A stretch of 64,000 nt of DNA from Nitrospirota bacterium. Its GTDB lineage: Bacteria > Nitrospirota > Thermodesulfovibrionia > Thermodesulfovibrionales > UBA1546. Every line of letters begins with the position of its first letter. Positions within the stretch are counted from its first letter, which is position 1. This document shows positions 1 to 64,000 of this stretch, piece by piece. Location of the stretch: contig JACQXE010000037.1 in the NCBI GenBank assembly GCA_016208915.1, positions 4,905 through 68,904 on the forward strand, read 5' to 3'. Both the position numbers and the translations under genes were made by a program. The notes beneath the pieces were generated by a model that did not search any database, had not been told where the DNA came from, and was given only the letters and a program-made list of their open reading frames with translations.

Positions 1-1871
1 TTTGCATTGATGACTTCCTGTGGCGCAATAACATTTCCGAGCGACTTCGACATCTTTTTGCCGGAGCCATCAACAACAAAGCCGTGCGTGAGAACTGTCC
101 TGTACGATGACGACCCCTTTGTGCCTACTGATGCAAGCAGGGAACTCTGGAACCACCCTCTGTGCTGGTCGCTCCCTTCAAGATACATATCAGCAGGCCA
201 TGAAAGCCTTGAATCATTTTCCATGACTGCAGTATGGCTTACGCCTGAATCAAACCATACATCGAGTATATCCATCTCTTTTGAAAATGATGCGGAATTG
301 CATTTTTTGCATCTGTATCCCTGAGGCAGGAACTCATCAGCCGTTTTAATGAACCATATATCAGCGCCTTTTTCCGCAACTGATTTTATTATTGCAGCGA
401 GGACTGATTCGTCCCTGACGAAATCATCGCAATCGCTGCATCTTATAAGCATTATCGGAACACCCCATGTCCTCTGTCTTGAGATGCACCAATCAGGCCT
501 GTTCGAGACCATGTTGTAGATTCTGTCCCTGCCCCATTTAGGCACCCAGTTTACCTTGTCAATCTCCTCAAGGCATTTCTTTCTGAGGGCATTATGCTCA
601 ACAGATATGAACCACTGCTCTGTTGCACGGAAGATAACAGGTTTTTTGCATCTCCAGCAGTGGGGATAAGAGTGCGTGACCTTTTCTTCTTGCATCAGGG
701 CATTTTTATTTTTTAAAATCTCGATTATTGCAAAGTTTGCCTTGAATACGAACTGGCCCTCAAATTCAGGGACTGCTTTTGTAAATTTCCCCTTATCGTC
801 AACAGGCGCATATATATCAAGCCCGTATTTTAAGCCTGTCTTGTAGTCGTCTTCTCCATGGCCTGGCGCTGTATGAACAACACCTGTGCCTTGCTCTAAA
901 GTAACGTGCTCACCAAGTACGACGGCTATCTCACGATCAATCCACGGATGACTACAAATAATACCTTCAAGTTCAACACCGGCCCATGCGCCTTCAGTAA
1001 TAGTGAAATCATTTTTCTTGTAGCCCATCTTTTCTATGAAATTTTCAATAAGATCCTGAGCAACTATAACTTCACCCTCGGGAGTTTTAATAAGTTGATA
1101 TACAAAGTTTGGGTGGACTGCCAGAGCCAAATTAGCAGGCAGTGTCCATGGAGTTGTCGTCCATATAACAAAATATGCGCCTTTTACCGGATCCGGTATA
1201 AGTTTGCCCTTCGGATTTTTAACCCTAAATTTCACAAATATTGACGGAGATTCTTTATCATTGTATTCAACCTCTGCCTCTGCAAGCGCGGTGATGCACG
1301 AGGGACACCAGTGAACAGGCTTTTTGCCTTTATAGACATAGCCCTTTCTTACAAATTCTAAAAATTCCCTCACTATTGCGCCTTCATATTTATATGACAT
1401 TGTGAGATAGGGAGATGTCCAATCACCAAAGACGCCGAGCCTTTTAAATTCTTCTCTCTGTATATCAACGAATTTGTCTGCGTATTCCCTGCAGAGTCTT
1501 CTTTTTTCAAGGGCATCTATTTTTTCTTTTTTCTCGCCGAGATTTTTGTCAACCTGAAGTTCTATCGGAAGACCATGGCAATCCCATCCTGGAACGTAGG
1601 GAGAGTAAAAACCCTGCATTGACTTGAATTTCACGATAATGTCCTTGAGTATTTTATTCAGGGCATGTCCTATGTGTATATGTCCATTCGCATACGGAGG
1701 CCCGTCATGGAGTATATAGTCTTTGCTTCCTTTATTCTTCTCCTGAATTTGTGCGTATATCCTGTTCTCCTCCCAGAACTTGAGCATTGCAGGCTCTTTC
1801 TGAGCGAGGTTTGCTTTCATGGGAAAATCTGTCTGCGGTAGATTCAGGGTATTTTTGTAATCTTTTGGCAT
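1..1871 (-). CDS. ileS: isoleucine--tRNA ligase, N-terminal portion (ORF stays open to the window start, so it is absent from the ORF track)
   Basis: Manual reverse-strand translation from ATG at 1871..1869 gives MPKDYKNTLNLPQTDFPMKANLAQKEPAMLKFWEENRIYAQ...HDGPPYANGHIHIGHALNKILKD...GWDCHGLPIE. This shows the class I HIGH motif and an IleRS-type N-terminus. Confidence 0.85.
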   Translation of the reverse strand, partial: MPKDYKNTLNLPQTDFPMKANLAQKEPAMLKFWEENRIYAQIQEKNKGSKDYILHDGPPYANGHIHIGHALNKILKDIIVKFKSMQGFYSPYVPGWDCHGLPIELQVDKNLGEKKEKIDALEKRRLCREYADKFVDIQREEFKRLGVFGDWTSPYLTMSYKYEGAIVREFLEFVRKGYVYKGKKPVHWCPSCITALAEAEVEYNDKESPSIFVKFRVKNPKGKLIPDPVKGAYFVIWTTTPWTLPANLALAVHPNFVYQLIKTPEGEVIVAQDLIENFIEKMGYKKNDFTITEGAWAGVELEGIICSHPWIDREIAVVLGEHVTLEQGTGVVHTAPGHGEDDYKTGLKYGLDIYAPVDDKGKFTKAVPEFEGQFVFKANFAIIEILKNKNALMQEEKVTHSYPHCWRCKKPVIFRATEQWFISVEHNALRKKCLEEIDKVNWVPKWGRDRIYNMVSNRPDWCISRQRTWGVPIMLIRCSDCDDFVRDESVLAAIIKSVAEKGADIWFIKTADEFLPQGYRCKKCNSASFSKEMDILDVWFDSGVSHTAVMENDSRLSWPADMYLEGSDQHRGWFQSSLLASVGTKGSSSYRTVLTHGFVVDGSGKKMSKSLGNVIAPQEVINA

Positions 1872-2054
1872 AAGAAAGAAATTACCACTATAACAAATTG
1901 AAAGTCAAGGGAAGCATATACGGCGAAAAACTCAATATATATAAATTTTTGATTTAAAATTGAGTTGTCGATAAGATTTTAGTATGATATTATAAATTTT
2001 AAATTGGTTATGGAAACTGTCTTTGACAGAATGAATATGTAAGAAGGAGGTTTT

Positions 2055-3416
2055 ATGGGGAAAAAGGGAAGAGTTCTTACAATTGTTGCTATTTTTGTGA
2101 TAGCAGGTCTGTTCCTGTCCAATTCAACAGGGATTGCTCAGGCTGAAAAACCAAAAATAGCTCCTCCATGCAAGCAATGCCACCAGCCGAATGAAAAGAT
2201 ATTGCGAGGAACATTCGCAGGTGTTTCACAAAAGGCATGGACGATTCAAATTCAGATCGGTCCTGCAACATGGCTTGTGAAATGGGATGATGACACAGAA
2301 CTCATCGGTGCAGAAGGATTCAGCAAGATTCCAAAGGACAAAGAAATTGCCATAGCGATCGAAGAAAAAAACGGTATGCTCTATGCTAAAAGTTTATCTG
2401 TCAAGCCTCCGGCAAAAGTTCCTGCAGAGAAACTGATGAAGGCTGATGAACTTGCAAAGCTTGTTGAGATGGGCACTGAGAAAGGCAATTTCATGCTTGT
2501 AGATTCAAGGCCTGCATTGAGATATAACGAGAGTTTTATTCCGGGCGCGATTAATATTTATGATGCTGAATTTGATAAGAATATTGATAAGCTTCCAAAA
2601 GAAAAGAGCAAACTGCTCATATTCTATTGTGCAGGAGAGACCTGAAGACTGAGTCCATCCTCTGCCGGTAAGGCGGAGAAACTTGGTTACACCAATGTAA
2701 GAGTCTTTCACGAAGGCATGCCTGTATGGAAAAAGGCCGGCAATATAGTTCTTTCAACGCCACAGAATCTGAAAGAAAGTATTGAGAAGGATATCTCCAT
2801 GGTCCTGATCGATCTTAGGAAGGCGGGCGATGCTAAAAAGGAGCATATAAAGGGCGCTGTTTCAGTTTTGGCAGAAGGCATCAGCAAGGCAAAAGACAAG
2901 TTTCCTGCTGATAAAAAGGCGCCAATAGTTCTCTATGCAGGAGATACGAAATCAGCATTCGATTCATTCAAGAATGTAAGAGGATGGGGGTATACAAACA
3001 CATCTGTTCTTAGCGGTGGAATAGAGGCATGGAAAAATGCGGGAAATCCTGTTGAAGGCGGAGAGCTGAAGACAGACATAGTGTATGTGCCAAAGCCGAG
3101 GCCAGGTGAGATAACGGTTGAGGAATTCAAGAAGATCGCAGAGACACTTCCTTCAGACAAACTCATACTTGACGTGAAAGATGTGGATGAAGCAACAGAA
3201 GGTATGCTTGTAGGCGCGAAGAATATACCTACACAGGATATTCAGGCGAGACTATCCGAGATTCCTAAGGATAAGGAGATAATCGCTTACTGCAACACAG
3301 GCGTGAGGGCTGAGATGGCATATCACATTCTGAAGGATGCAGGATATAAGGCAAGATTTCTTAATGCTAATCTTAAGATTGACAAGAACGGGAAATATGA
3401 AATAAGCAAGGAATAG
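2055..3416 (+). CDS. secreted CxxCH (haem c motif) protein with three rhodanese-like domains; one in-frame TGA at 2643..2645 (candidate selenocysteine, otherwise a disrupted gene)
   Basis: Track ORFs 2055..2645 and 2718..3416 share one frame and are separated only by a single TGA. There is a signal-like N-terminus and a CKQCH motif. The TGA splits rhodanese domain 1 (..LLIFYCAGET-TGA-RLSPSSAGKAEKLGYTNVRVFHEGMPVWKKAG). Domain 3 has a CNTGVR loop. Confidence 0.6.
2655..2686 (+). promoter_or_regulatory. stem-loop just 3' of the in-frame UGA, compatible with a bacterial SECIS element
   Basis: A 7-bp upper stem 2660-2666/2672-2678 (CUCUGCC/GGCGGAG, one G-U pair) closes a GGUAA loop at 2667-2671. 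The loop begins 21 nt after the UGA. A possible lower stem is 2655-2657/2684-2686. Confidence 0.4.
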
Positions 3417-3433
3417 GCATAGCGAAGACCATT

Positions 3434-3474
3434 AAAAGGGGGATAAGAACTTTGTCTTCATCCCCCTTTTTTTC
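3434..3474. terminator. bidirectional rho-independent terminator between convergent genes
   Basis: AAAAGGGGGAT (3434-3444) pairs with ATCCCCCTTTT (3460-3470). An A-run lies on one side and a T-run (3467-3473) on the other. Confidence 0.5.
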
Positions 3475-4132
3475 AATCCTCTTCAGACGCTGCTGGTTGT
3501 GGGGGCTTTGGGGTTGCAGGGGGTGCAACTGCCTTGAACTGGGGGGGGATATTAACTTTAGGTTGCTGTTGTGAAGGAACCTGAACCGCAGGTCCGGAAG
3601 GTTGATATAACCGCGGCATTGTGGGCATGGGAAGAGGAGTGGTTGTTACAGTTCCCGATTGCCTGAATCTTTGTGGAGGCGTAGTGTTTTTCATTCCTGG
3701 CTTGCTTCCACCGTATATGTCTATCTTAGATATTAGACCATCAGGTGTGTAGTAGAGAGTATAATCGTTTTCTTTTATGAGTGTGAGCAGTCGCCTTATG
3801 CCTTTCTCTATCTCAACATCTTTGAAAGTAGTGCTGATCTTTTTATGATTAACTTCAACAGATATTTCTGCCTGAAATCCGACCTTTTCTGCAATATTGT
3901 CTATCACATCTCCTATTTCTGCATCCAGTAGTTCAACGCTTAACATCCTGTCTTTGACATCTATGTTCATAATCGGCTTGGGCTCTTCGATTTCAGCCTC
4001 AACCTCTTCTACTTCCTCAGGAGTCTGGGCATACAGAGGAGAAAACAGCAGGAGTATGAATGCCGAAGCAAGAAAGACCTTACATGTTAATAAAATCCTT
4101 AAAAATGAAATTGCTGACGACATGTGTCTCAT
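3473..4132 (-). CDS. hypothetical secreted protein with a Pro/Gln-rich C-terminus
   Basis: 219-aa ORF with a hydrophobic signal-like N-terminus (..LLLFSPLYAQTPEE). Its start overlaps the stop of the upstream EF-G-like gene by 4 nt. I recognise no family. Confidence 0.55.
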   Translation of the reverse strand: MRHMSSAISFLRILLTCKVFLASAFILLLFSPLYAQTPEEVEEVEAEIEEPKPIMNIDVKDRMLSVELLDAEIGDVIDNIAEKVGFQAEISVEVNHKKISTTFKDVEIEKGIRRLLTLIKENDYTLYYTPDGLISKIDIYGGSKPGMKNTTPPQRFRQSGTVTTTPLPMPTMPRLYQPSGPAVQVPSQQQPKVNIPPQFKAVAPPATPKPPQPAASEED

Positions 4133-6228
4133 TTCTCTTCTGCCTTCTCCTTCTTATGGGCTGTTCTTTCAGCTATTATCTTCTGTGCATTGTGGCCGGG
4201 AACCTCTTCGTAGTGCGAGAATTCCATCGAGTATAACCCTCTTCCCGATGTAAGGCTGTGAAGCTGATTTGCGTATGTCAGCATCTCAGACATCGGAACC
4301 AAAGCGGTTATTTTCTGATTTCGTGCCTGTGATTCGACTCCTTGCACCTTGCCTCTCTTTGAGTTGAGGTCGCCTATCACTGCGCCGAGCGTCTCATCAG
4401 GCGTGGTCACCTCTGTTTTCATTATGGGCTCAAGGAGTATCGGTTTTGCATCCTCAACCGCCTTTTTAATGGCCATTGAACCTGCGATCTTGAAAGCCAT
4501 TTCAGATGAATCTACTGTATGGTATGAACCATCGTAGAGCGATACCCTTATATCGACCATAGGATATCCCGCAATTATGCCTTCATGCATTGCTTCAACA
4601 ATTCCTTTTTCGACTGCTGGGATGTATTGTCTTGGTATAGCTCCTCCCACGATCTTATCCACATACTCAAAGCCTTTGCCTCTTGGCAAGGGTTCTATTG
4701 TTATGTGACAATCTCCATATTGGCCCCTTCCGCCTGACTGTTTTTTGTATCTCCCCTGAGCTTTTGCAGGCGCTTTAATCGTCTCTCTGTATGGGATTTT
4801 CGGCGTCTTCATTACTACCTCAACGCCAAACTTTCTTTTTAATCTTTCGAGAGATACTTCAAGGTGCACCTGTCCCATGCCTGAAAGGATCATCTCTTTT
4901 GTCTCCTCGTCCCTGTGAAATTTGAGAGTTGGGTCTTCCTCAAGGATTCTATGGAGACCTGTACTTACTTTATCTTCATCTCCCTTTGTTTTTGGAGCGA
5001 TTGCATAAGATATTAGAGGCTCGGCAAATTTTGCCTTCTCAAAAACTATCGGATGTGTCTCATCACAGAGAGTGTCGCCTGTATTTGTCTCTTTAAGCTT
5101 TGCGACAACGCCTATCTCTCCGGCACCTATTGTATTTGTAGGTATCTGTTTCTTGCCGAGGAGATAGAATATCTGTCCTATCCTTTCCTTTGAACCGACT
5201 GTTGAATTAAGCACATTTGAGTCGGCTTTCAGACCGCCTGAATAGACCCTGAACAAAGACAGTTTTCCTGCATATGGGTCTGCTATTGTCTTGAATACAT
5301 AGGCGGAAAAAGGCTCCTTTCCGTCTGGTTTTCTCTGCACCTCTGTTCCGTCTTTCGGTTTTTTGCCTTTTATCGGGAAAATCCTTACAAGGTCTAAGGG
5401 AGAAGGCAGACAGAGAATTATAGTATCCAGAAGCTGGGGTATTCCTATATTTTTTGTTGCAGAGCCGCATGCAACCGGGATGAATTTTCTTGAAAGCGAT
5501 CCCTCTTTTATTCCCTTTATGATCTCATCCTGTGTCAGTTCACCGCCTTCGAGATATTTTTCGAGCAGTGAATCTTCTGATTCGGCAATCTTTTCTACGA
5601 GTTTTTTTCTGTATTCCTCTGCCTCGGAAACAAGGTCAGAAGGTATGTCTGATTCGGATGCCTTGCCTCCTGAAAATTTATATGCCTTCATATTCAGAAG
5701 GTTTACAATTCCCTCAAAATTTTCGCCTGCGCCTATCGGTATCTGCAAAGGAACTCCCTCTGCTCCAAATGATTTGCTGAGTTCTTCAAGCGCATTGACG
5801 AAATTAGCTGATTCTTTATCCATCTTGTTAATAAAGACTATTCTCGGTATTTCATATTCGCAGGCGTATTTCCAGACTTTCTCTGTTTCAGCCTTAACGC
5901 CGGATATGGCGCTTACTATCACAACTGCGCCGTCAACTGCCTTGAGACTCCCCCTTGTATCTTCGACAAAGTTTATAAATCCCGGAGTGTCTATAAGATT
6001 TAAGCGATAACCATTCCAATTGCAGAAAGCAAGGGCTGAAATAATGGTTATCTTTCTTGATATTTCCTCGGGTTCAGAATCTGTTGTAGTATTTCCCTCT
6101 TCAATGCTGCCAAGCCTGTCGATCGAGCCTGAATCAAAAAGCATAGCTTCAACCAGCGATGTCTTTCCCGCGCCTCCATGCGCAATAACAGCAACATTGC
6201 GAATCTTGTTAACATCAAAATTAGACAT
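4129..6228 (-). CDS. elongation factor G family GTPase (EF-G paralog; not in an str-operon context)
   Basis: 699 aa. G1 motif AHGGAGKTS, DTPGFINF, and full EF-G domain-like length and sequence. Confidence 0.9.
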   Translation of the reverse strand: MSNFDVNKIRNVAVIAHGGAGKTSLVEAMLFDSGSIDRLGSIEEGNTTTDSEPEEISRKITIISALAFCNWNGYRLNLIDTPGFINFVEDTRGSLKAVDGAVVIVSAISGVKAETEKVWKYACEYEIPRIVFINKMDKESANFVNALEELSKSFGAEGVPLQIPIGAGENFEGIVNLLNMKAYKFSGGKASESDIPSDLVSEAEEYRKKLVEKIAESEDSLLEKYLEGGELTQDEIIKGIKEGSLSRKFIPVACGSATKNIGIPQLLDTIILCLPSPLDLVRIFPIKGKKPKDGTEVQRKPDGKEPFSAYVFKTIADPYAGKLSLFRVYSGGLKADSNVLNSTVGSKERIGQIFYLLGKKQIPTNTIGAGEIGVVAKLKETNTGDTLCDETHPIVFEKAKFAEPLISYAIAPKTKGDEDKVSTGLHRILEEDPTLKFHRDEETKEMILSGMGQVHLEVSLERLKRKFGVEVVMKTPKIPYRETIKAPAKAQGRYKKQSGGRGQYGDCHITIEPLPRGKGFEYVDKIVGGAIPRQYIPAVEKGIVEAMHEGIIAGYPMVDIRVSLYDGSYHTVDSSEMAFKIAGSMAIKKAVEDAKPILLEPIMKTEVTTPDETLGAVIGDLNSKRGKVQGVESQARNQKITALVPMSEMLTYANQLHSLTSGRGLYSMEFSHYEEVPGHNAQKIIAERTAHKKEKAEEK

Positions 6229-6241
6229 GAATGAAGTCCTC

Positions 6242-6667
6242 CTATTCCAGTATTTCTTCTATAACAGGTTTTGACTCTGTTTTTTTAGAAGCAGTCATGC
6301 TCCAGATTTTTATGACTAAAAAAGCTATCAGGAATGCGCCAAAACCGAATATGGCTGATATTATATCGGGGTCCATGTCTTTGAACTGACTGCTGAACAC
6401 CTCTTTGCCTATTATTGCGCCTGTAATGAGCGCTAAGGCAGGTATGCCATAAACAATTATAGAACCGCTCAAATATGTATAGGTTTTTACGATTACTTTC
6501 ACCCTCTGCCCTACCTTTGCCTTTGCCTTGTTGATTGCCTCTATCTCCATTGACTGTTCATCAGGCTTGCAGGTGCCTGCTGTGCACCCCTCGCAGACAC
6601 TCTTCCTCGGCACGGAGACCTTAGCAATCATCCCTTCTATGCTTTTTACTACCCCTACCTCCTCCAT
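6242..6667 (-). CDS. RseC/MucC (SoxR-reducing system) family membrane protein
   Basis: 141 aa. N-terminal Cys cluster (CEGCTAGTC) followed by two TM helices, the typical RseC architecture. Confidence 0.65.
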   Translation of the reverse strand: MEEVGVVKSIEGMIAKVSVPRKSVCEGCTAGTCKPDEQSMEIEAINKAKAKVGQRVKVIVKTYTYLSGSIIVYGIPALALITGAIIGKEVFSSQFKDMDPDIISAIFGFGAFLIAFLVIKIWSMTASKKTESKPVIEEILE

Positions 6668-6807
6668 GATAATAGCATTTTAACATACTGAGTTTTGAAA
6701 ATGCACATTGAGTGCGCATCTTAAAATCTTTGACAACAAGATGTATTTTGTGATAGATCTTTTTGAAAATTTTAAGAAACAAGGTGGTTGAGAAATAATT
6801 GGCAGAA

Positions 6808-7995
6808 CTATACAAAACCTGCAAGGAATTTCCCTGCAGAGATGATTCTTATCCCCCTTTCAAGTTTATCGGTTTTATCCCTTTTCACTACCTGATATAC
6901 ATAAGGGATTGACAACCTGTCCTTGAAGTAAATGAGACTTGGAGATACAGCCGTATCATTAAGCTTTACTTCAGCAGCAAACCATGGCTTTCCGTTTATG
7001 GTCACAAGAAAATCAACCTCACGCTTATCCACATCCCTTAAATAGTAGAGTTCTGCTTTATATCCTTCGTAGTCTGTTACAAAATGTACATACTTCAGGA
7101 GATGTGAGGCAATAAGATTTTCAAACCGTGCAGCCTCGTCCTCAACCTCTGACCAGTCCCAGACATAAAGCTTCGGCTCTTTTTTGAGCGACCGTATTTT
7201 TTTTGTTGCATAAGGATATATCCGAAAGTGATAGTAAAAGGTTTCAAGAATATCCATCCAGTGTGTGATTGCGCGATGACTGACCTCAAGGTCTTCCCTT
7301 ATGGCATTGAGCGACAGAAGAGAGCCGACCTTTGACGGCAGTATGTCGCTCAGGAGTTTTATACTGCCTATATCCCGTATTGTCTGAACATCCAGTATGT
7401 CCTCCCTGAACATTCTTTCAATCTTCTCATTGTGCCACCGCCTGAGATGCCTTTTGTTTTGCTTGGTAACAGGCTCTGGAAACCCTCCAAATGTATCGAG
7501 CATATCAAGGGCCTCCTGATGAAAACCTGTTCCTACGGAGATTTCATTCATCACCATTGACTTGTAAGTAGCGTTTTCGATCTCGGGCAGAGTAAAGGGA
7601 TGGAGCCTGTAGTAATGATATCTTCCCTGCATGGAGTCACCACCCCTCCTATAGAGGTCAAGCCGTGCGCTGCCGGTAATTAAGAATTTATAAGCATCCT
7701 TGAGCTTGTCGTATTCCCCCTTAATAAACCCTTTCCACTGGCGGTATTTGTGTATCTCATCAAAGATAAGGAGTTCAGTATCCCCGGGCCACGACGCTGC
7801 GATAATCGCCTTTCTGTCTGCCCTGTTGTCCCAATTAAAATATGAGTGATTCTTGAAATGTGTCGCAACGAAATTACGGCAGAGTGTTGTCTTTCCGACT
7901 TGGCGCGGTCCGCCGACAAAGACCATCTTATCCTTGAGGTCATCAACGATATACAGCGTGAGGTAGCGCTTTTTCAGCATATGACCAATATACAA
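6808..7995 (-). CDS. AAA+ ATPase with a DUF4143-type C-terminal domain
   Basis: 395 aa. Walker A GPRQVGKTT, Walker B LLIFDEIH, and the typical ATPase/DUF4143 layout. Confidence 0.8.
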   Translation of the reverse strand: MYIGHMLKKRYLTLYIVDDLKDKMVFVGGPRQVGKTTLCRNFVATHFKNHSYFNWDNRADRKAIIAASWPGDTELLIFDEIHKYRQWKGFIKGEYDKLKDAYKFLITGSARLDLYRRGGDSMQGRYHYYRLHPFTLPEIENATYKSMVMNEISVGTGFHQEALDMLDTFGGFPEPVTKQNKRHLRRWHNEKIERMFREDILDVQTIRDIGSIKLLSDILPSKVGSLLSLNAIREDLEVSHRAITHWMDILETFYYHFRIYPYATKKIRSLKKEPKLYVWDWSEVEDEAARFENLIASHLLKYVHFVTDYEGYKAELYYLRDVDKREVDFLVTINGKPWFAAEVKLNDTAVSPSLIYFKDRLSIPYVYQVVKRDKTDKLERGIRIISAGKFLAGFV

Positions 7996-8354
7996 TAATT
8001 TTTGCTTAAAAGCAAATAAATTAGCTTATTATTTTGCTTTTGAGAAAAACAGATATGGCTGTTTCCTTTTTGATTCCAAACCTATTTCACCAACAGAGCT
8101 TTTAAAAAGGGTGAGAGAAAAATTGGATGAGTGATTTGTGACATTTCAAAATGGTAACATCATAGAGAAGAAAGGTCTTGACAAGACTTGAAGGTTGTGA
8201 TAACGTTTTTTTGACATGTTTGACATGGCACAAGGAATATTGTTCATAATCTTGTTTTCCATCATAATTTTTCTGAATCAGAGAGCGTTGGAGTTTATGG
8301 CAAGGATACGAGGATTAATAAAGTAGGAGTGTTGATTATGATATTAAACTTGCG

Positions 8355-8392
<38 letters not shown>

Positions 8393-8425
8393 TAACTCCT
8401 TATCAGAAATTTTTCAATTCAAAAA

Positions 8426-8452
8426 GGGCGTGTTTAATAACACGCCCTTTTT
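8426..8452. terminator. strong hairpin with flanking A- and T-runs (rho-independent terminator-like, bidirectional)
   Basis: GGGCGTGTT-TAAT-AACACGCCC is a perfect 9-bp stem. It is preceded by AAAAA and followed by TTTTTGTTT. Confidence 0.6.
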
Positions 8453-8513
8453 GTTTCAGATATGCCCATGTCTCCGGAAGAGGATGCATGGGCTTTTATT
8501 TTTATAATTACCA

Positions 8514-9026
8514 ATGAGAATAGGTGCCAGAATAAAAAACCTGCGTAGTAGCCAAAGAATTACCTTAAAGGAATTGGCAAAAAGGGCAGATCTCTCTATA
8601 AGTTTTGTCTCTCAGGTTGAGAGGGAAAAGACCTCGCCTTCCTTAGATTCTTTGAGTAAGATTGGTTCTGCCTTAGGGGTAAGTTTGGCACATCTTTTTT
8701 CACAAAGGCAAATCAAAGAAATCATCTTTATTAAAAAAAAGAAAAAGAAGATGCCTTTTTATTTTTCTGTTTTTAATGAGGCATTGGGGATAAAGATGAA
8801 GCCTTTGATTTTGGATTTAAAAGAAAAGGATGTAATCTTTGAGGGAAAAGGAAGAGGAGAAGAATTTGGATACGTGATTAAAGGAGAGATAGAGTTAGAG
8901 ACAAAAGGAGAAAAAGTTATTTTAAATGAAGGAGACAGTGTATATCTTATTAACCCTTTAAGGCACAAATTGGAAAATCTAAGCAACAAAAATTCTGTGG
9001 TTATTTGGGTTATGACAGGAAAATAA
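8514..9026 (+). CDS. XRE-family HTH transcriptional regulator with a C-terminal cupin-like domain
   Basis: N-terminus IKNLRSSQRITLKELAKRADLSISFVSQVEREKTSPSLDSLSKIGSALGV matches HTH_3. C-terminus GYVIKGEIELETKGEKVILNEGDSVYL is cupin-like. Confidence 0.75.
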   Translation: MRIGARIKNLRSSQRITLKELAKRADLSISFVSQVEREKTSPSLDSLSKIGSALGVSLAHLFSQRQIKEIIFIKKKKKKMPFYFSVFNEALGIKMKPLILDLKEKDVIFEGKGRGEEFGYVIKGEIELETKGEKVILNEGDSVYLINPLRHKLENLSNKNSVVIWVMTGK

Positions 9027-9050
9027 TTATTTCTTGTTAAGGAGGTGCAG

Positions 9051-9392
9051 ATGATAAAAGAAAGGAGGGAAAGCCCTCGAATAAAGAAAAGTTTTCCTGT
9101 CTATTGTACTTCTGTTGGTAAAGGTCTTCTGGGGAAAGGGATTGGGCGTAATATTAGCAGGGAAGGTTTGGGTATTGAAATAGAGTCCTCTTTTTCTTTA
9201 GGAGAAGATGTGAAGATGGAAATATACTTACCTTCTGGCAAAAAAACATTTTATTCCATTGAACTTATTGGTAAGGTTGTTTGGGCAAGGAAGAATAATG
9301 AATCTCGAAGAGATTTTTGTAATAACTATTTTATGGGAGTAAGATTTTTGGAGATAGACAAAGAAATCAATGAAAGGTTAGTTTCATTATAA
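9051..9392 (+). CDS. PilZ domain protein (putative c-di-GMP receptor)
   Basis: RRESPR...(N)ISREGLG matches the PilZ RxxxR / D/NxSxxG signature. AAGGAGG lies 5 nt upstream of ATG 9051 (the track start at 9045 is a GTG). Confidence 0.7.
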   Translation: MIKERRESPRIKKSFPVYCTSVGKGLLGKGIGRNISREGLGIEIESSFSLGEDVKMEIYLPSGKKTFYSIELIGKVVWARKNNESRRDFCNNYFMGVRFLEIDKEINERLVSL

Positions 9393-9421
9393 AATAAGGA
9401 GGGATTTTTTTTGCTTTTAAA

Positions 9422-9463
9422 TTGAAGTAATACTGAAAATTTGAAGTAATACTGAAAATTTGA
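9422..9463. repeat. 19-bp tandem direct repeat (2.2 copies) upstream of gvpA; candidate regulator binding site
   Basis: ttgaagtaatactgaaaat occurs at 9422-9440 and again at 9441-9459, then ttga. Confidence 0.8.
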
Positions 9464-9571
9464 TGTTTTGGGATTGGCGCTTATAAAGAGTGAATTTAAA
9501 CCCGTTAAAAATGCCAAAGTCTTAGAGAAAACAAGATTTCTAACGGGTAAACAAGAAAGGAGGTGAATATC

Positions 9572-9778
9572 ATGGCAGTGGAAAAAGCAATAGGTTCTTC
9601 CAGCTTGGTAGAAGTTATTGACAGAATCCTGGATAAGGGCGTTGTGATTGATGCCTGGGTAAGGGTCTCCTTAGTTGGTATTGAAATACTCGCTATTGAG
9701 GCAAGAGTAGTTGTGGCATCAGTTGAGACCTATCTGAAATATGCTGAGGCGATTGGTTTGACTGCAACAGCAGCGTAG
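9572..9778 (+). CDS. gvpA: gas vesicle structural protein GvpA
   Basis: [63 protein letters not shown] is the canonical GvpA sequence. GGAGG lies 8 nt upstream of ATG 9572. Confidence 0.97.
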
Positions 9779-9946
9779 GGATTGGTCAGTAACTAAAAAC
9801 CTATCTAACGATAGGTAAAGGATTCTTGCCGAGTTATCCTATTGCCCCTATCTGGGACAAAAAGCATAATTCGCCAAGAAACTCCTTCTTGTAGCCTGCG
9901 TGAAATAACGTAACCTGAAGATGTGGTTACTAATAGAAAGAGGTAA

Positions 9947-10741
9947 ATGAAAGCAATGCCCTTAGCAGAAGATATGAATCCCGTTAGACATTCCGAAGAT
10001 AAGGAAATGACTATATCAAAGGAAAAGACTTTGCATATGTCTAACGGGATGAAAGATATTGTCAATGATATGATTTTCTCTTATGAGGCAAGGATCCAGA
10101 GCATGGAAGCTATTTTTGATGCTACCCATCAAATCCTCCAGGGTTTCCAAGATTCCTTCCTTGATGCAAGACAAGAGGAAAAACTTACCTCTGAACTACG
10201 GGAGACTCTTGCCAAAGACAAGTCTCTAAGAAAGAAGGATTTTGACAATATGATGCAGGGTATTCTTTCAGCTCAAGAGGAGAGGAAAAAGGAAGTAAGG
10301 AATTTGTTAAAAGGTTATCTTAATGGACAGAAAGAGGTAGCACAGACTTTAAAAGATAATCTGGCTAAGGTCAAAGATGTCCTTGTCAGAGGTGAGACTG
10401 GAAGGGTCAAAGAATTCCAAGGCTTGATTAAAGAGATTCTTGCTAAACAAGATGAAAGAAAAGATGAAGTTACCTCTAAGCTGAAAGAGTTTCAAAAAGA
10501 GCAACATGAGATGGCAAAAAGACTCAAAGAACTTTTAACAAAGGGAAGAGAGCTTCGGATAAAGGATCTCAAATTAATGCTTAAGGAATTCAATGCCCAA
10601 TATAAAGAGCGGATAGCCTGCCAGAAAGAAAGAAGGGAAGATGTTTGCAGTATGCTGGGTGAGTTTAAGAAAGAAAGAATAAAAAAGGTGCGGAGGAGTA
10701 AAACCCCCTTTAGAGAGGAACTTATTAATCTAACGGAGTAA
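9947..10741 (+). CDS. Lys/Glu-rich coiled-coil repeat protein, paralogous at its N-terminus to the next ORF (putative gas-vesicle-associated scaffold); start uncertain (possibly ATG 10037)
   Basis: It shares the motif I(F/T)SYE(A/E)R...(A/D)TH..L.GF with ORF 10793. Internal degenerate repeats include ILSAQEERKKEVRNLLKGY, ILAKQDERKDEVTSKLKEF and FNAQYKERIACQKE. Confidence 0.6.
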   Translation: MKAMPLAEDMNPVRHSEDKEMTISKEKTLHMSNGMKDIVNDMIFSYEARIQSMEAIFDATHQILQGFQDSFLDARQEEKLTSELRETLAKDKSLRKKDFDNMMQGILSAQEERKKEVRNLLKGYLNGQKEVAQTLKDNLAKVKDVLVRGETGRVKEFQGLIKEILAKQDERKDEVTSKLKEFQKEQHEMAKRLKELLTKGRELRIKDLKLMLKEFNAQYKERIACQKERREDVCSMLGEFKKERIKKVRRSKTPFREELINLTE

Positions 10742-10792
10742 ATAAAAGATAATCCGCCAAAAATATGGCGAAAAAGAAAAGGAGGGCTAAAA

Positions 10793-11347
10793 ATGGGAAT
10801 AGCTGAGAGTATGAAAGAGATTACAGAAAATATTATTACTTCCTATGAGGAAAGGGCAAAGGCACTTGGTGATTTGGTATCTGATACCCATGCAACCTTA
10901 AAAGGGTTTGCGCAAGACCGTGAAAAAATGGCTGGTGAGCAACGAGAAACTCTATCTAAATTTACAAAGGATTTGTCAAAGAGCGTAGGAAATATGCTTA
11001 AAGAGTTCAAGAAGGACCATGGACAGATGAGTGATGATCAAACAAAAAACTTAGCAGATTTTATTAAGAATCTGACTAATGATGTAGGTTCAATGTTAAA
11101 TAGGTTTCAAAAGGATCGTGACAAGATGTCAAAGGAACTTAAGAACAAACTCGCTAAAGAGGTAAAAGATATTGGAACCTATGTCAAGCAACTCCTAGGT
11201 GAATATAGCTCGGATATGAAGAAGGCGAAAGAGGCCTGGCAGGGTATGTCTAAGACACTGGCCGAAGAGGCGATTGAAGAAGTGGGCGAAGAAGAAGCAG
11301 TTAGAAAGCCCAAGAAGAAGAGAAAGAAAAGAGGAAAGAAGAAATAG
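10793..11347 (+). CDS. repeat protein with four tandem 33-residue repeats and a poly-Lys tail (GvpC-like by architecture)
   Basis: These segments align without gaps at a 33-aa period: LVSDTHATLKGFAQDREKMAGEQRETLSKFTKD / LSKSVGNMLKEFKKDHGQMSDDQTKNLADFIKN / LTNDVGSMLNRFQKDRDKMSKELKNKLAKEVKD / IGTYVKQLLGEYSSDMKKAKEAWQGMSKTLAEE. Confidence 0.65.
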   Translation: MGIAESMKEITENIITSYEERAKALGDLVSDTHATLKGFAQDREKMAGEQRETLSKFTKDLSKSVGNMLKEFKKDHGQMSDDQTKNLADFIKNLTNDVGSMLNRFQKDRDKMSKELKNKLAKEVKDIGTYVKQLLGEYSSDMKKAKEAWQGMSKTLAEEAIEEVGEEEAVRKPKKKRKKRGKKK

Positions 11348-11387
11348 GTTAAGTACTCTATCTAAGGAGAAAGGACGGTGAGACAAG

Positions 11388-12302
11388 ATGATTGATGAGA
11401 TGACTACGGTATTGGAGCCGAGTCCTCTGCCAGACTTTGTGGAGACAAAGTATATCAAGGATATCACTAAGAGGGCACTTGACTATATAAAGGCAGGTTT
11501 TCCAGTCCATTTTAGAGGGGTATCCGGTTCCGGCAAGACTACGTTGGCTATGCACATAGCAAGTAAGATTAAAAGGCCGATGGTAATGATTCATGGAGAT
11601 GAAGAATTCACAACCTCTGATCTTGTAGGTGGTGAATATGGTTACAGAATCAGAAAGGTTGTAGACAGATTTATCTCACGGGTATTAAAAACAGAAGAGG
11701 ATATGGTAAAGCGCTGGGTGGATAACCGTCTGACCGTTGCCTGTAAGTATGGATTTACCTTGATATATGATGAATTTACACGTTCAAGGCCAGAGGCAAA
11801 TAATATCCTTCTTTCTATTTTACAGGAGAAGATGATGGATTTGCCGGTAGGAAGAGGCGGTGAGGAACCATATTTAAGAGTAGATCCAAATTTTACTGCT
11901 ATTTTTACATCTAATCCTGAGGAATATGCCGGTGTCCACAGGAGCCAGGATGCCTTAAGGGACAGAATGATAACCATGGACTTAGACCACTTTGACTATG
12001 ATACAGAGGTCGCAATAACTCAGGCGAAATCTAAACTTTCTAAAAAGGATTCTGAGAAAATAGTGAATATTGTAAAAGGTTTAAGAGAATCCGGGAAGTG
12101 CGAGTTTGCTCCAACTATTCGCGGATGTATTATGATTGCAAAAACCCTTAAAGTTCAGGGTATCACTCCTACAAGTGCCAATGGCGCCTTTATGCCGATT
12201 TGCCAGGATATATTGGCCTCTGAGACGAGCAGGATTGGCTCAAAGACGAATCAGAGCAGGGTAAAAGAGACAGTTAAGGAGTTGGTTGAGAAGTATAGTT
12301 AG
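11388..12302 (+). CDS. gvpN: gas vesicle protein GvpN (AAA+ ATPase)
   Basis: 304 aa. Walker A GVSGSGKTT, Walker B LIYDEF, GvpN-like length, and position after gvpA and the C-like genes. Confidence 0.85.
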   Translation: MIDEMTTVLEPSPLPDFVETKYIKDITKRALDYIKAGFPVHFRGVSGSGKTTLAMHIASKIKRPMVMIHGDEEFTTSDLVGGEYGYRIRKVVDRFISRVLKTEEDMVKRWVDNRLTVACKYGFTLIYDEFTRSRPEANNILLSILQEKMMDLPVGRGGEEPYLRVDPNFTAIFTSNPEEYAGVHRSQDALRDRMITMDLDHFDYDTEVAITQAKSKLSKKDSEKIVNIVKGLRESGKCEFAPTIRGCIMIAKTLKVQGITPTSANGAFMPICQDILASETSRIGSKTNQSRVKETVKELVEKYS

Positions 12303-12390
12303 AAAGGAGAAGACAGAAAAAAATGGGTCTTTCGTTAAAAAATTGAAAATCATAAATGGCTGGATGAATGACGGAACTGCTATTAAAAGT

Positions 12391-12465
12391 GTCATTCCCC
12401 GACTTGATCGGGGAATCCAGAAAGCAAAGTTACTGGATTCCCGCTTAATGACTGCGGGAATGACG
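12391..12465. repeat. hairpin repeat element (REP/MITE-like, GTCAT...ATGAC family, 'attcccgc' subtype)
   Basis: gtcattccccgacttgatcggggaatccag...ctggattcccgcttaatgactgcgggaatgac: two hairpins between inverted GTCAT/ATGAC ends. Track ORF 12286..12507 is just its translation. Confidence 0.8.
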
Positions 12466-12503
12466 GAAAAGAGAGTATTTTCGTATGAAAGGAGGATTGT
12501 TAA

Positions 12504-12809
12504 ATGAAAGGAATGTTGCAGATACCCGGCATTAAAGATATAAAAAGTACACATTCTGTAGGTGCACGGTCTATTCCAAAGGTACAAAGGTCAAGTTATT
12601 TAGAATTATATATGCGTAGAAGAGAGAAGGATAGATTAGAGAAAGAAATCTTCGCGTTAGATAAAAGAAGAGACACAGCGAATAGGCAATTGAACAGCAT
12701 CAATAAGCAAATTGAAAAATTACAGAAAGAAGTGCACGAAGAGCAAAAGATTAATACTTATAGAGGGATACCTACAAGGCCGCTTAAGACAATGGCTATA
12801 AATTATTAA
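12504..12809 (+). CDS. small coiled-coil protein of unknown function within the gvp island
   Basis: 101 aa. SYLELYMRRREKDRLEKEIFALDKRRDTANRQLNSINKQIEKLQKE shows a heptad-like pattern. I recognise no family. Confidence 0.5.
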   Translation: MKGMLQIPGIKDIKSTHSVGARSIPKVQRSSYLELYMRRREKDRLEKEIFALDKRRDTANRQLNSINKQIEKLQKEVHEEQKINTYRGIPTRPLKTMAINY

Positions 12810-12933
12810 TGAATGTTTATGATAGGTAAGCATGGATTGGAAAACCTTTTGGAAAAGCCCAAAAGTCGCAATCTTTCATGTTTATGTACAGAGGCAAAGG
12901 CGTTATTGCAAAAGTGATGGAAAGGTACAAATT

Positions 12934-13004
12934 GTCATGCTGAATTTATTGCAGCATCTAATAATGTCAAGGGTTATGAGATCCTGAAACAAGTTCAGGA
13001 TGAC
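12934..13004. repeat. hairpin repeat element (GTCAT...ATGAC family, 'ctgaa..ttcag' subtype)
   Basis: gtcatgctgaatttattgcagcat...atcctgaaacaagttcaggatgac. Confidence 0.8.
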
Positions 13005-13048
13005 AAAAAGAGACTTTTTCAAGAGCTCGATTATAAAGGTTGATATCT

Positions 13049-13435
13049 ATGATTGGGGATAAAAAAGAAATAAAGAGAATAGAGAAATTAATTAAAAAGG
13101 CGCAGAGGTCTTTAAGATTATCGTCTTATAAAATTAGATGTAATCTTGTAAAGGCTGATTATTCAGAATATGCCGGGATAATTTGCCAACATCCAAAAAG
13201 AACAGCGACAATAGATTTTAATAGAAAAAGGATTCATCAGGAATTAGAAAATACTGTAATTCACGAATTACTGCATTTATTATTTAATAAACATCTGAGT
13301 GTTGCAGAGGATGTTTTTGAAAGACAGAGAAAATATAAAAGCTTACGGAAATATCAAAAAGGCGAAGAGAAAATAATCAATATTTTAGCGCCCTTGCTTG
13401 AGAAGGTAATTTTTGAAAATCAAAGGAGAAGGTAG
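13049..13435 (+). CDS. small HExxH-motif protein (putative Zn-metallopeptidase-like)
   Basis: The motif is VIHELLHLLF. The ORF ends 2 nt before the Hsp20 gene. I prefer ATG 13049 over the TTG at 13040. Confidence 0.5.
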   Translation: MIGDKKEIKRIEKLIKKAQRSLRLSSYKIRCNLVKADYSEYAGIICQHPKRTATIDFNRKRIHQELENTVIHELLHLLFNKHLSVAEDVFERQRKYKSLRKYQKGEEKIINILAPLLEKVIFENQRRR

Positions 13436-13437
13436 TC

Positions 13438-13977
13438 ATGGCAAAAGAAAAAAAGAAAAGGAAAGAGGAAGAAGAAGGATTGGATATTGATTTTGGCATA
13501 GGTAAATTGAGTCTGGGGGGGTTATTTAAAGGCATTGAGAATTTAGTTGACCTTGCCGCTAAGTTAAAAGAAGCAGGTGGTGAAATTAAGAAAGAAGGCG
13601 AGATTGACCTGAGCCGACTTAAAGAAGGCATGAAGGGGGTCTATGGTTTTTCAATAAAGACAGCAGTTGGCGGAAAACCGATGGTTGAGACATTTGGCAA
13701 TATCAAAAAGACACCTGAAGGACCTGTCGTAGAAGAAGAAAGAGAGCCCTTAACAGATGTGTTTGATGAGAAAGACGAAGTAGTGGTTATATCTGAAATT
13801 CCGGGAGTTCATGAGGAAGGTATATCGGTAGATTTAAAGGGGGACATACTGGAGATTTCAGCAGTGGGCAAAAGCAGAAAATATCGTAAAGAAGTCCTCC
13901 TGCCAGTGCAGGTCAAGAAGGAAACACTTTCTTATACATTTAAGAACGGTATCTTAGAAGTTAGAATTAAAAAGTGA
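13438..13977 (+). CDS. Hsp20/alpha-crystallin family small heat-shock protein with a Lys/Glu-rich N-terminal extension
   Basis: The C-terminal PLTDVFDEKDEVVVISEIPGVHEEGISVDLKGDILEISA...LPVQVKKETLSYTFKNGILEVRI matches an alpha-crystallin domain. Confidence 0.8.
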   Translation: MAKEKKKRKEEEEGLDIDFGIGKLSLGGLFKGIENLVDLAAKLKEAGGEIKKEGEIDLSRLKEGMKGVYGFSIKTAVGGKPMVETFGNIKKTPEGPVVEEEREPLTDVFDEKDEVVVISEIPGVHEEGISVDLKGDILEISAVGKSRKYRKEVLLPVQVKKETLSYTFKNGILEVRIKK

Positions 13978-13981
13978 AACG

Positions 13982-14082
13982 GTCATGCCGACAATTAGGC
14001 ACAAAGGGGAATGAAAAACTGTCATTCCCGCGCAGGCGGGAATCCAGAAAGACACTGGATTCCGTGTCAAGCACGGAATGAC
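13982..14082. repeat. compound hairpin repeat element (GTCAT...ATGAC family)
   Basis: gtcatgccgacaattaggcac... followed by gtcattcccgcgcaggcgggaatccagaaagacactggattccgtgtcaagcacggaatgac. Track ORF 14011..14223 translates it. Confidence 0.8.
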
Positions 14083-14098
14083 AAAATTTTGATAATAG

Positions 14099-15112
14099 GT
14101 GGATGGCATTATAAGCGGACTATTAGAGCCGTCATTGAAGCTGATTCTATTCGGCGGGAAGGGAGGTGTTGGGAAGACTACCTGCGCCGCAAGTGCAGGG
14201 CTTTATTTAGCAAACAACAATAAGAATACCTTGCTTATCTCCACTGACCCAGCACATTCTTTATCGGACAGTCTGGGCAAGGAGATTACGAATGAGATAA
14301 CGCAGATAAAAGGAGTAGATAAATTAAGTGCTATGGAGATAAGCGCGGAAAAGGCATTGTCAAGTTTCAAAGCAGAATATCAAGATGAACTGAAAAGACT
14401 CTTTGATACAAGCACTTATTTAGATAAGGAAGATATAGATTCCATACTTGAGCTGCCTATACCAGGCATAGACGAGGTAATGGGATTCAAGGTCATTGTG
14501 GATTTAATTGAAAAGGAAGAATTTGACAAATACGTAGTGGATACTGCGCCAACAGGCCATGCCCTGAGGCTTTTGACTCTGCCTGAACTCTTAGATGACT
14601 GGATAAAGGTTCTGGCAAAGATGAGATGGAAATACAGATATATGGTTACTACCTTTGCCGGTAAATACAGGCCTGACAGCGCTGATGATTTTCTTATGAG
14701 CATGAAAAAAACAGTCAAAAAAATTGAGGGGCTGCTGAAAGATGAGAACAGATGTGAATTCATAGTTGTCACGATCCCTGAGGATATGGCTATTAAAGAA
14801 ACAGAGAGGCTGATAAGAAATCTGAATCAATACGGGATGAAGGTGAAGCAGTTGATTATCAACAATGTTATTCCAGAGGGAGACAGGTGCAGTTTTTGTC
14901 AAGCGAGGAGAAAAGGCCAGGACAAATATATCAAAGAGATTAGAGATAAATTTAGCGATTTAAATATAACGGTTATTCCCCTTCAGCCCCACGAGGTAAA
15001 AGGGATAAATGCACTGAAAAACTTAGAAAGTATGATATTTAGCAAGAACGCACAATGTCACCCTGAACTTGATTCAGGGTCTAAAAGAGACGCTGAAACG
15101 AGCCTGCCCTGA
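14099..15112 (+). CDS. Get3/ArsA-family ATPase with a CxxC motif; the last ~20 codons are repeat-derived
   Basis: P-loop GGKGGVGKTT, STDPAHSLSD, DTAPTGHALRLL, and CSFCQARRKGQDKYIKEI...VIPLQPHEVKGINALKNL, which resembles the Get3 CxxC dimer-zinc region. The C-terminal HPELDSGSKRDAETSLP is the translated hairpin repeat. Confidence 0.8.
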   Translation: MDGIISGLLEPSLKLILFGGKGGVGKTTCAASAGLYLANNNKNTLLISTDPAHSLSDSLGKEITNEITQIKGVDKLSAMEISAEKALSSFKAEYQDELKRLFDTSTYLDKEDIDSILELPIPGIDEVMGFKVIVDLIEKEEFDKYVVDTAPTGHALRLLTLPELLDDWIKVLAKMRWKYRYMVTTFAGKYRPDSADDFLMSMKKTVKKIEGLLKDENRCEFIVVTIPEDMAIKETERLIRNLNQYGMKVKQLIINNVIPEGDRCSFCQARRKGQDKYIKEIRDKFSDLNITVIPLQPHEVKGINALKNLESMIFSKNAQCHPELDSGSKRDAETSLP

Positions 15113-15161
15113 AGAGATTCTGAACCAAGTTCAGAATGACACTTTCAGGGTTCAGCATGAC
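15057..15161. repeat. compound hairpin repeat element (GTCA...ATGAC family) spanning the Get3-like/Cdc48-like junction
   Basis: gtcaccctgaacttgattcagggt...gattctgaaccaagttcagaatgac...ttcagcatgac. Confidence 0.8.
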
Positions 15162-15180
15162 AATTGAGAGGTATTTTCGA

Positions 15181-17304
15181 ATGAATAATAATGAAAGTTT
15201 CATAACCTTAAAAGTAAAAGAGGCATTACCTAAAGATGTGGGAAGGGCGATAGTTAGAATAGACCCTGAGGATATGAAAAAATTGGGGGTTGAGGTAGGC
15301 GAGATTATAGAGATTAGCGGTAAAAGGCAAACACCAGCCAAGGTAATGCCCTGCTATGCCGAAGAAAGGAACAAAGGGATTATTCAGATAGATGGAATAA
15401 CAAGGGAAAATGCACAGATCGGGATAGATGAAAAGGTAAAGATTCAAAAAGTAAAAGCTAAGCCGGCAAGTAAGATTACATTAGTGCCTCTGAACATATC
15501 AGGTCTTATGAATAAGGATAAGGATATTAAGTATATCGGTTCATTGATCGGAGGGCTTCCACTGACTGTCGGCGATAGGATTAGAGCCAGTCTTTTTGGG
15601 GCAAGAGCCTGTGACTTCAAAGTAGTAGATACAATTCCTGATGGGGTTGTGCTTATCGAGCCCACAACTCTAATCAAGATAAAAGATAAAGGAACAAAAG
15701 ATATAAAAGAGACACGTATATCCTATGAGGATATAGGCGGACTCCACACTCAGATTCAGAGAATCAGAGAGATGATTGAACTCCCACTTAAATACCCTCA
15801 GATTTTTGAAAGATTGGGGATTGGCGCGCCCAAAGGGGTTTTTTTATACGGCCCTCCAGGCACTGGTAAGACTCTGATAGCACGGGCAGTAGCGAATGAG
15901 ACAGAGGCATATTTTACTCATATATCAGGACCTGAAATAATGGGCAAATTTTATGGTGAGAGTGAAGCCCGCTTAAGAAGTGTATTTGAAGATGCGCAAA
16001 AACATGCCCCTGCCATAATCTTTATTGATGAGATAGACGCCATTGCCCCTAAGAGAGAAGAGATGGGCGGAGAGAAGCAGGTTGAGCGGAGGGTTGTGGC
16101 TCAGCTCTTAGCACTGATGGATGGATTAGAATCAAGGGGTGAGGTTATAGTTATAGCTGCAACCAATATCCCTAATGTTATAGACCCGGCATTGAGGCGG
16201 CCGGGTAGATTTGATAGAGAAATTTCAATTCCTATACCCGACAGAAATAGCAGACTCGAGATACTCCAAATTCATACAAGGGGGATGCCCCTATCAGAAG
16301 ATGTAAGTCTTGAAAAGTTAGCCGATATTACCCATGGATTTGTTGGAGCAGACTTAGAGGCATTAGCCAGAGAAGCAGCGATGTCGGCTTTAAGAAAAAT
16401 TCTACCTGAGATCGATTTTGAGCTGGCAGATATTCCTTATGAAACACTCATGGAGCTTCAAGTGACTATGGATAATTTCTTAGAAGCCATGAAAGAGGTT
16501 GAACCATCAGCAATTAGAGAATTTTTTGTAGAGGTGCCTGATGTCAAATGGGAGGATGTGGGTGGTCTTGAGAATATTAAAGAGGAACTAAAGGAGGCAA
16601 TTGAATGGCCTCTTAAATATTCTGATATTTTTAAAAAGGCAGGCACAAATCCTCCTAAGGGAATTTTACTCTATGGAGTTCCTGGTACAGGTAAAACCCT
16701 TTTAGCCAAAGCAGTGGCTAATGAGAGTGGAGTGAATTTCATCTCAGTCAAAGGACCGAGTTTGATATCGAAGTATGTCGGCGAAAGTGAGCGTGGAATC
16801 CGTGAGGTCTTTAAAAAGGCAAAGCAGGCATCACCTACAATCCTATTTTTTGATGAGATAGACAGCCTTGTTCCCAAAAGGGGTTCAGGAGGCTCTGATT
16901 CTCAGGTAACAGAACGAGTGATAAGCCAATTCCTGACTGAGATGGATGGAATTGAAGAACTTAAGGGCGTGGTAGTTTTAGCCGCTACTAATAGATTAGA
17001 CCTGATTGACCCTGCTATCTTACGCAGCGGCAGATTTGACCTTTTGCTTGAGTTGCCTGTGCCTGATGAAAAAACGAGAGAAGAAATATTCAGAATACAT
17101 ACTGAAAATAAACCGCTGGCTGATGACGTTGATTTGAAAGAGTTAGCTAAAGAGACTGAAGGTAAGGTGGGCTCTGATATTGAGTTTATCTGTCGGAAGG
17201 CTTCTATGTTGGCGATAAGAGAGTTTATAGAGCACCGGCAAAATTTAAAGTTTTTGAGAAAGCATTTTCAAGATGCTATCAAGTTAATCCAAAGGGAGGT
17301 TTAA
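15181..17304 (+). CDS. Cdc48/VAT-type double AAA+ ATPase (N-domain + D1 + D2)
   Basis: Cdc48-N-like [42 protein letters not shown]. Two Walker A motifs, GPPGTGKTL and [12 protein letters not shown] 15181 with a GAGAGG SD is preferred, because the track start at 15136 lies inside the repeat. Confidence 0.9.
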
Positions 17305-17485
17305 AATAGCAAAGATTATTGAGAAGATTAAGAATTTCTTCAAAGGCAAAAAGAAAGAAGAGCCTAAAGCCCAACAGGAAAAACCTAAAACAGAAGAGAA
17401 GCCTGAAGAACAAAAATAGTAGAAAAGAATAAAAGGATCACTAAAAGGGGAGGGTGGATAATCCTCTCGATATAAATTTTTGATA

Positions 17486-18511
17486 ATGGCTGAAATAGAA
17501 GGTATATATATCTACGGTATTGTTGATACTGCAGGAGAGAAAAGTCTCGGCATTGCTGGAATCACTGCGTATGGAGAGGTCTATACAATTCCACATCAGG
17601 ATATTTCTGCGGTTGTAAGTGATTCACAATTTGTAGATTACACCGCTCTTTCTAAGGATCGAGTTGCAAGATATCTTCTTGCTCACCAGCAGGCAATAGA
17701 GAAGATTATGGATTCTCATACCATTATTCCTGTGAAGCTCGGCACTTATGCCTTTAATATCAGAGAGGTAGAGGAGATTTTATCAAAGGGATACACAATG
17801 TTTAAAGATGTATTCAGGACGATCAATAACAAGATTGAGATTGATGTGGTAGCAACATGGAACGATTTGAATTCAGTAATTAAAGAGATCGGCGAAGACG
17901 AAAAGATTAAAGAGCTTAAAGAAAAGCTGATGTCTAAGCCTGAAGGTATATCTCTTGAAGACCAAATGAAGATAGGCAGTCTCATTAAGGATATTTTATA
18001 TATAAAGAGAGAAAAACTTGCCTCTGAAATAGGGACTGTATTAAGAAAGGTGAGTATAGATTCAAGGGCACATGGTCTTATGGATGACAGGATGATCTTT
18101 AATGCCGCCCTTCTTATAGATAAGGATAAAAGGGCTGAATTAGAGAAAGGATTAGATGAGATGAATGGGTTGTACAATGAAAAAATAGATTTTAAATGTG
18201 TTGGCCCTTTACCTCCATATAGTTTTTACACTGTAGAGGTTAAGAAGATCCCTTTTGGTGAGATAGATTGGGCAAAAGAAAAATTGGGCATTGATAACAT
18301 ACCAACAAAGGAAGATATCATAAAAGCATACCGCAGCAAAGCCAACTTATATCATCCAGATAAGAACAGAGGCGCTTCGGATGCAGACAGGCAATTTAAT
18401 GAAGTATTCAGGGCGTACAAAATCCTCCTTGAATACTGTCAAGAAGAAACTTGTTCATTTGATGAAAAAGAGTTCGGTCAAGATGCCATCATTGTAAAGA
18501 TAAGAGATTAA
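17486..18511 (+). CDS. GvpF/GvpL family protein fused to a C-terminal J-domain (DnaJ-like, HPD motif)
   Basis: N-terminus IYIYGIVD...ISAVVSD...HQQAIEKIMDSHTIIPVKLGT...FNAALLIDK...GPLPPYSF matches GvpL/F. C-terminus TKEDIIKAYRSKANLYHPDKNRGASDADRQFNEVFRAYKILLEY is a J-domain. Confidence 0.85.
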   Translation: MAEIEGIYIYGIVDTAGEKSLGIAGITAYGEVYTIPHQDISAVVSDSQFVDYTALSKDRVARYLLAHQQAIEKIMDSHTIIPVKLGTYAFNIREVEEILSKGYTMFKDVFRTINNKIEIDVVATWNDLNSVIKEIGEDEKIKELKEKLMSKPEGISLEDQMKIGSLIKDILYIKREKLASEIGTVLRKVSIDSRAHGLMDDRMIFNAALLIDKDKRAELEKGLDEMNGLYNEKIDFKCVGPLPPYSFYTVEVKKIPFGEIDWAKEKLGIDNIPTKEDIIKAYRSKANLYHPDKNRGASDADRQFNEVFRAYKILLEYCQEETCSFDEKEFGQDAIIVKIRD

Positions 18512-18515
18512 TATT

Positions 18516-19280
18516 ATGGAACAGGAAGGTAAATATATCTATTGCATTATTGCCACAAAACAGGAAAGGAATTTTGGACCCATTGGTATAGGTGGTGAGG
18601 AGATTTTAACTATTGGTCATGAGGATCTAAGCATGGTTGTGAGTAATCATCCTATGACTAAATTTGTGGTAAATCGCGAAAATATGTTAGCTCATGAGAA
18701 GGTAATTGAGGAGGTGATGAAGGAGTTTGATAGTGTGCTTCCAGTTAGATTCGGCACTATTGCCTCTAATGCCGATGAGTTAAGAAATCTATTAGATAGA
18801 AGATACAGAGAATTTAAGAACCTTCTAAGAGATATGGACCATAAGATAGAACTTGGCGTCAAGGGGATATGGAAGAACATGGATGTAATCTTTAAAGAAG
18901 TTGTAGACGAGAATAAAGCAATTAAGAGAACAAAAGAGGATATTCAGAACGACAAGAATAAGAAAAATATTCAGGCCAAAATGGAAGTAGGCAAGATGGT
19001 GGAGAAGGACCTGGAAAAGAAGAAAGAGAAAGAGGCGGAAAGAATCGTAGATGTATTGAGAAGAACAGCCTTTGACTATAAACTTAATAAGACTATTAGT
19101 GATGGGATGTTTATAAATGCCGCCTTTTTGGTGGATAAAGGCAGGGGAAAAGAATTTGATAACGTAATGGATGATCTGAGTGAAAAATATAAGGACAGAA
19201 TAAAGTTTATGTACGCCGGACCCCTGCCTGTCTTTAATTTTGTCAACATTGTTATTTATCCTGAGAGATGGGAGGAATAG
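18516..19280 (+). CDS. GvpF/GvpL family gas vesicle protein
   Basis: KYIYCII...LSMVVSN...HEKVIEEVMKEFDSVLPVRFGT...INAAFLVDK...AGPLPVFNF. Confidence 0.85.
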   Translation: MEQEGKYIYCIIATKQERNFGPIGIGGEEILTIGHEDLSMVVSNHPMTKFVVNRENMLAHEKVIEEVMKEFDSVLPVRFGTIASNADELRNLLDRRYREFKNLLRDMDHKIELGVKGIWKNMDVIFKEVVDENKAIKRTKEDIQNDKNKKNIQAKMEVGKMVEKDLEKKKEKEAERIVDVLRRTAFDYKLNKTISDGMFINAAFLVDKGRGKEFDNVMDDLSEKYKDRIKFMYAGPLPVFNFVNIVIYPERWEE

Positions 19281-19283
19281 TTT

Positions 19284-19790
19284 ATGTTATCAGGGACAGA
19301 AGCAGATATTATAAATACTGTTGCCAGATTAAAAGAGGCAACCAAGGACCAACTAAGAAAAGAGGTAGGTTTTTCTTCAGATTATATTAGCTATTTATGT
19401 GGATATTTGGTCAGAAAAGGTTATCTAAATTTTTCTGATGGGCATTATTCTCTGGCAAGGATGGAAATAAAGACTTTGCGGAGAGAAGATACACAGATCG
19501 ACAGGGAGTTAATCAAAGAGATTGCCAATGAGGTTGCTGGAGAGCTCAGTGGTAAGTTAAGAAAAACAGTAAAAGAGATAAAAATACCGGTTGCACAGAT
19601 AAGGCAGAAAGCAAAACAGATACCAGAAGAAAAAATAAATCCCGATTTTGAATTTCCTGTAGAGGATGAAAGTTTAGCCTTAGAAAGTAATATCAATAAA
19701 ATAGGGCCAAACTTAGAAAAAGAGAAATCTAACATTGACAGGTTAGTGAAATTATTTAAAAAAATTCAAAAGAGATGGAGGAAAAGATGA
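19284..19790 (+). CDS. winged-helix (MarR/TrmB-like) N-terminal domain protein, putative regulator
   Basis: EADIINTVARLKEATKDQLRKEVGFSSDYISYLCGYLVRKGYL is wHTH-like. The C-terminal half is charged. Confidence 0.5.
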   Translation: MLSGTEADIINTVARLKEATKDQLRKEVGFSSDYISYLCGYLVRKGYLNFSDGHYSLARMEIKTLRREDTQIDRELIKEIANEVAGELSGKLRKTVKEIKIPVAQIRQKAKQIPEEKINPDFEFPVEDESLALESNINKIGPNLEKEKSNIDRLVKLFKKIQKRWRKR

Positions 19791-20881
19791 ACAATGGGAA
19801 TGAAGAAAAGGAGACAAAGGACATTAAAGGACAAAAAGGTAAGGGAGTTGATATAGGGACAGTATTTGTAAAGTGTGCGTACACAGATAGTGATGAAGTC
19901 ATATTCAAGTCGCAGCGAAACGCCTTCTTTGAAGTAGAATATGCAGGTTTTACTATTACTAAGAAGATATTCGATGACCGTGGAATAAAATATGTTATAA
20001 AAGACGATAAACTTTATGTTGTAGGCAATGATACATTACAATTTGCCAATATATTTAATAAAGAGACAAGAAGGCCCCTAAGTAATGGTGTGATTAGTTC
20101 AACAGAAAAAGAGGCCCTTCCTATAGTAGAACTATTGATAAAGAGCGTGGTGGGTGAGCCTGCTGTCAAAGATGAGATAGTCTACTTTTCCGTCCCGGGT
20201 GAGCCTCTGGATGCAGATTTTAATATCATATATCATATAAAGACCCTTGAAGGATTCCTAAAGACTCTCGGTTATACCCCAAAGCCGATAAATGAAGCCC
20301 TGGCGGTTATATTATCCGAGTTAGCCGATAAAGACTTTACCGGAATCGGCATTTCTTTTGGTGGCGGGATGGTCAATGTCTGCCTGAGTTTTATGTCTGT
20401 GCCCATTTTTAAGTTTTCGGTTATCAGGGCAGGTGACTGGATAGACCAGCAGGTCGCTATGGCAGTGGATGAGGCAGCCACCCGTGTATCAGCGATAAAG
20501 GAATTCTCTCTTAATTTGAGTAGGGAAAAAGAATTAGGCAAGATAGAAAACGCCCTCTCCATATATTACAATGACCTCATTGGGTATGTAATTGAACATA
20601 TAAAGCAGGAGCTTGATAAGGCAGGGGGAGGGCCTGCTATGGCTAAGCCTGTAACTATTGTCCTATCTGGAGGTACTTCACTTCCCAAGGGTTTTGCCCA
20701 TAGGTTTAAACAGATTTTGGATCATTTGAAATTCCCTATTCCAGTTGGCGAGGTAAGGATGGCAGCACAACCTTTAAGTTCGGTAGCTAAGGGAGCATTG
20801 ATTGCTGCAAGGTCAGAAGGGGATAATAGTCAAACATCTGCTTCTAATAGGGCAAATGGAAGCATCCTTGAAAGAAGGTAA
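19775..20881 (+). CDS. actin/Hsp70-fold (ASKHA superfamily) ATPase, MreB/ParM-like size
   Basis: Phosphate-1 GVDIGTVFVK, phosphate-2 GIGISFGGGMVNV, and adenosine motif IVLSGGTSLPKGF. 368 aa. Confidence 0.7.
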   Translation: MEEKMNNGNEEKETKDIKGQKGKGVDIGTVFVKCAYTDSDEVIFKSQRNAFFEVEYAGFTITKKIFDDRGIKYVIKDDKLYVVGNDTLQFANIFNKETRRPLSNGVISSTEKEALPIVELLIKSVVGEPAVKDEIVYFSVPGEPLDADFNIIYHIKTLEGFLKTLGYTPKPINEALAVILSELADKDFTGIGISFGGGMVNVCLSFMSVPIFKFSVIRAGDWIDQQVAMAVDEAATRVSAIKEFSLNLSREKELGKIENALSIYYNDLIGYVIEHIKQELDKAGGGPAMAKPVTIVLSGGTSLPKGFAHRFKQILDHLKFPIPVGEVRMAAQPLSSVAKGALIAARSEGDNSQTSASNRANGSILERR

Positions 20882-21623
20882 ATATACATATTGCATAATA
20901 AAGTCAAGCCAATCTCAATCATTTGGCTCATTGGGGATTGGTGGCAGAGGCGATGAATTGTATACAATCTGTTTTAATGATATTGCCGCAGTGGTAAGTA
21001 ATTCTCCCATTAAAAGATATCCTGTATCAAGGGAAAATATGCTTGCACATGAAAAGGCAATTGAGGAAGTAATGAAGGAGCATACAGTTTTGCCAGTTCG
21101 ATTTTGCACTATTGCCGAAGACGAAGCGAAGGTAAAAAGAATTTTAGAAAAGGAATACGATAAATTTAAGAACCTATTAAAAGGTATTCAGGGTAAAAGG
21201 GAACTTGGTCTAAAAGTAGTTTTTAAAGAGGATGTTATGTATAAAGATATCTTAGAAAAATATGAAGATATAAAGGTATTAAAAGAAAAAATTGCGACAC
21301 TACCCTCTGAAAAGACATATTTCCAACGTATGGAAATAGGAAAAATGGTTGAGGCTGCTTTAGAAAAAGAGAAAGAGATTTATAAAGAGGATATCTTGGA
21401 GACCCTGTCGCCTTTAGCATTGGAAGTGAAGACCAATAATACCTATGGCGAGCGGATGATTGTCAATGCTGCCTTTTTGGTAGAGAAACACAAAGAGGCA
21501 GAGTTTGACCAAAGGGTTCAGGAACACGGTGAAAAATATGGTGATAAAATGAAATTCAAGTATGTGGGGACATTGCCGCCATTTAATTTTATTAATTTAA
21601 CAATAAATGTTGAGGAATATTAA
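20856..21623 (+). CDS. GvpF/GvpL family gas vesicle protein
   Basis: KYTYCIIKS...IAAVVSN...HEKAIEEVMKEHTVLPVRFCT...VNAAFLVEK...GTLPPFNF. ATG 20856 is preferred over the upstream track start. Confidence 0.85.
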   Translation: MEASLKEGKYTYCIIKSSQSQSFGSLGIGGRGDELYTICFNDIAAVVSNSPIKRYPVSRENMLAHEKAIEEVMKEHTVLPVRFCTIAEDEAKVKRILEKEYDKFKNLLKGIQGKRELGLKVVFKEDVMYKDILEKYEDIKVLKEKIATLPSEKTYFQRMEIGKMVEAALEKEKEIYKEDILETLSPLALEVKTNNTYGERMIVNAAFLVEKHKEAEFDQRVQEHGEKYGDKMKFKYVGTLPPFNFINLTINVEEY

Positions 21624-21625
21624 AG

Positions 21626-21862
21626 GTGCTTTTAATAGACGACCTGTTGCTATTACCGTTTAAAGGGCTGGCGGGCGTATTTAAAAAGATCCATGAAATG
21701 GCAGATAGGGAATTGTCTGACGAGGATTATATTAGAGAAAGGCTCATGGAACTACAGTTAAGATTTGAGTTGGATGAGCTCAGCGAGGAAGAATATATAA
21801 AACAGGAAAAAGGACTAATGGCACGTTTAGATACCATTAGAAAAGTAAAAGAGGAGGTGTGA
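21626..21862 (+). CDS. gvpG: gas vesicle protein GvpG
   Basis: LLIDDLLLLPFKGLAGVFKKIHEMADRELSDEDYIRERLMELQLRFELDELSEEEY is the typical GvpG sequence. Confidence 0.85.
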   Translation: MLLIDDLLLLPFKGLAGVFKKIHEMADRELSDEDYIRERLMELQLRFELDELSEEEYIKQEKGLMARLDTIRKVKEEV

Positions 21863-21864
21863 AG

Positions 21865-22128
21865 ATGGCTAATATAGAAGACGCCAGGAAAGTAGTTAGC
21901 GATTTTTTAAAAAAGACTTTGGACGTAAAAGACGTAAAGGTTTTTGAGGCAACAAAGAATGGCGAAGGCTGGGATTTCGAGGCAGAAATATATGAGGAGA
22001 GTTCATTTATAAAGTCCCTTGGCCTTCCCACGAGAGTGCTGGATAGGAATATCTATGAGGTTAAACTGGATGATAATTTAGAAGTCCAATCCTATGGACG
22101 CAAGGGACAATCAAAAACAACTGAATGA
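21865..22128 (+). CDS. gvpO: gas vesicle protein GvpO-like
   Basis: GEGWDFEAEIYEES...RNIYEVKLDDNLEVQSYGR follows the GvpO pattern (EGW...vEv.E...YE..LD....v..Y.R). A GGAGG SD lies 7 nt upstream of ATG 21865. Confidence 0.65.
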   Translation: MANIEDARKVVSDFLKKTLDVKDVKVFEATKNGEGWDFEAEIYEESSFIKSLGLPTRVLDRNIYEVKLDDNLEVQSYGRKGQSKTTE

Positions 22129-23033
22129 TGTCGGCTCATGAGAAGGTGACGGGGATGAGGGAAAAATTAATATATGTTTATTGTGTTAGTCACAAAGAAC
22201 CGAATTTTAAAGATTCAGATTTAGGTAACTCCCACACCAAAATTTTTGGTGTGAGGGTTTACCCTATTTGCCACCAGGACCTTTATGCTGTGGTTAGTAA
22301 GGTTTCAGAGGATGAATTTACTGAGGAAAACTTAAAGAAGAATTTGTCCGATATGAAGTGGGTAGAGTCTAATGTCTTGAGGCATGAGGAAGTAATTGAA
22401 GAGATAATGAGAGATTGCACTGTTATTCCGTTTAAATTCGCCACTATTTTTAAGACAGAGGAAAATGTAAAGGCTTTGCTTGAAGAACACACCGAGGAAT
22501 TTAAAAAAAGTCTTGAGGGATTAGAAGGCAAAGAAGAATGGGGCATTAAGGTGTATTGTAATATTGATATTCTAAAGACAAATCTTATAAAGGAAAATGA
22601 GGAAATAAAAAGGATGGAGCAGGATATTAAATTGTCTTCTGCTGGCAAGGCTTATTTATTAATGAAAAAGAGGGATGGGTTAATAGAAAGTATTCTAAAT
22701 AAGAAAATCAATGAGTATGGTCAGGATATTTTTGAAGAACTTAATGCACTAAGCAGAGATACACGCATCAATAAACTATTGCCGAAAGAAGTAACTGAGC
22801 AAAAAGATGAGATGATCCTGAATGCTGCCTTTTTGATTGATACATGCAAAATCATAGTGTTTATTGATACTGCAATTTTTCTAAAGGAAAAATATAAAGA
22901 TAAGGGGCTCAACCTTAATTGCACAGGTCCCTGGCCCCCTTATAATTTCTGTTCGATAAACCCCATTAGTAGTGGGAGAGATTCAAATCTGTTTGAGACT
23001 CCTAAGGGGGTAAAGAAGGAAAAGGCAATATGA
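22125..23033 (+). CDS. GvpL/GvpF family gas vesicle protein
   Basis: LIYVYCV...LYAVVSKV...HEEVIEEIMRDCTVIPFKFAT...LNAAFLID...GPWPPYNF. Confidence 0.8.
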   Translation: MMSAHEKVTGMREKLIYVYCVSHKEPNFKDSDLGNSHTKIFGVRVYPICHQDLYAVVSKVSEDEFTEENLKKNLSDMKWVESNVLRHEEVIEEIMRDCTVIPFKFATIFKTEENVKALLEEHTEEFKKSLEGLEGKEEWGIKVYCNIDILKTNLIKENEEIKRMEQDIKLSSAGKAYLLMKKRDGLIESILNKKINEYGQDIFEELNALSRDTRINKLLPKEVTEQKDEMILNAAFLIDTCKIIVFIDTAIFLKEKYKDKGLNLNCTGPWPPYNFCSINPISSGRDSNLFETPKGVKKEKAI

Positions 23034-23710
23034 GCAGTGTTGTCCTGGAATCTAAGAATATAACCTTAGTAGAAACCCTAGACAGGGTGCTAAATAAAGG
23101 GGTAATTCTGAGCGGAGATATTACAATTTCTGTTGCTGATGTGGATTTAATCTTTGTAGGGTTGAAGGTATTACTTGCCTCTGTCGAGACAGCCGAGAAA
23201 ATGCGTTTAGGATATAAAAATGATAGGTGGAATGGGAAAAATGGCGAAACGAAGAATGAAAATACATCACCCTCCCCTCTATCCCCTCCCGTCAAGGGAG
23301 GGGAGTTTATGAGAGGCCCCTCTCCCTTGGCGGTCGCCTCATTCTCCTCAGCGAACCCGCCTGAGTGCGGGGGCGACTCGTCGAGGAGAGGAGAGGGCAA
23401 GGGTGAGGGGAGATTTTCGGAGCAACCCAAAGAGATAAAGGCAGTTCTCCCGAGAATTGATGCCGAGCCAGAAAAGGTTGAGCAAGGGCTATCAAAATTA
23501 GTATTAACTCTTATAGACTTGCTCAGAAAACTTATGGAGAAACAGGCTATAAGAAGAATAGACGGGGGTTCTCTTTCTGACAACGAGGTAGAAAAGCTTG
23601 GATATACGTTTATGAGATTAGAAAATAAGATGGAAGAGTTAAAAAAGGTATTTGGGCTTAAGGATGAAGACCTGAACTTAAACTTAGGTCCCTTAGGGGA
23701 TTTGATGTGA
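23030..23710 (+). CDS. fusion ORF: GvpA-like (GvpS/J/M-type) N-domain, then a GC-rich repeat-derived linker, then a GvpK-like C-domain
   Basis: N-domain: LVETLDRVLNKGVILSGDITISVADVDLIFVGLKVLLASVETAEKM. C-domain: EKVEQGLSKLVLTLIDLLRKLMEKQAIRRIDGGSLSDNEVEKLG...DLNLNLGPLGDL, the GvpK signature. I found no ATG/GTG/TTG in frame just upstream of the K part. Confidence 0.75.
   Translation: MSSVVLESKNITLVETLDRVLNKGVILSGDITISVADVDLIFVGLKVLLASVETAEKMRLGYKNDRWNGKNGETKNENTSPSPLSPPVKGGEFMRGPSPLAVASFSSANPPECGGDSSRRGEGKGEGRFSEQPKEIKAVLPRIDAEPEKVEQGLSKLVLTLIDLLRKLMEKQAIRRIDGGSLSDNEVEKLGYTFMRLENKMEELKKVFGLKDEDLNLNLGPLGDLM
23266..23414. repeat. GC-rich nested-palindrome repeat block inserted in frame inside the GvpA-like/GvpK ORF
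   Basis: tcaccctcccctctatcccctcccgtcaagggagggg...cccgcctgagtgcggg...gagggcaagggtgaggggag. It contrasts sharply with the AT-rich flanks and translates to SPSPLSPPVKGGE...GEGKGEG. Confidence 0.75.
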
Positions 23711-23742
23711 TGACAGAAAGAATAAAATAAGGAGAAAACATT

Positions 23743-24048
23743 ATGGCTGAACAACAGCTGGCGCATGCTATACAGGCGACTAATTTGGCTGACATCTTAG
23801 AGCGGGTACTGGATAAGGGAATCGTTATTGCCGGGGATATCAAGATAAGCCTGGCTGATGTTGAACTTCTGAATATCAAGATAAGACTTTTGATTGCCTC
23901 GGTTGATAAGGCTATGGAGATGGGCATCAATTGGTGGCAGCAGGATCCTTATTTATCTACAAAGGCAAGAGAAGCTGAAATAGAAAAAGAGAACGCATCT
24001 CTAAAAAAGAGATTAGAACGTTTGGAAGCAAAGATAAAGGCGAAATAA
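23743..24048 (+). CDS. gvpJ: gas vesicle protein GvpJ (GvpA family)
   Basis: LADILERVLDKGIVIAGDIKISLADVELLNIKIRLLIASVDKAMEMGINWWQQDP. Confidence 0.85.
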   Translation: MAEQQLAHAIQATNLADILERVLDKGIVIAGDIKISLADVELLNIKIRLLIASVDKAMEMGINWWQQDPYLSTKAREAEIEKENASLKKRLERLEAKIKAK

Positions 24049-24066
24049 CTTATTCCGCATTTCATT

Positions 24067-24753
24067 ATGAGAACGCTGATTTATGTCCCGGTTATACATA
24101 CCAGCGCTGACCTTGGCTCTTTGGCAGGGGATGTGATAAAAAGAGGAATCGCTGATTTAGGAGGAGAGGTTTGGAAAGAACATCAAAGAACAGTTGAAGG
24201 CCTTTGGGATGCCATATCCCATTATTTTGATTCTATAGATATATCAGGAATGAAAATATATCAGGATGGGATGATAGCAGAAGGTGAGATGGGACAGAAA
24301 ATAGTTGAAGAGGGCATAAAATCAGGAAGTAGAAATTATGAAGTAATCGCAAAGCTACTACAAAAAGGAGCCATTTTAATTAAGACAGAGGACCTTAAGC
24401 TTGTCAAGGGAGAACGTGATATGTTACTTGCCATAACACAGGCAAAGTCAATACTTGAGAAATTAATCACACTTATGAAATATAAATTAGTCAAAAATAG
24501 ACTTTTAAACAAAAGAGATAAATTTATTGCCAAAAGGATAGATGAAACTTTAAAGGATGGCGAGACAGGAATCATTTTTATCGGCGCATACCATAATATT
24601 AAGAAGTGGCTCCCTAAAGACATTCAAATTAAAGAGATAAAAGATATGGATAAAGTAAAGGAATATCAGATGCTACTTCCTTTTTATAATAAGGATCAAA
24701 AGCGGTTTGAGGAGCTGGGTAGATACCTTGTCTCGAAAATAAACCTGTCCTGA
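24067..24753 (+). CDS. hypothetical protein, last gene of the gvp island
   Basis: 228-aa ORF on the same strand, 18 nt after gvpJ. I recognise no family. Confidence 0.5.
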   Translation: MRTLIYVPVIHTSADLGSLAGDVIKRGIADLGGEVWKEHQRTVEGLWDAISHYFDSIDISGMKIYQDGMIAEGEMGQKIVEEGIKSGSRNYEVIAKLLQKGAILIKTEDLKLVKGERDMLLAITQAKSILEKLITLMKYKLVKNRLLNKRDKFIAKRIDETLKDGETGIIFIGAYHNIKKWLPKDIQIKEIKDMDKVKEYQMLLPFYNKDQKRFEELGRYLVSKINLS

Positions 24754-24846
24754 CGACAGGTCAGGATTAGTCCGCCTGCAAAGACAGAAAAAAGGAGAAG
24801 AAATGATACAAAGAAATGTGATTCGAAAAGGATGAAATGTTATCAG

Positions 24847-25281
24847 TTATCTCAATTGAAGCCTGCTAAGTGTCAAGCCTATATATTTATTTAGGAAATG
24901 GTTACGAGGCAGAAAGGGGATAATAGGTTTTTTTCTTTTTCCGAGGATTTCGAGTATCTGCTTTATCTCTTGGTTGTCTCCATGAGAAAGACCTCTTCTT
25001 AACACCTCTAATGCTTCAGTCTTTCTGTCTGCCTTAAGATATATTCTGCCGAGGTTTAAGTAGTGCAGAGGATTATCTGGTTCTCTTTCCAATGAATCAT
25101 GACACATTGCTATAGCTTCTGTGATTTTTCCTCTCTCTGCTGCTATGCAGTATGCGAGGTATGACTGTATTTGAGGTGTTTTTTTGATATTGTAGGCTTT
25201 TTCAAAACACGAGAGGGCGCCGAGAGGATCATCTGCTTTCAGTAATGCAAGGCCTTTTTCAAATAATTCATCTGCAGTCAG
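24847..25281 (-). CDS. small TPR-repeat protein; start uncertain (TPR-like sequence extends upstream of the only ATG at 25107 to a CTG at 25281)
   Basis: Reverse translation gives LTADELFEKGLALLKADDPLGALSCFEKAYNIKKTPQIQSYLAYCIAAERGKITEAIAMCHDSLEREPDNPLHYLNLGRIYLKADRKTEALEVLRRGL, which reads as TPR units. The frame opens 1 codon after the cimA stop. Confidence 0.5.
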   Translation of the reverse strand: MTADELFEKGLALLKADDPLGALSCFEKAYNIKKTPQIQSYLAYCIAAERGKITEAIAMCHDSLEREPDNPLHYLNLGRIYLKADRKTEALEVLRRGLSHGDNQEIKQILEILGKRKKPIIPFLPRNHFLNKYIGLTLSRLQLR

Positions 25282-25284
25282 ATG

Positions 25285-26856
25285 TTATTCCTCCTCTTTC
25301 AGGAGTTTATATTCAATGCTGTCAACCAGCGCCTGCCAAGATGCCTCGATAATATTCTCTGATACGCCGACAGTTCCCCATCTGTTTTCTTCATCTCCTG
25401 ATTCGACGAGAACCCTGACTTTGGCAGATGTGCCCTTTCCTGCTGTAAGCACTCTGACCTTATAGTCATGTAGTTTTACCTTCTCCAGCTCAGGATAGAA
25501 TTTATCGAGCGCTTTTCTGAGCGCATTGTCGAGCGCATTTATCGGACCGTTGCCTGTTGCGGCAGTATGCTCTAAATGTCCTCCGACCATCATCATTATT
25601 GTGGCCTCGGTGAGAGGGTCTTCTCCTTCTTTTCTTTTTTCAATTATTACCCTGAATCCTATCAGGTTAAAAAACTTTCTGTGAAGACCGAGCGCCTTTT
25701 TCAGCAGGAGTTCGAAGGATGCCTCTGCGCCTTCAAACTGGAATCCCTGATGTTCGAGGCCCTTTAATGAATTGAGTATATCCTGCACCTGAGGCGAATC
25801 AGGATCAATATGGATTTTAAATTCCTTTGCCTTTCTGAGTATGTTGCTCTTGCCTGCAAGGTCTGAGATAAGAATCCTATGGGAATTCCCAACAAGTTCA
25901 GGCTTTATGTGTTCATATGTCTCAGATTTTTTCATAACAGCGCTGACATGCATTCCAGCCTTATGGGCAAAGGCGCTGTCACCGACGAATGGCTGGCGCT
26001 TGAAATGTCTTAGGTTGGCAATCTCATTTATAAACCTCGACACATCCCTGAGTTTTCTTAACTGGGCGTCAGTGATGCATTTTTTCCCGAGCTTGACCTG
26101 AAGATTTGCGATTATAGAGCATAGATTGGCATTGCCGCATCTTTCTCCGAGGCCGTTTATTGTCCCCTGCACCTGAGATGCGCCGAGTTTAACCGCGATT
26201 AATGAATTTGCAACAGCACAATCAGAATCATTGTGCGCATGTATGCCGATTTGGGAATTTACCTTTGAAATGACGGCTTCTGTTATCTTTTTCATCTCAT
26301 CAGGAAGCGTGCCTCCATTGGTGTCGCAGAGCACAAGGCAGTCTGCGCCTGCATCCTCGGCTGCAATCAGGCACTTCAGTGCAAATTCAGGGTTAGTCTT
26401 ATATCCGTCAAAGAAATGTTCTGCGTCAAAAAAAACTTTGCCGGTGTGTTTTTTGAGATATGCGACTGAGTTATATATTATCTCAAGGTTCTCATTCAAA
26501 GGTATCTTAAGCGCTTCTTTTACGTGGAAGTCCCATGTCTTGCCGAATATGGTTATTGCAGGCGTTCCTGATTCGATCAGCGCCTTTATGCTGCTGTCGT
26601 TTTTTGGCTTGTGTTTTGGCCTGTGAGTGCTGCCGAACGCTACAAGCTCGGAATTCCTGAGTTTAAGTTTTTTTACCTTCCTGAAATATTCAGCGTCTTT
26701 TGGATTGGAGCCCGGATAGCCTCCCTCGATGAAGTGCACTCCAAGTTCATCGAGCTTTTCAGTGATCCTGAGTTTGTCCTCAACAGAAAAGGCAATGTCT
26801 TCTGCCTGAGAACCGTCTCTCAGGGTTGTGTCATAGATTTCAATTTTGCGAGCCAT
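25285..26856 (-). CDS. cimA: (R)-citramalate synthase
   Basis: 523 aa. [50 protein letters not shown], and a long CimA-type C-terminal regulatory domain. Confidence 0.85.
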
Positions 26857-26870
26857 AGCCCTTTAAAATA

Positions 26871-28130
<1,260 letters not shown>

Positions 28131-28166
28131 TTATCCTCCAATTGATAGTGTCAGTTATCAGTGTCT

Positions 28167-28207
28167 GTGTCAGTGATTATATTTTTACTGTCACTAAACA
28201 CTGACAC
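28167..28207. other. intercistronic hairpin between metK and ahcY
   Basis: GTGTCAGTG (28167-28175) and CACTGACAC (28199-28207) form a perfect 9-bp inverted repeat. Further partial copies of GTGTCAGT lie at 28148-28165. Confidence 0.6.
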
Positions 28208-28217
28208 TCTTCACTTC

Positions 28218-29369
28218 CTACAGTCCTGCCTCTTTCTTCAGTTTTTCTGCTTTATCTGTTTTTTCCCATGTGAAATCAGAATCGGTTCTTCCAAAATGGC
28301 CGTATGCAGCGGTCTTTTTGAAAATAGGCCTTCTCAGGTTAAGGGTTTCGATCATGCCTTTGGGGGTCAGATTGAAATTGTTCCTGATAACTTTGACAAT
28401 TTTGTCATTTTCGACCTTTCCACTGCCAAAGGTGTCAACAAGTATTGAGACAGGCTCTGGAACGCCTATGGCATAAGCTATCTGAACCTCTACTTTGTCT
28501 GCTATGCCTGCAGCCACAATATTTTTGGCAATATATCTTGACATATATGCGCCTGAACGGTCTACCTTCGTAGGATCTTTGCCTGAGAAGCAACCTCCGC
28601 CGTGGCTACCGACGCCGCCATAGCTGTCAACTATTATCTTTCTCCCTGTAAGACCTGTGTCTCCCATGGGACCGCCTACTACAAATCTTCCTGTAGGGTT
28701 TATGTAATATTTTACATTCTCTTCGTCAATTAGTTCCGGCGGCACAACAGGTTTGATGACCTTCTCTATAATGTCCTCTTTCAGCTCTTTGAGCGTTATA
28801 TCAGGGCTGTGCTGGGAAGATATCACAATAGTATCAACCCTGTGAGGTATCCCGTTTTTATATTCTATCGTAACCTGTGTCTTGCCGTCAGGCCGCAGAT
28901 AGCCGAGGATATCTTTTTTACGCACCTCGGACAACCGCATTGCCAGCTTATGCGCCAGCATTATCGGCATTGGCATAAGTTCAGGCGTTTCATTGCATCC
29001 AAAACCGAACATAAGTCCCTGATCTGCTGCACCTCCCGGATCTACACCCATGGCAATATCAGATGACTGCTCATGGATGGAGGTTATCACGGCGCAGGTC
29101 TCATAGTCAAAACCGTATTTTGCCCTTGTATAGCCTATCTCTTTAATAGTCTCTCTGACGATTGATGGTATCTCGACATAACAGTTTGTTGTTATCTCGC
29201 CGGCCACGAATGCAAGACCGGTTGTCACTAGGGTCTCACAGGCAACCCTCGCCGAAGAATCCTTTCCTATTATAGAATCAAGAATGGCATCTGATATCTG
29301 GTCGGCTATCTTGTCAGGATGCCCCTCTGTCACAGACTCTGACGTAAAAAAATAGTTTCCTCTTGACAT
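28218..29369 (-). CDS. metK: S-adenosylmethionine synthase
   Basis: [24 protein letters not shown]...[17 protein letters not shown]. Confidence 0.95.
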
Positions 29370-29493
29370 GTTTAAACCTCCAAATGATTTTGAGATTTAA
29401 ATTATATAACAATTTGGCAGAAAAATAGAAGTGGATTATTCGAATCTATTGGAGATGCTATTTTATGTTTCTGCAAAAAATCGTTTTTTTGTC

Positions 29494-31587
29494 TTAAGTG
29501 TTAATAGTTGTGGACTCCAGCCGTGAGAACTCTGCGATTAATGATGCGACAGCCCAGACCTCTTTAAGAAGATAAAGCCTGTTTAATCTGACCTCTTCTT
29601 GTTTGTCCATAACGAGCACATTGTCAAAGAAATTGTTTATCGGATCAGTCAGGGAAGAGAGTTCCATGAGCGCATCATGATATCTGCATTCTTTCAGCAG
29701 GGCTTTGATGCCTTTTTCTGCTGAAGCAAGTTTTTCATGGAGTCTTTTCTCAGGTTCAGTTGTAAGAAAGCTGACTTTAAGGGCAGGAAGCGCGGTTTCA
29801 GGGAGAATATTTTTCACCCTTTTGATAGCAGTAAGGAAAGAATTATAATTTTCGAGGTTTTTAAATTCTTTGATGGCGTCGAACCTTTGTCTAATCTCTT
29901 TTAATGGTATTTGCGCTGAGAGCGGCAGCAGCGACTGGATTACGTCAAGGCTGTATCCCTGCGATAAGAACATAGGCTCAAGCCTTTGCTCAAAGAACCT
30001 GAGAACTGACGTCTTCAGAGTATCAGGCATCTTTACAGTCTTGAGGCTTAGAGCGTTGTTTATGAGCTCGTTCAATGATATTTCATAGCCTTTCTGCATG
30101 AGCATGGATATAACTGCGAGTGTCTGCCTCCTTAATGCAAAAGGGTCTTCTGAACCTGTTGGAATGAGTCCTATAGAAAAGAATGAAACAATGTTGTCTA
30201 TCTTATCAGCAATGCTCAGAATCATCCCGGCCTCTGTTTGAGGGAGCCTGTCACCCTGATGAGCAGGAAGGTACTGCTCAAGAAGGGCATCTGATACCTC
30301 TCTGTCTTCTGAATCGTTTATTGCATAATATTTGGCCATGATTCCCTGCAGCTCAGGGAATTCCCTTACCACGCCTGTGATAAGATCTGTCTTCAAAAGC
30401 ATTGCCGCACGTTCGACCTTTTCTCTCACAGATGGATTCAGCTCTGAAGCAAGATATCCTGCAAGGCTTTTAACCCTCAGGCTTTTGTCATAAAGATTGC
30501 CGAGTTTTTCCTGATAGATTACATTTTTAAGTGCGCTGATTCTGTTTTCGAGCCTGATTTTTGTATCCTCTTCAAAATAGAATCTTGCATCCTCAAATCT
30601 GGCTTTAATAACGCGTTCTGCTCCAATTTTTATGGTTTCTGCATTCTTTTCATTTGTATTGCTTATTACAATGAAATAGTTCATAAGCCTGCGATCCTGA
30701 TCTTCAACAGCAAAATATTTCTGATGCTCCCGCATGACAGTTATAAGTAGTTCTTTGGGCAGCTTGAGATATTCAGCGGGAAAACTCCCGAGCACAGGAG
30801 CAGGATACTCGACAAGGTTCGATACGGTTTCAAGCAGTTTTTCGTCCTCCACAGGCCGGCCTCCTAAGGATTCGGAAAGTTTTCTCGTCTCCTCGGATAT
30901 GATTTTTTTTCTTTCTTCAGGATCAACTATTACATTGTTGTTTGAAAGCAAGCGCGCATAGCTTGAGACCTCTTTTATCTGAAAAGAGGCTGGAGACAAG
31001 AACCTGTGTCCTCTTGTAGTATTGCTGCTTTTGATGCCATCAATCTCAAAGCTTATTACCTTATTGTCGAATAAGGCAAACAACCAGCGGATCGGTCGTA
31101 TGAATTTTATATTACTGGCGCCCCATCTCATTGATTTTGGAAGATGGATAGAGGAGATGATTTTTTTGAATATCTCGGGAAGAAGTTCGATTACATGCAT
31201 CCCTTTTTCTTCTATTACTGCAACGACATATTCCCCTTTGTCCTTATTTTTTACAATAAGACTCTCTGCCTTTACTCCCTGTGAATTGGCAAATCCGATG
31301 GCTGCCTTTGTGTGTCTGCCGTTTTCATCAAATGCTATCTTTTTAGATGGACCAAATACCTCTCTTATTCTGTCCTCCTGCATTAAGGGTATACCCTCTG
31401 CAATCAGTGCAAGCCTGCGCGGAGTGCCGTATGTTTTTACATTAGAAAATTTTATGTAGGTCTCATTAAAAATAGCTTTGCTGTTTTCCTTTAGTTGATT
31501 GAGAGCAGATGGCAAGAATCTCGCAGGGATATCCTCTGTTCCTATCTCTAACAGCATTGCAACAGGCGCTGCGTTATCGTTTGACAT
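29494..31587 (-). CDS. glyS: glycine--tRNA ligase beta subunit
   Basis: 697 aa. LLEIGTEDIPARF...YGTPRRLA is the canonical GlyS N-terminus. Confidence 0.92.
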   Translation of the reverse strand: MSNDNAAPVAMLLEIGTEDIPARFLPSALNQLKENSKAIFNETYIKFSNVKTYGTPRRLALIAEGIPLMQEDRIREVFGPSKKIAFDENGRHTKAAIGFANSQGVKAESLIVKNKDKGEYVVAVIEEKGMHVIELLPEIFKKIISSIHLPKSMRWGASNIKFIRPIRWLFALFDNKVISFEIDGIKSSNTTRGHRFLSPASFQIKEVSSYARLLSNNNVIVDPEERKKIISEETRKLSESLGGRPVEDEKLLETVSNLVEYPAPVLGSFPAEYLKLPKELLITVMREHQKYFAVEDQDRRLMNYFIVISNTNEKNAETIKIGAERVIKARFEDARFYFEEDTKIRLENRISALKNVIYQEKLGNLYDKSLRVKSLAGYLASELNPSVREKVERAAMLLKTDLITGVVREFPELQGIMAKYYAINDSEDREVSDALLEQYLPAHQGDRLPQTEAGMILSIADKIDNIVSFFSIGLIPTGSEDPFALRRQTLAVISMLMQKGYEISLNELINNALSLKTVKMPDTLKTSVLRFFEQRLEPMFLSQGYSLDVIQSLLPLSAQIPLKEIRQRFDAIKEFKNLENYNSFLTAIKRVKNILPETALPALKVSFLTTEPEKRLHEKLASAEKGIKALLKECRYHDALMELSSLTDPINNFFDNVLVMDKQEEVRLNRLYLLKEVWAVASLIAEFSRLESTTINT

Positions 31588-31697
31588 TCGTATTACCTCT
31601 CAGAAATCGAATAAATCTTCATATGCATTATAACTTTATGCAGCTTTGATTGACAAGAGAATAGCGGTTTGTTAGCATTTTTACTGGAGGAAAGGCA

Positions 31698-32132
31698 ATG
31701 AAGAATATCTTTAGCTGGCAGGTTTTATTAGGGTTATTGCTGATTGCGCTCTCTTCAATATTATATCTGATACATTATGCGCTCTTCAGAGATGCGCACC
31801 ACATATTTCTTTATCTGGTAGGGGATATAGCCTTTATTCCTATTGAGGTGCTGCTGGTTACACTGGTTATCCACAGGCTCTTAAATGAGAGAGAAAAGCA
31901 GGCTATGCTTAAGAAGATGAATATGGTTATAGGCGCCTTTTTCAGTGAGATCGGCAACACTCTCCTTAAATCCCTTTCTGTCTTTGATACACAGCCTGAC
32001 AATATCAGGAAAGAACTGATTTTAAGCAATCAATGGACTGACAAGGACTTCATGAATATCAGCAGGCGTATTAAGGGTTACAACTGCAGTCTTGACAGCA
32101 GGAGAGGCGCTCTCGAAGACTTAGGGATTTAA
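31698..32132 (+). CDS. membrane protein fragment (its stop codon is supplied by the RAYT-element inverted repeat; probably truncated)
   Basis: 144 aa with two N-terminal TM helices. The TAA at 32130-32132 lies inside the left 21-bp inverted repeat. Confidence 0.4.
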   Translation: MKNIFSWQVLLGLLLIALSSILYLIHYALFRDAHHIFLYLVGDIAFIPIEVLLVTLVIHRLLNEREKQAMLKKMNMVIGAFFSEIGNTLLKSLSVFDTQPDNIRKELILSNQWTDKDFMNISRRIKGYNCSLDSRRGALEDLGI

Positions 32133-32883
32133 ATAGGGACACATCCCATTATTACCCTGCTTTCTTCCTGGGTCTGCCCCGTGGTCTCAGCGCTAAGTCC
32201 CTTCCGGTTTTTCTTTCCATCCTTTTCATGAACGCTTCATCTCCAAGCGGTTTGCCTGTCCTCGTATGATAGCGTATCAAGTCCCTGTCTTTCTCTGCGC
32301 TCGTTTCTCTGATAAACTCCCTGTAATCCTTTCTCTGTGTTTCTGCAATAAGCTCCTCGTTTAAAAGGTCGTCTGGTTTCCCCATTATATGAGCCCGCGC
32401 ACTTGAGTATGCGTAGTCTTCTGCTTTTTTCACCATCCGGGCACGTACAGGGTTCGTCTCTATGTATCTTGCAACTGCCCAGAGATAGGAATCCTTATCC
32501 ACAATGCAGGAATGGTACCTGCTCTCCCATAATCTTCCTGTGCGGCTATATTTTCTGTTTGTAAATTGTGTGTAGCAAAGCGTAACTCCCTGCATCATTT
32601 TGTACAGGGAATCGTTTTCTTTGGGCTTAATCAGCAGATGCACATGGTTTGACATCAGACAATAGGCCAGTATCCGGGCATCTCTTTCCATGGAATATTT
32701 TTTCTTATGTTTAATATATTTTTCCCGGTCTTCATCGTCACTGAATACCTTTTCTCTGTTGTTTCCCCTCTGCACTACATGATGTGGAAAACCGGCTGCA
32801 ACGGCCCGTGCGATTCTTGCCATGTCGAAATTCTACCGGAGAGAGGCGGGCTTGTCAAGTAAAATAGGATGTGTCCCTATTTA
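32130..32883. mobile_element. RAYT-type transposase unit bounded by 21-bp inverted repeats
   Basis: taaatagggacacatcccatt (32130-32150) is the reverse complement of aataggatgtgtccctattta (32863-32883) at 20 of 21 positions. The repeats flank ORF 32152..32823. Confidence 0.8.
32152..32823 (-). CDS. REP-associated tyrosine transposase (RAYT) / IS200-like Y1 HUH transposase family
   Basis: PHHVVQRGNNRE..., HUH motif LMSNHVHLLIKP, and ARYIETNPVRARMV (catalytic Tyr region). Confidence 0.85.
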   Translation of the reverse strand: MARIARAVAAGFPHHVVQRGNNREKVFSDDEDREKYIKHKKKYSMERDARILAYCLMSNHVHLLIKPKENDSLYKMMQGVTLCYTQFTNRKYSRTGRLWESRYHSCIVDKDSYLWAVARYIETNPVRARMVKKAEDYAYSSARAHIMGKPDDLLNEELIAETQRKDYREFIRETSAEKDRDLIRYHTRTGKPLGDEAFMKRMERKTGRDLALRPRGRPRKKAG

Positions 32884-32908
32884 TTTATTCATTTATTTAT
32901 TTATTTAT

Positions 32909-33553
32909 CTGTCGCGTGAGGAGGTCAACGCTGTTATTCAGAACCTCTATCCGCCCTATGACCTGTTCGTGAAGACGCTCTACGGCTGCAGGCTGCGGTT
33001 GTTCGAGTGCTTGAAATTGCGGGTCCATAATTTCAACTTCGATGCCGGCGTGCTGACCATTCACGACGGTAAGGGGAAGAAAGATCGGACCGTCCCTCTG
33101 CCGAAGGTCATCATTCCGGAACTCCTTGCTCAGCTTGAGCGGGTGAAGACGCTGCATGAGAAGGACCTGTCCGTAGGATTTTCAGGCGTCTTTCTGTACC
33201 ATCTGCTCGAAAAGAAGTACAAGAACGCTGCAAAGGATCTAGTGTGGCAGTGGTTCTTCGCGCAAAAGTCGTTGACTATCGTGGAAGATACGAAGGAGCG
33301 ACGGCGTTATCATCTCAACGAGCGTGATGTCCAGAGGGCCATACGGGCAGCAGTGGGAAGGGCAAAGCTCACGAAGCGCGTCTCGTCCCACACCTTCCGC
33401 CACAGCTTTGCTACGCACCTGCTTCAGGCAAATTACGACATCCGCACGATTCAGGAACTGCTCGGGCATTCGGACGTGAGGACGATCATGATATACACTC
33501 ACTGTGTGCCGAGCAGAACTCTCAAAGAGATGAAGAGCCCGCTGGATTTTTGA
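32909..33553 (+). pseudogene. intI: integron integrase (IntI) lacking roughly its N-terminal 100 residues
   Basis: LSREEVNAVI...LYGCRLRLFECLKLRV...DGKGKKDRTVPLP...LLEKKYKNAAKDLVWQWFFAQKSL...RRRYHLNERDVQRAIRAAV...HTFRHSFATHLL...LGHSDVRTIMIYTH. It has the IntI-specific insertion and the R-K-HxxR-H-Y catalytic residues. The N-terminal domain is replaced by RAYT IR/(TTTA)n sequence. Confidence 0.8.
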
Positions 33554-33613
33554 AACTGCGAGATTGCTTCGCTTCGCTCTCAATGACACCCCAAAAAGAC
33601 TTTTTCAGGGGTC

Positions 33614-34489
33614 TCAATTTGAAGTCTTCAATAGCGGGAACTCCATTTCTTTTCTCTGTCTGTAATACGCCTCTGCGCAGAGCCGTGCAAGGTTTCTTAC
33701 CCTTCCGATATAGCCTGTTCTCTCTGTTGCTGAAATAGCGCCTCTCGCGTCAAGAAGGTTGAATGTGTGAGAGCACTTGAGACAGAATTCATACGATGGC
33801 AGTACAAGCCCAAGCTCATTCAGTCTTTTGGATTCTTTTTCGTAAGACTCAAACTGTGTTACAAGAAGGGCTGTGTCTGCATGATCAAAATTATATTTGG
33901 AAAATTCCACTTCATCCATGTGGTGGATGTCGCCATATTTGATCCCCTTGCACCACTCAAGCTGAAATACATTGTCCACATCCTGAATATACATGGCTAT
34001 CCTTTCAAGTCCGTATGTTATCTCAAGAGAAACAGGCTTGAGGTCAATACCTCCGACCTGCTGGAAATATGTGAACTGTGTTATCTCCATGCCGTCAAGC
34101 CATATCTCCCATCCAAGCCCCCACGCTCCGAGCGTTGGTGATTCCCAATCATCCTCAACAAAACGTATATCATGCTTTAAGGGGTCTATACCGAGATATA
34201 TAAGGCTTTCAAGGTATATCTCCTGAGTTTCAGCAGGGGAGGGTTTTAAGATTACCTGGTACTGATAGTAGTGCTGAAGTCTGTTAGGATTCTCGCCATA
34301 TCTTCCGTCTGTGGGCCTTCTCGAAGGTTCTACATATGCGGTTTTCCACGGCTCCGGGCCAAGCACTTTGAAAAAAGTAGCAGGATGAAATGTGCCTGCG
34401 CCAACTTCAATGTCATAAGGCTGAAGCAGAATACATCCCTGTTTTGCCCAGAATTCATGAAGCTTTAATATAAGATCCTGAAAGTACAT
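33614..34489 (-). CDS. glyQ: glycine--tRNA ligase alpha subunit
   Basis: [39 protein letters not shown] is the canonical GlyQ sequence. Confidence 0.95.
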
Positions 34490-34585
34490 ATAGGTGGTTG
34501 ATTATACCAGACGATAAAACAAATCGTCAAAAAGTTGTAATGAATCTCGCTGCTCCTATTCCCATTGGATTTTAAGCCTAAAAAA

Positions 34586-36712
34586 TCACTTAGGGATACG
34601 GTTAAATAACTGCTGTGCCTGGATATAGTCGGGTTTTATCAGTAATGCCCTCTGTATCTCCTTGCGCGCGTTATCAAAATCACTTTTCACAAAATAAATG
34701 CACCCAATATTATAATGCGCATCTGCATAATCAGGTTTTAGCCTAAGCGCGGTCTGATATTGTTCCATGGCTTTATCAAATAAACCCTTATTGTAATAAG
34801 CAACTCCTAAGTTATTATATGCCGCTGCAAAATCATGATTGAATTTTATGGCAGCCTGATAATGCTCTACTGCCTTATCGGTTAACCCCATAGAATCATA
34901 AACATCGCCGAGATTATAATGCGCATCTGCATAATCAGGTTTTAGCCTAAGCGCGGTCTGATATTGTTCCATGGCTTTGTCAAATAAACCCTTATTGTAA
35001 TAAGCAACTCCTAAGTTATTATATGCCGCTGTAAAATCCGGTTTTAGTCTGAGAACAGTCAGGTATTGTTCTATGGCTTTATTAAACAAACCCCTCTTGT
35101 TGTATGCAATTCCTATGTTATAATGTGCATCCGCATAATTTGGGTTTAGTTGTATGGCAATATTATAATGTTCTATGGCTTCTTCAGTTAATTCCTTATC
35201 ATCATAGAGATAGGCAAGATTGTTGTGTGCCCTTGCCTTATTCGGACTTTTTATTATCACATCCTCCCATAAGGTCATCTCGTCTCTCCATAAATTATTT
35301 CTTCTATAAGTAGCAGATGAGAGCACAATGAATAAGAAGACAAGCAATGAAATGGCTATCCTTATGGACCAGCTATTCCTGAATTTGTTTGAGAGCATAA
35401 ACATAGAAGCTGTTACGGTAATAAACGCTCCTACCGAAGGAAGGTAGACCCTATGCTCAAATATCACATCCCTTATGGGGATTATACTTGATTCAACAGA
35501 CAATGTTATAAAGAACCATAGAATGCCAAAGGCAATGAGACGATAATAGGCATAAGAAGGCTTAATGCCCATGGCAGAAGACTCTGAAACGTCAACTCTG
35601 AACCGTGAGCTGTACAAAAGATATAGACCTAAAGCAAATATTGATAACAAAAACAAAAAGGAAGATAGCACTAACGGTGTAAATAGTGAATGATATATCG
35701 GATAGGCATAATCAAGGTTCTGATTCACTGGCAGGAATATAAGTCTTATGTATGTTGCTATTACCCTCATCTGGGTTATCAGATAATCCCATCGTGAGAT
35801 ACTTGTGGTCTCCCTTGCCTGCTCGCTTAGATCAGAGATTATCTCCCCTAATGGTTTGTCTGTGCCCATAATGCTTAGTGGAATGATTGCTATAGTCAGG
35901 AGAACGGGTATGAGAAAAAGGAGTTTTTTCGTAAGTGTGGATTTAAAGAATACAAACTCATAAAGAACTATAACTATTGGCAGTGTGAAGGATATCTCCT
36001 TTGTCATCATGGCAAGAATGGCGGAGACAAGCGAGAGAGCATAGCCTGCAAGCTTGCCTGCTTGCGAGCTTGAAAGTCTTCCCTTTATATACAGAACGAC
36101 TGAAAGTAGGTAAAACATCGTCGTAAGGGAGGTGAACCTCTGGACAATATATGTCACTGCCTGTGTCTGTATGGGATGGGCAACAAAAAAGAGTGCAGAG
36201 AACAGGGCGATGAGAGGGCTTAAGGTATAAGGTGTGAGGCGCAAGACCTCTGAATCCTGTATTCTGTATTCTAACTTCTGTCTTCTGAAATACGGCGTCC
36301 AGAATGTAAAGATAACAAGAAAATAGACCAGTATTGCATTGGTTATATGAATAACAAGGTTCACTATGTGATAGCCTGTTACATCAAGCCCTCCAATATG
36401 ATAGTTTAAAGCAAAGGTGAGGTAACCAATAAAACGGCGTGGATTGTATCCATAGCCCTTAGAGGCTGAAATGAAGTTGTCAAGATTTTTTATTATGGAA
36501 TTGTCCTTTATGTTGTTTAAGTCATCAAATATAAATGGCACTTTGAATGTGTTGGAATAGGCAGCAATCCCAATGAGTACTATAAAAATAATATGAAGAA
36601 TCAGCTTTGTAATAGGCTGTGGGATGGCAGACTCGGTTTGCAATAAGCCACCTTCAGAGGCTACGCTAACATCATCATCTTTTTGTTTCTTTTTTCTTGA
36701 AGCCTTTCCCAT
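34586..36712 (-). CDS. polytopic membrane protein with C-terminal TPR repeats (PMT/ArnT-like glycosyltransferase architecture)
   Basis: 708 aa. About 10 TM segments are followed by repeated TPR units (AHYNLG.., AAYNNLGVAYYNKGLFDKAMEQY..). Confidence 0.7.
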   Translation of the reverse strand: MGKASRKKKQKDDDVSVASEGGLLQTESAIPQPITKLILHIIFIVLIGIAAYSNTFKVPFIFDDLNNIKDNSIIKNLDNFISASKGYGYNPRRFIGYLTFALNYHIGGLDVTGYHIVNLVIHITNAILVYFLVIFTFWTPYFRRQKLEYRIQDSEVLRLTPYTLSPLIALFSALFFVAHPIQTQAVTYIVQRFTSLTTMFYLLSVVLYIKGRLSSSQAGKLAGYALSLVSAILAMMTKEISFTLPIVIVLYEFVFFKSTLTKKLLFLIPVLLTIAIIPLSIMGTDKPLGEIISDLSEQARETTSISRWDYLITQMRVIATYIRLIFLPVNQNLDYAYPIYHSLFTPLVLSSFLFLLSIFALGLYLLYSSRFRVDVSESSAMGIKPSYAYYRLIAFGILWFFITLSVESSIIPIRDVIFEHRVYLPSVGAFITVTASMFMLSNKFRNSWSIRIAISLLVFLFIVLSSATYRRNNLWRDEMTLWEDVIIKSPNKARAHNNLAYLYDDKELTEEAIEHYNIAIQLNPNYADAHYNIGIAYNKRGLFNKAIEQYLTVLRLKPDFTAAYNNLGVAYYNKGLFDKAMEQYQTALRLKPDYADAHYNLGDVYDSMGLTDKAVEHYQAAIKFNHDFAAAYNNLGVAYYNKGLFDKAMEQYQTALRLKPDYADAHYNIGCIYFVKSDFDNARKEIQRALLIKPDYIQAQQLFNRIPK

Positions 36713-36807
36713 AGTGAAAAAATATTACTACTACCGAATGAAATATGTCAATTATATAAAATCCATGTTTCATGGTATATTATTGCAGTTTATGTAGAGG
36801 AGATCTT

Positions 36808-37833
36808 ATGCGCGTAGTAATGTATTACAACAATAATGATGTGCGGATTGAGGAGATGCCGGTGCCGAAGATCGGCAGGGGCGAGTTATTGGTAAAAGTG
36901 ATGGCAAGCGGTATATGCGGCAGTGATGTGCTGGAATGGTATCGGATTAAGAAGGCTCCAAGGGTGTTGGGGCATGAGATTGCAGGAGAGATTGTTGAGG
37001 TAGGCGAGGATGTTAAGAATTACAAAAAAGGCGACAGGGTATTTGTCTCACATCATGTCCCATGTAATACCTGTCATTATTGTTTAAATGGCTATCACAC
37101 TGCATGCGAGACATTGCACAGGACGAATTATGACCCCGGTGGGTTTGCAGAGTATCTCCGCGTGCCCGAGATCAATGTTGACAGGGGAATTTACCTATTG
37201 CCTGAGAATATGTCCTATGAAGAAGGGACTTTTATCGAACCTCTGGCATGTGTTCTCCGTGGACAGAGGGTTGCGAATCTGAAACCAGGCCAGACTGTGC
37301 TTGTGATAGGAAGCGGTATTTCCGGACTTCTCCATATCAATTTAGCGCGTGCTTTAAGAGCAGGGAAGATAATCGCTACTGATGTTCATGAGTATCGCCT
37401 GAAAGCAGCATCAAGATTTGGTGCAGATTTCACTATTCATGCAGAGGAAAATGTTTCTGAACGCGTGAAGGAATTGAATGACGGGCGTTTGGCTGATTGC
37501 GTGATTGTATGCACAGGCGCAATCCCTGCAATGGAACAGGCACTTCAGTCTGTCGATAAGGGCGGGACTATTTTATTCTTTGCAGTTCCTGAACCTGGGA
37601 TAAATCTCTCTATCCCGATAAATGATTTCTGGCGGAATGAGATAAAGATGGTGACCTCTTATGGCGCTGCGCCTTCTGACCTTGCAAGTGCGCTCGAACT
37701 TATCCATGCGCAAAGGGTAAATGTGAAGGATATGATTACTCATAAATTAAGCATGGCCGAGGCAGGACTTGGGTTCAGACTTGTTGCTGAGGCAAAGGAG
37801 TCGATCAAGGTTATCATTGAGCCTTGGAGGTAG
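36808..37833 (+). CDS. zinc-dependent medium-chain alcohol/threonine dehydrogenase family protein
   Basis: GICGSDV..., GHEIAGEIVEVG, structural-Zn Cys cluster CNTCHYCLNGYHTAC, and GSGISGLL. ATG 36808 has an AGAGGAG SD. Confidence 0.85.
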   Translation: MRVVMYYNNNDVRIEEMPVPKIGRGELLVKVMASGICGSDVLEWYRIKKAPRVLGHEIAGEIVEVGEDVKNYKKGDRVFVSHHVPCNTCHYCLNGYHTACETLHRTNYDPGGFAEYLRVPEINVDRGIYLLPENMSYEEGTFIEPLACVLRGQRVANLKPGQTVLVIGSGISGLLHINLARALRAGKIIATDVHEYRLKAASRFGADFTIHAEENVSERVKELNDGRLADCVIVCTGAIPAMEQALQSVDKGGTILFFAVPEPGINLSIPINDFWRNEIKMVTSYGAAPSDLASALELIHAQRVNVKDMITHKLSMAEAGLGFRLVAEAKESIKVIIEPWR

Positions 37834-37891
37834 AGGATTAGACAAGCATATCAGGATTCAAAAGTTTTCAGTGCGAGAAGAACAGACATTT

Positions 37892-37934
37892 CTCAAAAAT
37901 TTCTTTAACTCGATAGATTATTGAGAGTATCTTG
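37892..37934. repeat. 43-nt conserved intergenic motif, copy 1
   Basis: ctcaaaaatttctttaactcgatagattattgagagtatctt. It is near-identical to 41253..41294. Confidence 0.75.
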
Positions 37935-38083
37935 ATTTGTTATACTCGATAATAATGTTTCGGAAGTCATCACTGAGAGGTACACTAAGGTATCGAAAAA
38001 TAAATTTTTTCTAAACGTCTGTTCTTCCATTAGAGCAATGGATGGTATTTAAGCGGATTTTTTCTAAAAAATATCAATGGCGC

Positions 38084-39646
38084 TCAAAAGCTAATCTCCA
38101 TTCCCTTATCAATGCTGTAGATAGGATATATCTGATAGTTTTTTATTGAAGGCTGTCTCAGTGTGTAATCTGTCTTATGCCAGAAGAAGACCCATGGCGC
38201 ATCATCAACAATGATCCTCTCTGCCTTTTCATAAAAAGCATCTCTCTCTTTCAGAGTGCGTGCATGCTGTCCATTCTCGATGAAAGCATCTGCTTCAGGA
38301 TTTTTATATCTTGCCCTGTTTCCTGCTGGACCTAAATTCGATGAATGAAAGAGGGGGAAGAGAAAGTTCTCAGGGTCAGAATAATCAGCCCACCAACTCA
38401 GCCAGAACATATCAGTCTCGCCCTTATTGATTGCATCTTTGTATGCGCTCCATTCGAGTTGTTTGATATTTGCCTTAATCCCCACTTCTTTCAGATATGA
38501 TTGTATAACCTCAGCAATATCAACTACCTCATTATCTGCAGTTATGTAGAAATTCACTTCAAGGCCGTTCGGATATCCTGCTGTTTTTATCATATCCTTT
38601 GCCTTTGCAGGATTATATTCGTACAATTCAGGCGCCTTCCATTTTCTCAAAATATCAGGCACAGGTCCTGATGCAAGTCTTCCCCTGCCTTCATAGATGG
38701 TTTTTAAAATTTTCTCTCTGTCAATCGCATAGCTCACTGCCTTCCTGAGTGTTGGATTATCAAATGGTTTTTTTGAGCAGTTCAGTCCAAGATAGTAGAT
38801 GTTTATGCCATGGATAGAGGATATGTAGTCTTTCCATTTTTCATCTTTTTTAAATCGTGCGAATGCAGATGAGGGGATTGTGATGACATCCAGATTCCCA
38901 AGTTCGAATTCTGTTATCGTGGTGAGGTCTTCAAGGATTATCTTGTAAATAATCCCTTTTGTCTTTGGCTGCTCGTCAAAATAATCTGTCCGCGCATCGA
39001 GCTGAAGTTCTCTGTTAGGAAGCCAGTGCCGGAGTATGAATGGACCTGTGCCAACAGGGTGAGATGAAAAGTCCACGCCCCATTTTTTTACCGCATCTTC
39101 TGGTACAACATACGCAGCGGTCATGGTGAGGAGATTGAGAAAGGGTGAGAAAGGTTGCTCAAGGGTTATCTCAAGGACATAATCACTGATTACTCTGATG
39201 CCCAAGACATCTCCTGCCTTGCCATCCATGAATTCCCTTGCACCTTTTATCTTGTCGAACACCCATGTATTCGGAGACCTCGTTGTCGGATCAAGAATTC
39301 TCTCGAATGAATATTTAAAATCTTTGGCCTTAACCTCTGTATTGTTAGAGAATCTTATGTTCTTCTTTAATTCAAATCTATATACAAGCCCATTTTTTGA
39401 AATCTCCCATTTTGATGCTATATCAGGGATAACGCTTAAATCCTTATCCAGACGGACAAGTCCATTGAAGAGCTTTGCTGATAATAAGCCTCCGGTGACA
39501 TCTACGATGAGTGCAGGGTCTAATGTTGTGGGGTTTGTATTTAGGCGGTAGTAAATATATTCGCTGAGACGATTATGGGAAGAGCAAGCAAGCAGAAAGA
39601 GCAAGAGGATATGCAAGAAAAGCATTCGTCTAAAGAAGTAGGACAT
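38084..39646 (-). CDS. ABC transporter substrate-binding protein, family 5 (peptide/nickel type), lipoprotein
   Basis: Start chosen at MSYFFRRMLFLHILLLFLLACSS (lipobox LLAC). The body is typical of DppA/OppA-like SBPs. Confidence 0.8.
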   Translation of the reverse strand: MSYFFRRMLFLHILLLFLLACSSHNRLSEYIYYRLNTNPTTLDPALIVDVTGGLLSAKLFNGLVRLDKDLSVIPDIASKWEISKNGLVYRFELKKNIRFSNNTEVKAKDFKYSFERILDPTTRSPNTWVFDKIKGAREFMDGKAGDVLGIRVISDYVLEITLEQPFSPFLNLLTMTAAYVVPEDAVKKWGVDFSSHPVGTGPFILRHWLPNRELQLDARTDYFDEQPKTKGIIYKIILEDLTTITEFELGNLDVITIPSSAFARFKKDEKWKDYISSIHGINIYYLGLNCSKKPFDNPTLRKAVSYAIDREKILKTIYEGRGRLASGPVPDILRKWKAPELYEYNPAKAKDMIKTAGYPNGLEVNFYITADNEVVDIAEVIQSYLKEVGIKANIKQLEWSAYKDAINKGETDMFWLSWWADYSDPENFLFPLFHSSNLGPAGNRARYKNPEADAFIENGQHARTLKERDAFYEKAERIIVDDAPWVFFWHKTDYTLRQPSIKNYQIYPIYSIDKGMEISF

Positions 39647-39773
39647 AATGTTTGAACGGTTTTTTTGCCTGCAATTCCTACAGTACATATTAGATAATAA
39701 AAGCGAGCAAAACCTCGGAGGTCGGAACGACCGATAATGAGTGAAAACATTATATCTTACCTCTTTCTTTGAT

Positions 39774-39965
39774 TTATTGTTCATCTGTTTTAGACTTTTC
39801 TTCTTTTTTCTCTTCTTCTGCTTCTTCTCCTGGAATCTTATATTCTTCAAGCACCCATTTACCGAGGTCTGTGAGTTTGCATCTTTCAGAACAGAACGGT
39901 CTCCACGGATTTTCCTCCCATGTGGTTGTATTTTTGCATATCGGACATTTTATTTTCATGCCCAT
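39774..39965 (-). CDS. yacG: DNA gyrase inhibitor YacG (zinc finger)
   Basis: CPICKNTTTWEENPWRPFCSERCKLTDLGKW. Confidence 0.85.
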   Translation of the reverse strand: MGMKIKCPICKNTTTWEENPWRPFCSERCKLTDLGKWVLEEYKIPGEEAEEEKKEEKSKTDEQ

Positions 39966-40081
39966 ATTTTAGCTTATTCGTTTGTTAATATAAACTTCCA
40001 ATTATTTTATTTTTTCTGCTAAAATGTACTCCTACAACCAGTTGAATGCTTAGTGCTGATAGCTATTTAACGGAGGCGAAA

Positions 40082-41230
40082 ATGGATTACTTTTTAAATG
40101 AAGACCAGATTATGATAAGAGACCTTGCAAGGCAGATTGCAGAGGAAAAAATCGTCCCTGTGAGAAGGGAACTTGATGAAAAAGAGGAATTCCCATGGGA
40201 GATAATGAAGGTCATTGCACAATCAGACCTTTTTGGACTTTTTATTCCGGAGGAATACGGAGGTCTCGGCAAGGGGAGCCTTGAACTCTGCATTGCTGTT
40301 GAAGAGATTTCCAGAGCATGTCTTGGTGTCTCGACAACGTATGCTGCAAATGCACTTGGCGCCTATCCAATTCTCCTTTTTGGTTCTGATAGCCAGAAGA
40401 AAAAATACCTTCCTGACATTGCATCAGGAAAACGATTAGTTGCCTTTGGTCTTACTGAGGCAAATGCCGGAAGCGATGCAGCAGGCATTCAGACAACTGC
40501 AAAACTTGAAGGGAATAAATATGTCCTGAACGGAACGAAACAGTGGATAACGAATGGCGGTGAGGCTGAGATTTACACAATAATCGCAATGACTGATAAA
40601 ACAAAAGGTGCAAGGGGAGCGTCTGCCTTTATAGTTGAAAAGGGAACTCCCGGCTTTACATTCGGGAAGAAGGAAGAAAAGATGGGCATACGGGCATCAT
40701 CCACAAGCGAACTCATATTCGAGAACTGCAGAATCCCCAAGGAGAATCTTATCTCCAAAGAGGGCATGGGATTTATAGTCGCAATGAAGACGCTTGATAA
40801 TTCGAGGGCAGGCGTTGGTTCTCAGGGTGTCGGGGTAGCGCAGGGCGCTCTTGAAGAGGCATTAAAATTTGCAAAAAAGAGGATTCAGTTCGGACATCCT
40901 ATTATCACATTTCAGGCAGTTCAGCACATGCTTGCAGATATGGCAACCGAGATAGAGGCTGCGAGAGCATTGGTTTATTCTGTTGCACGGTATATAGACA
41001 GCGGAGCAAAGGAAATCACCAAGGAATCTGCCATGGCAAAAGTCTATGCAACAGATGTTGCGATGCGGGTTACAACGAATGCTGTTCAGGTTATGGGAGG
41101 CTCAGGATATATGAGGGAGTATCCTGTTGAGAAGATGATGAGGGATGCAAAAATTCTCCAGATATATGAAGGGACAAACCAGATTCAGAGGAATGTCATA
41201 GGACAGGAATTGATAAAGAAACAAAAATAA
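40082..41230 (+). CDS. acyl-CoA dehydrogenase (short/butyryl-CoA type)
   Basis: MDYFLNEDQIMIRDLARQIAEEKI...GLTEANAGSDAAG...QIYEGTNQIQR. A GGAGG SD precedes ATG 40082. Confidence 0.9.
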   Translation: MDYFLNEDQIMIRDLARQIAEEKIVPVRRELDEKEEFPWEIMKVIAQSDLFGLFIPEEYGGLGKGSLELCIAVEEISRACLGVSTTYAANALGAYPILLFGSDSQKKKYLPDIASGKRLVAFGLTEANAGSDAAGIQTTAKLEGNKYVLNGTKQWITNGGEAEIYTIIAMTDKTKGARGASAFIVEKGTPGFTFGKKEEKMGIRASSTSELIFENCRIPKENLISKEGMGFIVAMKTLDNSRAGVGSQGVGVAQGALEEALKFAKKRIQFGHPIITFQAVQHMLADMATEIEAARALVYSVARYIDSGAKEITKESAMAKVYATDVAMRVTTNAVQVMGGSGYMREYPVEKMMRDAKILQIYEGTNQIQRNVIGQELIKKQK

Positions 41231-41252
41231 ACCGTGCTAAAGGTAAAGGTTG

Positions 41253-41294
41253 CTCACAAATTTATTTAACTCGATAGATTATTGAAGTTATCTT
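41253..41294. repeat. 43-nt conserved intergenic motif, copy 2
   Basis: ctcacaaatttatttaactcgatagattattgaagttatctt. Confidence 0.75.
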
Positions 41295-42211
41295 TAGAAT
41301 TTAAATTCTGATTTTACAATCTTGTCGTTTTCATCAAATATGACCCGTGCAGTAAAATGATCTCCAGGCATAAAAGAATAAGCGAGTTCTTTCCATACGA
41401 CAATTGTTCTGTGTTTTTCTTTTTTTATCTCCGAATAAGGATATTTTGCGAAGTAGAGAAAATTTTTGACTATATCTGTCTCTTTTGAACTCTCAATCAA
41501 TGGATCTTTGTCTGATACAGTATATGTTTCCTGAATGCATACCCTTTTTGTAAATAAATCAGCAAAGCCGACCTTTATCTCATTTCCTGATTTTGCAATA
41601 AACCACCATCTCAGAAAATCATTCGGCAAAGGACACATCTTATAAATATTGGCATCTATCTTTGTTTTGAGAAAGTCTTTTGTGACATTACGAAGATAAT
41701 ATCTGCCACCTATATATCCCAATAGGATGATAATTGTGAGGCTTGAAATGATAACAGCTTTTTTCCTGTTTGAAAGACAGAGAATCACGCATAGCAGAAG
41801 CCCTATTGATATGTAAGGATCTATGATAAAGGTAAGATCTAATGAATATGGATTCCAGTCCAATGGCGAGAGAATCCTTGTGCCATACTGGTTTGTTAGA
41901 TCCATCAAAAGGTGCGCCCCGTAGCCTAAGAAAGACATAAAATAATAGTAGAAAAAGCCTTTTCTTAAGCCGAAGATAATGGCTATTATCAATGGCACAA
42001 GGAAGAGGGCGAGGATTCCATGCGTTATCCCGCGATGATATCTTAGAAATATGTCTGTTCCCCAGAATCGCGTTATATAGTCAAAATCAGGCGCAATGGA
42101 TGATAGCAGTAGTGCCCATAAGGCTGCTTTTCTTTTGAATCCGAGTTGTGCAATAGTTATACCTGCAAGGCTATGGGTTATTGGATCCACTACAATACCT
42201 CCAGATTCCAT
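41294..42211 (-). CDS. membrane-bound metal-dependent hydrolase (YdjM/DUF457-like)
   Basis: DPITHSLAGITIAQLGF..., multiple TM segments with conserved His residues. Confidence 0.65.
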   Translation of the reverse strand: MESGGIVVDPITHSLAGITIAQLGFKRKAALWALLLSSIAPDFDYITRFWGTDIFLRYHRGITHGILALFLVPLIIAIIFGLRKGFFYYYFMSFLGYGAHLLMDLTNQYGTRILSPLDWNPYSLDLTFIIDPYISIGLLLCVILCLSNRKKAVIISSLTIIILLGYIGGRYYLRNVTKDFLKTKIDANIYKMCPLPNDFLRWWFIAKSGNEIKVGFADLFTKRVCIQETYTVSDKDPLIESSKETDIVKNFLYFAKYPYSEIKKEKHRTIVVWKELAYSFMPGDHFTARVIFDENDKIVKSEFKF

Positions 42212-43383
42212 TCTTCAAGAGATTTTTTTATCGGGTTTATATCCTTTTTTTCATCTATGGCTTTTTTTATCTTTTTCCAGCCATCAATATTACCATAAAG
42301 TATGCAGCCCACGATATTATTGTCTTTTATGACAAGCTTTCTATATGTAAAAATTTCCCTGTCCTTTTGTATCACTGTTTCTAATTTTCCCTCAGCATCT
42401 GTGTCCCCTGCAGAGATAAGGTTTATGCCGGCTATCTTTAAGACATTAGACGGCGTCGTGCCTTTATATAATGCATTTCCTCCAGCCATATTTATCCCTG
42501 CTATTTCACCCTGCTTTTCTGCTGCAGGCCAGATGCCATAAAAAATTCCCCTGTGTTCTGTCAAGTCTCCTGCTGCATAGATATCCTGAAACCCTGTTCC
42601 CATTTTGTCACTTACCTGTACGCCTTTGTTGAGCTGAAGTCCTAAATTTTCAGATAGCTTTGCATTTGATTTAACGCCTGCAGATATTATTACCATGTCG
42701 CAGTCAAGCGATGCGCCGTCTTCGAGCTTTATACCCTTGACCTTATCGTTGCCCATTATCTCTCTTGTCGTTGCATTGAGATAAAATGTGAAACCCATTT
42801 TTTCCATCTGTGCCTTAAGTAGATCAGCGCCATCCTTATCCATCTGACGCGGAAGGAGACTTGGGAAGTATTCAACCACAGTTATTTGATGTCCTGTCTT
42901 TCTCAGACTATTTCCTGTTTCAAGGCCAAGAACTCCTCCGCCTATGAGCAAAACCTTTTTTGAATTTTCAGCATAATTTTTTATCGCAATAGCATCCTTA
43001 AGTGTCCTTAAGACAAATACTCCCTGTTTATCAAAACCGGGTATTGGTGGGACAAACGAAAGACCGCCTGTGGCGATGAGGAGCTTATCATATATCAATC
43101 TATGACCGGAAGAGATGACAATCTCTTTTTTCTTATTTTCGATCTCAGAGACATGCGTATTAAGAAGCAACTTTATGTTATTTCTTTCGTACCATGAGTT
43201 CTTATAGATGACGAGCCCGTTTTCATCCGCCTCTCCGCTTATTAATTCCATAAGCCTTATGCGGCTGTAAAACGGATATGACTCATCAGAGAGTATGGTT
43301 ATCTCACCCTCTTTATCTGTCTTCCTTATATTGGCTGCTGCTGTCGTGCCTGCAACACCGTTGCCTATGATGACATATTTCAT
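42190..43383 (-). CDS. NAD(P)/FAD-dependent pyridine nucleotide-disulfide oxidoreductase
   Basis: MKYVIIGNGVAGTTAA (FAD GxGxxG), LLIGGGVLGLE (NAD site), and AAGDL. Confidence 0.8.
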   Translation of the reverse strand: MKYVIIGNGVAGTTAAANIRKTDKEGEITILSDESYPFYSRIRLMELISGEADENGLVIYKNSWYERNNIKLLLNTHVSEIENKKKEIVISSGHRLIYDKLLIATGGLSFVPPIPGFDKQGVFVLRTLKDAIAIKNYAENSKKVLLIGGGVLGLETGNSLRKTGHQITVVEYFPSLLPRQMDKDGADLLKAQMEKMGFTFYLNATTREIMGNDKVKGIKLEDGASLDCDMVIISAGVKSNAKLSENLGLQLNKGVQVSDKMGTGFQDIYAAGDLTEHRGIFYGIWPAAEKQGEIAGINMAGGNALYKGTTPSNVLKIAGINLISAGDTDAEGKLETVIQKDREIFTYRKLVIKDNNIVGCILYGNIDGWKKIKKAIDEKKDINPIKKSLEEWNLEVL

Positions 43384-43421
43384 AGTGAGATCTTATTCTC
43401 AGTGTATTTGCAATAGCAATA

Positions 43422-43539
43422 GCAGGATATAGCATTTTCTCTCATTCTCGCTACGCTCCGAGGTATTTTGCCTCTTGATTATCTTATTTATACTGTCTGA
43501 ATATCGGCAAAATAATGCCGCTCAAATACCATATCCTGC
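43422..43539. repeat. 118-bp MITE-like element with ~16-bp terminal inverted repeats, copy 1
   Basis: gcaggatatagcatttt...aaataccatatcctgc. About 85 percent identical by eye to 61482..61595. Confidence 0.8.
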
Positions 43540-43548
43540 TTGCTTTTT

Positions 43549-43992
43549 CTATTTCCTACTCTCAAGCATTATCGTCACAGGACCGTCGTTAATAAGTTTG
43601 ACCTGCATATAAGCGCCGAAGTCACCTGAGGCAACTTTTATCCCTGTATTTTTTAATTCTTCGATGAAATTTAGATACATTTCTTTTGCTTTTTCCGGCT
43701 CTTCTGCATTGTCGAAGGAAGGCCTATTGCCTTTTCTACAGTCTGCAGCGAGTGTGAACTGAGAAACTACCAATGCCTCACCTTTTATATCCTGCACAGA
43801 GAGGTTCATCTTGCCATCAGAGTCTTCAAAGATTCTCAGGTTCGAAATCTTTTTTATCAGGTAGTCACGTTCTTTGAGTGTATCGCCTTTTTCAACACCG
43901 AGGAAAATGAGAATGCCTTTTTTTACTGAGCCGATGGTCTTACTTGTTACTTCAACGGAAGCGTTCGAGACTCTCTGTATGAGTGCTTTCAT
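43549..43992 (-). CDS. dtd: D-aminoacyl-tRNA deacylase
   Basis: [15 protein letters not shown]...[11 protein letters not shown]...[18 protein letters not shown]. Confidence 0.92.
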
Positions 43993-44013
43993 AGTATTTT
44001 TAGAACTCTTTAT

Positions 44014-47000
44014 CTATGGAAACTCAATGATTTCTTTTTCAATATCTGGATATATACTATCTATTTTTTCCTGAATCTCTATTGTCTTTTTCAGAGCAGT
44101 AACGACCCTGCAATAATGCTCTACTTCCTCTACAGACAGTTTTCTCCCTTTTCTGTCTTTCAGCCATTTGTTGCAGACCTGATAACCACCGACCTGATAT
44201 TCCCAGATTTCCTGAGAGATACCTTCGAAATACTGTGTTTGATTGATGTAAATGCGACCAAATCCCCCCTCGCCCCCCTTTGCAAAAGGGGGGATGGGGG
44301 GATTTTCATATCTCAATTTTTCAACCTTGTCATCCCCCTTGCCCTGAAAACGTGCTATAGGCGGGTCAAGTTCTGAGGCTTTCAGGAGATGCAGTTCAAC
44401 AAGCCTTTCGCCGTAATCGGTCATTTTCTTGAAAAGCTTGTAGTCATTTGTGAATGGAATCCTCGGGAAGTCTATTTTTAGAAATTCAGCATATTTTGTC
44501 CTGTAGCTGTTTGAGTAAAGCACGGCGTAGATGTAATAAAAGATTTCTTCAGGAGACGACGCCTTCTTGAATGCCTTTGACAATTTCTCCAGCAATAAAG
44601 GAGATAGATTCGACTTTTTTATCCCATATTCTGCCTCTGGCTCAAAAAGCATCATGATGTTTGTTAGAGAACGCTTTTTAGATTTTTCTTTCCGTTCTTG
44701 GTATATGTAGAGTGGAAAATTTACATTTCCACCACGATAAAACAGATTAAAATCTTCTATGTGGTTAGAACAGAAAACAATGTTCCAGAGTTTTTCTAAG
44801 CCTACTACCTGTCCAGCTCTTCCAACACACAAACTTAAATTATCTTTTATCATATGTTGCATGACTTCTTTGCGTGAACGTTCTATGACGGCATCGTGAT
44901 AAAAAATCCACTGTTCATCAAACGGGCGATAGAGGATTTTTGTAATTGCTTGTTCCCATTCTTCATCTTTCATAATGATTTCTCTTGCATTCTTTAACTT
45001 CCAGTTGGATTTATCGTTAAGCTTATAAGTCTGTCGAATGATTTCATCGGGCATTCTTTTGTCTCTGAATTGCATTATTCTTCTTTTTAAGGCATTCCTG
45101 TCTGAATCAATCACAAAATTATCTCTCGATGTGACTATGCCAACGCTATTTACAGGAAAAATATCAGTGATTTTAGGATACGTTTCATATTGTTTTAAAA
45201 GACCTTCATCTCTTGGAATAAAAAGATAGAACTCGGATTTAGGTTTAATCGTTTTCCATTTTGTTGTCTTGATATCGTGTTTATTTAGCCAATCATATTT
45301 GTCTTCTCTTATACCCCAGAGTTCAGAATGGGAAATCTTACACCTCTCTTTTGTTGTCATGCCGGCTTGTCCGGCATCCTTCTTTAAGAAAGATTCCCGA
45401 CGAGCGGGAATGACAGAAGTACCGCCTTTTTTCTTGATAAACAGAGCAATAGCAACACCTTGCTGAATATCAAAGACGTTCTCATCCTTAGAGCCATCAG
45501 GACACTTTTCTTTTTTAAGACTGTTGCCGTGAAGGTCGAGCAGATAAATCTCGTCAAAACTCTGCATCAAAGACTGGCGCATGCCTCTGAAAGTAGGATT
45601 GTCAAGATAACTGTGGTTTGTTATAAAGCCTAAAACCCCTTCGCCTGCCTGATCAATCTTCCACTGTGCAAAACGGATAAACTTCACATAATCATCCTGA
45701 AGCCATTTTGGATTTTTCTCGCCAAGCGGTTTCCCGTCAACCTGAAAATAAGTTTTAATCTCTTTTGATATCCAGTCGCCAATGTTAGAGGAATGACCTG
45801 AGTATGGCGGATTGCCGAGTATAATAAGAATTGGCTGCTCTTTTTTAACCTTTCCAGCCAGATGCGATTCCTCTGAAAGGGAAACCATTCCGGGCAGTTC
45901 GGTCTGAGCAAGTTCTTCCATCTCAAGTGTGTTGGTTAAGTAAAGCTTGAACCTGTCGTCTGCCTGAAGTTTATAGCCAAGTTCTTCCAGAAGAAACGAC
46001 ATCTTTAAATGGCCGATTGCATAAGGCGCCATCATGAGTTCAAAGGCATAAAAATTTTTGAGAATATGCTCCTTGATAAAACCTTTTCTTTTCCCTTCAC
46101 CATATTTAGAAGTGAATTCCTCAACTGCGAGTTTTGCTGCCTCGGCAAGAAAGGTGAGCGTTCCTGCCGCAGGGTCAAGGACTGTTACCGATTGACTCGC
46201 AAAACCATCCTTTTTATCAAAGTGTTCTTTTAAAATGTGGTGCAGAGAACGGACAATGTAAGAGACAACCGGCTCTGGCGTGTAATAAACGCCTCTTTTT
46301 TCTCTTGTTTTTGGATCATATTCAGCAAGAAAGGTCTCATAAAAATGGACAACTGGATCTTTCCCTTTGTGCTTGCTGAAGTATTCATCGAGAATATTGT
46401 AAACATCGGTGGTAGCCAGAACTTCGGAAATATCGTCAATAATCCATTCCATCTGCTGGGGCAGTTCTCCCAAAGAAATGAATTTAAAAACATCCCTTAG
46501 AATTCCGATTGTCTTTGGAATCCTGTCATAAGCAAGCTTTCTGTTAAAGCCGTTTTCCGTTATGGTTCTCGCGGCGAACAGCCCATAAGTGATGGTCTGC
46601 GAATAAAGGTCTGCAAAGTCTTCTTTTGTAAGCCCGCTTATAAGGTGCTCTTTAAAGACTTTATAAAAACCGAGAATATTCCCCTTGCCCTTTTTCTCTT
46701 CTTCTTCCAGTTCCTGCGAGATTACTTCATCCTTTAAAAAACGCGTCCTCTTTGCAAGTTCTGTTGCCAGATTTTTAGCATCATAGACTTTTGGCAGGGA
46801 AAAGGAAAAGAATTTCTCAAACAGATTTAGAAACTTCTGCTCATTTTCAACAAGAGGAACGGATTTGAGTTTGTGGATATGGTACGGCCTGCCGACGAGA
46901 ACCTTATCTATCAAAACGCCGCTGCGGTAAAGTCTGAATTCAAAGAAGTTGGTCAGCAGCAAATTTGGGAAAATATTCAAATAGCGCTTTAACTGACCCG

Positions 47001-47298
47001 ATGCCTCTATCTGGTCTAAATACTCCACCCCCCTATTTCCCCCCTTATCAAGGAGGGAATAAAAGGGGGGCGCTTTGGCTTCGATATAACCGATAATCTG
47101 CTGCTTTCCGTCCCATATTCTGAAATCAGGATTTCCCGCATCTGTCTTTTTGGGCAACGTGGTGACATAAACCTGTTTTTTATTAATGGAAACAGCGTAG
47201 TTTTTCAGGAGTTCTTCAAGAGAGGAATAGTAACTTTCCTCTCTCGCATCTCCCTGTGTTGCGACATCAAAGATTCGTTGAAAATATGTTTTCAACAT
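44014..47298 (-). CDS. single-polypeptide type IIG/IIL-like restriction-modification enzyme (N-terminal PD-ExK-like nuclease, N6-adenine MTase, C-terminal specificity region)
   Basis: 1094 aa. GNPDF...GYIEAK (D..ExK), motif I VLDPAAGTLTF, motif IV GNPPYSG, and C-terminal WEYQVGGYQVCNKWLKDRKGR. It carries three in-frame repeat-derived segments. Confidence 0.8.
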   Translation of the reverse strand: MLKTYFQRIFDVATQGDAREESYYSSLEELLKNYAVSINKKQVYVTTLPKKTDAGNPDFRIWDGKQQIIGYIEAKAPPFYSLLDKGGNRGVEYLDQIEASGQLKRYLNIFPNLLLTNFFEFRLYRSGVLIDKVLVGRPYHIHKLKSVPLVENEQKFLNLFEKFFSFSLPKVYDAKNLATELAKRTRFLKDEVISQELEEEEKKGKGNILGFYKVFKEHLISGLTKEDFADLYSQTITYGLFAARTITENGFNRKLAYDRIPKTIGILRDVFKFISLGELPQQMEWIIDDISEVLATTDVYNILDEYFSKHKGKDPVVHFYETFLAEYDPKTREKRGVYYTPEPVVSYIVRSLHHILKEHFDKKDGFASQSVTVLDPAAGTLTFLAEAAKLAVEEFTSKYGEGKRKGFIKEHILKNFYAFELMMAPYAIGHLKMSFLLEELGYKLQADDRFKLYLTNTLEMEELAQTELPGMVSLSEESHLAGKVKKEQPILIILGNPPYSGHSSNIGDWISKEIKTYFQVDGKPLGEKNPKWLQDDYVKFIRFAQWKIDQAGEGVLGFITNHSYLDNPTFRGMRQSLMQSFDEIYLLDLHGNSLKKEKCPDGSKDENVFDIQQGVAIALFIKKKGGTSVIPARRESFLKKDAGQAGMTTKERCKISHSELWGIREDKYDWLNKHDIKTTKWKTIKPKSEFYLFIPRDEGLLKQYETYPKITDIFPVNSVGIVTSRDNFVIDSDRNALKRRIMQFRDKRMPDEIIRQTYKLNDKSNWKLKNAREIIMKDEEWEQAITKILYRPFDEQWIFYHDAVIERSRKEVMQHMIKDNLSLCVGRAGQVVGLEKLWNIVFCSNHIEDFNLFYRGGNVNFPLYIYQERKEKSKKRSLTNIMMLFEPEAEYGIKKSNLSPLLLEKLSKAFKKASSPEEIFYYIYAVLYSNSYRTKYAEFLKIDFPRIPFTNDYKLFKKMTDYGERLVELHLLKASELDPPIARFQGKGDDKVEKLRYENPPIPPFAKGGEGGFGRIYINQTQYFEGISQEIWEYQVGGYQVCNKWLKDRKGRKLSVEEVEHYCRVVTALKKTIEIQEKIDSIYPDIEKEIIEFP
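44260..44305. repeat. GC-rich nested palindrome inside the RM gene (translated NPPIPPFAKGGEGGFG)
   Basis: aaatcccccctcgcccccctttgcaaaaggggggatggggggattt. Confidence 0.8.
45356..45414. repeat. GTCAT...ATGAC hairpin element inside the RM gene (translated SVIPARRESFLKKDAGQAGMT)
   Basis: gtcatgccggcttgtccggcatcc...attcccgacgagcgggaatgac. Confidence 0.8.
47025..47072. repeat. GC-rich C6/G6 hairpin repeat inside the RM gene (translated APPFYSLLDKGGNRGVEY)
   Basis: ctccacccccctatttccccccttatcaaggagggaataaaaggggggcg. Confidence 0.7.
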
Positions 47299-47379
47299 AA
47301 TGTGTGTCTGCCATTCAAAATATATGGCATCATTTTATATTTATCAGTGCAGGAGGGTCAACAAGAAGTTTGGGATTGA

Positions 47380-47406
47380 CTGGATTCCTGCTTTCGCAGG
47401 AATGAC
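47380..47406. repeat. half copy of the GTCAT...ATGAC hairpin element
   Basis: ctggattcctgctttcgcaggaatgac. Confidence 0.7.
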
Positions 47407-47411
47407 TACTT

Positions 47412-49578
47412 CTAATACCACATCATTGCCTCGAAGTCAGGCGTTGGGACAGGTATTCTTATATGTCCTCTCCATGGGCAGCGTTCTATTTCCTCTCCGT
47501 CTTTTGAGGCTGAGACAAACAGGTAAATTTCATCCTTTTCCTTTGCATTTATGTCTTTAAATGGGATTGCTATTTCCAGTATGTCTTGCATCGCAACCTC
47601 AGTGATGCTTTTTATCTTCCTCCATGTATCATCTGTTTTTTCGGATAGTTCAGCGCTGATATTACTGCCGTTAGATGTAATATTGATTCTGAAAAAAAAT
47701 GGGCTGATAATGTCTATCGAGAAAACAATTTCAGGCGGGAAATCATTGAATGGTATCTTGGGGTCTAACCTTAGAAAAAGGGTATTCTGATTGAAGCCAT
47801 AGCAGATATGTGATATGAGGCTTTCTGCTTTATGCATACTCCCGCCTGATTTTCCTACGGCAAGATGTGCGCCCTGATACCATTCATAATAACTTGTGAT
47901 AATACCGTCTATTTTTGGATTTATGAAACCCCTTATTATGATTTCGGGCAGGACAGATCTGTCCTCCCTTAGTACAGGAACAAACAGGTGAGGAGGAATC
48001 TCTTTGCCTATGGCTTTGTAGACTTTCATGAGGTTCAGCCTGAAGAGTTCATCAAATTCTTCCTGCGTTGCCGTTGAGTGTTCATCGCCATACCACCAGT
48101 TCCAGTCGCTTCCCTCTGCAGCAAAGATCGCCTTCCATGCCTTATCGAGGTTTCTATCAGGGTTGAGTTTCTGGAATGTCTCGAGGTCGTCTCTGGTGGT
48201 TGTGAGATAGTCCCATGACTGATTATCTTCTTCGTGTCCTATCCATATGCCGAAGTTTGCATTTATCCATGAGCCTGCATGAAGCCTGCCTAACGGTTTG
48301 CCCTGATCATAATTATTCAGATATTCTGACACGGTAACCGTCTTTAGCCGTTTCTCTTTGGATAGGCGCTCATAAAGAGAGCGGAAAAAGTCATGTCCGT
48401 CATTGGAGTAGTGTTCCCATGCGTTTTCACCATCAAGGATTATAGAGATGAGGTGGGGTTTATTGCTTGGCAGCGAAGCGCGTATATGTAACAGTCTGTT
48501 TATAAGATCGTCAGCTGCATTTTGGGGGTTCCATCCTGAATAAACAAATCCTATGAGATCAGAGAGCTTGTGGTCTCTGAATATGATTGAGACGTCAGAA
48601 AAGCTGTGAGGTCTGTATAAGATCGACGGTGCTATCACAGTGCCGGATGCATCCCGAAGAGCCGTATTAAGTGAGCGGGCAAGTATCTCTTCATCGGTTG
48701 CAACCCATTTTATGCCTTCTGCATGAACTGCCCTGAGTACGTCCTCGCTTACAGAGCCTTCTGATGGCCACATCCCCTCTGGACGTTGGCCAAATGTCCG
48801 GTCAAAATAATCTATTGCTTCCCGTATCTGTCTTGTCGCATCGCTGGGATAGGAAAATCTTTTTTTTGGAAGTCTGACAGCAGGCATCGCAATCCTTGAG
48901 GAGTCTGTGTCCCATAGCAACGGAAGTATAGGGTGATAAAACGGAGAGATGGATAATTCGATCTGGCCTGTTGAACTAAGTTCCTTGTATTTGGGGATTA
49001 TTCTCCTGAGGATTTCGAATTGTTTTTCAACTACAAGTTTTTTTTCTTCCTCTGTATAATCTTTTTCTTTGTTGACGAGTTCTCTGAGCAGCGAATCTTT
49101 TTCCCTGAACAGAGGGTCTATCCAACAGAGGTTGAACAATACCTGCAGGTCAAGAAAGTCATTAGAAGTGAAATATTTTATTGCCCTTGCCAATTCACCT
49201 TTTGAAAAAGTGAATCCCCGCTTAACCAGCAATTCGTAGTATCTGGGGAATGGTTTTATCATATTGTCCCAGTTTGCAAGGAAGAAGTTTTCGAGTATGA
49301 ACACCTTGTCCTTGTCCTGTAGTTCTGCGGCGCTTTTTCGTGTGAGGTCGAGATAGATATCAGTTGCATTGTTCTCTATGTAGTCATTAAGCTGGAGAAG
49401 CAGTGATGGCACAAGATTGAATGTCTGTTTTATCTCAGGAAATTTTTCAAGGCTCTCTACCATGTCCAAATAATCCTTTGTGCCGTGCAATCTTACCCAA
49501 GGCAGGCGGTAGATACCAGTGAAAGGGTCTTTGTAGTAAGGCTGATGCATGTGCCAGAGGAAGGCAATATAGAGAGGA

Positions 49579-49589
<11 letters not shown>
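47412..49589 (-). CDS. glycoside hydrolase family 57 protein (alpha-glucan-active enzyme)
   Basis: YIAFLWHMHQPYYKD... is the GH57 N-terminal signature. 725 aa. Confidence 0.85.
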
Positions 49590-51176
<1,587 letters not shown>

Positions 51177-51220
51177 TTATGCCTCCTTTGCCATGAATAT
51201 TGTGTATTACTTTTAGTAAA

Positions 51221-52609
51221 TTATGTTCCAACCAAGTATTGATTCATAATCTCATTTGTTTTTTGCGTATCTATATGTTTACCTGCAAGCTCGGCTCTGT
51301 TGCCTATGTTCCTTATGGTCACTTCAAGAAAAATCTTGAAATTATGCACCTTTTCGGCTAAAGCATGTGGAATACCTTCGGAAATCTGTTCCTTTTTGAA
51401 GTGAAAAACCTCATTGAAAAAATACACGAACTCCTCATAATCATCATGCCTTAGAAGTTTGAAGGTAAAGCTTTCGAAATACAGCATGAAATTTTTCAGC
51501 GACTCAAATACCCTGACCCTTTCCTCTGCTGTTCCTGTTTTTTCTTTGAAGACACCCAGGAATTCATGAAGAACGAATATATCTTCCCTGAGTTTTAATG
51601 ACTGCTCGAGTTTTGTAACAAAGCTTTGGAATATATCCTCGCCTTCCATGGCGGACTTATAAAACTGGGCAATATGGATGATGCTTTGCTCTACGAGATT
51701 CTTCAATATTCCATGACTGTTTTCTATTCTTCCCCGGAAATAGCGCGGCGCTTTTTTGTTCAGGATCTCTTTCAATTCCTGAAGATATACCCGCTTTGTT
51801 TCCATTGAGAATTGGTAAGAGAGCGATTGCAGAAGGTTTTTCATGTTGCGCTGCGATATCTTGTCCGTAACCTTTTCTATATAGTTCCTGAACATGGCAA
51901 TCTCTGAGCGGAGCAGCACGAGTAGAACCAGTGAGGTGTTGAGCGTCATGGTCTTCGGTTCTGTTGTATTTATGTGATTCAGATATCTGAGAATCCTGAA
52001 TAGATAAATGAGGATAATAGAGATGTGCTTTTTTGTGTCTTTGTCCTTTATACGCTTTACGATGTCAGAAATCTGCTGATTGTTTATTATGTCGAACTCA
52101 GGATTTATATCCTTTCTGAACGGGTTAAAGTAGTTGTTCTCTCTTATCTCCTTGCTAAGGATCTGCCCTATATTCAGATAACTCAGGTAGGTAATATTTC
52201 CCGTTTTAAGGAGGTCAGTTATCAAATTTTTGAAGTTAGTGAATGAGATGTAGAGGAGAAAGAGACCGTTTTCAGGAGTGTCCTGCTTATAAAGGTTTTT
52301 TCTGAATATGTCTCTTTTGTCATCAGTAAAAAATTTTGTCTCTGCGAATTTCTGAAACCAGTAGGTATTCTTATTGTTCTCAGGGATTATCATCTCGAGT
52401 ATGCTCAATATCCTGAGAATTACATCCCTTACTGCAGAGAGTTCAGAAAAAAAGTTGCTCTCAGTAAGGTCTTCCTTTGTTGAAGGAAGGTTTTCTATAT
52501 TGAAGAATCTGTCTATCGACTTGAGCAGGACATCGAGTTCAGAGAACAGCTGTTTCTGTGTCTTTTTTGCAACCGAAACCCAATCTGTTAATTCTTTTTT
52601 CTGAGCCAC
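51221..52609 (-). CDS. hypothetical protein (462 aa, predicted mostly helical)
   Basis: A long ORF with no competing frame. I recognise no motif. Confidence 0.5.
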   Translation of the reverse strand: MAQKKELTDWVSVAKKTQKQLFSELDVLLKSIDRFFNIENLPSTKEDLTESNFFSELSAVRDVILRILSILEMIIPENNKNTYWFQKFAETKFFTDDKRDIFRKNLYKQDTPENGLFLLYISFTNFKNLITDLLKTGNITYLSYLNIGQILSKEIRENNYFNPFRKDINPEFDIINNQQISDIVKRIKDKDTKKHISIILIYLFRILRYLNHINTTEPKTMTLNTSLVLLVLLRSEIAMFRNYIEKVTDKISQRNMKNLLQSLSYQFSMETKRVYLQELKEILNKKAPRYFRGRIENSHGILKNLVEQSIIHIAQFYKSAMEGEDIFQSFVTKLEQSLKLREDIFVLHEFLGVFKEKTGTAEERVRVFESLKNFMLYFESFTFKLLRHDDYEEFVYFFNEVFHFKKEQISEGIPHALAEKVHNFKIFLEVTIRNIGNRAELAGKHIDTQKTNEIMNQYLVGT

Positions 52610-52644
52610 TATCCACCAGTTTCTATATGTTTTATGACGCCTGT

Positions 52645-54030
52645 TTATTTCCTGGGCACATGAATTGCCTCGCCATGAACGTCTTCGGAGGCTTCCATAA
52701 TCCCCTCTGAAAGGGTAGGGTGCGCATGTATTGTCTCTGCAATATCTTTTACTGTTAAACCTGTTCTTATCGCAAGCGCACCTTCATGTATGAGGTCAGA
52801 AGCATGAGGGCCGATGATATGCATACCGAGAAGCTTATCGGTAGACGAATCTGCAATAACTTTTATGAACCCTGTTATCTCACCGGCAGCATGAGCCTTA
52901 CCGAGAGATCTGAACTGAAAATTACCCGTCTTTATCCTGAGTCCTTTCGCTTCAGCCTGATATTCTCTGAGACCGACAGATGCAATCTCAGGGGATGTAA
53001 ATATTGCAGCGGGAACAGTGGTATAATCCATTGTGTTATTCTTGCCTGTTATATTATTGGCAGCGACAATCCCTTGTTTTGATGCAACATGTGCAAGCAT
53101 CATCTTTCCCGTGACATCGCCTATGGCATAGATATCCTGCACATTCGTTTCCATCTTTTCATTTACTATTATTTCATTCCTTTTCCCTTTCTCAATGCCG
53201 ACATTTTCAAGACCGATACCGTCGCTGTTGAGTGCCCTTCCAATCGAGACGAGTATTTTCTCGGTTATTATTTCCTTGCCGTCAGAGAGAACGGCGTGTA
53301 CATTATCACCTTTTATTTCAACCTTTTCGACCCTTACATTCGTGTAGAGTTTTATTTTTTTCTTTTTTAGTTCCTTTTCAAGGAGCTCAGATATCTCTGT
53401 GTCCTCTGTGGCAACTGCCCTCGGAAGCATTTCGACCATAGTTACATCGCTGCCGAGTTCTTTATAGATGCAGGCAAATTCGCAGCCAATAACACCGGCG
53501 CCGATGATAAGAAGACTCTTTGGCAATTCTCTGAGATTGAGGGCGTCGTCACTGGACAGTATTTTTTTCCCGTCAAATATGAAGGAGGGTATCTGAGCCG
53601 GTCGCGAACCAGTTGCTATTATTATTTTGTCAGCCTGAATCTTTTCTGCTGAGCCGTCTTTCCCTTTTATCTCTATCTCTTTTGGAGATATGATGACGCC
53701 TCTGCCTTCTTTTAATGTTATCCCCCAGCTTTTAAAAAGCCCTCTGATTCCCTTTACCTGTATGCTTACTACCTTGTTTTTTCTTTCTATTATCTTGTTG
53801 AGATTTGGGGCGACACTGCCTTTCAGGTCTATTCCATATTCTTCAAGCCTTGTTGCCTTTGAATACGCCTCTGCTGATGCAACAAGCGCTTTGGTTGGAA
53901 TGCATCCCCAGTTGAGACAGGTTCCTCCGACTTCTTTGTCTTCTATAACAGTGACCTGTGCACCCTGCTGTGCAGCCTTTAACGCTGCAACATATCCTCC
54001 AGGTCCTGCCCCGATTATGGAAACTCTCAT
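52645..54030 (-). CDS. lpdA: dihydrolipoyl dehydrogenase
   Basis: GAGPGGYVAALKAAQ..GGTCLNWGCIPTK (redox-active CxxxxC), and HAHPTLSE. Confidence 0.92.
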   Translation of the reverse strand: MRVSIIGAGPGGYVAALKAAQQGAQVTVIEDKEVGGTCLNWGCIPTKALVASAEAYSKATRLEEYGIDLKGSVAPNLNKIIERKNKVVSIQVKGIRGLFKSWGITLKEGRGVIISPKEIEIKGKDGSAEKIQADKIIIATGSRPAQIPSFIFDGKKILSSDDALNLRELPKSLLIIGAGVIGCEFACIYKELGSDVTMVEMLPRAVATEDTEISELLEKELKKKKIKLYTNVRVEKVEIKGDNVHAVLSDGKEIITEKILVSIGRALNSDGIGLENVGIEKGKRNEIIVNEKMETNVQDIYAIGDVTGKMMLAHVASKQGIVAANNITGKNNTMDYTTVPAAIFTSPEIASVGLREYQAEAKGLRIKTGNFQFRSLGKAHAAGEITGFIKVIADSSTDKLLGMHIIGPHASDLIHEGALAIRTGLTVKDIAETIHAHPTLSEGIMEASEDVHGEAIHVPRK

Positions 54031-54413
54031 TTTGACTCCTCTTCCACGTACTTCTCATAATCGGATAAATCCATAAGATTATCAATCTCGGATGTATCAT
54101 CGAGTTCTATTATTGCTGCCCAGCCCTTTCCATACGGGTCTTCATTGATCGTCTCAGGCGTCTCAGAGAGATTTTCATTGACTTCTACAACTGTGCCGCT
54201 TACAGGACTGATGACAGAAGAAGTTGTTTTTGTGGATTCTATCTCAGCAAATTCGCTGTTCGCTTCCACAGCAATACCGACCTCAGGGAGATCTATGTAC
54301 ACAATATCTCCCAGTTGATCCTGAGCATAATTTGTTATACCGATAGTTGCTTTTTTGCCTGTTACCTTAACCCATGTGTGTTCTTTGTGGTATTTGAGTT
54401 CCTCTGGATTCAT
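54027..54413 (-). CDS. gcvH: glycine cleavage system protein H
   Basis: YHKEHTWVK...ESTKTTSSVISPVSGTVVEVN (lipoyl-Lys motif). Confidence 0.92.
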   Translation of the reverse strand: MNPEELKYHKEHTWVKVTGKKATIGITNYAQDQLGDIVYIDLPEVGIAVEANSEFAEIESTKTTSSVISPVSGTVVEVNENLSETPETINEDPYGKGWAAIIELDDTSEIDNLMDLSDYEKYVEEESK

Positions 54414-54471
54414 TTTTTCCTCCTTTTTTCTGTAAGTTTAATCTTTTTTAAATTTACAGGTGGTTGAATTT

Positions 54472-54499
54472 ATTATCACATGATTTTGATGTTTGTCAA
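54472..54499 (-). promoter_or_regulatory. sigma-70-type promoter for gcvH-lpdA
   Basis: The minus strand reads TTGACA (54499-54494), a 16-nt spacer, then TGtGATAAT (-10 at 54477-54472, extended TG). It lies about 55 nt upstream of the gcvH ATG. Confidence 0.45.
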
Positions 54500-54718
54500 G
54501 AAAGTAATTTGCATTACGCTATAATTTTTTCCTCAAACATAAAGGACTGTTACAGATTATCCATCACAGCCGCAAGTTTCAACTGGTTTTTGAAAGGGGT
54601 TTGGTATATGAAATTGACTTCCTTTCTCAGAAAACCATCAGCATCTTCACTGCAGGTTACACCTGCAAGTCAACAGAGTCGGCAAGATGGAAAAAGTGAT
54701 GATTTTTGAGTGAAATAT

Positions 54719-54806
54719 GAATAACACTGTCATCAGCCGCACGGGGCAACCAGCATGATACAAAAACAACCGGGCTTATCCCGTGTCGGCTGGATCTTGT
54801 TAAAAG
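54719..54806 (-). other. attC-like recombination site A (3' end of cassette 3)
   Basis: The minus strand reads CTTTTAAC-AAG-ATCCAGCCGACACGGG...CCCCGTGCGGCTGAT-GACAGT-GTTATTC. The arms pair with two unpaired bases (C, A) on the 5' arm. Confidence 0.7.
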
Positions 54807-55372
54807 TCACGTTTACTTCCGACAACTTCGACGGATACTCTATTCAAAAAATCACAATAAAATCTCAAGGCAAGTTCTGCTATTACTCTCGGCTCAGCTT
54901 TTCCTTTACGCTTTAGATGCTCAATATTTTTTCCCATATGACTGATAGGAGGATTATAAACCACGCCTCGATTCTTCACAGGCAATAATGGGCGATCCCA
55001 CTTTTGCCAGGTAAATTCAACTTTATCGCCTTTTTGCTCGGCCTCGAACTTTGGTTCCCAATCTTTGACCAAGTCTGAAATACTATGCTCATCAACATTC
55101 CGAGCTTGTTGCAAGTAGCTTAAAAGAGGGTCTTTCCTTCGCAACCTTACGACTTCTGCCTCGATTTTTTGCCAATTAGGCATATTATGGACGGCGGCTT
55201 GAGTTTTTATCCAGACCCTTTCAATTCGATGAAGAAACTCTGTCCATGCTTTTTCATACTCAATAAAATCACCGACGCCAATTGCTACCATTCTCCGATA
55301 CGCTTGATCAGCAAGAGAAAATTCCTTAGCAGCATATCTTAGTGCGTGATTCTGTAGCAATTCGAGCGTCAT
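54800..55372 (-). CDS. hypothetical protein (190 aa), cassette-borne
   Basis: The ORF is bounded by attC-like sites B and A. Its stop codon lies inside the inner R-box (C TTT TAA C). A GGAG motif lies upstream of the ATG. I recognise no family. Confidence 0.6.
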   Translation of the reverse strand: MTLELLQNHALRYAAKEFSLADQAYRRMVAIGVGDFIEYEKAWTEFLHRIERVWIKTQAAVHNMPNWQKIEAEVVRLRRKDPLLSYLQQARNVDEHSISDLVKDWEPKFEAEQKGDKVEFTWQKWDRPLLPVKNRGVVYNPPISHMGKNIEHLKRKGKAEPRVIAELALRFYCDFLNRVSVEVVGSKRDF

Positions 55373-55391
55373 ACTTATTTATCTCCAATGA

Positions 55392-55485
55392 CTTCTAACG
55401 GCTTAAATAACCCGCCGGGGCAACCAGCCTTTGCAAAAAAACCGCAGAGGCTATTCCCGGTCGGGCTGGATGCTTTTGTTACACC
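55392..55485 (-). other. attC-like recombination site B (3' end of cassette 2)
   Basis: The minus strand reads GGTGTAAC-AAAAGC-ATCCAGCCCGACCGGG...CCCCGGCGGGTTAT-TTAAGCC-GTTAGAAG. Confidence 0.7.
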
Positions 55486-56443
55486 GTTTTTTCTTTATTG
55501 TTTGTGCTGTATATTCGCTTTGGGGCTCATGCACTGCGGGGAAAGCGTCCATCCATGATAAATCTCTACCGATTACTAATTCTTCCATGGTTGCATGATG
55601 TGTGTTATTCATCGGTACTAGGCGCATTTCAAAACGATGGTTTCGGGCCATTTTTTTAACTTCTTCTGCATTATCATACGTCATTAAGAAATTGCCCTTC
55701 AATGTCTCACACAGAGCAAACAAGTGCTCATGATCAAGGTCATAATGTTTATATAAACGTTTGCCGGCTTTTTTTCCGCCAGCAGTATATGGAGGGTCTA
55801 TAAAGTAAATAGTATCATGTCTGTCAGCGAATTCCTGAATTACTTTCAAGCCATCATAACGACGGAAGTCGATTCTATCAGCAATGTTATTTAGATTTAG
55901 AATTCGTTTAGCTATAGTTGTAGGATACCAGCGGGAATGAATGCCTTTCCCATTCTCGCCGTATTTGAGAAACCCTGAACCTTCGGCAAGAATGCCACCA
56001 TGAAATGTTCGATTCTTAAGAATTGTCTGAAATGCCTTTTCTTTTTGTGTGTGCGGCAGTCTTTTGATTTCAGTTATGACTGCTTCTCTGGATAGTTGAA
56101 AAGTAAGGATGCGGTTCGCCAGCCATTCAGCGTCGCCATTGATTACGGATTTCCATACTGCTGCAATTTCGTCGTCAAGTTCAACCATAACTGCCTTTTG
56201 AACTAAATTTTCAAAAAGAGCGGTCAAGCTAATAATCCCGCCTCCCGCAAAAGGTTCAACAAGTATTCTTGGCTTTGGAAACATGGTAGTAGTCCAATGT
56301 CTGAATGTAGGTACAAACCATGTCTTGCCTCCGGGATAACGAAAAGGGCTCCGTTGAGGAACAGAAGCCACGTTCACCGGCTTAAGTCTTTCTATTATTT
56401 CGGGTAAGTCAGGGAATAGGAGAGATTGGCTGTGCGTAGTCAT
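55451..56443 (-). CDS. Dam-family (D12 class) N6-adenine DNA methyltransferase
   Basis: FRYPGGK..., motif IV FIDPPY. Start chosen at MTTHSQ (56443), 1 nt after the REase stop. The last 11 codons are encoded by attC-like site B. Confidence 0.85.
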   Translation of the reverse strand: MTTHSQSLLFPDLPEIIERLKPVNVASVPQRSPFRYPGGKTWFVPTFRHWTTTMFPKPRILVEPFAGGGIISLTALFENLVQKAVMVELDDEIAAVWKSVINGDAEWLANRILTFQLSREAVITEIKRLPHTQKEKAFQTILKNRTFHGGILAEGSGFLKYGENGKGIHSRWYPTTIAKRILNLNNIADRIDFRRYDGLKVIQEFADRHDTIYFIDPPYTAGGKKAGKRLYKHYDLDHEHLFALCETLKGNFLMTYDNAEEVKKMARNHRFEMRLVPMNNTHHATMEELVIGRDLSWMDAFPAVHEPQSEYTAQTIKKKRCNKSIQPDRE

Positions 56444-56444
56444 T

Positions 56445-57311
56445 TCAGAATGGTTTCCCAATGGTCTTATTAATCGGCGGAGTCTCAATCTGATCGTCGA
56501 GTTTTTCCTGAAGTAGCTTGATAAAATCTTCAACTTTCCCAGGTGATGCCGTAGTTATTGAAAGAAGAGCAGGCTCAAACTCGGTGAAGACTTCGTCCAC
56601 CTTCTTCAGTGAATATTTTCCCGCCTCATGCCCTTTTTCTTCAATCAGTTCCAAGTCGTAAATCAGCCATGCGATATCTGCTTTGGCCTTAGAGACTTTC
56701 TTTAGTTTTGGCAGAGTAGCAAAAAAACTCTTATTCAATGCAACGGCGATTTTCTTTTGCCAACTGTGCAGGATTCCACCCTTGAAAAGAAGCTGAGGCG
56801 CAAGTCTTTTGCGAGAAGATGACAGGTAATCAGGGCGCGGATAATTGGGCTCTTTAGTCCAATCCATTGATGCCCGGTCTTTTGGGTCCTTCATAAAGTA
56901 TGCAAATGGGTCACGCACATTCCCGGAAATATATACCGCCTGAACTTCCAGCGCACCGAAATCATAAATTTTTCCTTTGTCGTCGTAAGCAACAAGCACA
57001 ACATCAATATTTCCAGCAGACTTCCCTTGTGAGTCATTTAAACGAACTTCCGTCAATGAACTCCAGTTCGCGTCTTTTTGAAAAAAGAAGGAAGCGGCGT
57101 CATCAGTAATAAGCCAGTCTTCACGAAATCTAATAGGGCAGGTTATGACCGGATGATTTTCATGATAAATACTGCAAACGCCGAGAGGGTCTTTCGCCTT
57201 ATCTTTCGTGCAATTCGGTACTTTGTTGTTAAAAGGGCACAAGCGATGTGAGCGGTATCTATTAGCCTTTTCTGTATCGTCAGTTGTCAAATGGCCGAAT
57301 ACTTCCGCCAA
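56445..57311 (-). CDS. type II restriction endonuclease, NotI-like family (TTG start)
   Basis: N-terminal FGH..CPF...CTK...GVC...CPIRF Cys cluster, ALEVQAV, and an overall resemblance to NotI as I recall it. It lies adjacent to the methyltransferase. Confidence 0.6.
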   Translation of the reverse strand: MAEVFGHLTTDDTEKANRYRSHRLCPFNNKVPNCTKDKAKDPLGVCSIYHENHPVITCPIRFREDWLITDDAASFFFQKDANWSSLTEVRLNDSQGKSAGNIDVVLVAYDDKGKIYDFGALEVQAVYISGNVRDPFAYFMKDPKDRASMDWTKEPNYPRPDYLSSSRKRLAPQLLFKGGILHSWQKKIAVALNKSFFATLPKLKKVSKAKADIAWLIYDLELIEEKGHEAGKYSLKKVDEVFTEFEPALLSITTASPGKVEDFIKLLQEKLDDQIETPPINKTIGKPF

Positions 57312-57480
57312 TGGTTATCCTACGTTTGCCATAAATGCCTTTCTTTTAAAATCAAATATTTAATGCCTTGTCTTGTAAAGATTATAACGGAATCCAATAC
57401 GATTTTGCACCCCGCCTGGCGGATGGACATTCAGTGTAGTGTTTCAATGGTTTTCGGTTTTATGTCGTTATTTATATTGT

Positions 57481-57577
57481 GGTGTAACGCTGGGCATGAG
57501 CCGACCGGGCCACTCGCGCCTGAAATGAAAACTAAACCAGCTTTAATCCCGGTCGGGCTCGATGCCATTGTTATAAG
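57481..57577 (-). other. attC-like recombination site C (3' end of cassette 1)
   Basis: The minus strand reads CTTATAAC-AATGGC-ATCGAGCCCGACCGGG...CCCGGTCGGCTCAT-GCCCAGC-GTTACACC. The arms are perfect apart from two unpaired C residues. Confidence 0.75.
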
Positions 57578-57582
57578 TTTTT

Positions 57583-57933
57583 TCATTGATTTGGTATTGA
57601 ATAATGAACGGCTAAAAGAAAGCCGATTCCGAGAGTTAGAATAAAAATATAGCAAGATATGACTCGCAAAGAATATTTCTGTTTCCCCCAGATCTTTCGT
57701 GCCGTCATGTAAATTAGCACTCCTGTTGAAAACGCAACGATTCCCGGCACAAGAAGAAAATAAACTGGGACAATCGAAAAGATAAGAAGAGACATTGGGG
57801 CTGGTACATTTTTTACGATTCCAGCCGACGAGAGATATAGCGCCCCATAGCACAGATAGGCAAGCCCAAGAAAAAGGCTGAGGGCTATTATTGGAATAAA
57901 ATTATCTTTAGTGCCGTTATTTATATTATTCAT
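57583..57933 (-). CDS. small 4-TM membrane protein (116 aa), cassette-borne
   Basis: The ORF starts 3 nt after the GTTATAAG boundary and ends 5 nt before attC-like site C. It has no obvious SD. Confidence 0.5.
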   Translation of the reverse strand: MNNINNGTKDNFIPIIALSLFLGLAYLCYGALYLSSAGIVKNVPAPMSLLIFSIVPVYFLLVPGIVAFSTGVLIYMTARKIWGKQKYSLRVISCYIFILTLGIGFLLAVHYSIPNQ

Positions 57934-58131
57934 TACTTATAACATATAATATACGAAGTTCGCCTTTTCCGATAATTTGATAAAATATAGCACAAAGCGA
58001 AACATTAAAGCAGTTTAAAAAATCAATATCCCGAGTTTTATAGTATTTAGTATTTTGCGATAATAAAGACCAAAAGCAAAGTTCGTAAAATATGGAAAAT
58101 TTGTCAAAAGACAGGTAGCTCAATTCCAGCT

Positions 58132-59250
58132 TTATAATTTTTTCTCATATATCCTGTATTGTTTATACAGGCTGCCTCCGATCATTTCAATGATTCTCTG
58201 AACAGGGATGTTGTCTTCAAGTATCCATGAGAACTCGACCCTTCTGTAATCTCCGGCTTTAATACCCTTAAAGCCTTCTCTGAACAGAAGGGCGTCAACG
58301 CCTTTATGACGGTATTCTTTTTTTATGCCGAACAATAAAAGTCTGAGGTCTTTTATCTTCCTTGAATAGTAAAATGCCTTCATTATAGTCAAAGGATTCA
58401 ATCTGCCTTTCATATGTTTCAGCACATAGTTAAAATCAGGCAGGAGTCCCATAAATCCAACAGGTTTCCCATTGTCTTCCGCCATTAATGTCATTTCCGG
58501 GATAACAATCTGTTTCAAATGATTGCCAAGATAATTAATTTCCTCGTCTGTTAGCGGAATGAATCCCCAGTTCTTCTCCCATGCCGAATTATAGACTTCT
58601 TTAAATATTGCCATCTCTTCATCAAAGTCTTTTTTATTGACAGGCCGCGCAGTTATCCCGCGTTTGTCTGCTATTGCGGCAACCCTCAGGACTTTTTCAG
58701 GGAGTTTGTCTTTTACTTCGTATATATATGCGAAAAGGTCTTTTGCCTTATACATTCCATAATCTTCCATCAATGCATTGTAATAGGGCATATTGTAAGG
58801 CGTCATGAGCATGGGATGTTTATCGAATCCGTCAGTAAGAAATCCGCATTCCTCGTTTGTTGAAAAGTTCATCGGTCCTCTTAATATTTCCATTCCTTCT
58901 TTTTTCAGTTCTTCTGATGCGCTGTTGAGCAGGGCAGATGACACCTCATTATCGTTTATGCAATCAAAGAACCCAAAGAACCCTGCGCGTTCATTATGGA
59001 ACTGGATGTGCCTGCTGTTGATTATTGAGGCTATTCTGCCGGCGCATACCCCGTTTTTTTCTGCAATAAAATACCTGACCCTTGCATGTCTGAAGAAGGG
59101 ATTTTTTTCTGAAAACTGCTCTTTAAGGTCTTTTATTAATGGGGGAACATAAAAAGGAACTGCTGAATGTAGGTGTAAATGGAATCTTATAAATTTATCA
59201 AGGTCATTTTTTGTTCTAACTTCTATGATCATTACTCGGGACAAGGGCAA
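58132..59250 (-). CDS. GNAT-fold-like acyltransferase family protein (~370 aa family often annotated N-acetyltransferase)
   Basis: DLDKFIRFHLHL...VPFYVPPLIKDLKEQFSEKNPFF...AGFFGFFDC...GPMNFSTNEECGFL. The assignment is from recalled family resemblance. Confidence 0.55.
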   Translation of the reverse strand: MPLSRVMIIEVRTKNDLDKFIRFHLHLHSAVPFYVPPLIKDLKEQFSEKNPFFRHARVRYFIAEKNGVCAGRIASIINSRHIQFHNERAGFFGFFDCINDNEVSSALLNSASEELKKEGMEILRGPMNFSTNEECGFLTDGFDKHPMLMTPYNMPYYNALMEDYGMYKAKDLFAYIYEVKDKLPEKVLRVAAIADKRGITARPVNKKDFDEEMAIFKEVYNSAWEKNWGFIPLTDEEINYLGNHLKQIVIPEMTLMAEDNGKPVGFMGLLPDFNYVLKHMKGRLNPLTIMKAFYYSRKIKDLRLLLFGIKKEYRHKGVDALLFREGFKGIKAGDYRRVEFSWILEDNIPVQRIIEMIGGSLYKQYRIYEKKL

Positions 59251-59253
59251 TTG

Positions 59254-60483
59254 TTATTCTATCAGTCCTAATGTCTTTCCGACTTTTTCAAAGGCATGAA
59301 GCACTATATCAAGATGTTCGTCTGTATGGGTTGCCATGTAACTTGTTCTTATAAGTGCTTTTCCATTAGGTACTGCCGGGCTTACAGCAACATTTGCAAA
59401 GACTCCTTCTTCCTGAAGCATCATTGCCATCTTGAAAGCTGTCTCATTCTCTCCGACTATTACAGGTATTATTGGAGTTGCGCTTGGCCCGACCTCAAAT
59501 CCCATCTCTCTGAAGCCCTTGAGCATTTTTCTTGTGTTCTTCCAGAGCATTTCTCTTCTTTCAGGTTCTCCATCTATTATGTCCAATGCAGCGCTTACAG
59601 CAGCCACAGATGCAGGGGGAGGGCTTGCGCTGAAGATTAATGAGCGTGCAAAATGCTTTATGTAATGAACGGTGTTCTCTGAGCCGGCTATGAATCCCCC
59701 GATAGATGCGAGTGATTTGCTATATGTCCCCATTATGATGTCTATCTCATCTTCGAGACCGAAATGCTCTGCAGTGCCTCTTCCTGTCTTTCCGAGAACT
59801 CCGATGCCATGTGCGTCATCGAGCATTACTCTTGCACTATATTTCTTTGCGAGTCCTATGATTTCAGGAAGGTTTGCGATATCTCCTTCCATACTGAATA
59901 CGCCATCAACAATTATTAATTTTCTCCTGTCTTCATTTTCTTCCAGAACCCTTTTGAGGTCTGCCATATCATTGTGTTTGAATTTTTTTACATCACCATA
60001 GGACAGCCTGCAGCCGTCGATTATGCTTGCATGGTCCATCTTATCAATGATCACGATGTCATCTTTACCGATGAGAGCAGAGATTACCCCGAGATTGACC
60101 TGAAATCCCGTTGAAAATATAAGTGCAGCCTCTTTTCTCATAAACCTTGCAAGTTTTTCCTCAAGTGCAACATGGATATCGAGAGTCCCGTTCAGAAGCC
60201 TCGAACCTGCGCATCCTGAGCCGTATTTCCTTATAGCCTCTATTGCAGCCTCTTTAACCTTTGGATGATTTGTAAGGCCAAGATAGTTGTTAGAGCCGAC
60301 CATTATCATCCGTCTTCCGCTCATTATTACTTCAGGGGACTGTTCGCTCTCTATCACTCTGAAATACGGATAAATTCCGTGAGACATCAGTTCCTTTGCC
60401 TTTGTAAATTTAATGCACTTTTCGAATATGTCAGCTGATTTTCTTACAGCCATTGATGAATCCTGTACCAGTCTGCTGTCCAT
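59254..60483 (-). CDS. alpha-oxoamine synthase family PLP enzyme (8-amino-7-oxononanoate synthase / serine palmitoyltransferase-like); alternative start at 60453
   Basis: SNNYLGL..., [10 protein letters not shown], and [12 protein letters not shown] (PLP-Lys). Confidence 0.85.
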
Positions 60484-61409
60484 TTCATTCCTTCCTTTAT
60501 TCCTATCTTTGGTAAAAACCCCAGTTCATTATTTGCCTTTGATGAATCGCATAGCCAGTATGGGTATTGAAAATCTTTTGCCCTGTCTTTATTAAGAATA
60601 GCATGTCTTTTAAAAAATTTTTGTCCAATGCCTGCAAACATGGGCATCAAAGCTTTCGGTATATTTATGCGTATCGGTTTTGAACCCACTGCAGAAGCTA
60701 TGGCCTCTGCTATTTCATAGTTCGAATATATCTTACCGTCAGAAAGGTTGTAAGTCTTTCCTCCTGCTTTCTCGTTCTCTGCGGATATGATTATTCCCTT
60801 TACAAGATCATCAACATACAGTAGAGAATAATAGCATTTCCCCCAGCATAAAAAAATACCTTTTTTTAACATTTTAAAGAAGGTAAAAAAGTCCCTGTCC
60901 CGTGGTCCGTACACAGCAGGGGGTCTGATGATTGTAACAGGTATGCCGCCTTTATATCTCAGGACAATGTGTTCAGCTTCGAGTTTGCTTTTTCCATAGG
61001 CTGATACTGGTTTTGGTTCTGTATCTTCATTAACAGGTGTGCGATCATGGCTTGGCCCTGTTGCAGCAAGGCTGCTCAGATAGATAAATCTTTTTATATT
61101 CGGATTTTTTTCTGCAACTGCTCTGATAAGGTTCTCTGTTCCTCCCGCATTCACAGCGAAGAAATCTTTTTCATTTGTCGCCTTTGTAAGCCCTGCGATG
61201 TGAAATATATAATCAGATTCAACTACGGCATTGAGAAGTGATTCTCTCTCCAGACAATCGCCGTGTATGAGCTTGACATCAAGTCCCTCTATCCATCTGA
61301 GATCAGAGGTTTTTCTTACGAGGCATAGGACAGTATATCTTCTTTTTACGAGTTCCTCGGCAAGATAGCTTCCGATGAAGCCAGTAGCTCCTGTAATCAA
61401 AGCCTTCAT
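60444..61409 (-). CDS. NAD-dependent epimerase/dehydratase (extended SDR)
   Basis: [16 protein letters not shown] and YGKSK (YxxxK). Confidence 0.85.
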
Positions 61410-61481
61410 GGATAGCGATATTTTGAGTAATATTACAGGTAAGAGTCAAGCATAAAAAAATGAATATACATTTTAATCAGA

Positions 61482-61595
61482 CAGGATATAGTATTTTCGC
61501 TCATTCTCGCTGCGCTCCGAGGTTTTTGCCTTTTGATATTTATATGAATACTGTCAGAATATCAGCAAAAAAATCCGCTCAAATACTATATCCTG
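61482..61595. repeat. MITE-like element, copy 2 of the 43422 family
   Basis: caggatatagtatttt...aaatactatatcctg. Confidence 0.8.
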
Positions 61596-61611
61596 CCTTT
61601 AATAAGCAGTT

Positions 61612-62454
61612 TTATAAACTCATGGACTCGAGTCTTGCCACCCTTTCTTCTATTGGAGGATGGGTGCTGAAAAGTTTTAACAGTCCTCCACCACTGAGCG
61701 GATTGACTATGAACATATGAGATGTTGCTGGATTAGCATGCATTGGTATATGCTGCGATGACATATGGAGTTTTTTGAGCGCACTTGCAAGAAATCTCGG
61801 GTTGCCTGCAAGCCTTGCGCCGCTTTCATCAGCAGCATATTCTCTCGAACGAGATATTGCCATTTGGACAAGCATAGCAGCTATCGGTCCTACTATCATC
61901 ATCACCAGGGCTGCGACAGGACTGCTTCTGCCATCTTCATCATCACCTCTGTGACCAAAGATCGCTGCCCATTGCGCCATCTGCGCTAGATAACTTATGG
62001 CAGCTGCTATGGTTGCTGCTATGGTGCTTATCAATATGTCTCTGTGCTTTATATGTGCGAGTTCATGGGCTATCACGCCGGTCAGTTCCTCATTGGTTAA
62101 AATCCGCACAATACCGGTTGTTACTGCAACAGCAGCGTGTTTCGGATTTCTGCCTGTTGCGAATGCATTAGGCTGGTCTGCTTCCATGATATATACCTTT
62201 GGCATAGGCATGCCTGCCTTTTGAATAAGCCTTCTGACGATGCCATGCAGTTCAGGCGCTTCTGATTCGGTAACCTCCTTTGCTCTATACATCCTCAGTA
62301 CAATCTTGTCGCTGAACCAGTATGCAAAGAGATTCATTCCGGCAGCGAATATCAGTGCCATGGTCATACCCTGTTTGCCTCCAAATGCTGCGCCTGCCCA
62401 TACAAGTATCAGGCTTAGACTCACAAGAAGAACCATTGTTTTTATGCTATTCAT
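61612..62454 (-). CDS. htpX: zinc metalloprotease HtpX
   Basis: TM helices plus [10 protein letters not shown] (HExxH). 280 aa. Confidence 0.9.
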
Positions 62455-62542
62455 CTGTTCCCTCCATTAGGCAATAAGTGAAAAGTGAAAGATTCTAAGA
62501 TAATTTTATCATAACGGGAAAATAAGTGATTTTTCAAGTTGC

Positions 62543-62899
62543 TTAAGCGCTTATTCCGCATGCTGATATGACGTTTTCGAGTTCATCAAGCTTAAAAGGC
62601 TTTTTGAGTATCTGGACCCCTTTGTCCCTGAAATCATTATCCATCTCAGGCGTAATAAATGCAGAGCAGACAATAATCTTTAATGATTTTTTCATAGCAT
62701 GAACTTTTTCAATAAGTGATGCGCCGCCTTCATAGGGCATCTTAAGGTCTGTTATGAGAAGGTCAAAGTTGTTATCCTCAAGATTTTTCAATGCCTCTTT
62801 TATATTCGACACTGTAAAAACATCATACCCCAGCTTTTTCAGCGCTCTCTCGAGAAACCATCTTACAAGTTGTTCGTCATCTACAACAAGAATTTTCAT
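62543..62899 (-). CDS. single-domain response regulator (CheY-like receiver)
   Basis: MKILVVDDEQLVR...DLLITDLKMP... Confidence 0.85.
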   Translation of the reverse strand: MKILVVDDEQLVRWFLERALKKLGYDVFTVSNIKEALKNLEDNNFDLLITDLKMPYEGGASLIEKVHAMKKSLKIIVCSAFITPEMDNDFRDKGVQILKKPFKLDELENVISACGISA

Positions 62900-62904
62900 G
62901 TCTG

Positions 62905-64000
62905 TTACTCAAGACTTCCATAAGCATGGAGTCCTGAGAGGAGGAGATTGACGCCAAGATATGTGAATATTACGGCTACGAAACCAACAACTGCGACAAT
63001 GGCTACCTTTTTGCCCCTCCATCCTCTCAGCAGACGGCTATGGAGAAAGAATGCGTATACAAACCATGTAATGAGAGACCATGTCTCTTTAGGGTCCCAG
63101 CTCCAGTAAACTCCCCATGCCTGATCTGCCCATATCGCCCCGAATATAAGGCCGCCTAAGGTAAAGATAGGAAAGCCTGTAGCAATGCTTTTGTATGTTA
63201 TTTCTTCAAGGGTTTCCGGAGATATTGAAAGAGAGCTTATAACCTTTCTGAGCACATATCCATATCTCCAGACAAGAAATACGAATGCGAGGGCTGCAAT
63301 CCAGCTTAGCGCTGAGATGCCAAAAGATTGGTTAAAGAAAGATGCTTTAAAAAGATAACCCTTTATCAGGGTCTCGGGATTTTTTATTGCAACTGAGAAT
63401 GTAAGATAATCGAGTCCTAAAGCAACAAGTATGACAATAAATACTCCTGTGGTTATTGTCCAGAACATGTACGATGATTCTGTCCTCTTTTCTGTCTTAA
63501 GTATAAGATACATAAGCCCGGTGCTGAATGACAGAGCAAATGTTGCATAAGATATGAAGCTCATCATTACATGGACAAGCAGCCAGTTGCTCTGGAGGGC
63601 AGGAACCAATGGCTCAATTTCTTTTGACATGCCTGATACATCTATGAATGCAAGCGCAATGCCGGCTACTGGCGTTACGAATGCTCCGAAGGAGCGGTTT
63701 TTATATTTGAATTCGATTATCAGGTATGCAAGTATGAGACACCAGACAAAAAAGATGAGAGACTCATAAAGATTTCTTAATGGCGCGCTTCTCATGACAG
63801 ATAAGGCGAATGTGCTCTCAGGGGTAAGCGCTGTCCACTGTGCATAGGATTCAGTCCAGCGGGTTAAGATCGCAATTGTCTGCGAAACAAATCCTGCTAA
63901 GGTAATTGTTGTTCCCGCAACACCTATCTGGGATTTCCTGAAGGCAAGATAGGCTATGTAGATTATCATTGCTATGATGTATGCTATTGTGGATATGCCG
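62905..64000 (-). CDS. ccsA: cytochrome c biogenesis protein CcsA/ResC (5' end probably beyond the window)
   Basis: WGVYWSWDPKETWSLITW is the Trp-rich haem-handling motif. The hydrophobic reading frame remains open upstream of the ATG at 63969 to the window end. Confidence 0.8.
   Translation of the reverse strand, partial: GISTIAYIIAMIIYIAYLAFRKSQIGVAGTTITLAGFVSQTIAILTRWTESYAQWTALTPESTFALSVMRSAPLRNLYESLIFFVWCLILAYLIIEFKYKNRSFGAFVTPVAGIALAFIDVSGMSKEIEPLVPALQSNWLLVHVMMSFISYATFALSFSTGLMYLILKTEKRTESSYMFWTITTGVFIVILVALGLDYLTFSVAIKNPETLIKGYLFKASFFNQSFGISALSWIAALAFVFLVWRYGYVLRKVISSLSISPETLEEITYKSIATGFPIFTLGGLIFGAIWADQAWGVYWSWDPKETWSLITWFVYAFFLHSRLLRGWRGKKVAIVAVVGFVAVIFTYLGVNLLLSGLHAYGSLE

What the first reader, a model, noticed from the sequence alone, without database searches (positions are those of the whole stretch)
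2055..3416. Candidate selenocysteine in a Cys-x4-Sec-Arg rhodanese active-site loop of a secreted CxxCH protein
Seen: one TGA (2643-2645) interrupts an otherwise continuous 453-codon frame. It falls inside rhodanese domain 1 at YCAGET-[TGA]-RLSPSSAGKAEKLGYTNVRVFHEGMPVWKKAG. The domain only makes sense if the codon is read through. The downstream ORF's ATG (2718) sits mid-domain with no spaced SD. From 17 nt after the UGA a 7-bp stem closes a GGUAA loop that begins 21 nt after the UGA. This fits published bacterial SECIS models (apical loop 16-37 nt from the UGA, with G in the first loop positions). Established: rhodanese-like selenoproteins have been predicted in bacteria, usually with Sec replacing the catalytic Cys. 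Here Sec would sit five residues after the Cys (a CX5R-length loop), which suggests a Cys-Sec redox pair. That arrangement looks unusual.
Basis: partly seen in the sequence, partly recalled or inferred. Interest (0 to 1): 0.65.

Follow-up and report, generated by a model that had tools for sequence, protein, structure and literature searches.

The report
Selenocysteine in a secreted triple-rhodanese protein
The in-frame TGA at 2643-2645 is almost certainly a real selenocysteine codon, with its recoding hairpin, in a secreted sulfur-transfer (rhodanese) protein found with the same TGA in at least 120 other bacterial species, so it is a genuine but not unprecedented selenoprotein that gene callers and the public protein sets I searched record as two split genes.

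Summary
ORF 2055-3416(+) has one in-frame TGA (codon 197) inside the first of three rhodanese domains, in the loop FYC192-AGET-U197.

Four lines of evidence show that it encodes selenocysteine:
- 95 of 99 long homologs have Cys at that column.
- At least 120 species genomes carry TGA at exactly this codon, mostly with ~200 open codons before and ~255 after.
- A hairpin 14 nt downstream meets all four criteria of the published bacterial SECIS model and covaries at synonymous sites (102/103 paired, five pair types).
- Amino-acid-matched Cys forms lack the hairpin (13/50 vs 112/119) and the loop G (8/50 vs 114/119).

TGA is an ordinary stop for 9 of 34 window genes. Two other assemblies carry the identical TGA.

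The Arg after Sec is not conserved, so this is not a CX5R site. CxxCH is present in only about two thirds of Sec forms.

The protein is most likely a periplasmic sulfane-sulfur carrier with a Cys/Sec relay. Relatives sit beside Psr-like reductases, multihaem cytochromes, YeeE/YedE transporters and a porin-like DUF3373 protein.

Rhodanese selenoproteins are already catalogued, one with a fitting UxxS motif. I file this as a new member of a known kind. Sec machinery could not be checked beyond the window.

The parts
2044..2050 (+). Shine-Dalgarno sequence AAGGAGG, 4 nt before the start codon ATG 2055
   Evidence: Read directly from the sequence.
2055..3416 (+). Complete selenoprotein gene: 453 codons plus TAG, with Sec at codon 197. 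Layout: signal peptide, N-terminal beta-rich domain, then three rhodanese domains.
   Evidence: Translation. Pfam PF00581 matched three times. Full-length homologs of 437-486 aa. AlphaFold2 model of the closest Cys homolog, P0001, has pLDDT 91 and pTM 0.80.
2055..2144 (+). Sec-type signal peptide, residues 1-30, with predicted cleavage AQA|EKP. There is no lipobox.
   Evidence: Sequence. Homologs have comparable N-termini. The model has low pLDDT and a single helix here.
2169..2183 (+). CKQCH haem-c attachment motif (C39, C42, H43) at the start of the N-terminal beta-rich domain (residues ~36-117)
   Evidence: Invariant in the 45 aligned close homologs. Present in only 75/112 Sec forms and 35/71 Cys forms overall. 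The window also encodes CcsB, a cytochrome c maturation protein, at 62905-63969.
2448..2738 (+). Rhodanese domain 1 (residues ~132-228). It carries the extended active-site loop C192-A-G-E-T-U197.
   Evidence: Pfam best stretch 132-228. It aligns to PDB BH2092 (3NHV/3O3W), YC-WGPA-C against YC-AGET-U. It scores below threshold against NF041203 (82 vs cutoff 115) and TsoB NF045694 (68 vs 805).
2628..2630 (+). TGT encoding Cys192, the canonical rhodanese catalytic cysteine at the end of the central beta-strand
   Evidence: Cys in 100 of 100 sequences that cover this column. It was required by the search pattern in all fetched loci.
2643..2645 (+). UGA encoding selenocysteine 197
   Evidence: Cys aligns here in 95 of 99 long homologs, and 20 protein clusters begin just after it. 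TGA sits at the same codon in L001 and L002 and in at least 120 species genomes. Two other assemblies are identical here.
2660..2678 (+). SECIS core hairpin: 7-bp stem (2660-2666 with 2672-2678) closing loop GGUAA (2667-2671). The loop starts 21 nt after the UGA.
   Evidence: -12.8 kcal/mol, z = -3.65. Family-wide core pairs: 20-34 (90/103), 21-33 (102/103, five pair types), 22-32 (103/103), 23-31 (103/103), 24-30 (99/103). G at loop position 2 in 115/120 Sec forms. All four core pairs 21-24/30-33 form in 113/120 Sec forms but only 15/118 Cys forms (amino-acid-matched comparison). It meets all four criteria of the bSECIS model quoted in PMC13188914.
2647..2688 (+). Possible lower SECIS stem (2647-2654 with 2681-2688) around the core hairpin. 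Support is weak.
   Evidence: Part of the MFE structure in the window. Only 64% of cells pair across the family, and RNAalifold does not predict it.
2763..3068 (+). Rhodanese domain 2 (residues ~237-338). It has no active-site Cys (LYAGDTKSA) and is presumably non-catalytic.
   Evidence: Pfam and PDB matches for residues 248-335. Sequence.
3111..3374 (+). Rhodanese domain 3 (residues ~353-440) with the canonical active site C413-NTG-V-R (TGC 3291-3293)
   Evidence: CxxGxR is present in 99/106 Sec forms and 64/68 Cys forms. C413 is invariant. Best PDB sequence match is the rhodanese domain of the FAD-dependent pyridine nucleotide-disulphide oxidoreductase 3NTA (E=1.4e-14).

Best explanation
The region 2055-3416(+) is one gene for a secreted selenoprotein of about 420 residues after signal-peptide cleavage.

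How the UGA is read: a SECIS hairpin at 2660-2678, 14 nt downstream, directs UGA 2643-2645 to be decoded as selenocysteine. By analogy with characterised bacterial SECIS elements, it would do so by recruiting SelB carrying Sec-tRNA(Sec).

What the protein is: a signal peptide, a small beta-rich N-terminal domain that here carries one CxxCH haem-c site, and three rhodanese domains. Rhd1 has an active-site loop two residues longer than canonical, holding the invariant rhodanese Cys192 and, five residues later, Sec197. Cys occupies that second position in most relatives. Rhd2 has no active-site Cys. Rhd3 has a canonical CxxGxR site.

What it most likely does (inferred): it acts in the periplasm as a carrier or activator of sulfane sulfur from polysulfide, elemental sulfur or thiosulfate. 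Sec197 would be the better nucleophile and leaving group, and it would exchange chalcogen-bound sulfur with Cys192 through Se-S or persulfide intermediates. The sulfur would then pass to Rhd3 or to respiratory enzymes.

Shown: the gene structure, the Sec/Cys pairing, conservation of the TGA, and a SECIS found only in Sec forms. Inferred: SelB dependence, periplasmic location, the Cys/Sec relay chemistry, and the sulfur substrates.
For: Recoding
- There is a single in-frame TGA inside rhodanese domain 1.
- 95 of 99 long homologs have Cys at that column, and 20 protein clusters start directly after it.
- L001 and L002 show TGA at the same codon, flanked by two adjacent 'genes'.
- In 103 distinct sequences the synonymous-site pair 21-33 is CG 54, UA 27, UG 16, GU 3, GC 2, with one broken pair. 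Sliding the pairing partner drops paired cells from 73% to 29-43%.
- Loop position 2 is G in 115 of 120 Sec forms.
- In amino-acid-matched sets, both synonymous pairs form in 112/119 Sec forms against 13/50 Cys forms. The loop G is present in 114/119 against 8/50. Residue +8 is confined to R/G/S in Sec forms only.
- The hairpin meets all four bSECIS model criteria: 5-nt loop, 7-bp stem, G in the first two loop positions, 21-nt spacing and MFE -12.8 kcal/mol.
- TGA terminates 9 of 34 other window genes.
- Assemblies from two other sequencing runs are 100% identical across the TGA.
- Only 20 of 103 sequences have a start-capable codon right after the TGA.

Function
- Three PF00581 domains, with Rhd3 carrying CxxGxR.
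- The nearest solved folds are multi-rhodanese sulfurtransferases: 1YT8, 6MXV, EanB and YnjE.
- Across 243 loci, subsets lie next to Psr-like molybdopterin oxidoreductase plus NrfD (22 loci), YeeE/YedE sulfur-transport pairs (10-12 loci), the porin-like DUF3373 (17 loci) and a sigma-54/PAS regulator (39 loci).
- In L248 the gene order is DUF3373, a 107-aa protein, this rhodanese, a multihaem cytochrome, then PsrABC-like genes. L246 is similar for the first three genes.
- By their record titles, hosts are mostly sulfur-cycling anaerobes: Thermodesulfovibrio, Dissulfurispiraceae, Desulfocapsa, Desulfurivibrio, Caldimicrobium, Desulfopila.
Against: - No selA, selB, selD or tRNA-Sec lies in the 64-kb window. 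Sec competence of this particular genome is therefore not shown.
- The window's own neighbours give no functional hint. They are a class I aminoacyl-tRNA synthetase, an unknown 219-aa protein, EF-G, an RseC-like protein and an AAA_14 ATPase, and none is conserved next to homologs.
- The associations with sulfur genes hold for minorities of loci, mostly Cys forms.
- I could not obtain model coordinates, so the proximity of Cys192 to Sec197, and of either to the haem site, was not measured.
- There is no experimental evidence for Se incorporation or for any activity in this family.
- The lower SECIS stem is poorly conserved.
Confidence: 0.8

Rival explanations
1. The TGA is a true stop. The locus would then be a pseudogene or sequencing error, or two separate genes: a 196-aa N-terminal product and a C-terminal product restarted at or after the stop.
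For: Gene callers annotate two ORFs here and in homologs. In 20 of 103 sequences an ATG or GTG directly follows the TGA, which could allow coupled re-initiation. No Sec machinery was seen in the window.
Against: The break would cut a rhodanese domain inside its active-site loop. The TGA sits at the identical codon in at least 120 species, with both halves kept open. In 83 of 103 sequences no start-capable codon follows it; in the window the next start, ATG 2718, has AGG only 1 nt upstream. Cys aligns with the TGA in 95 of 99 long homologs. A covarying hairpin appears only in the TGA forms. Independent assemblies are identical here.
Confidence: 0.03
2. UGA is read through, but not as selenocysteine. 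It could be read by near-cognate Trp or Cys insertion, or through a reassigned genetic code.
For: Sec machinery was not found in the window. The column is Cys in relatives, so Cys insertion would also give a functional protein.
Against: TGA ends 9 of 34 ordinary genes in the window, so there is no code reassignment. The conserved hairpin has the spacing, loop size and G[G/U] loop signature of SelB-dependent SECIS elements, and it is missing from Cys forms. By their record titles many carriers are Thermodesulfobacteriota (former Deltaproteobacteria) and Nitrospirota, and some Deltaproteobacteria are documented to encode many selenoproteins (PMC1794560).
Confidence: 0.03
3. The gene encodes Sec, but the protein handles selenium or tellurium rather than sulfur. 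It would bind or reduce selenite-derived selenium as a perselenide or selenotrisulfide, for uptake or detoxification.
For: Some homologs sit next to a porin-like DUF3373 protein and a ~107-aa protein. That trio resembles ExtI, ExtJ and ExtH of Geobacter sulfurreducens, where ExtI is needed for selenite and tellurite reduction and ExtH is a 49-kDa rhodanese-like lipoprotein (PMC5877670 and PMC6148476). PMC5877670 also cites work on a selenium-substituted rhodanese as a possible selenium delivery protein.
Against: Homology of the DUF3373 and 107-aa proteins to ExtI and ExtJ, and of this family to ExtH, was not tested. The window protein has no lipobox and none of these neighbours. The neighbouring selenoprotein of the ext cluster, ExtKL (MccSep), is now reported to be a polysulfide reductase essential for sulfur respiration (PMC13510729). 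Other neighbours (Psr-like reductases, YeeE/YedE) point to sulfur.
Confidence: 0.12

Closest known systems
[quoted passage not shown]
   Same: Both are PF00581 proteins with one Sec. The window has U-R-L-S and the family has U-x-[LM]-[S/T/A], which fits UxxS. Cys-form relatives of the window protein are abundant in Geobacteraceae and Desulfuromonadales.
   Different: I could not obtain the representative sequence, so identity of the families is unproven. Forms 2 and 4 (UxxG) put Sec at the canonical catalytic Cys position. Here that Cys is kept and Sec lies five residues later.
TsoB, a rhodanese/DsbD fusion-like selenoprotein (NCBIfam NF045694, motif UxxxxU) and the 'LYCAU' rhodanese (seleno)protein (NF041203, motif CxU)
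   Same: Rhd1 (residues 116-243) matches both models (68 and 82 bits). The listed TsoB motif UxxxxU has the same four-residue spacing as C-x4-U here. LYCAU likewise keeps the Cys and adds a nearby Sec.
   Different: Both scores are far below the curated cutoffs (805 and 115). The window protein has no DsbD fusion and one Sec rather than two. The spacing is Cx4U, not CxU. I did not see a residue-level alignment to either model.
BH2092 of Bacillus halodurans (PDB 3NHV, 3O3W), a single-domain rhodanese of unknown function
   Same: It has the same extended loop and register: ITYC-WGPA-C-NGATKAAAKFAQLGF aligns with IFYC-AGET-U-RLSPSSAGKAEKLGY (E=2.4e-7). This gives a solved Cys-form template for the Cys/Sec site.
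   Different: It is a Cys form. As solved it is a 126-144-residue chain, and the match covers only a single rhodanese domain, with no haem domain. No function is assigned.
Periplasmic or exported rhodaneses that serve sulfur respiration: Sud of Wolinella succinogenes, three-domain YnjE of E. coli, and ExtH (GSU2940) of the extHIJKL cluster of G. sulfurreducens
   Same: All are exported rhodanese-domain proteins. YnjE is a structural match with several rhodanese domains. The sizes are comparable (453 residues here; ExtH is given as 49.0 kDa). Homologs here are associated with a porin-like protein, a small protein, multihaem cytochromes and Psr-like reductases (PMC6148476). The role of Sud as polysulfide carrier for Psr is from my own knowledge.
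   Different: None of these is reported as a selenoprotein in what I read. ExtH is a lipoprotein, whereas this family has ordinary signal peptides. The gene order differs from extH-I-J. Sequence homology to ExtH and Sud was not tested.
MccSep (ExtKL), a pentahaem cytochrome c selenoprotein and polysulfide reductase (PMC13510729, 2026)
   Same: It is a periplasmic protein combining haem c, a cysteine and a selenocysteine, and it acts on polysulfide.
   Different: It has a different fold (multihaem cytochrome against rhodanese) and five haems against at most one. In MccSep the Cys ligates the haem and Sec is shown to be catalytic. Here any link between haem and Sec is speculation, and a third of Sec forms lack CxxCH.

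Membership tests
Bacterial selenoprotein gene (UGA-Sec plus bSECIS) | An in-frame UGA inside an ORF that is conserved and stays open on both sides | tested here: met
   The window has 196 codons from the start (200 open) before the TGA and 256 after it, and the TGA lies inside rhodanese domain 1. The same holds in about 120 other loci.
Bacterial selenoprotein gene (UGA-Sec plus bSECIS) | Homologs have Cys aligned with the UGA (a Sec/Cys pair) | tested here: met
   95 of 99 long homologs have Cys at that column. The exceptions have R (three) or S (one).
Bacterial selenoprotein gene (UGA-Sec plus bSECIS) | Orthologs in other organisms carry UGA at the same codon | tested here: met
   L001 and L002. 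At least 120 species genomes across Nitrospirota, Thermodesulfobacteriota, SAR324 and Rokubacteria, including cultured isolates.
Bacterial selenoprotein gene (UGA-Sec plus bSECIS) | A downstream hairpin that meets the bSECIS model: 3-9 nt loop, 4-16 bp stem, G in the first two loop positions, 16-37 nt from the UGA to the loop, and MFE <= -7.5 kcal/mol (criteria quoted in PMC13188914) | tested here: met
   5-nt loop GGUAA, 7-bp stem, 21-nt spacing, -12.8 kcal/mol. The hairpin covaries and is found only in Sec forms. bSECISearch itself was not run.
Bacterial selenoprotein gene (UGA-Sec plus bSECIS) | selA, selB, selD and tRNA-Sec are present in the same genome | not testable with these tools
   None was found in the 64-kb window: ARAGORN found no tRNA, Rfam gave no hit, and no SelA, SelB or SelD appeared in the NCBIfam/Pfam scans of ~67 ORFs. 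The rest of the genome is not available.
Bacterial selenoprotein gene (UGA-Sec plus bSECIS) | Selenium is demonstrably incorporated at the UGA | not testable with these tools
   This needs 75Se labelling or MS of the peptide LLIFYCAGETUR.
Rhodanese homology domain (PF00581) | A significant match to the domain model, with an active-site Cys following the central beta-strand | tested here: met
   147 bits against a cutoff of 22.2, in three stretches. C192 and C413 are invariant. Rhd2 has no Cys.
   R follows U in the window, but codon +1 across 103 Sec forms encodes R, G, V, T, A, Q, M, P and S. In Cys forms it is R, S, A, M, N, T or others.
NF041203 rhodanese_LYCAU (seleno)protein | Score at or above the curated cutoff (115 bits), and the CxU motif | tested here: not met
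   82.1 bits. The motif here is C-x4-U.
NF045694 selenoprotein TsoB (rhodanese/DsbD fusion-like, UxxxxU) | Score at or above the cutoff (805 bits), a DsbD-like fusion, and two Sec residues | tested here: not met
   67.9 bits, covering only profile positions 34-167. The window protein has one Sec and no DsbD part. No double-TGA variant exists in the 248 fetched loci.
[quoted passage not shown] | The UxxS motif in a PF00581 protein | tested here: met
   U197-R-L-S200. The family consensus is U-x-[LM]-[S/T/A]-P.
[quoted passage not shown] | Sequence homology to the representative, with Sec at the aligned position | not testable with these tools
   The accession could not be retrieved. It appears only in two reviews.
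ExtH-type rhodanese of ext clusters (G. sulfurreducens GSU2940) | A lipoprotein signal, adjacency to ExtI porin and ExtJ, and sequence homology to ExtH | tested here: inconclusive
   The window protein and the homologs checked have no lipobox. The window has no such neighbours. Geobacteraceae-type Cys homologs do follow DUF3373 and a 107-aa gene. Homology to ExtH, ExtI and ExtJ was not tested.

The most novel reading that the evidence does not exclude
In the CxxCH-bearing members, such as this one, the single haem c of the N-terminal domain may pack against the Rhd1 loop. Cys192 or Sec197 could then act as a haem ligand or as an immediate redox partner. That would make the protein a mono-haem seleno-rhodanese that reduces or oxidises sulfane sulfur itself (polysulfide, thiosulfate or S0) rather than merely carrying it. 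It would be a rhodanese-fold counterpart of the His/Cys-haem plus Sec chemistry just described for the polysulfide reductase MccSep, and of the Cys-ligated haem of TsdA cited in the same paper. It would also be a sixth, uncatalogued rhodanese selenoprotein form.
Probability: 0.1. Interest if true: 0.75.

Novelty: new member of a known kind. Interest (0 to 1): 0.4.

Why it matters
1. Annotation. At least 120 species genomes carry this TGA. In every example I checked, gene callers split the gene into two ORFs, and no full-length Sec form appeared among the best 120 protein hits. No NCBIfam model reached its cutoff. The pattern and SECIS alignment produced here would allow systematic re-annotation.

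2. Biochemistry. Sec replaces the second cysteine of an extended C-x4-C rhodanese loop, not the canonical catalytic cysteine. This marks the second position as the chemically demanding one. It points to a two-chalcogen (Se-S/persulfide) relay in exported rhodaneses of sulfur-reducing and sulfur-disproportionating bacteria, whose periplasmic sulfur chemistry is still poorly resolved.

3. Timing. A haem/Cys/Sec polysulfide reductase (MccSep) was reported in 2026 from the same kind of gene neighbourhood. A seleno-rhodanese partner is therefore a concrete hypothesis that can be tested in cultured carriers.

Tried and rejected
Searches and tools that gave nothing
- Rfam (gathering thresholds) and ARAGORN on the window gave no hits. 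This is uninformative, since no Rfam family matched this hairpin at its gathering threshold.
- A search for other selenoprotein genes in the window (TGA flanked by long open frames) found none convincing.
- A search for SelA, SelB and SelD among ~67 window ORFs found none. The neighbouring GTPase is EF-G, not SelB.
- A search of all loci for a TsoB-like double-TGA loop gave only noise.

Attempts to link the family to the catalogued 'form 1' or to ExtH
- A second homolog search seeded with the Geobacteraceae member P0108 returned only unnamed or MAG Cys forms.
- A cluster look-up gave no G. sulfurreducens entry.
- A literature search for WP_010941598 returned only the two reviews.
- The Haft & Tolstoy 2025 paper is not held.

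Structure
I modelled the closest Cys homolog, P0001, instead.
- Model coordinates are not exposed, so the Cys-Sec and haem-loop distances could not be measured.
- The afdb50 fold library was unavailable.

Ideas rejected on evidence
- Conserved neighbours of the window gene: none. All flanking genes are unique to this locus.
- RseC/MucC as a conserved partner: seen only in the window and L001.
- A CX5R phosphatase or arsenate-reductase-like site: the Arg is not conserved.
- The lower SECIS stem (2647-2654 with 2681-2688): not supported across the family.
Full report
**Observation**

The frame from ATG 2055 to TAG 3414-3416 on the + strand is open for 453 codons, apart from one TGA at 2643-2645 (codon 197). 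ORF listing splits it into 2055-2645 (196 aa) and 2718-3416 (232 aa). With the TGA read through, Pfam finds three rhodanese domains (PF00581, 147 bits). The first covers residues 132-228, so it spans the TGA. A strong Shine-Dalgarno sequence (AAGGAGG, 2044-2050) precedes ATG 2055. The N-terminus is a signal peptide (cleavage AQA|E) followed by CKQCH. No other TGA in the window is flanked by comparably long open frames. The core alone folds at -12.8 kcal/mol, z = -3.65, with 0 of 200 shuffles as stable. The 63 nt from the UGA fold at -18.1 kcal/mol, z = -1.86.

**Is the TGA a selenocysteine codon?**

*Sec/Cys pairing.* A search with the read-through protein returned 777 homologs, of which 120 were listed. 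Of 99 long hits, 95 have Cys in the TGA column, within FYCxGxT-C-x-[LM]-SP. Three have R and one has S. The first Cys (C192) is present in all 100 sequences that cover it. Twenty clusters of 255-258 aa begin directly after the TGA column (M-LSPSSA...). This is the signature of genes that a gene caller has split at the same stop.

*Conservation of the TGA.* Two of those split genes, L001 and L002, have an upstream rhodanese 'gene' that ends in TGA directly before the called start. I then scanned one genome per GTDB species with a 46-bit degenerate pattern that requires the TGA in its protein context. The pattern is expected zero times by chance in the window. In nearly all hits the frame stays open for about 190-270 codons before the TGA and about 250 after it. 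By their record titles the hosts include:
- Nitrospirota: Thermodesulfovibrio, Dissulfurispiraceae.
- Thermodesulfobacteriota: Desulfocapsa, Desulfopila, Desulforhopalus, Desulfurivibrionaceae, Desulfarculaceae, Desulfomonilaceae, Caldimicrobium, Pelovirga.
- SAR324 and Rokubacteria.
- Cultured isolates: Desulfocarbo indianensis, Desulfosediminicola flagellatus, and Desulfopila and Desulforhopalus strains, plus strain NaphS2.

*SECIS.* I aligned 103 distinct 66-nt segments starting at the TGA, without gaps (alignment A1). RNAalifold predicts a core hairpin at columns 21-24 with 30-33. Counting on the window's own structure gives these results:

| Pair | Result |
|---|---|
| 22-32 | paired in 103/103 |
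| 23-31 | paired in 103/103 |
| 24-30 | paired in 99/103 |
| 20-34 | paired in 90/103 |
| 21-33 | CG 54, UA 27, UG 16, GU 3, GC 2, one broken |

Pair 21-33 joins the third positions of the Ser/Ala codon +6 and the Ala codon +10. Its variation is therefore compensatory change at synonymous sites. Sliding the 3' partners by 1-3 columns lowers paired cells from 73% to 29-43%, and the covariation score from 0.20 to 0.03-0.12. Loop position 2 is G in 115 of 120 sequences, and position 3 is U or G in 118 of 120. This matches the G[G|U] signature of the published bacterial SECIS model. That model requires a 3-9 nt loop, a 4-16 bp stem, G in the first two loop positions, 16-37 nt from the UGA to the loop, and MFE <= -7.5 kcal/mol (PMC13188914). 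The window element has 5 nt, 7 bp, GG, 21 nt and -12.8 kcal/mol. The lower stem of the window's MFE fold is not conserved (64% of cells paired).

*Control with Cys forms.* The same pattern with TGY in place of TGA, scanned over metagenome contigs, gave 118 distinct Cys-form segments.

| Measure | Sec forms | Cys forms |
|---|---|---|
| All four core pairs 21-24/30-33 formed | 113/120 | 15/118 |
| Loop G present | 115/120 | 23/118 |
| Matched set: both synonymous pairs formed | 112/119 | 13/50 |
| Matched set: loop G present | 114/119 | 8/50 |

The matched set contains only sequences that encode the same residues at the paired codons ([S/A]+6, A+7, A+10). In Sec forms residue +8 is confined to R, G or S, whose codons have G in second position. 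Cys forms use A, K, T, D, E and others there. The hairpin is thus specific to TGA forms and even shapes the protein sequence.

*Rivals for the recoding.*
- TGA is the ordinary stop of 9 of 34 window genes, so the code is not reassigned.
- Contigs assembled from two other sequencing runs (L003, L004) are 100% identical to the window across the TGA.
- Only 20 of 103 Sec forms have ATG or GTG right after the TGA, so coupled re-initiation cannot explain the family.
- A break here would cut the active-site loop of a domain.

I put the probability that this UGA encodes Sec at about 0.95. The missing piece is the machinery. No tRNA-Sec, SelA, SelB or SelD lies in the window, and the neighbouring GTPase is EF-G. 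The rest of the genome is not available to me.

**What the protein is**

The layout is a signal peptide, an N-terminal beta-rich domain of about 80 residues, and then Rhd1, Rhd2 and Rhd3.
- The AlphaFold2 model of the closest Cys homolog, P0001 (64-65% identical), is confident, with pLDDT 91 and pTM 0.80.
- Its best solved-structure matches are multi-rhodanese sulfurtransferases: 1YT8, 6MXV, EanB and the three-domain YnjE.
- Rhd3 has a canonical CxxGxR site, present in 99/106 Sec forms and 64/68 Cys forms. It resembles the rhodanese domains of FAD-dependent disulphide oxidoreductases and CoA-disulfide/persulfide reductases (3NTA, 3ICR, 8A56).
- Rhd2 has no cysteine.
- The Rhd1 loop is two residues longer than CxxGxRS. 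It aligns in register with BH2092 (PDB 3NHV/3O3W), YC-WGPA-C against YC-AGET-U.
- The residue after Sec varies, so 'Cys-x4-Sec-Arg' is not a conserved CX5R site.
- CxxCH occurs in 75/112 Sec forms and 35/71 Cys forms, so haem is an optional accessory. The window encodes CcsB for cytochrome c maturation.
- The same C-x4-U loop also occurs in single-domain (L040) and two-domain (L043, L096) secreted rhodaneses.
- Sec and Cys forms mostly form separate clades, with some mixing. Three mixed clusters remain at 70% identity, and the closest Sec-Cys pair is 81% identical. This suggests several interconversions. The window's nearest relatives (61-74% identical) are all Sec forms.

**Likely function**

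The window's own neighbours say nothing. They are a divergent class I aminoacyl-tRNA synthetase, a convergent unknown 219-aa protein, EF-G, an RseC-like protein and an AAA_14 ATPase, and none recurs next to homologs. Across 243 loci, subsets do show recurring partners:
- a sigma-54/PAS activator, in 39 loci;
- a Psr-like molybdopterin oxidoreductase with NrfD, in 22 loci, mostly Cys forms;
- split YeeE/YedE sulfur-transport proteins, in 10-12 loci;
- a porin-like DUF3373 protein, in 17 loci, and a 107-aa secreted protein, in 13 loci.

In one contig of 3.69 Mb whose protein is 68% identical to the Geobacteraceae member P0108, the order is DUF3373, the 107-aa gene, this rhodanese, a multihaem cytochrome, PsrABC-like genes, TatA, MoeA and more multihaem cytochromes.

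The trio of rhodanese, porin and small protein recalls ExtH, ExtI and ExtJ of G. sulfurreducens (PMC5877670, PMC6148476). Their neighbour ExtKL (MccSep) has just been shown to be a haem/Cys/Sec polysulfide reductase essential for sulfur respiration (PMC13510729). I did not test homology to ExtH, ExtI or ExtJ. This family has ordinary signal peptides rather than lipoboxes.

My best-supported reading is therefore a periplasmic sulfane-sulfur carrier or activator. Sec197 would act as nucleophile and leaving group, and Cys192 would form a Se-S/persulfide relay with it. This is inference. The fact that Sec replaces the second Cys, never the first, argues that the second position does the demanding chemistry. 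A role in selenium or tellurium handling is the main functional rival.

**Comparison with what is known**

Rhodanese-type selenoproteins have been predicted since 2005. The 2026 catalogue lists five forms: UxxS (form 1), UxxG (forms 2 and 4), CxU (LYCAU, NF041203) and UxxxxU (TsoB, NF045694). The window protein fits the UxxS motif, but I could not retrieve the representative sequence. It scores below threshold for NF041203 (82 vs 115) and for TsoB (68 vs 805). No NCBIfam model reached its cutoff. In every example I checked, gene callers split the gene into two ORFs.

**Verdict**

This is a real selenoprotein gene with a well-supported SECIS element. It is a new member of a known kind and probably belongs to the catalogued UxxS form. 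It is widespread and under-annotated. Its Sec position is mechanistically informative, but its biochemistry is untested.

Noticed in passing
window 10793-24753 (+): A gas-vesicle gene cluster: GvpN (11388-12302), Hsp20 (13438-13977), an ArsA/GET3-like ATPase (14099-15112), a CDC48-type AAA ATPase (15136-17304), a GvpL/F-DnaJ fusion (17480-18511), GvpF (18516-19280 and 20802-21623) and GvpL (22125-23033). It also contains a protein matching Pfam 'Volactin' (19775-20881, 314 bits). The actin-like member of the cluster is unexpected.
   Followed up: partly
window 32152-33553: A REP-associated tyrosine transposase-like gene (32152-32823, -; 79 bits vs cutoff 80) abuts an integron-integrase-like ORF (32822-33553, +; 259.5 bits vs cutoff 265; it matches only the C-terminal two thirds of the model). 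Both lie between glyS (29494-31587) and glyQ (33614-34489). This looks like a mobile-element insertion that splits the glyQS pair.
   Followed up: no
L040 (Desulfurivibrio sp. D14AmB), L043, L096, L117: The same FYC-x4-TGA loop occurs in much smaller secreted rhodaneses: one domain of about 150 residues, or two domains of about 280 residues. The C-x4-U site is therefore a module used in several architectures. These may be separate, unannotated selenoprotein families.
   Followed up: partly
alignment A1 (66 nt from the TGA, 103 sequences): The base after the UGA is never U (G 57, A 36, C 10). Residue +8 is restricted to R/G/S in Sec forms, because its second codon base is the conserved SECIS loop G. 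This is a clear case of an RNA signal constraining protein sequence.
   Followed up: yes
window 4129-6228 (-) and 6242-6667 (-): An EF-G gene (986 bits to the EF-G subfamily model, and 668 bits to the EF-G2 model, below that model's cutoff of 890) lies next to an RseC/MucC-like gene. An RseC_MucC gene also lies just downstream of the Sec-form rhodanese in L001. It is not conserved elsewhere.
   Followed up: partly
window 44014-47298 (-), 55451-56533 (-): A Type ISP restriction-modification enzyme (N6_Mtase plus Type_ISP_C) and a separate D12-class adenine methyltransferase.
   Followed up: no
P0038-P0105 (256-aa clusters); L001 and L002 gene calls: In the protein collection I searched and in the contig gene calls, Sec forms of this family appear as two adjacent 'rhodanese' genes (about 190-196 aa plus 256 aa). 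Among the best 120 hits there was no full-length entry with U.
   Followed up: yes
L248 4404-5057 and L246 5472-6315: In the two Geobacteraceae-type loci (L246, L248), the cassette of DUF3373, the 107-aa gene and the rhodanese is preceded by a C_GCAxxG_C_C protein and a YgaP-like TM protein. In L248 a single-domain rhodanese also precedes it, and multihaem cytochromes plus a PsrABC-like set follow it. This looks like a larger sulfur-handling island.
   Followed up: partly

Follow-up and report, generated by a model that had tools for sequence, protein, structure and literature searches.

A divergent GvpC-like protein, its 58-residue-repeat paralogue and a candidate structured RNA between gvpA and gvpN of an uncultured Nitrospirota bacterium

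GvpC is a minor structural protein on the outside of the gas vesicle that raises the collapse pressure; it governs both collapse pressure and acoustic behaviour, and is the main engineering handle for ultrasound reporters. To our knowledge, what is understood of GvpC has so far come from cyanobacteria, haloarchaea and Serratia alone. In the cyanobacterial protein (Anabaena/Dolichospermum flos-aquae, P09413, PF01304), each repeat spans four GvpA subunits, and alanine at L4/12/30, F11/33 or R19 abolishes strengthening (PMC9994262), with the path of GvpC running along the ribs, on helix α2 of GvpA (PMC10185304). The helical repeats of haloarchaeal GvpC are variable and 32–38 aa long (PMC10903477), and in Serratia sp. 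ATCC 39006 GvpC strengthens the vesicle as well, the collapse pressure falling from 0.43 to 0.14 MPa in a gvpC mutant (PMC4982088). The order gvpA-GvpC-gvpN is found in cyanobacteria (Nostoc) and in Halobacterium alike.

The window analysed here, a stretch of 64,000 nucleotides from an uncultured Nitrospirota MAG, carries two genes in the GvpC slot, after gvpA and before gvpN, in the order gvpA, P1, P2, gvpN. The features referred to below are as follows:

9572..9778, + strand: gvpA, major gas vesicle shell protein (PF00741, NCBIfam GvpA)
9799..9816, + strand: stem-loop ACCUAUCUAACGAUAGGU right after the gvpA stop, with no U-tract following (from the fold of 9776-9950)
9815..9891, + strand: structured RNA candidate, 77 nt, between gvpA and P1 (covariance model)
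9947..10741, + strand: P1, putative GvpC-like paralogue, 264 aa, pI 9.2
10049..10150, + strand: N-terminal head of P1, residues 35-68, common to P2 and cyanobacterial GvpC, including ..SYE.R..........TH..L.GF
10793..11347, + strand: P2, putative remote GvpC homologue, 184 aa, pI 9.4
10865..11260, + strand: P2 repeat region, four units of 33 residues in register with the Anabaena GvpC repeat (unit logos, cyclic-shift test)
11297..11344, + strand: Lys/Arg-rich tail of P2, AVRKPKKKRKKRGKKK, predicted disordered
11388..12302, + strand: gvpN, AAA+ ATPase (TIGR02640 at 4.8e-100), end of the gvpA - GvpC-like - gvpN module

Pfam (PF00741, 7e-16) and NCBIfam (GvpA, 1e-38) both identify the gvpA gene, whose likely start is the ATG at 9572 (68 aa), the mechanical ORF start being the GTG at 9563; in most homologous loci gvpA likewise encodes 67–72 aa, mostly 68, and the longer lengths come from mechanically extended ORFs. 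The GvpA protein is 83% identical to that of Nostoc sphaeroides, and its α2, the GvpC-binding helix, differs from the Nostoc α2 by a single conservative residue, i.e. cyanobacterial GvpC has a nearly identical partner. Both P1 and P2 are preceded by a ribosome-binding site (AGAGG, 5–10 nt before the start, for P1; GGAGG, upstream, for P2). A consensus scan of 9300-11500 returned neither a terminator-like site on the + strand nor a convincing sigma-70 promoter, and the region therefore looks like a single operon. All of the ~85 related loci showed the same arrangement, gvpA followed by P1, one to three P2 genes and gvpN.

The original prediction, which had described two ORFs at 9947-10741 and 10793-11347 as paralogous repeat proteins of GvpC-like architecture, held for most of its structural claims. 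Self-alignment of P2 gave a best local score of 131 at offset 33 and 82 at offset 66, against 32.5 ± 5.8 (maximum 59) for the best over all offsets in 300 residue shuffles. The predicted 33-residue register was reproduced as four gap-free units from residues 28, 61, 94 and 127, in which L occupies position 9 and F/Y position 12, and the C-terminal end is KPKKKRKKRGKKK as claimed; in the register of Anabaena GvpC, the same units correspond to residues 25-57, 58-90, 91-123 and 124-156. Self-alignment of P1 peaked at offset 58 with a score of 178 (null 33.6 ± 5.3, maximum 72), and the longer repeat proposed for it is real, since ILSAQEERKKEV (residues 106-117) and ILAKQDERKDEV (164-175) lie 58 residues apart; its units occupy residues 93-150, 151-208 and 209-264, the last one having 56 residues. 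The paralogy was evident from BLASTP (E = 4e-11) and from hhalign of the two family profiles (probability 98.7%, E = 4e-16, 157 columns). As for the shared N-terminal motif, it exists as SYEARIQSMEAIFDATHQILQGF in P1 and SYEERAKALGDLVSDTHATLKGF in P2, while the spacing from R to TH is 10 residues and not the 4 that had been given. The periods are conserved in orthologues: the best self-offset was exactly 58 in all 120 P1 homologues examined, and of the P2 homologues, 104 matched themselves strongly, at an offset of 33 or 66 in 77 of these, 40 in 20, and 51 or 73 in a few. The tandem 33-residue units of cyanobacterial GvpC are thus found in P2, whereas P1 departs from them with a period of 58 (33 + 25).

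From N- to C-terminus, P2 consists of a head, the four 33-residue units, a conserved ..EAWQGMS.. motif and the basic tail. The appendage behind the motif varies among P2 orthologues: it can be a basic tail or a winged helix, or be missing altogether; in many of them the tail is exchanged for a ~55-residue winged-helix-like domain with a weak MarR_2 match (E = 6e-4). The Lys-rich tail and the winged-helix-like domain hint at an additional or different partner, e.g. nucleic acid. AlphaFold2 predicted both proteins as all-helical, with helices at residues 2-75 and 81-168 followed by a disordered tail in P2, and at 33-71, 75-89, 96-148 and 152-263 in P1 (pLDDT 73); these models are of moderate confidence (pLDDT 71–73, pTM 0.35–0.41) and silent on binding. 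Searching the PDB by sequence with P2 yielded a best match of only E = 0.087, and a Foldseek search with the P2 model brought up no PDB structure better than E = 2.2, as is to be expected of long helices.

The original prediction had seen no obvious GvpC sequence in these proteins and considered a possible new family; for P2 at least, neither view was borne out by profile comparison. Alignment of the P2 family to cyanobacterial GvpC by hhalign gave a probability of 90–91% (91% for Nostoc GvpC) and E ~1e-6 over 100–104 gap-free columns from Met1 of GvpC onward. The score was 44.9, compared with 12.1 for the reversed control, 11.0 ± 1.9 (maximum 16.9) for 150 column shuffles, and 18, 17 and 14 for the unrelated helical proteins apoA-I, alpha-synuclein and tropomyosin, respectively. 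Consistently, the HMMER profile of P2 scored 23–55 bits on 15 cyanobacterial GvpCs versus at most 3.3 bits on reversed and 8.9 bits on shuffled GvpC, and in the reciprocal direction the GvpC HMM scored 245 of the 247 proteins of the P2 family at E <= 10, the 25 best at 40–72 bits. An origin of the GvpC similarity in periodicity or composition was also considered and was rejected, each of the controls, whether reversed, shuffled or an unrelated helical protein, lying near background. PF01304 was not among the 25 top-ranking families in the Pfam listings of P1, P2, the repeat region of P2 and five members of the family; an Anabaena GvpC sequence scored 1e-75 in the same scan. NCBIfam at E <= 1 returned no GvpC family for either P1 or P2, and what the two scans did give for P1 and P2 was coiled-coil or apolipoprotein noise under threshold. 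The miss is due to the narrowness of the models and not to a lack of homology. Judged from its sequence, P2 is a divergent GvpC subfamily member and a distant homologue of cyanobacterial GvpC.

The homology extends to the repeat register. When the P2 unit was compared with the Anabaena GvpC repeat at all cyclic shifts, shift 0 scored 19.1, the next best 1.1 and the other shifts −19.5 ± 10.7 on average, and the information content of the two repeats was correlated (r = 0.70). The binding face formed by L4, F11, L12, R19, L30 and F33 in Anabaena (Huber et al. 2023) was found in the P2 units: over 553 distinct P2-family units the frequencies were 0.76 for L4, 0.82 for L12, 0.95 for L30, 0.54 for F33, 0.45 for M11, which stands in place of F, and 0.48/0.45 for R/H19. 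P2 thereby shares with cyanobacterial GvpC the gvpA-gvpN slot, the all-helical prediction, 33-residue units in one register with L4, L12, L30, F33 and R19, and a homologous head, and the residues on which binding in Anabaena depends prove to be conserved well beyond cyanobacteria. It differs in having M for F11 and two extra conserved hydrophobic positions, F15 and M22, in being lysine-rich where cyanobacterial GvpC is glutamine/glutamate-rich, and in ending with ..AWQGMS.. plus a basic tail or winged helix instead of ..FRQDLFVSIFG; some P2 orthologues have 40- or 51-residue units, and cyanobacteria are without a second paralogue such as P1 with its period of 58. Halobacterium salinarum pNRC100 GvpC resembles the Nitrospirota proteins in its gvpA-gvpC-gvpN slot and an extra C-terminal domain past the repeats, and the variable repeat length of haloarchaeal GvpC recalls that of the P2 family (33/40); however, Halobacterium GvpC was not matched by the P2 profile (E = 0.16), and haloarchaeal GvpC is strongly acidic, in contrast to the basic P1 and P2.

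The relation of P1 to GvpC is more remote. The direct comparison of its profile with cyanobacterial GvpC was not significant (E = 0.06), in contrast to that of P2, with the best local match falling on the N-terminal head motif, and the link is only transitive, through P2 (E = 4e-16). Its units retain L12, F15, M22, L26 and L30 and are without the equivalents of R19 and F/M11. P1 is a P2-type protein with ~25 extra residues per unit and a derived paralogue of P2. It was always found together with P2. The listed P1 homologues are 56–79% identical to the P1 of the window. Relatives number 756 at E <= 1e-3; no meaningful Pfam domain is present in the 120 that were listed, among which a single weak PF16566 match occurs.

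Between gvpA and P1, a second conserved element was observed at the RNA level. The region 9776-9950 folds with an MFE of −49.1 kcal/mol (z = −3.8), including the stem-loop at 9799..9816, which may serve as a 3′-end stabiliser; a strong hairpin between gvpA and the downstream motif also occurs in several homologous loci. The 77 nt at 9815..9891, whose structure was derived with RNAalifold from 36 sequences, comprise a basal 4-bp helix, a UUCUUG/CAAGAA helix, a conserved C-C mismatch, an 8-bp helix, CUU/AAG pairs and a variable apical hairpin. With the covariance model built on it, each P1-type locus gave one + strand match (77 at E <= 1e-9), and the rest of the ~0.9 Mb searched gave none. In the alignment of these 77 sequences, 93.8% of the cells were paired and 12 of the 21 pairs showed compensatory change. 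No Rfam match overlapping 9779-9946 came out of a cmscan of 9300-11500 (E <= 10), and we found no account in the literature of the RNA element or of the GvpC-like genes of this cluster type. The 9815-9891 element is put forward as a candidate conserved structured RNA, undescribed and with covariation support. Separately, 9815-9891 was examined as a DNA palindrome or operator, a reading that was rejected: the forward strand scored 43–85 bits versus 21–42 for the reverse, and many of the pairs are G-U, which are A-C mismatches on the other strand.

With a probability of about 0.72, we consider P1 and P2 to be surface proteins of the GvpC kind, P2 being a GvpC homologue, P1 its paralogue, and the intergenic RNA setting their ratio to GvpA. 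Most likely, both would lie as helical proteins on the outer surface along the GvpA ribs. P2 most likely works like GvpC, as a long amphipathic helix that follows a rib on the exposed α2 and would strengthen the shell, each 33-residue unit (~49.5 Å) covering about four GvpA subunits; the contact face may be the conserved stripe L4, V8, M11, L12, F15, R/H19, M22, Q/L26, L30 and F33, and the N-terminal head and the C-terminal W motif could form the ends or junctions between neighbouring molecules. As for the molecular ruler that the original prediction had considered possible, the 40-, 51- and 73-residue periods of P2 orthologues count against a strict one spanning four GvpA. P1, having presumably gained ~25 residues per unit to reach its invariant 58-residue period, is probably a second, non-redundant surface protein. 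The intergenic RNA probably keeps the expression ratio of GvpC to GvpA low and would represent a candidate new class of regulatory RNA linked to organelle-shell stoichiometry. The natural repeat lengths of 33, 40, 51 and the invariant 58 offer a direct test of whether a repeat spans an integral number of GvpA.

A more far-reaching version, which we hold to be possible but doubtful, is that two or three GvpC paralogues with different fixed lattice periods form a cage whose supply is under the new cis-regulatory RNA class. Two ways of action can be conceived: free GvpC-like protein might bind the RNA through its basic tail or winged helix in a feedback like that of ribosomal protein operons, or processing at the RNA might uncouple the gvpA mRNA from the genes behind it. 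The 33 residues of P2 would then equal 4 GvpA and the 58 of P1 equal 7 GvpA, at ~8.25–8.29 residues per GvpA, and, if true, shell stiffness and with it pressure-dependent buoyancy would be a separately regulated trait.

Other roles for the pair have to be weighed against a GvpC-like surface function. P1, P2 or both might be assembly factors, i.e. amphipathic chaperones that hold GvpA or nascent ribs during growth and are then released, perhaps aided by the neighbouring GvpN, Hsp20, ArsA-like and CDC48-like ATPases; behind the module there come, without exception, gvpN, a conserved 101-aa protein, Hsp20, ArsA and CDC48. The mean column identity of P1 exceeds that of P2 (49% versus 38%), which is odd for a mere coat protein, and P1 lacks two of the GvpC binding residues. 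We nevertheless regard this role as unlikely: P2 has kept the GvpC binding face and register, fixed-period tandem units suit a binder of a periodic lattice and are of no need to a transient chaperone, and the GvpC homologues studied to date are structural (PMC9994262, PMC4982088). Very unlikely, in our estimation, is that the two proteins, and P2 in particular, act mainly as nucleic-acid-binding regulators, for instance of the RNA leader of P1 or of the gvp promoter. The basic tail of P2, the MarR_2-like C-terminal domain of many orthologues and the conserved structured RNA immediately 5′ of P1 all point in that direction, and a C-terminal Cys/His motif occurs in haloarchaeal GvpC too; yet the conserved bulk of the protein is GvpC-like repeats while the appendage is its variable part, the winged-helix match stays under the Pfam threshold, and regulation could be a secondary feedback role on top of a structural one, not an alternative to it.

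That the proteins are a generic coat of lipid or hydrophobic inclusions, of the apolipoprotein, phasin or perilipin type and like GvpC merely by convergence, seems hardly credible. Apolipoproteins, apoLp-III, perilipins and phasins also have long amphipathic helices of 11-residue periodicity that coat hydrophobic or periodic surfaces, and the conserved positions of the family show the hendecad (4-3-4) spacing typical of such proteins. Sub-threshold Pfam matches to ApoLp-III (4e-5) and Apolipoprotein (5e-5) were obtained, together with weaker ones to YtxH, PhaP_Bmeg and Perilipin in family members, but all of them stayed far short of their gathering thresholds in the Pfam scan (ApoLp-III 24.1 bits versus 36.3, Apolipoprotein 23.5 versus 90, YtxH 19.6 versus 37.5). 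By hhalign, the P2 family scored 18 against apoA-I and 44.9 against GvpC, and the GvpC match runs end to end and takes in the non-repetitive N-terminal head. The genomic context differs as well, the pair sitting between gvpA and gvpN throughout the ~85 loci, and the resemblance to these coat proteins, which comes with no significant similarity, is one of analogy only.

The GvpC-like surface proteins proposed here are widely distributed. At least 220 species-level genomes, spread over more than a dozen phyla, contain relatives of P1, the 80 that were listed being all uncultured, and the P2 profile matched 1444 clusters at 50% identity (E <= 1e-3). Named database relatives are labelled ‘hypothetical’ or carry generic names, so that recognisable GvpC homology now reaches a large family that is unannotated or generically named. 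The two proteobacterial loci examined, those of Methylocella and Spartinivicinus, have a single annotated gene between gvpA and gvpN, and the RNA motif is absent from both. The 97-aa Spartinivicinus protein in this slot had no match to the P2 profile. The Methylocella tundrae one, annotated as ‘hypothetical protein’, was matched with a probability of 94% (E = 1.3e-7), and it shows a self-offset of 33 residues and the same C-terminal W motif.

A large gvp cluster spans ~9.5 to 24 kb of the window, and two repeat proteins, named here P1 and P2, are encoded between its gvpA and gvpN. Based on sequence and profile comparisons, P2 is a true distant homologue, previously unrecognised, of the outer gas vesicle strengthening protein GvpC, and P1 is a protein of GvpC type with a new form of repeat. 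The most novel features are an RNA leader, conserved across loci, and the fixed period of 58 residues in P1.

Features of the gvp cluster and its upstream flank (position, strand, description)
8514-9392, +, HTH-cupin regulator and PilZ-domain protein (PF07238, 3e-13), directly upstream of gvpA
9422-9459, 19-nt unit ttgaagtaatactgaaaat in two exact tandem copies, ~110 nt before gvpA
9572-9778, +, gvpA (Pfam PF00741, 7e-16; NCBIfam GvpA, 1e-38)
9799-9816, +, stem-loop with no U-tract, directly after the gvpA stop codon
9815-9891, +, previously undescribed, strongly conserved candidate for a structured RNA, one site in each of ~80 related loci (e.g. 5890-5970 of related locus L060)
9947-10741, +, P1, 264 aa
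10793-11347, +, P2, 184 aa
11388-12302, +, gvpN (TIGR02640, 4.8e-100)
12504-12809, +, coiled-coil protein of 101 aa without a Pfam family, after gvpN in essentially every related locus
13040-13435, 131-aa ORF with a weak SprT-like match
13438-17304, +, Hsp20/GvpH, single-domain ArsA-like ATPase and CDC48-type double AAA+ protein, order kept in related loci
17480-18511, +, first of four GvpL/F paralogues in the cluster, fused to a C-terminal DnaJ (J) domain; fusion present too in related loci L002 and L004
19284-19790, +, small MarR-like winged-helix protein, its weak MarR_2 match like that of the C-termini of P2 orthologues
19775-20881, +, Volactin-family protein with an actin fold (PF25216, 1.3e-93), flanked by GvpF paralogues
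after the Volactin-family gene, GvpG and then a weak GvpO-like protein
23030-23710, +, GvpJ-like Gas_vesicle domain fused to GvpK
last in the cluster, a further GvpA-like protein

The four 33-residue units that the original prediction had read in P2, with L at position 9 and F/Y at position 12, were located, starting at residues 28, 61, 94 and 127, and the K-rich end it described is present. The gap-free internal repeat of P2 scored 131 at offset 33 and 82 at offset 66, compared with a best score over all offsets of 32.5 ± 5.8 (maximum 59) in 300 shuffles; that of P1 scored 178 at offset 58 (null 33.6 ± 5.3, maximum 72), the spacing at which the predicted pair ILSAQEERKKEV / ILAKQDERKDEV recurs. 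The supposed paralogy of the two proteins was borne out by BLASTP (E = 4e-11), and the P1 and P2 family profiles align over their whole length (hhalign probability 98.7%, E = 4e-16), with the P1 unit equalling a P2 unit plus ~25 inserted residues. A common head motif exists as well, only with 10 residues between R and TH rather than the 4 first given.

An indexed search yielded 106 P2 relatives with E down to 1e-65, and a profile from 79 P2 relatives matched 1444 clusters (50% identity) at E ≤ 1e-3 and 114 at E ≤ 1e-30. For P1, the search gave 756 relatives, with identities of 56-79% among the best 120; P1 itself is 100% identical to the 'hypothetical protein' HY755_05685 of a Nitrospirae/Nitrospirota MAG. 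The named relatives are 'hypothetical' or bear unrelated automatic names, and none is called GvpC. Scanning one genome per species placed P1 relatives in at least 220 genomes; the 80 listed are all MAGs or single-cell genomes, belonging to Nitrospirota, Desulfobacterota (Syntrophorhabdus, Syntrophaceae), Planctomycetota, Omnitrophota, Elusimicrobiota, Bacteroidota/Ignavibacteria, Latescibacteria, Actinomycetota, Aminicenantes, Nitrospinota and others. Wherever a locus was of sufficient length to judge, its genes ran gvpA, P1, one to three P2-type genes, gvpN and the 101-aa protein; therefore, P1 and P2 always co-occur. The repeats are kept in orthologues, contrary to one of the outcomes that the original prediction named as refuting it: the best self-offset of P1 is exactly 58 in 120/120 homologues, and P2 has a period of 33 or 66 in 77/104, of 40, through a heptad inserted into the unit, in 20/104, and of 51 or 73 in a few. 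P2-family proteins hold 1 to 7 units, most commonly three or four.

Neither Pfam nor NCBIfam called P1 or P2 a GvpC. In a comparable scan PF01304 matched an approximate Anabaena GvpC sequence at 1e-75, so the scan works and the model is narrow. Reference GvpC genes were taken from the annotated records of Nostoc sphaeroides plasmid p4 and Halobacterium pNRC100, both ordered gvpA-gvpC-gvpN. The P2 family profile aligned with Nostoc GvpC over 100 gap-free columns (hhalign probability 91%, E = 1e-6), pairing P2 residue 8 with GvpC residue 2. With 15 aligned cyanobacterial GvpCs as the target it scored 44.9 over 104 columns, with P2 Met7 on GvpC Met1, versus 12.1 for reversed GvpC, 12.1 for the reversed P2 family, 11.0 ± 1.9 (maximum 16.9) for 150 column shuffles, and 18.1, 17.2 and 14.0 for the unrelated helical apoA-I, alpha-synuclein and tropomyosin. 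With HMMER, the P2 HMM gave the 15 GvpCs 23-55 bits (reversed ≤3.3, shuffled ≤8.9 bits), and reciprocally the GvpC HMM scored 245/247 P2-family proteins at E ≤ 10, the best 25 at 40-72 bits; the best per-sequence P value, ~5e-19, is significant even for a library of 1.8 billion sequences. Halobacterium GvpC did not match the P2 profile, nor did P1 match GvpC in direct comparison. The original prediction was right in what it observed and partly right in its reading: both proteins are of GvpC type, but P2 does not make the new family that it had entertained.

The likeness extends to single repeat positions, numbered after Huber et al. 2023 (consensus YKELQETSQQFLSATAQARIAQAEKQAQELLAF). In cyanobacterial GvpC units L4, F11, L12, R19, A23 and L30 are invariant, and Q26 (0.97) and F33 (0.94) almost are. 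The P2 family, in 553 distinct units, has L4 (0.76), M11 (0.45), L12 (0.82), R/H19 (0.48/0.45), S/A23, Q/L26, L30 (0.95) and F33 (0.54), with F15 (0.93) and M22 (0.95) as additional conserved hydrophobic positions. Cyclic shifting of the two 33-column profiles gave a peak of 19.1 at shift 0 (next 1.1; others −19.5 ± 10.7), and information content per position correlated at r = 0.70. In Anabaena GvpC, Ala at L4/12/30, at F11/33 or at R19 abolished strengthening (PMC9994262). The conserved positions 4, 8, 11/12, 15, 19, 22/23, 26, 30 and 33 follow a 4-3-4 spacing, a straight stripe on a helix of 11 residues per 3 turns, whose phase is roughly preserved by the observed indels (7; 25 = 11 + 14). 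GvpC runs along the ribs seated on GvpA helix alpha2, one 33-residue repeat (49.5 Å) covering four GvpA (50.8 Å) (PMC9994262; PMC10185304), and the window GvpA is 83% identical to that of Nostoc, with one conservative difference in alpha2. P2 would accordingly lie along the ribs like GvpC, its stripe on alpha2 with ~4 GvpA per unit, and would thicken and stiffen the shell.

P1 keeps the head and, in each core unit, L12, F15, M22, L26 and L30, without R19 or position 11. The length of a unit amounts to 58 × 1.5 Å = 87 Å, or 58/7 = 8.29 residues per GvpA if it spans seven, versus 33/4 = 8.25 for P2. About 9% of integer periods would agree with this ratio just as closely, and P2 variants of 40 and 51 residues depart from it; a P1 unit of seven GvpA subunits is suggestive only. 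AlphaFold2 predicted long helices for both proteins (pLDDT 71-73, low pTM; P2 helices 2-75 and 81-168 plus a disordered tail), as would be expected of GvpC.

Less probably, P1 and P2 would be assembly chaperones, or would bind nucleic acid or regulate; the latter role draws on the basic tail, or on the ~55 winged-helix-like C-terminal residues (weak MarR_2, E = 6e-4) replacing the lysine-rich tail in many P2 orthologues, e.g. the one with handle P0001. We put the probability that P2 is homologous to GvpC and equivalent to it in function at roughly 0.8, and slightly favour P1 being likewise a surface structural protein. Below threshold, Pfam and NCBIfam linked the two proteins with apolipoprotein-like and coiled-coil families; the evidence rejects a generic role of the apolipoprotein or phasin type.

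On Methylocella tundrae plasmid 2 (locus L090, 4291-5034), the gene that separates gvpA from gvpN encodes a 'hypothetical protein' that aligns with the P2 profile at a probability of 94% (hhalign, E = 1.3e-7) and shares with P2 the 33-residue self-offset and a C-terminal W motif; therefore, this cultured alphaproteobacterium has an unannotated P2-type GvpC, and GvpC is under-annotated in Proteobacteria too. Function has been proven for Serratia GvpC (PMC4982088).

The gvpA-P1 spacer is conserved at the nucleotide level across phyla. For its element at 9815-9891, Rfam gave no match at E ≤ 10. The 36-sequence alignment contains 17 invariant columns, and the consensus fold comprises a basal helix of 4 bp, the helix UUCUUG/CAAGAA, a conserved C-C mismatch, a helix of 8 bp, CUU/AAG pairs and, at the apex, a variable hairpin. 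A covariance model placed exactly one forward-strand match in each P1-type locus (77 at E ≤ 1e-9, 81 at E ≤ 0.01), always between gvpA and P1. It found no other in ~0.9 Mb, and the cyanobacterial, haloarchaeal, Thiodictyon, Spartinivicinus and Methylocella loci lacked it. In the 77-sequence alignment, which was fitted to the covariance model, 93.8% of cells are paired versus 38-54% with partners slid, compensatory changes occur in 12/21 pairs (shuffles 7.0 ± 1.4, 1/500 as high) and in 82 cells (shuffles 33 ± 10, 0/500 as high), and the covariation score is 0.230 versus 0.171 shuffled and ≤0.133 slid. The sites score 43-85 bits forward versus 21-42 bits on the reverse strand. A DNA palindrome was rejected, as frequent G-U pairs point to RNA on the + strand.

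Median spacers of 16 nt and 24 nt separate the element from the preceding gvpA stop and the following P1 start, respectively, and the CCUCU of its 3′ arm complements the P1 Shine-Dalgarno just downstream. It probably sets the amount of GvpC-like protein relative to GvpA, possibly as a processing site or as a leader that responds to a protein or ligand. The stem-loop at 9799-9816, which has strong counterparts between gvpA and the element in several related loci, may protect the 3′-end of processed gvpA mRNA.

Upstream, a regulator might bind the tandem 19-nt unit; where the window has HTH-cupin/PilZ, related loci carry sigma-54 activators and response regulators. The 101-aa protein occupies the position of gvpO in Halobacterium. 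This cluster type is unusually rich in chaperones and ATPases (Hsp20/GvpH, ArsA-like, CDC48-type). The Volactin-family protein, as an actin homologue unusual for a gas vesicle cluster, might position vesicles. Many related loci have extra genes between P2 and gvpN that are absent from the window (e.g. L001, 6808-7149; L004, 6934-7257), one being a ~113-aa truncated P2-type paralogue, and that of L004 encoding a cysteine-rich protein of 107 aa in which CxxCxGxG motifs recur.

Follow-up and report, generated by a model that had tools for sequence, protein, structure and literature searches.

A chaperone block inside a gas-vesicle operon

Within a gas-vesicle (gvp) operon of a Nitrospirota MAG, three consecutive genes encode a small heat-shock protein (Hsp20), a Get3-like ATPase, and a Cdc48-type unfoldase. 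We propose with moderate confidence that this chaperone block acts as a module for protein quality control, dedicated to gas vesicles and carried in one widespread type of gvp operon. The same block occurs in bacteria labelled as many phyla and is thus probably a built-in quality-control kit for sticky shell proteins; horizontal transfer probably accounts for its spread. The constant core of the module appears to be an archaeal-type sHsp (a GvpH-like holdase), a Cdc48/VAT-type unfoldase, and a GvpF/L protein with a fused J domain (GvpF/L-J). The Get3-type ATPase is a frequent add-on and not part of this constant core.

In the window, that is the whole stretch of 64,000 nucleotides analyzed, hsp20 (13438..13977), the ATPase gene (14099..15112), and cdc48 (15136..17304) all lie on the + strand between gvpN and the gvpF-J-domain gene, confirming the contiguous triad of the original prediction. 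Pfam scans indicate that the surrounding operon, also on the + strand, starts at gvpA (9563), extends to 24048 or beyond (about 15 kb), and contains gvpA, two coiled-coil proteins, gvpN, the chaperone block, four gvpF/L paralogues, a volactin-type actin, gvpG, a gvpO-like gene, a gvpJ-gvpK fusion, and gvpJ, with a matching order in loci labelled as many phyla. A 101-aa coiled-coil ORF (12504..12809, + strand) separates gvpN from hsp20; it has no above-threshold match in Pfam or NCBIfam, and tblastn matches to it were found at the same place in most related loci.

The spacers of the block are widened here by REP-like elements, while the loci inspected have almost no spacing at these points; in loci L003 and L004, the genes of the block abut or overlap, indicative of coupling. 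One element, the palindrome GTCATTCC...GGAATGAC, is located in the hsp20-ATPase spacer (14020..14083), and a second (15056-15082) forms an inverted repeat with 12979-13005. The C-terminus of the ATPase, QCHPELDSGSKRDAETSLP (about 18-20 residues), is not conserved, the conserved protein stopping near 15058, and these last residues stem from read-through into a REP-like palindrome.

A probable module core of Hsp20, Cdc48, and GvpF/L-J

Hsp20 (179 aa) was assigned to the archaeal-type, Hsp20/GvpH-like proteins by Pfam, NCBIfam, AF2 modeling, and Foldseek. It scores 23.8 bits with Pfam HSP20 (cut-off 20.8), 22.3 bits with Pfam GvpH (cut-off 22, residues 26-177 covered), and 142 bits with the NCBIfam "archaeal Hsp20" model NF041800 (cut-off 140), the match to Pfam ArsA_HSP20 (19.7) being sub-threshold. 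The protein was initially described as having an unusual charged N-extension, a description that does not hold: only a variable K/E-rich tip of about 13 residues (1-13) is charged in this way, and it is followed by a conserved N-terminal region (~14-100, about 85 residues) that is kept across related loci and, according to the conservation profile, is typical of its subfamily. The alpha-crystallin domain (ACD) occupies residues 100-179, and the protein ends without a C-terminal IxI tail. In the AF2 model, the ACD blocks reach a pLDDT of 87-96 and residues 1-97 stay below 50. The best PDB match is Sulfolobus Hsp20.1 (4rzk; target-normalised Foldseek TM 0.90, 44% identity), and no Get3d chain is present among the top 50 fold matches.

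Cdc48 (722 aa) contains the CDC48_N and CDC48_2 domains, two AAA domains, and two lids (Pfam), and scores 967 bits with TIGR01243 (cut-off 803). The N-domain and the two Walker A motifs announced by the original prediction are indeed intact, as are both Walker B motifs. The aromatic pore loops read KFY in D1 and KYV in D2; 44 of 49 homologues have KFY in D1, and the corresponding loop of VAT is KYY. With such loops in both rings, the protein appears to be built for translocation. Thermoplasma VAT (5g4f) aligns over the full length of Cdc48 with 773 bits, and the two proteins have in common the N-D1-D2 architecture and an aromatic D1 pore loop. Unlike VAT, the gvp protein is dedicated to the gvp operon and lacks the HbYX motif, which our survey of C-termini found in only one of 51 homologues. 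Without this tail, direct docking of the gvp Cdc48 on the 20S proteasome is unlikely.

Directly downstream, a gene on the + strand (17480..18511) encodes a GvpF/L protein (Pfam GvpL_GvpF, 4.1e-53) fused to a C-terminal J domain (DnaJ, 1.9e-12) in which the HPD motif is present. This gene immediately follows cdc48 in 57 of 62 metagenome loci, and its product is likely the fourth member of the chaperone module, a constant partner that had been overlooked initially.

The ATPase is Get3-like and not an arsenite pump

The third protein of the block is a single-domain ATPase of the ArsA/Get3 family (337 aa) belonging to a gas-vesicle-linked clade. Since public annotation names such proteins "ArsA family ATPase" or "arsenite-transporting ATPase," and since the Pfam ArsA_ATPase domain is matched with an E-value of 1.9e-90, it could be a bona fide arsenite/antimonite pump subunit located beside gvp genes by accident. 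We consider this extremely improbable, and the arsenite-pump reading is effectively refuted. The protein scores 307 bits with TIGR00345 and falls far under the cut-offs of both ArsA equivalog models (152 for a cut-off of 650 and 189 for 800); archaeal Get3 proteins score 213-216 bits as compared to 145 for E. coli ArsA. It is only 27-30% identical to true ArsA, is not a tandem protein, has no equivalents of the ArsA metalloid cysteines Cys113, Cys172, and Cys422 in the alignment, and 69 of 80 relatives are found among gvp genes. An arsenic-resistance context, which together with an ArsA-clade position had been put forward as the counter-hypothesis, is not seen, no arsR, arsD, or arsB homologue being encoded within the window. 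Thus, given the low identity to ArsA, the missing cysteines, and the absence of ars neighbors, the gvp-operon ATPase is Get3-like and no arsenite pump, as originally predicted.

The motifs on which that prediction was based, GKGGVGKTT, DTAPTGH, and a Get3-like CxxC, are all present, together with CSFCQARRKGQDKYIKEI and PLQPHEVKG, and the P-loop, both switch regions, and the A-loop are intact, the switch I aspartate D50 lining up with D57 of the yeast protein. The CxxC motif (C264-S-F-C267, 14888..14899, + strand) aligns with the zinc-binding CxxC located at the Get3 dimer interface, column for column with MjGet3, MtGet3, and fungal Get3. C264 is invariant in alignments of 17 and 67 sequences; C267 is invariant in the former and at least 90% conserved in the latter. 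CxFC is found in nearly all loci of the sandwiched type, and some members of the clade are tandem or devoid of CxxC. The ATPase of the present locus, which carries the motif and is encoded between the sHsp and Cdc48, is presumably a zinc-linked homodimer.

A second Get3 feature is the helical insert that follows switch II, which is 63 aa long in the ATPase as compared to 67-72 in Get3 and 36-49 in ArsA. In the AF2 model (pLDDT 81.9), a long helix covers residues 154-186 and includes the stretch RWKYRYM (residues 176-182, 14624..14644, + strand) of this Get3-type, client-binding insert. Neither alignment A1 nor alignment A2 shows any variation at R176, W177, K178, Y179, R180, or Y181, and M182 is at least 90% conserved. 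The insert holds four methionines versus 6-9 in archaeal Get3; fewer methionines and a basic/aromatic RWKYRY could indicate a surface for a specific partner instead of a generic hydrophobic groove.

The best matches both in sequence (36-38% identity) and in fold (query-normalised TM 0.72-0.77) are archaeal Get3 proteins (M. jannaschii, 3ug6; M. thermautotrophicus, 3zq6). They share with the ATPase a single domain of ~310-340 aa and the P-loop, switch I/II, A-loop, and CxxC columns. The ATPase differs from them by an insert 7-9 residues shorter, the invariant RWKYRY, and its location in a gvp operon, and it is not known to have a Get1/2-like receptor or a tail-anchored client. In a small NJ tree, gvp-linked ATPases form their own clade, separate from both the archaeal and the eukaryotic Get3 proteins. 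The alignment bears out the original prediction for the CxxC, and the tree does not place the protein inside Get3 itself.

The gvp operon also encodes an actin-like protein, and ArsA/Get3 and ParA/MinD ATPases belong to the same SIMIBI class, so that the ATPase could instead be a ParA/MinD-like factor positioning or spacing gas vesicles, perhaps with the volactin-type actin, and no chaperone. Weak Pfam matches to CbiA, ParA, and AAA_31 point in the same direction. However, the top 50 Foldseek matches of the model in the PDB are all Get3/TRC40 with no ParA/MinD, the ATPase has the Get3-type insert and the CxxC that ParA/MinD proteins both lack, and volactin is found in a minority of loci only while the ATPase is common. 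Such a positioning role is accordingly quite improbable.

The block is reciprocally linked to gvp genes

A genome survey seeded on the ATPase yielded 80 loci, 61 of which had room on both sides, and 51 of which were at ≥50% ATPase identity. The contiguous triad was found in 47/61 and 47/51 of these loci, respectively, and gvp genes in 69/80. In the reciprocal survey, 80 metagenome loci with close Cdc48 relatives were seeded on Cdc48 (65 testable upstream and 62 downstream), and gvp genes were present in 74. All three long contigs with homologues show the same gvp operon. The triad arrangement is not due to chance, and the linkage of the module to gvp genes is strong and reciprocal.

The position of the ATPase is variable. 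Hsp20 lies at most two genes upstream of Cdc48 in every testable metagenome locus, and either the ATPase or Hsp20 is directly upstream in 65/65. The ATPase is sandwiched between Hsp20 and Cdc48 in 45 of these; in the remaining 20, Hsp20 directly adjoins Cdc48, and the ATPase is either downstream as a tandem pair (at least six Cdc48-seeded loci) or not found in the stretch retrieved. In every Cdc48-seeded locus without an intervening ATPase, hsp20 and cdc48 are adjacent or overlapping. Among close Cdc48 relatives, the three genes thus do not form an obligate unit. The ATPase was not found in the retrieved stretches of L126 and L133, whose clusters otherwise look complete, which argues against an obligatory three-step relay.

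Another explanation could be that the block is an archaeal-type general heat-shock/stress operon (sHsp and Cdc48) riding a mobile gvp island and acting on the proteome at large, without Gvp proteins as specific clients. The best solved matches of all three proteins are archaeal (Sulfolobus Hsp20.1, Methanocaldococcus and Methanothermobacter Get3, Thermoplasma VAT), the GC content of the gvp island is below that of its flanks, and the branching of the ATPase tree is out of step with taxonomy. Moreover, sHsp and AAA+ ATPase genes share a general heat-shock regulon in Euryarchaeota, controlled by Phr in Pyrococcus and HSR1 in Archaeoglobus; the AAA+ ATPase of this pair is presumably Cdc48-type. 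Both systems thus have the sHsp and the AAA+ ATPase as a unit, but the euryarchaeal pair belongs to a general stress regulon whereas the bacterial one is embedded among gvp genes, beside a gene for a J-domain GvpF and, in many cases, one for a Get3-like protein. The position in the gvp operon is conserved across many phyla (more than 10 named in the record titles of related loci, MAG taxonomic labels being possibly unreliable), passive hitch-hiking should decay over such distances, and the adjoining gene, by fusing a Gvp domain to a J domain, ties chaperone function to Gvp proteins. Together with the reciprocal linkage, these points make a general stress operon unlikely.

A possible role in gas-vesicle assembly and recycling

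The GvpA/J/M-family shell proteins measure ~70-100 residues and are extremely hydrophobic, so that their hydrophobic hairpin would clear the ribosome only around termination, the same problem as that posed by tail-anchored proteins. We propose that the sHsp and the Get3-like dimer could keep the hydrophobic segments soluble after translation and hand them on to the GvpF/L nucleation complex, while Gvp subunits that have mis-assembled or aggregated would be unfolded or pulled out by Cdc48 for reuse and the J domain of GvpF/L-J would recruit the host Hsp70. The relay of holdase, targeting factor, and unfoldase originally suggested for GvpA-family proteins is plausible as a hypothesis. Aggregation of GvpA was shown to cause proteotoxic stress in E. 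coli.

Gas vesicles that have collapsed or are in surplus cannot be inflated again. The module could therefore serve as a disassembly and recycling machine in which Cdc48, with the sHsp as adaptor, strips GvpA from old or collapsed shells, lowering buoyancy and allowing reuse of the subunits, which the Get3-like ATPase would hold once extracted. This is consistent with Cdc48/VAT being a motor that extracts and unfolds proteins and has active pore loops in each ring, with the missing proteasome-docking tail, which fits release and not degradation, and with the sHsp N-region, which is conserved yet modeled at low confidence, as would be expected if it served as an adaptor or bound clients. However, the chaperone genes stand in the middle of a biosynthetic operon, between gvpN and gvpF, and would therefore be made together with the shell proteins; extraction from finished shells and proofreading during assembly are not separated by the present data. 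We consider such a recycling machine rather unlikely and regard it as largely a sub-case of the quality-control module proposed here. Co-transcription of the module genes with the structural genes does not distinguish assembly from recycling either.

Relation to known systems

To our knowledge, Cdc48 or Get3-like genes have not been described in the gas-vesicle systems of Halobacterium, Anabaena flos-aquae, B. megaterium, or Serratia, the best studied ones, suggesting that the module is accessory. The association of ArsA and Hsp20 with gvp genes has itself been known since 2010: Castillo and Saier (2010; PMC2963123) described ArsA-family and hsp20 genes, away from any ars genes, in the gvp clusters of Bacteroidetes/Chlorobi, Geobacter, cyanobacteria, and Acidobacteria, and suggested a chaperone role for Hsp20 and, for the ATPase, the energising of a step in biogenesis. 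Their gvp ArsA homologues were reported to be two-domain proteins of ~637 aa, unlike the single-domain, CxxC-containing ATPase studied here, and Cdc48 does not occur in their text. We found no paper in the open-access literature on the Get3 character of the gvp ATPase or on its Cdc48 partner. ArsA homologues are found together with gvp genes and co-evolve with them, including in cyanobacteria; in the Nostoc gvp cluster, a two-domain ArsA-family gene without CxxC is followed by, and paired with, a gene for a Cdc48-type AAA protein without N domain.

A precedent by fusion for the pairing of Hsp20 and ATPase is Get3d of plants, cyanobacteria, and green bacteria, in which a Get3-fold ATPase is fused to an alpha-crystallin domain (PMC10248533). 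Get3d carries its crystallin in cis, has no CxxC helix, and its active site is often degenerate, whereas the gvp module has separate genes, a CxxC, and intact catalytic motifs. Finally, haloarchaeal GvpH, an accessory protein that is not essential, keeps GvpM from aggregating. The Pfam GvpH match of our Hsp20 is marginal and that to NF041800 far better, and Halobacterium GvpH pairs with GvpI while the Hsp20 of the gvp module pairs with Cdc48.

An Hsp20, a Get3-like ATPase and a Cdc48 protein are encoded inside the gvp operon

The original prediction, made before any database search, described three contiguous genes inside the gvp operon whose products would act as holdase, targeting factor and unfoldase in a relay for GvpA-family proteins. 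All three ORFs are confirmed on the + strand: a small heat-shock protein, Hsp20, of 179 aa (13438-13977), an ArsA/Get3-family ATPase of 337 aa (14099-15112, Pfam 1.9e-90) and a Cdc48 protein of 722 aa with complete architecture (15136-17304). The ATPase ORF is present as described except for its last ~20 residues, which are not conserved and correspond to read-through into a REP-like palindrome. Palindromic elements of this kind occupy the triad spacers (12979-13005, 14020-14083 and 15056-15082). An ORF elsewhere in the window (32152-32823, - strand) looks by its translation like a REP-associated tyrosine (IS200-like) transposase, and it adjoins a tyrosine-recombinase-like ORF.

The 5' part of the operon contains gvpA (9563), two coiled-coil proteins, gvpN, a conserved 101-aa ORF and a window-specific 131-aa ORF. 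The triad is followed by a gvpF/L-J fusion, gvpF, a small wHTH-like ORF, a volactin-type actin, gvpF and gvpG, and the 3' part holds a gvpO-like gene, gvpL, a gvpJ-gvpK fusion and gvpJ. The product of the first gene after the triad, hereafter GvpF-J (17480-18511, + strand), is a GvpF/L protein fused to a C-terminal J domain with an intact HPD motif, which implies Hsp70 recruitment to the gas-vesicle nucleation complex. This gene also comes after Cdc48 in most genome loci.

The ATPase is not an arsenite pump

Membership of the ArsA/Get3 family could mean that the ATPase is an ArsA arsenite pump. The original prediction had set it apart from a classic pump, and identity, motifs, curated scores and context all agree in rejecting the pump reading. 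The true ArsA of an Enterobacter arsRDABC locus (L085) is only 27-30% identical to the window ATPase. On the ArsA equivalog models the ATPase scores 152 for TIGR04291 (cut-off 650) and 189 for NF041417 (cut-off 800), and it passes the broad NCBIfam GET3/ArsA/TRC40 model with 307 bits. The ArsA pump is a single chain of about 583 aa with two homologous halves, and the ArsA of L085 has two P-loops, whereas the window ATPase is a single domain of 337 aa with one P-loop. In the alignment it has no Cys at the positions of E. coli ArsA Cys113, Cys172 and Cys422, the metalloid-binding cysteines. A tblastn of the window with ArsR, ArsD and ArsB gave zero matches. Rather than an ArsA clade in an arsenic-resistance context, we thus find no arsR, arsD or arsB in the window, and 69 of the 80 best relatives in gvp loci.

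The ATPase combines Get3-type features with a separate clade

The ATPase carries GKGGVGKTT, DPAHS (switch I, whose aspartate D50 aligns with yeast D57), DTAPTGH (switch II), C264-x-x-C267 and PLQPHEVKG (A-loop); the deviant Walker A, both switches and the A-loop are intact, and invariant or >=90% conserved in sets of 17 and 67 homologues. In Get3, the CxxC motif is a zinc site at the dimer interface. By alignment, C264 and C267 match the CxxC of Mj, Mt, S. pombe and A. fumigatus Get3, as had been proposed originally, and the motif is kept in nearly all loci of the sandwiched type, in which the ATPase gene lies between those for Hsp20 and Cdc48. Judged by this alignment, the two cysteines form a putative zinc site.

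By sequence, the ATPase matches archaeal Get3 structures best among single-domain proteins (213-216 bits, against 145 bits for E. coli ArsA), and the tandem Chlamydomonas ARSA1 outscores them only via the sum of its two halves. The AlphaFold model of the ATPase (pLDDT 81.9) finds Get3/TRC40 proteins in all of its top 50 PDB fold matches, archaeal ones first. In Get3, the helical insert after switch II binds clients and is extended, hydrophobic and Met-rich. The insert of the window ATPase is Get3-like in length (63 aa, compared with 67-72 in Get3 and 36-49 in ArsA) and similar in its hydrophobic fraction (0.48), but has only 4 Met, fewer than archaeal Get3, as well as 7 aromatic residues and a basic/aromatic motif, RWKYRY, that is invariant. 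Get3/TRC40 ATPases deliver tail-anchored clients to a receptor in the membrane (Get1/2 or WRB/CAML); no candidate for such a receptor emerged here.

The proposed likeness to Get3 therefore stands for the CxxC, the fold and the best sequence matches, but does not extend to a placement inside the Get3 clade. In a neighbour-joining tree (capped distances, 200 bootstraps), the gvp-linked ATPases all separate, at 100% bootstrap, from a set made up of archaeal Get3, fungal Get3, CrArsA1 and the ArsA halves. Only this root split was used; with a distance method and a small reference set, the tree shows a separate clade and not the exact sister group. The closest relatives found outside gvp loci, from Cytophagales (L066 and L068, 53% identity), are devoid of the first CxxC cysteine. 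The one in L066 (9935-10954) is flanked on either side by 10 kb that contain no gvp, hsp20 or cdc48 gene, and L068 is a 9.3-kb contig. The ATPase thus belongs to a clade of the ArsA/Get3 family that is linked to gas vesicles and has Get3-type features; we do not term it a Get3 orthologue. It also differs from Get3d, in which a crystallin domain is fused to the ATPase C terminus and the CxxC helix is absent, while in the window the two are encoded separately and the ATPase has its CxxC. Apparent ArsA-Cdc48 fusions of 1030 and 1059 aa in two related loci (L025 and L035) were rejected, as a stop codon lies between the genes.

The small heat-shock protein has a conserved N-terminal region

The family scores of Hsp20 all lie near threshold: 23.8 bits for Pfam HSP20 (cut-off 20.8), 22.3 for GvpH (cut-off 22, over residues 26-177) and just under the cut-off for ArsA_HSP20, the exception, by E-value, being the NCBIfam 'archaeal Hsp20' model NF041800 (142.3 bits, cut-off 140, E = 9.8e-42). 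Its closest solved relative is the crystallin domain of Sulfolobus Hsp20.1 (64 bits by sequence), and Foldseek aligned its model to 4rzk with a target-normalised TM of 0.90, an rmsd of 1.1 Å and 44% identity. The alpha-crystallin domain (ACD, residues 101-179) is modelled by AF2 in blocks with pLDDT 87-96. Large sHsp oligomers are built through an IxI tail; Hsp20 has no C-terminal IxI/V tail, its sequence stopping at the last ACD strand (...GILEVRIKK). The charged N-extension noted originally is present but amounts to only ~13 variable residues, the next ~85 being strongly conserved across related loci. This conserved region, which AlphaFold models with pLDDT <50, is a candidate binding segment for clients or partners. 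The Hsp20 homologue search returned only near-identical gvp-linked proteins.

Cdc48 has the hallmarks of a processive unfoldase

Proteins of the Cdc48/VAT/p97 type have an N domain made of a double-psi barrel and a beta-clam, followed by the D1 and D2 AAA rings. The window protein matches CDC48_N (4.5e-28), CDC48_2 (3e-12), two AAA domains and two lids in Pfam, scores 967 bits on TIGR01243 (cut-off 803) and has full-length Thermoplasma VAT as its closest solved match (773 bits). Walker A and B are intact in both rings (GPPGTGKT / IIFIDEID and GVPGTGKT / ILFFDEID) and the pore loops are aromatic, KFY in D1 (44/49 homologues) and KYV in D2, all of which fits with a processive unfoldase. The C-terminal HbYX tail, which serves 20S proteasome docking in the archaeal proteasome-coupled subset only and not in the whole family, is absent from the window protein (...KLIQREV), and Hb-Y-X occurs in only 1 of 51 homologues, so that proteasome docking is unlikely. 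We also considered an anti-phage defence function and rejected it: PADLOC reported generic AAA similarity for Cdc48 and nothing for Hsp20 or the ATPase.

The triad is linked to gvp genes across many phyla

The window belongs to a Nitrospirota MAG, under which name a 100% identical protein is recorded. Homologues of the ATPase at 74-88% identity are plentiful in metagenomes, and the same operon was seen in 3/3 long metagenome contigs carrying them. A scan of one genome per GTDB species yielded at least 513 ATPase relatives, of which the best 80 loci were annotated by tblastn with the window's own genes. gvp genes are found in 69 of these best 80 of at least 513, and 6 of the 11 loci without gvp genes are contigs of <4 kb that still carry Hsp20 and/or Cdc48. 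Within the same best 80, Hsp20, ATPase and Cdc48 are contiguous in 47 of the 61 loci with room on both sides, and in 47 of the 51 at >=50% ATPase identity. The loci are labelled Nitrospirota, Nitrospinota, Desulfobacterota, Bacteroidota (including Ignavibacteria and Chlorobi), Omnitrophota, Planctomycetota, Elusimicrobia, Chlamydiota, Cloacimonetes, Victivallales, Patescibacteria, Chloroflexota and others, and the spread across phyla is wide, though not all MAG labels are trustworthy. The GC content of the operon region is lower than that of its flanks and the ATPase tree is at odds with taxonomy, thus the gvp cluster looks horizontally mobile; no tRNA gene marking an island border was found in the window.

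Hsp20, Cdc48 and GvpF-J are constant while the ATPase varies

In a reciprocal metagenome scan seeded on Cdc48 (80 loci, 76-86% identity), gvp genes were found in 74/80 loci. Among the 65 loci with room upstream, the neighbour of Cdc48 is the ATPase in 45 and directly Hsp20 in 20; downstream, the GvpF-J-domain gene follows in 57/62 metagenome loci. Of the 20 loci without an intervening ATPase, 6 have a tandem pair of ArsA-type matches after gvpG, 2 have one such match cut by the contig end, and the remaining 12 show no ArsA match in the retrieved stretch. Two of these 12, L126 and L133, run from gvpA through the last gvpJ with no ArsA-type gene. In distant Chloroflexota-type clusters, including those of the cultured Dictyobacter vulcani W12 and D. 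aurantiacus S27 (L074, L078), Hsp20 adjoins Cdc48 and an ATPase without the CxxC lies between gvpF and gvpG. The gvp cluster on Nostoc sphaeroides plasmid p4 (L086, 3986-7769) carries a two-domain ArsA-family gene, also without CxxC, then a Cdc48-type AAA protein of 613 aa, which shares 50% identity with D1-D2 of the window Cdc48 and has no N domain; the papers that we checked on cyanobacterial gvp clusters do not discuss either gene. In some related loci, such as L001 (13094-14584) and L003 (13068-14570), three extra genes lie between cdc48 and gvpF-J, namely a 206-aa ORF, a second Hsp20-like ORF of 170 aa and a response-regulator receiver.

The reciprocal survey therefore gives Hsp20, Cdc48 and GvpF-J as the constant unit. 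The Get3-like ATPase is a frequent component, whose position, copy number and fusion state vary and which is sometimes missing. This variable presence argues against a strict linear relay. The initial interpretation is partly supported: we retain a Get3-like, gvp-linked ATPase but not an obligatory relay.

A proposed gas-vesicle proteostasis module

The small proteins of the GvpA family are extremely hydrophobic; in the absence of helpers they aggregate, and their overproduction causes proteotoxic stress. The most economical reading of the data is that the triad and GvpF-J make up a dedicated gas-vesicle proteostasis module, whose mechanism we infer as follows. The sHsp and a Get3-like dimer would hold Gvp subunits, the J domain would bring the host Hsp70 to the GvpF/L complex, and Cdc48 would unfold or extract misassembled subunits. 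The module could serve assembly, the recycling of collapsed vesicles, or both. Get3d, a Get3-crystallin fusion (PMC10248533), is one precedent for such a combination. Others are the euryarchaeal heat-shock regulon of an sHsp and an AAA+ protein, and the haloarchaeal GvpH, which prevents GvpM aggregation and whose literature is the sole precedent for holdase activity toward Gvp proteins.

As GvpA has only 71 residues, we reason that its hydrophobic hairpin leaves the ribosome only around termination and that capture must then be post-translational, as with the tail-anchored proteins that Get3 captures after translation. A bolder reading, which we consider rather unlikely as a whole, is that a Get3-type ATPase has been recruited in bacteria to targeting toward a growing protein shell at the gas-water interface instead of a lipid membrane. 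The ATPase would capture the short hydrophobic GvpA/J/M post-translationally and pass them to the GvpF/L nucleation complex, the sHsp would be a pre-targeting holdase in a Get4/Sgt2-like role (compare the Get3d crystallin interface), and Cdc48 would be the extraction and proofreading arm. If true, bacterial Get3-like proteins would gain their first defined class of clients, and gas-vesicle assembly a route assisted by chaperones.

The proteostasis module itself bears on how the extremely hydrophobic GvpA stays soluble and enters the growing gas vesicle. In many lineages, mostly uncultured, the gvp operon includes a complete set of chaperones, with an sHsp, a Cdc48 unfoldase and a GvpF bearing a J domain, often joined by a Get3-like ATPase, which makes these factors directly testable candidates. 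For bacterial Get3-like ATPases the module supplies candidate clients that are defined and genetically linked, and for Cdc48 a bacterial, seemingly proteasome-independent setting. The module may also be useful for gas-vesicle engineering: when gas vesicles serve as acoustic reporter genes, the toxicity of their expression comes mainly from GvpA aggregation, and since engineering screens deliberately picked clusters with few non-gvp genes, these factors are probably untried there.

Accessory genes of a chaperone-like kind are already known from gvp clusters. ArsA homologues and hsp20 were reported in gvp operons by Castillo and Saier 2010 (PMC2963123), who suggested that the ATPase has an energising function and that Hsp20 serves as a chaperone, and a 2017 study on cyanobacteria described the co-evolution of ArsA with gvp genes. 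Our search of the open-access literature found no work linking Get3 to gas vesicles and only incidental co-mentions of Cdc48 and gas vesicles; the Get3d paper (PMC10248533) makes no mention of them. Three features appear to be undescribed, namely an ATPase of this type that is single-domain and carries the CxxC, the constant core of Hsp20, Cdc48 and GvpF-J, and the breadth of its distribution.

Other features of the operon

The actin-like protein (19284-20881, + strand) belongs to the volactin family (Pfam PF25216, 1.3e-93), with weak MamK/MreB similarity. It is preceded by the 168-aa wHTH-like ORF; the same pair occurs in related loci L004/L009 and L047, and volactin was additionally found in L065 and in 7/80 metagenome loci. 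Literature searches combining gas vesicles with volactin or with Nitrospirota gave nothing relevant, and the genetic linkage of an actin-like filament to gas vesicles seems unreported.

The GvpJ-GvpK fusion is a single ORF (23030-23710, + strand), with a GvpA/J-type Gas_vesicle domain at residues 12-50 and a GvpK domain at 142-226, with a low-complexity linker rich in P/S/G between them; some loci carry the two as individual genes. Upstream of the triad, the 101-aa coiled-coil ORF (12504-12809, + strand) has no family match and is found in the gvpN-hsp20 interval in most loci across phyla. The 131-aa ORF (13040-13435, + strand), with a HELLH motif and a weak SprT-like match, has a counterpart in 0 of 160 related loci and seems to have been inserted in the window alone, where it lies between the conserved 101-aa ORF and hsp20, beside a REP-like palindrome.

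No gvpC was detected in the operon. Directly 3' of gvpA, two paralogous coiled-coil proteins (9947-10741 and 10793-11347, + strand) have weak apolipoprotein- or phasin-like matches and recur in nearly all related loci. They are possible functional analogues of GvpC. Immediately 5' of gvpA lie an XRE-cupin regulator and a PilZ-domain protein (8514-9392, + strand), the latter hinting at c-di-GMP control of buoyancy. At this position, the related loci L001 and L003 carry histidine kinases and a sigma-54 activator instead.
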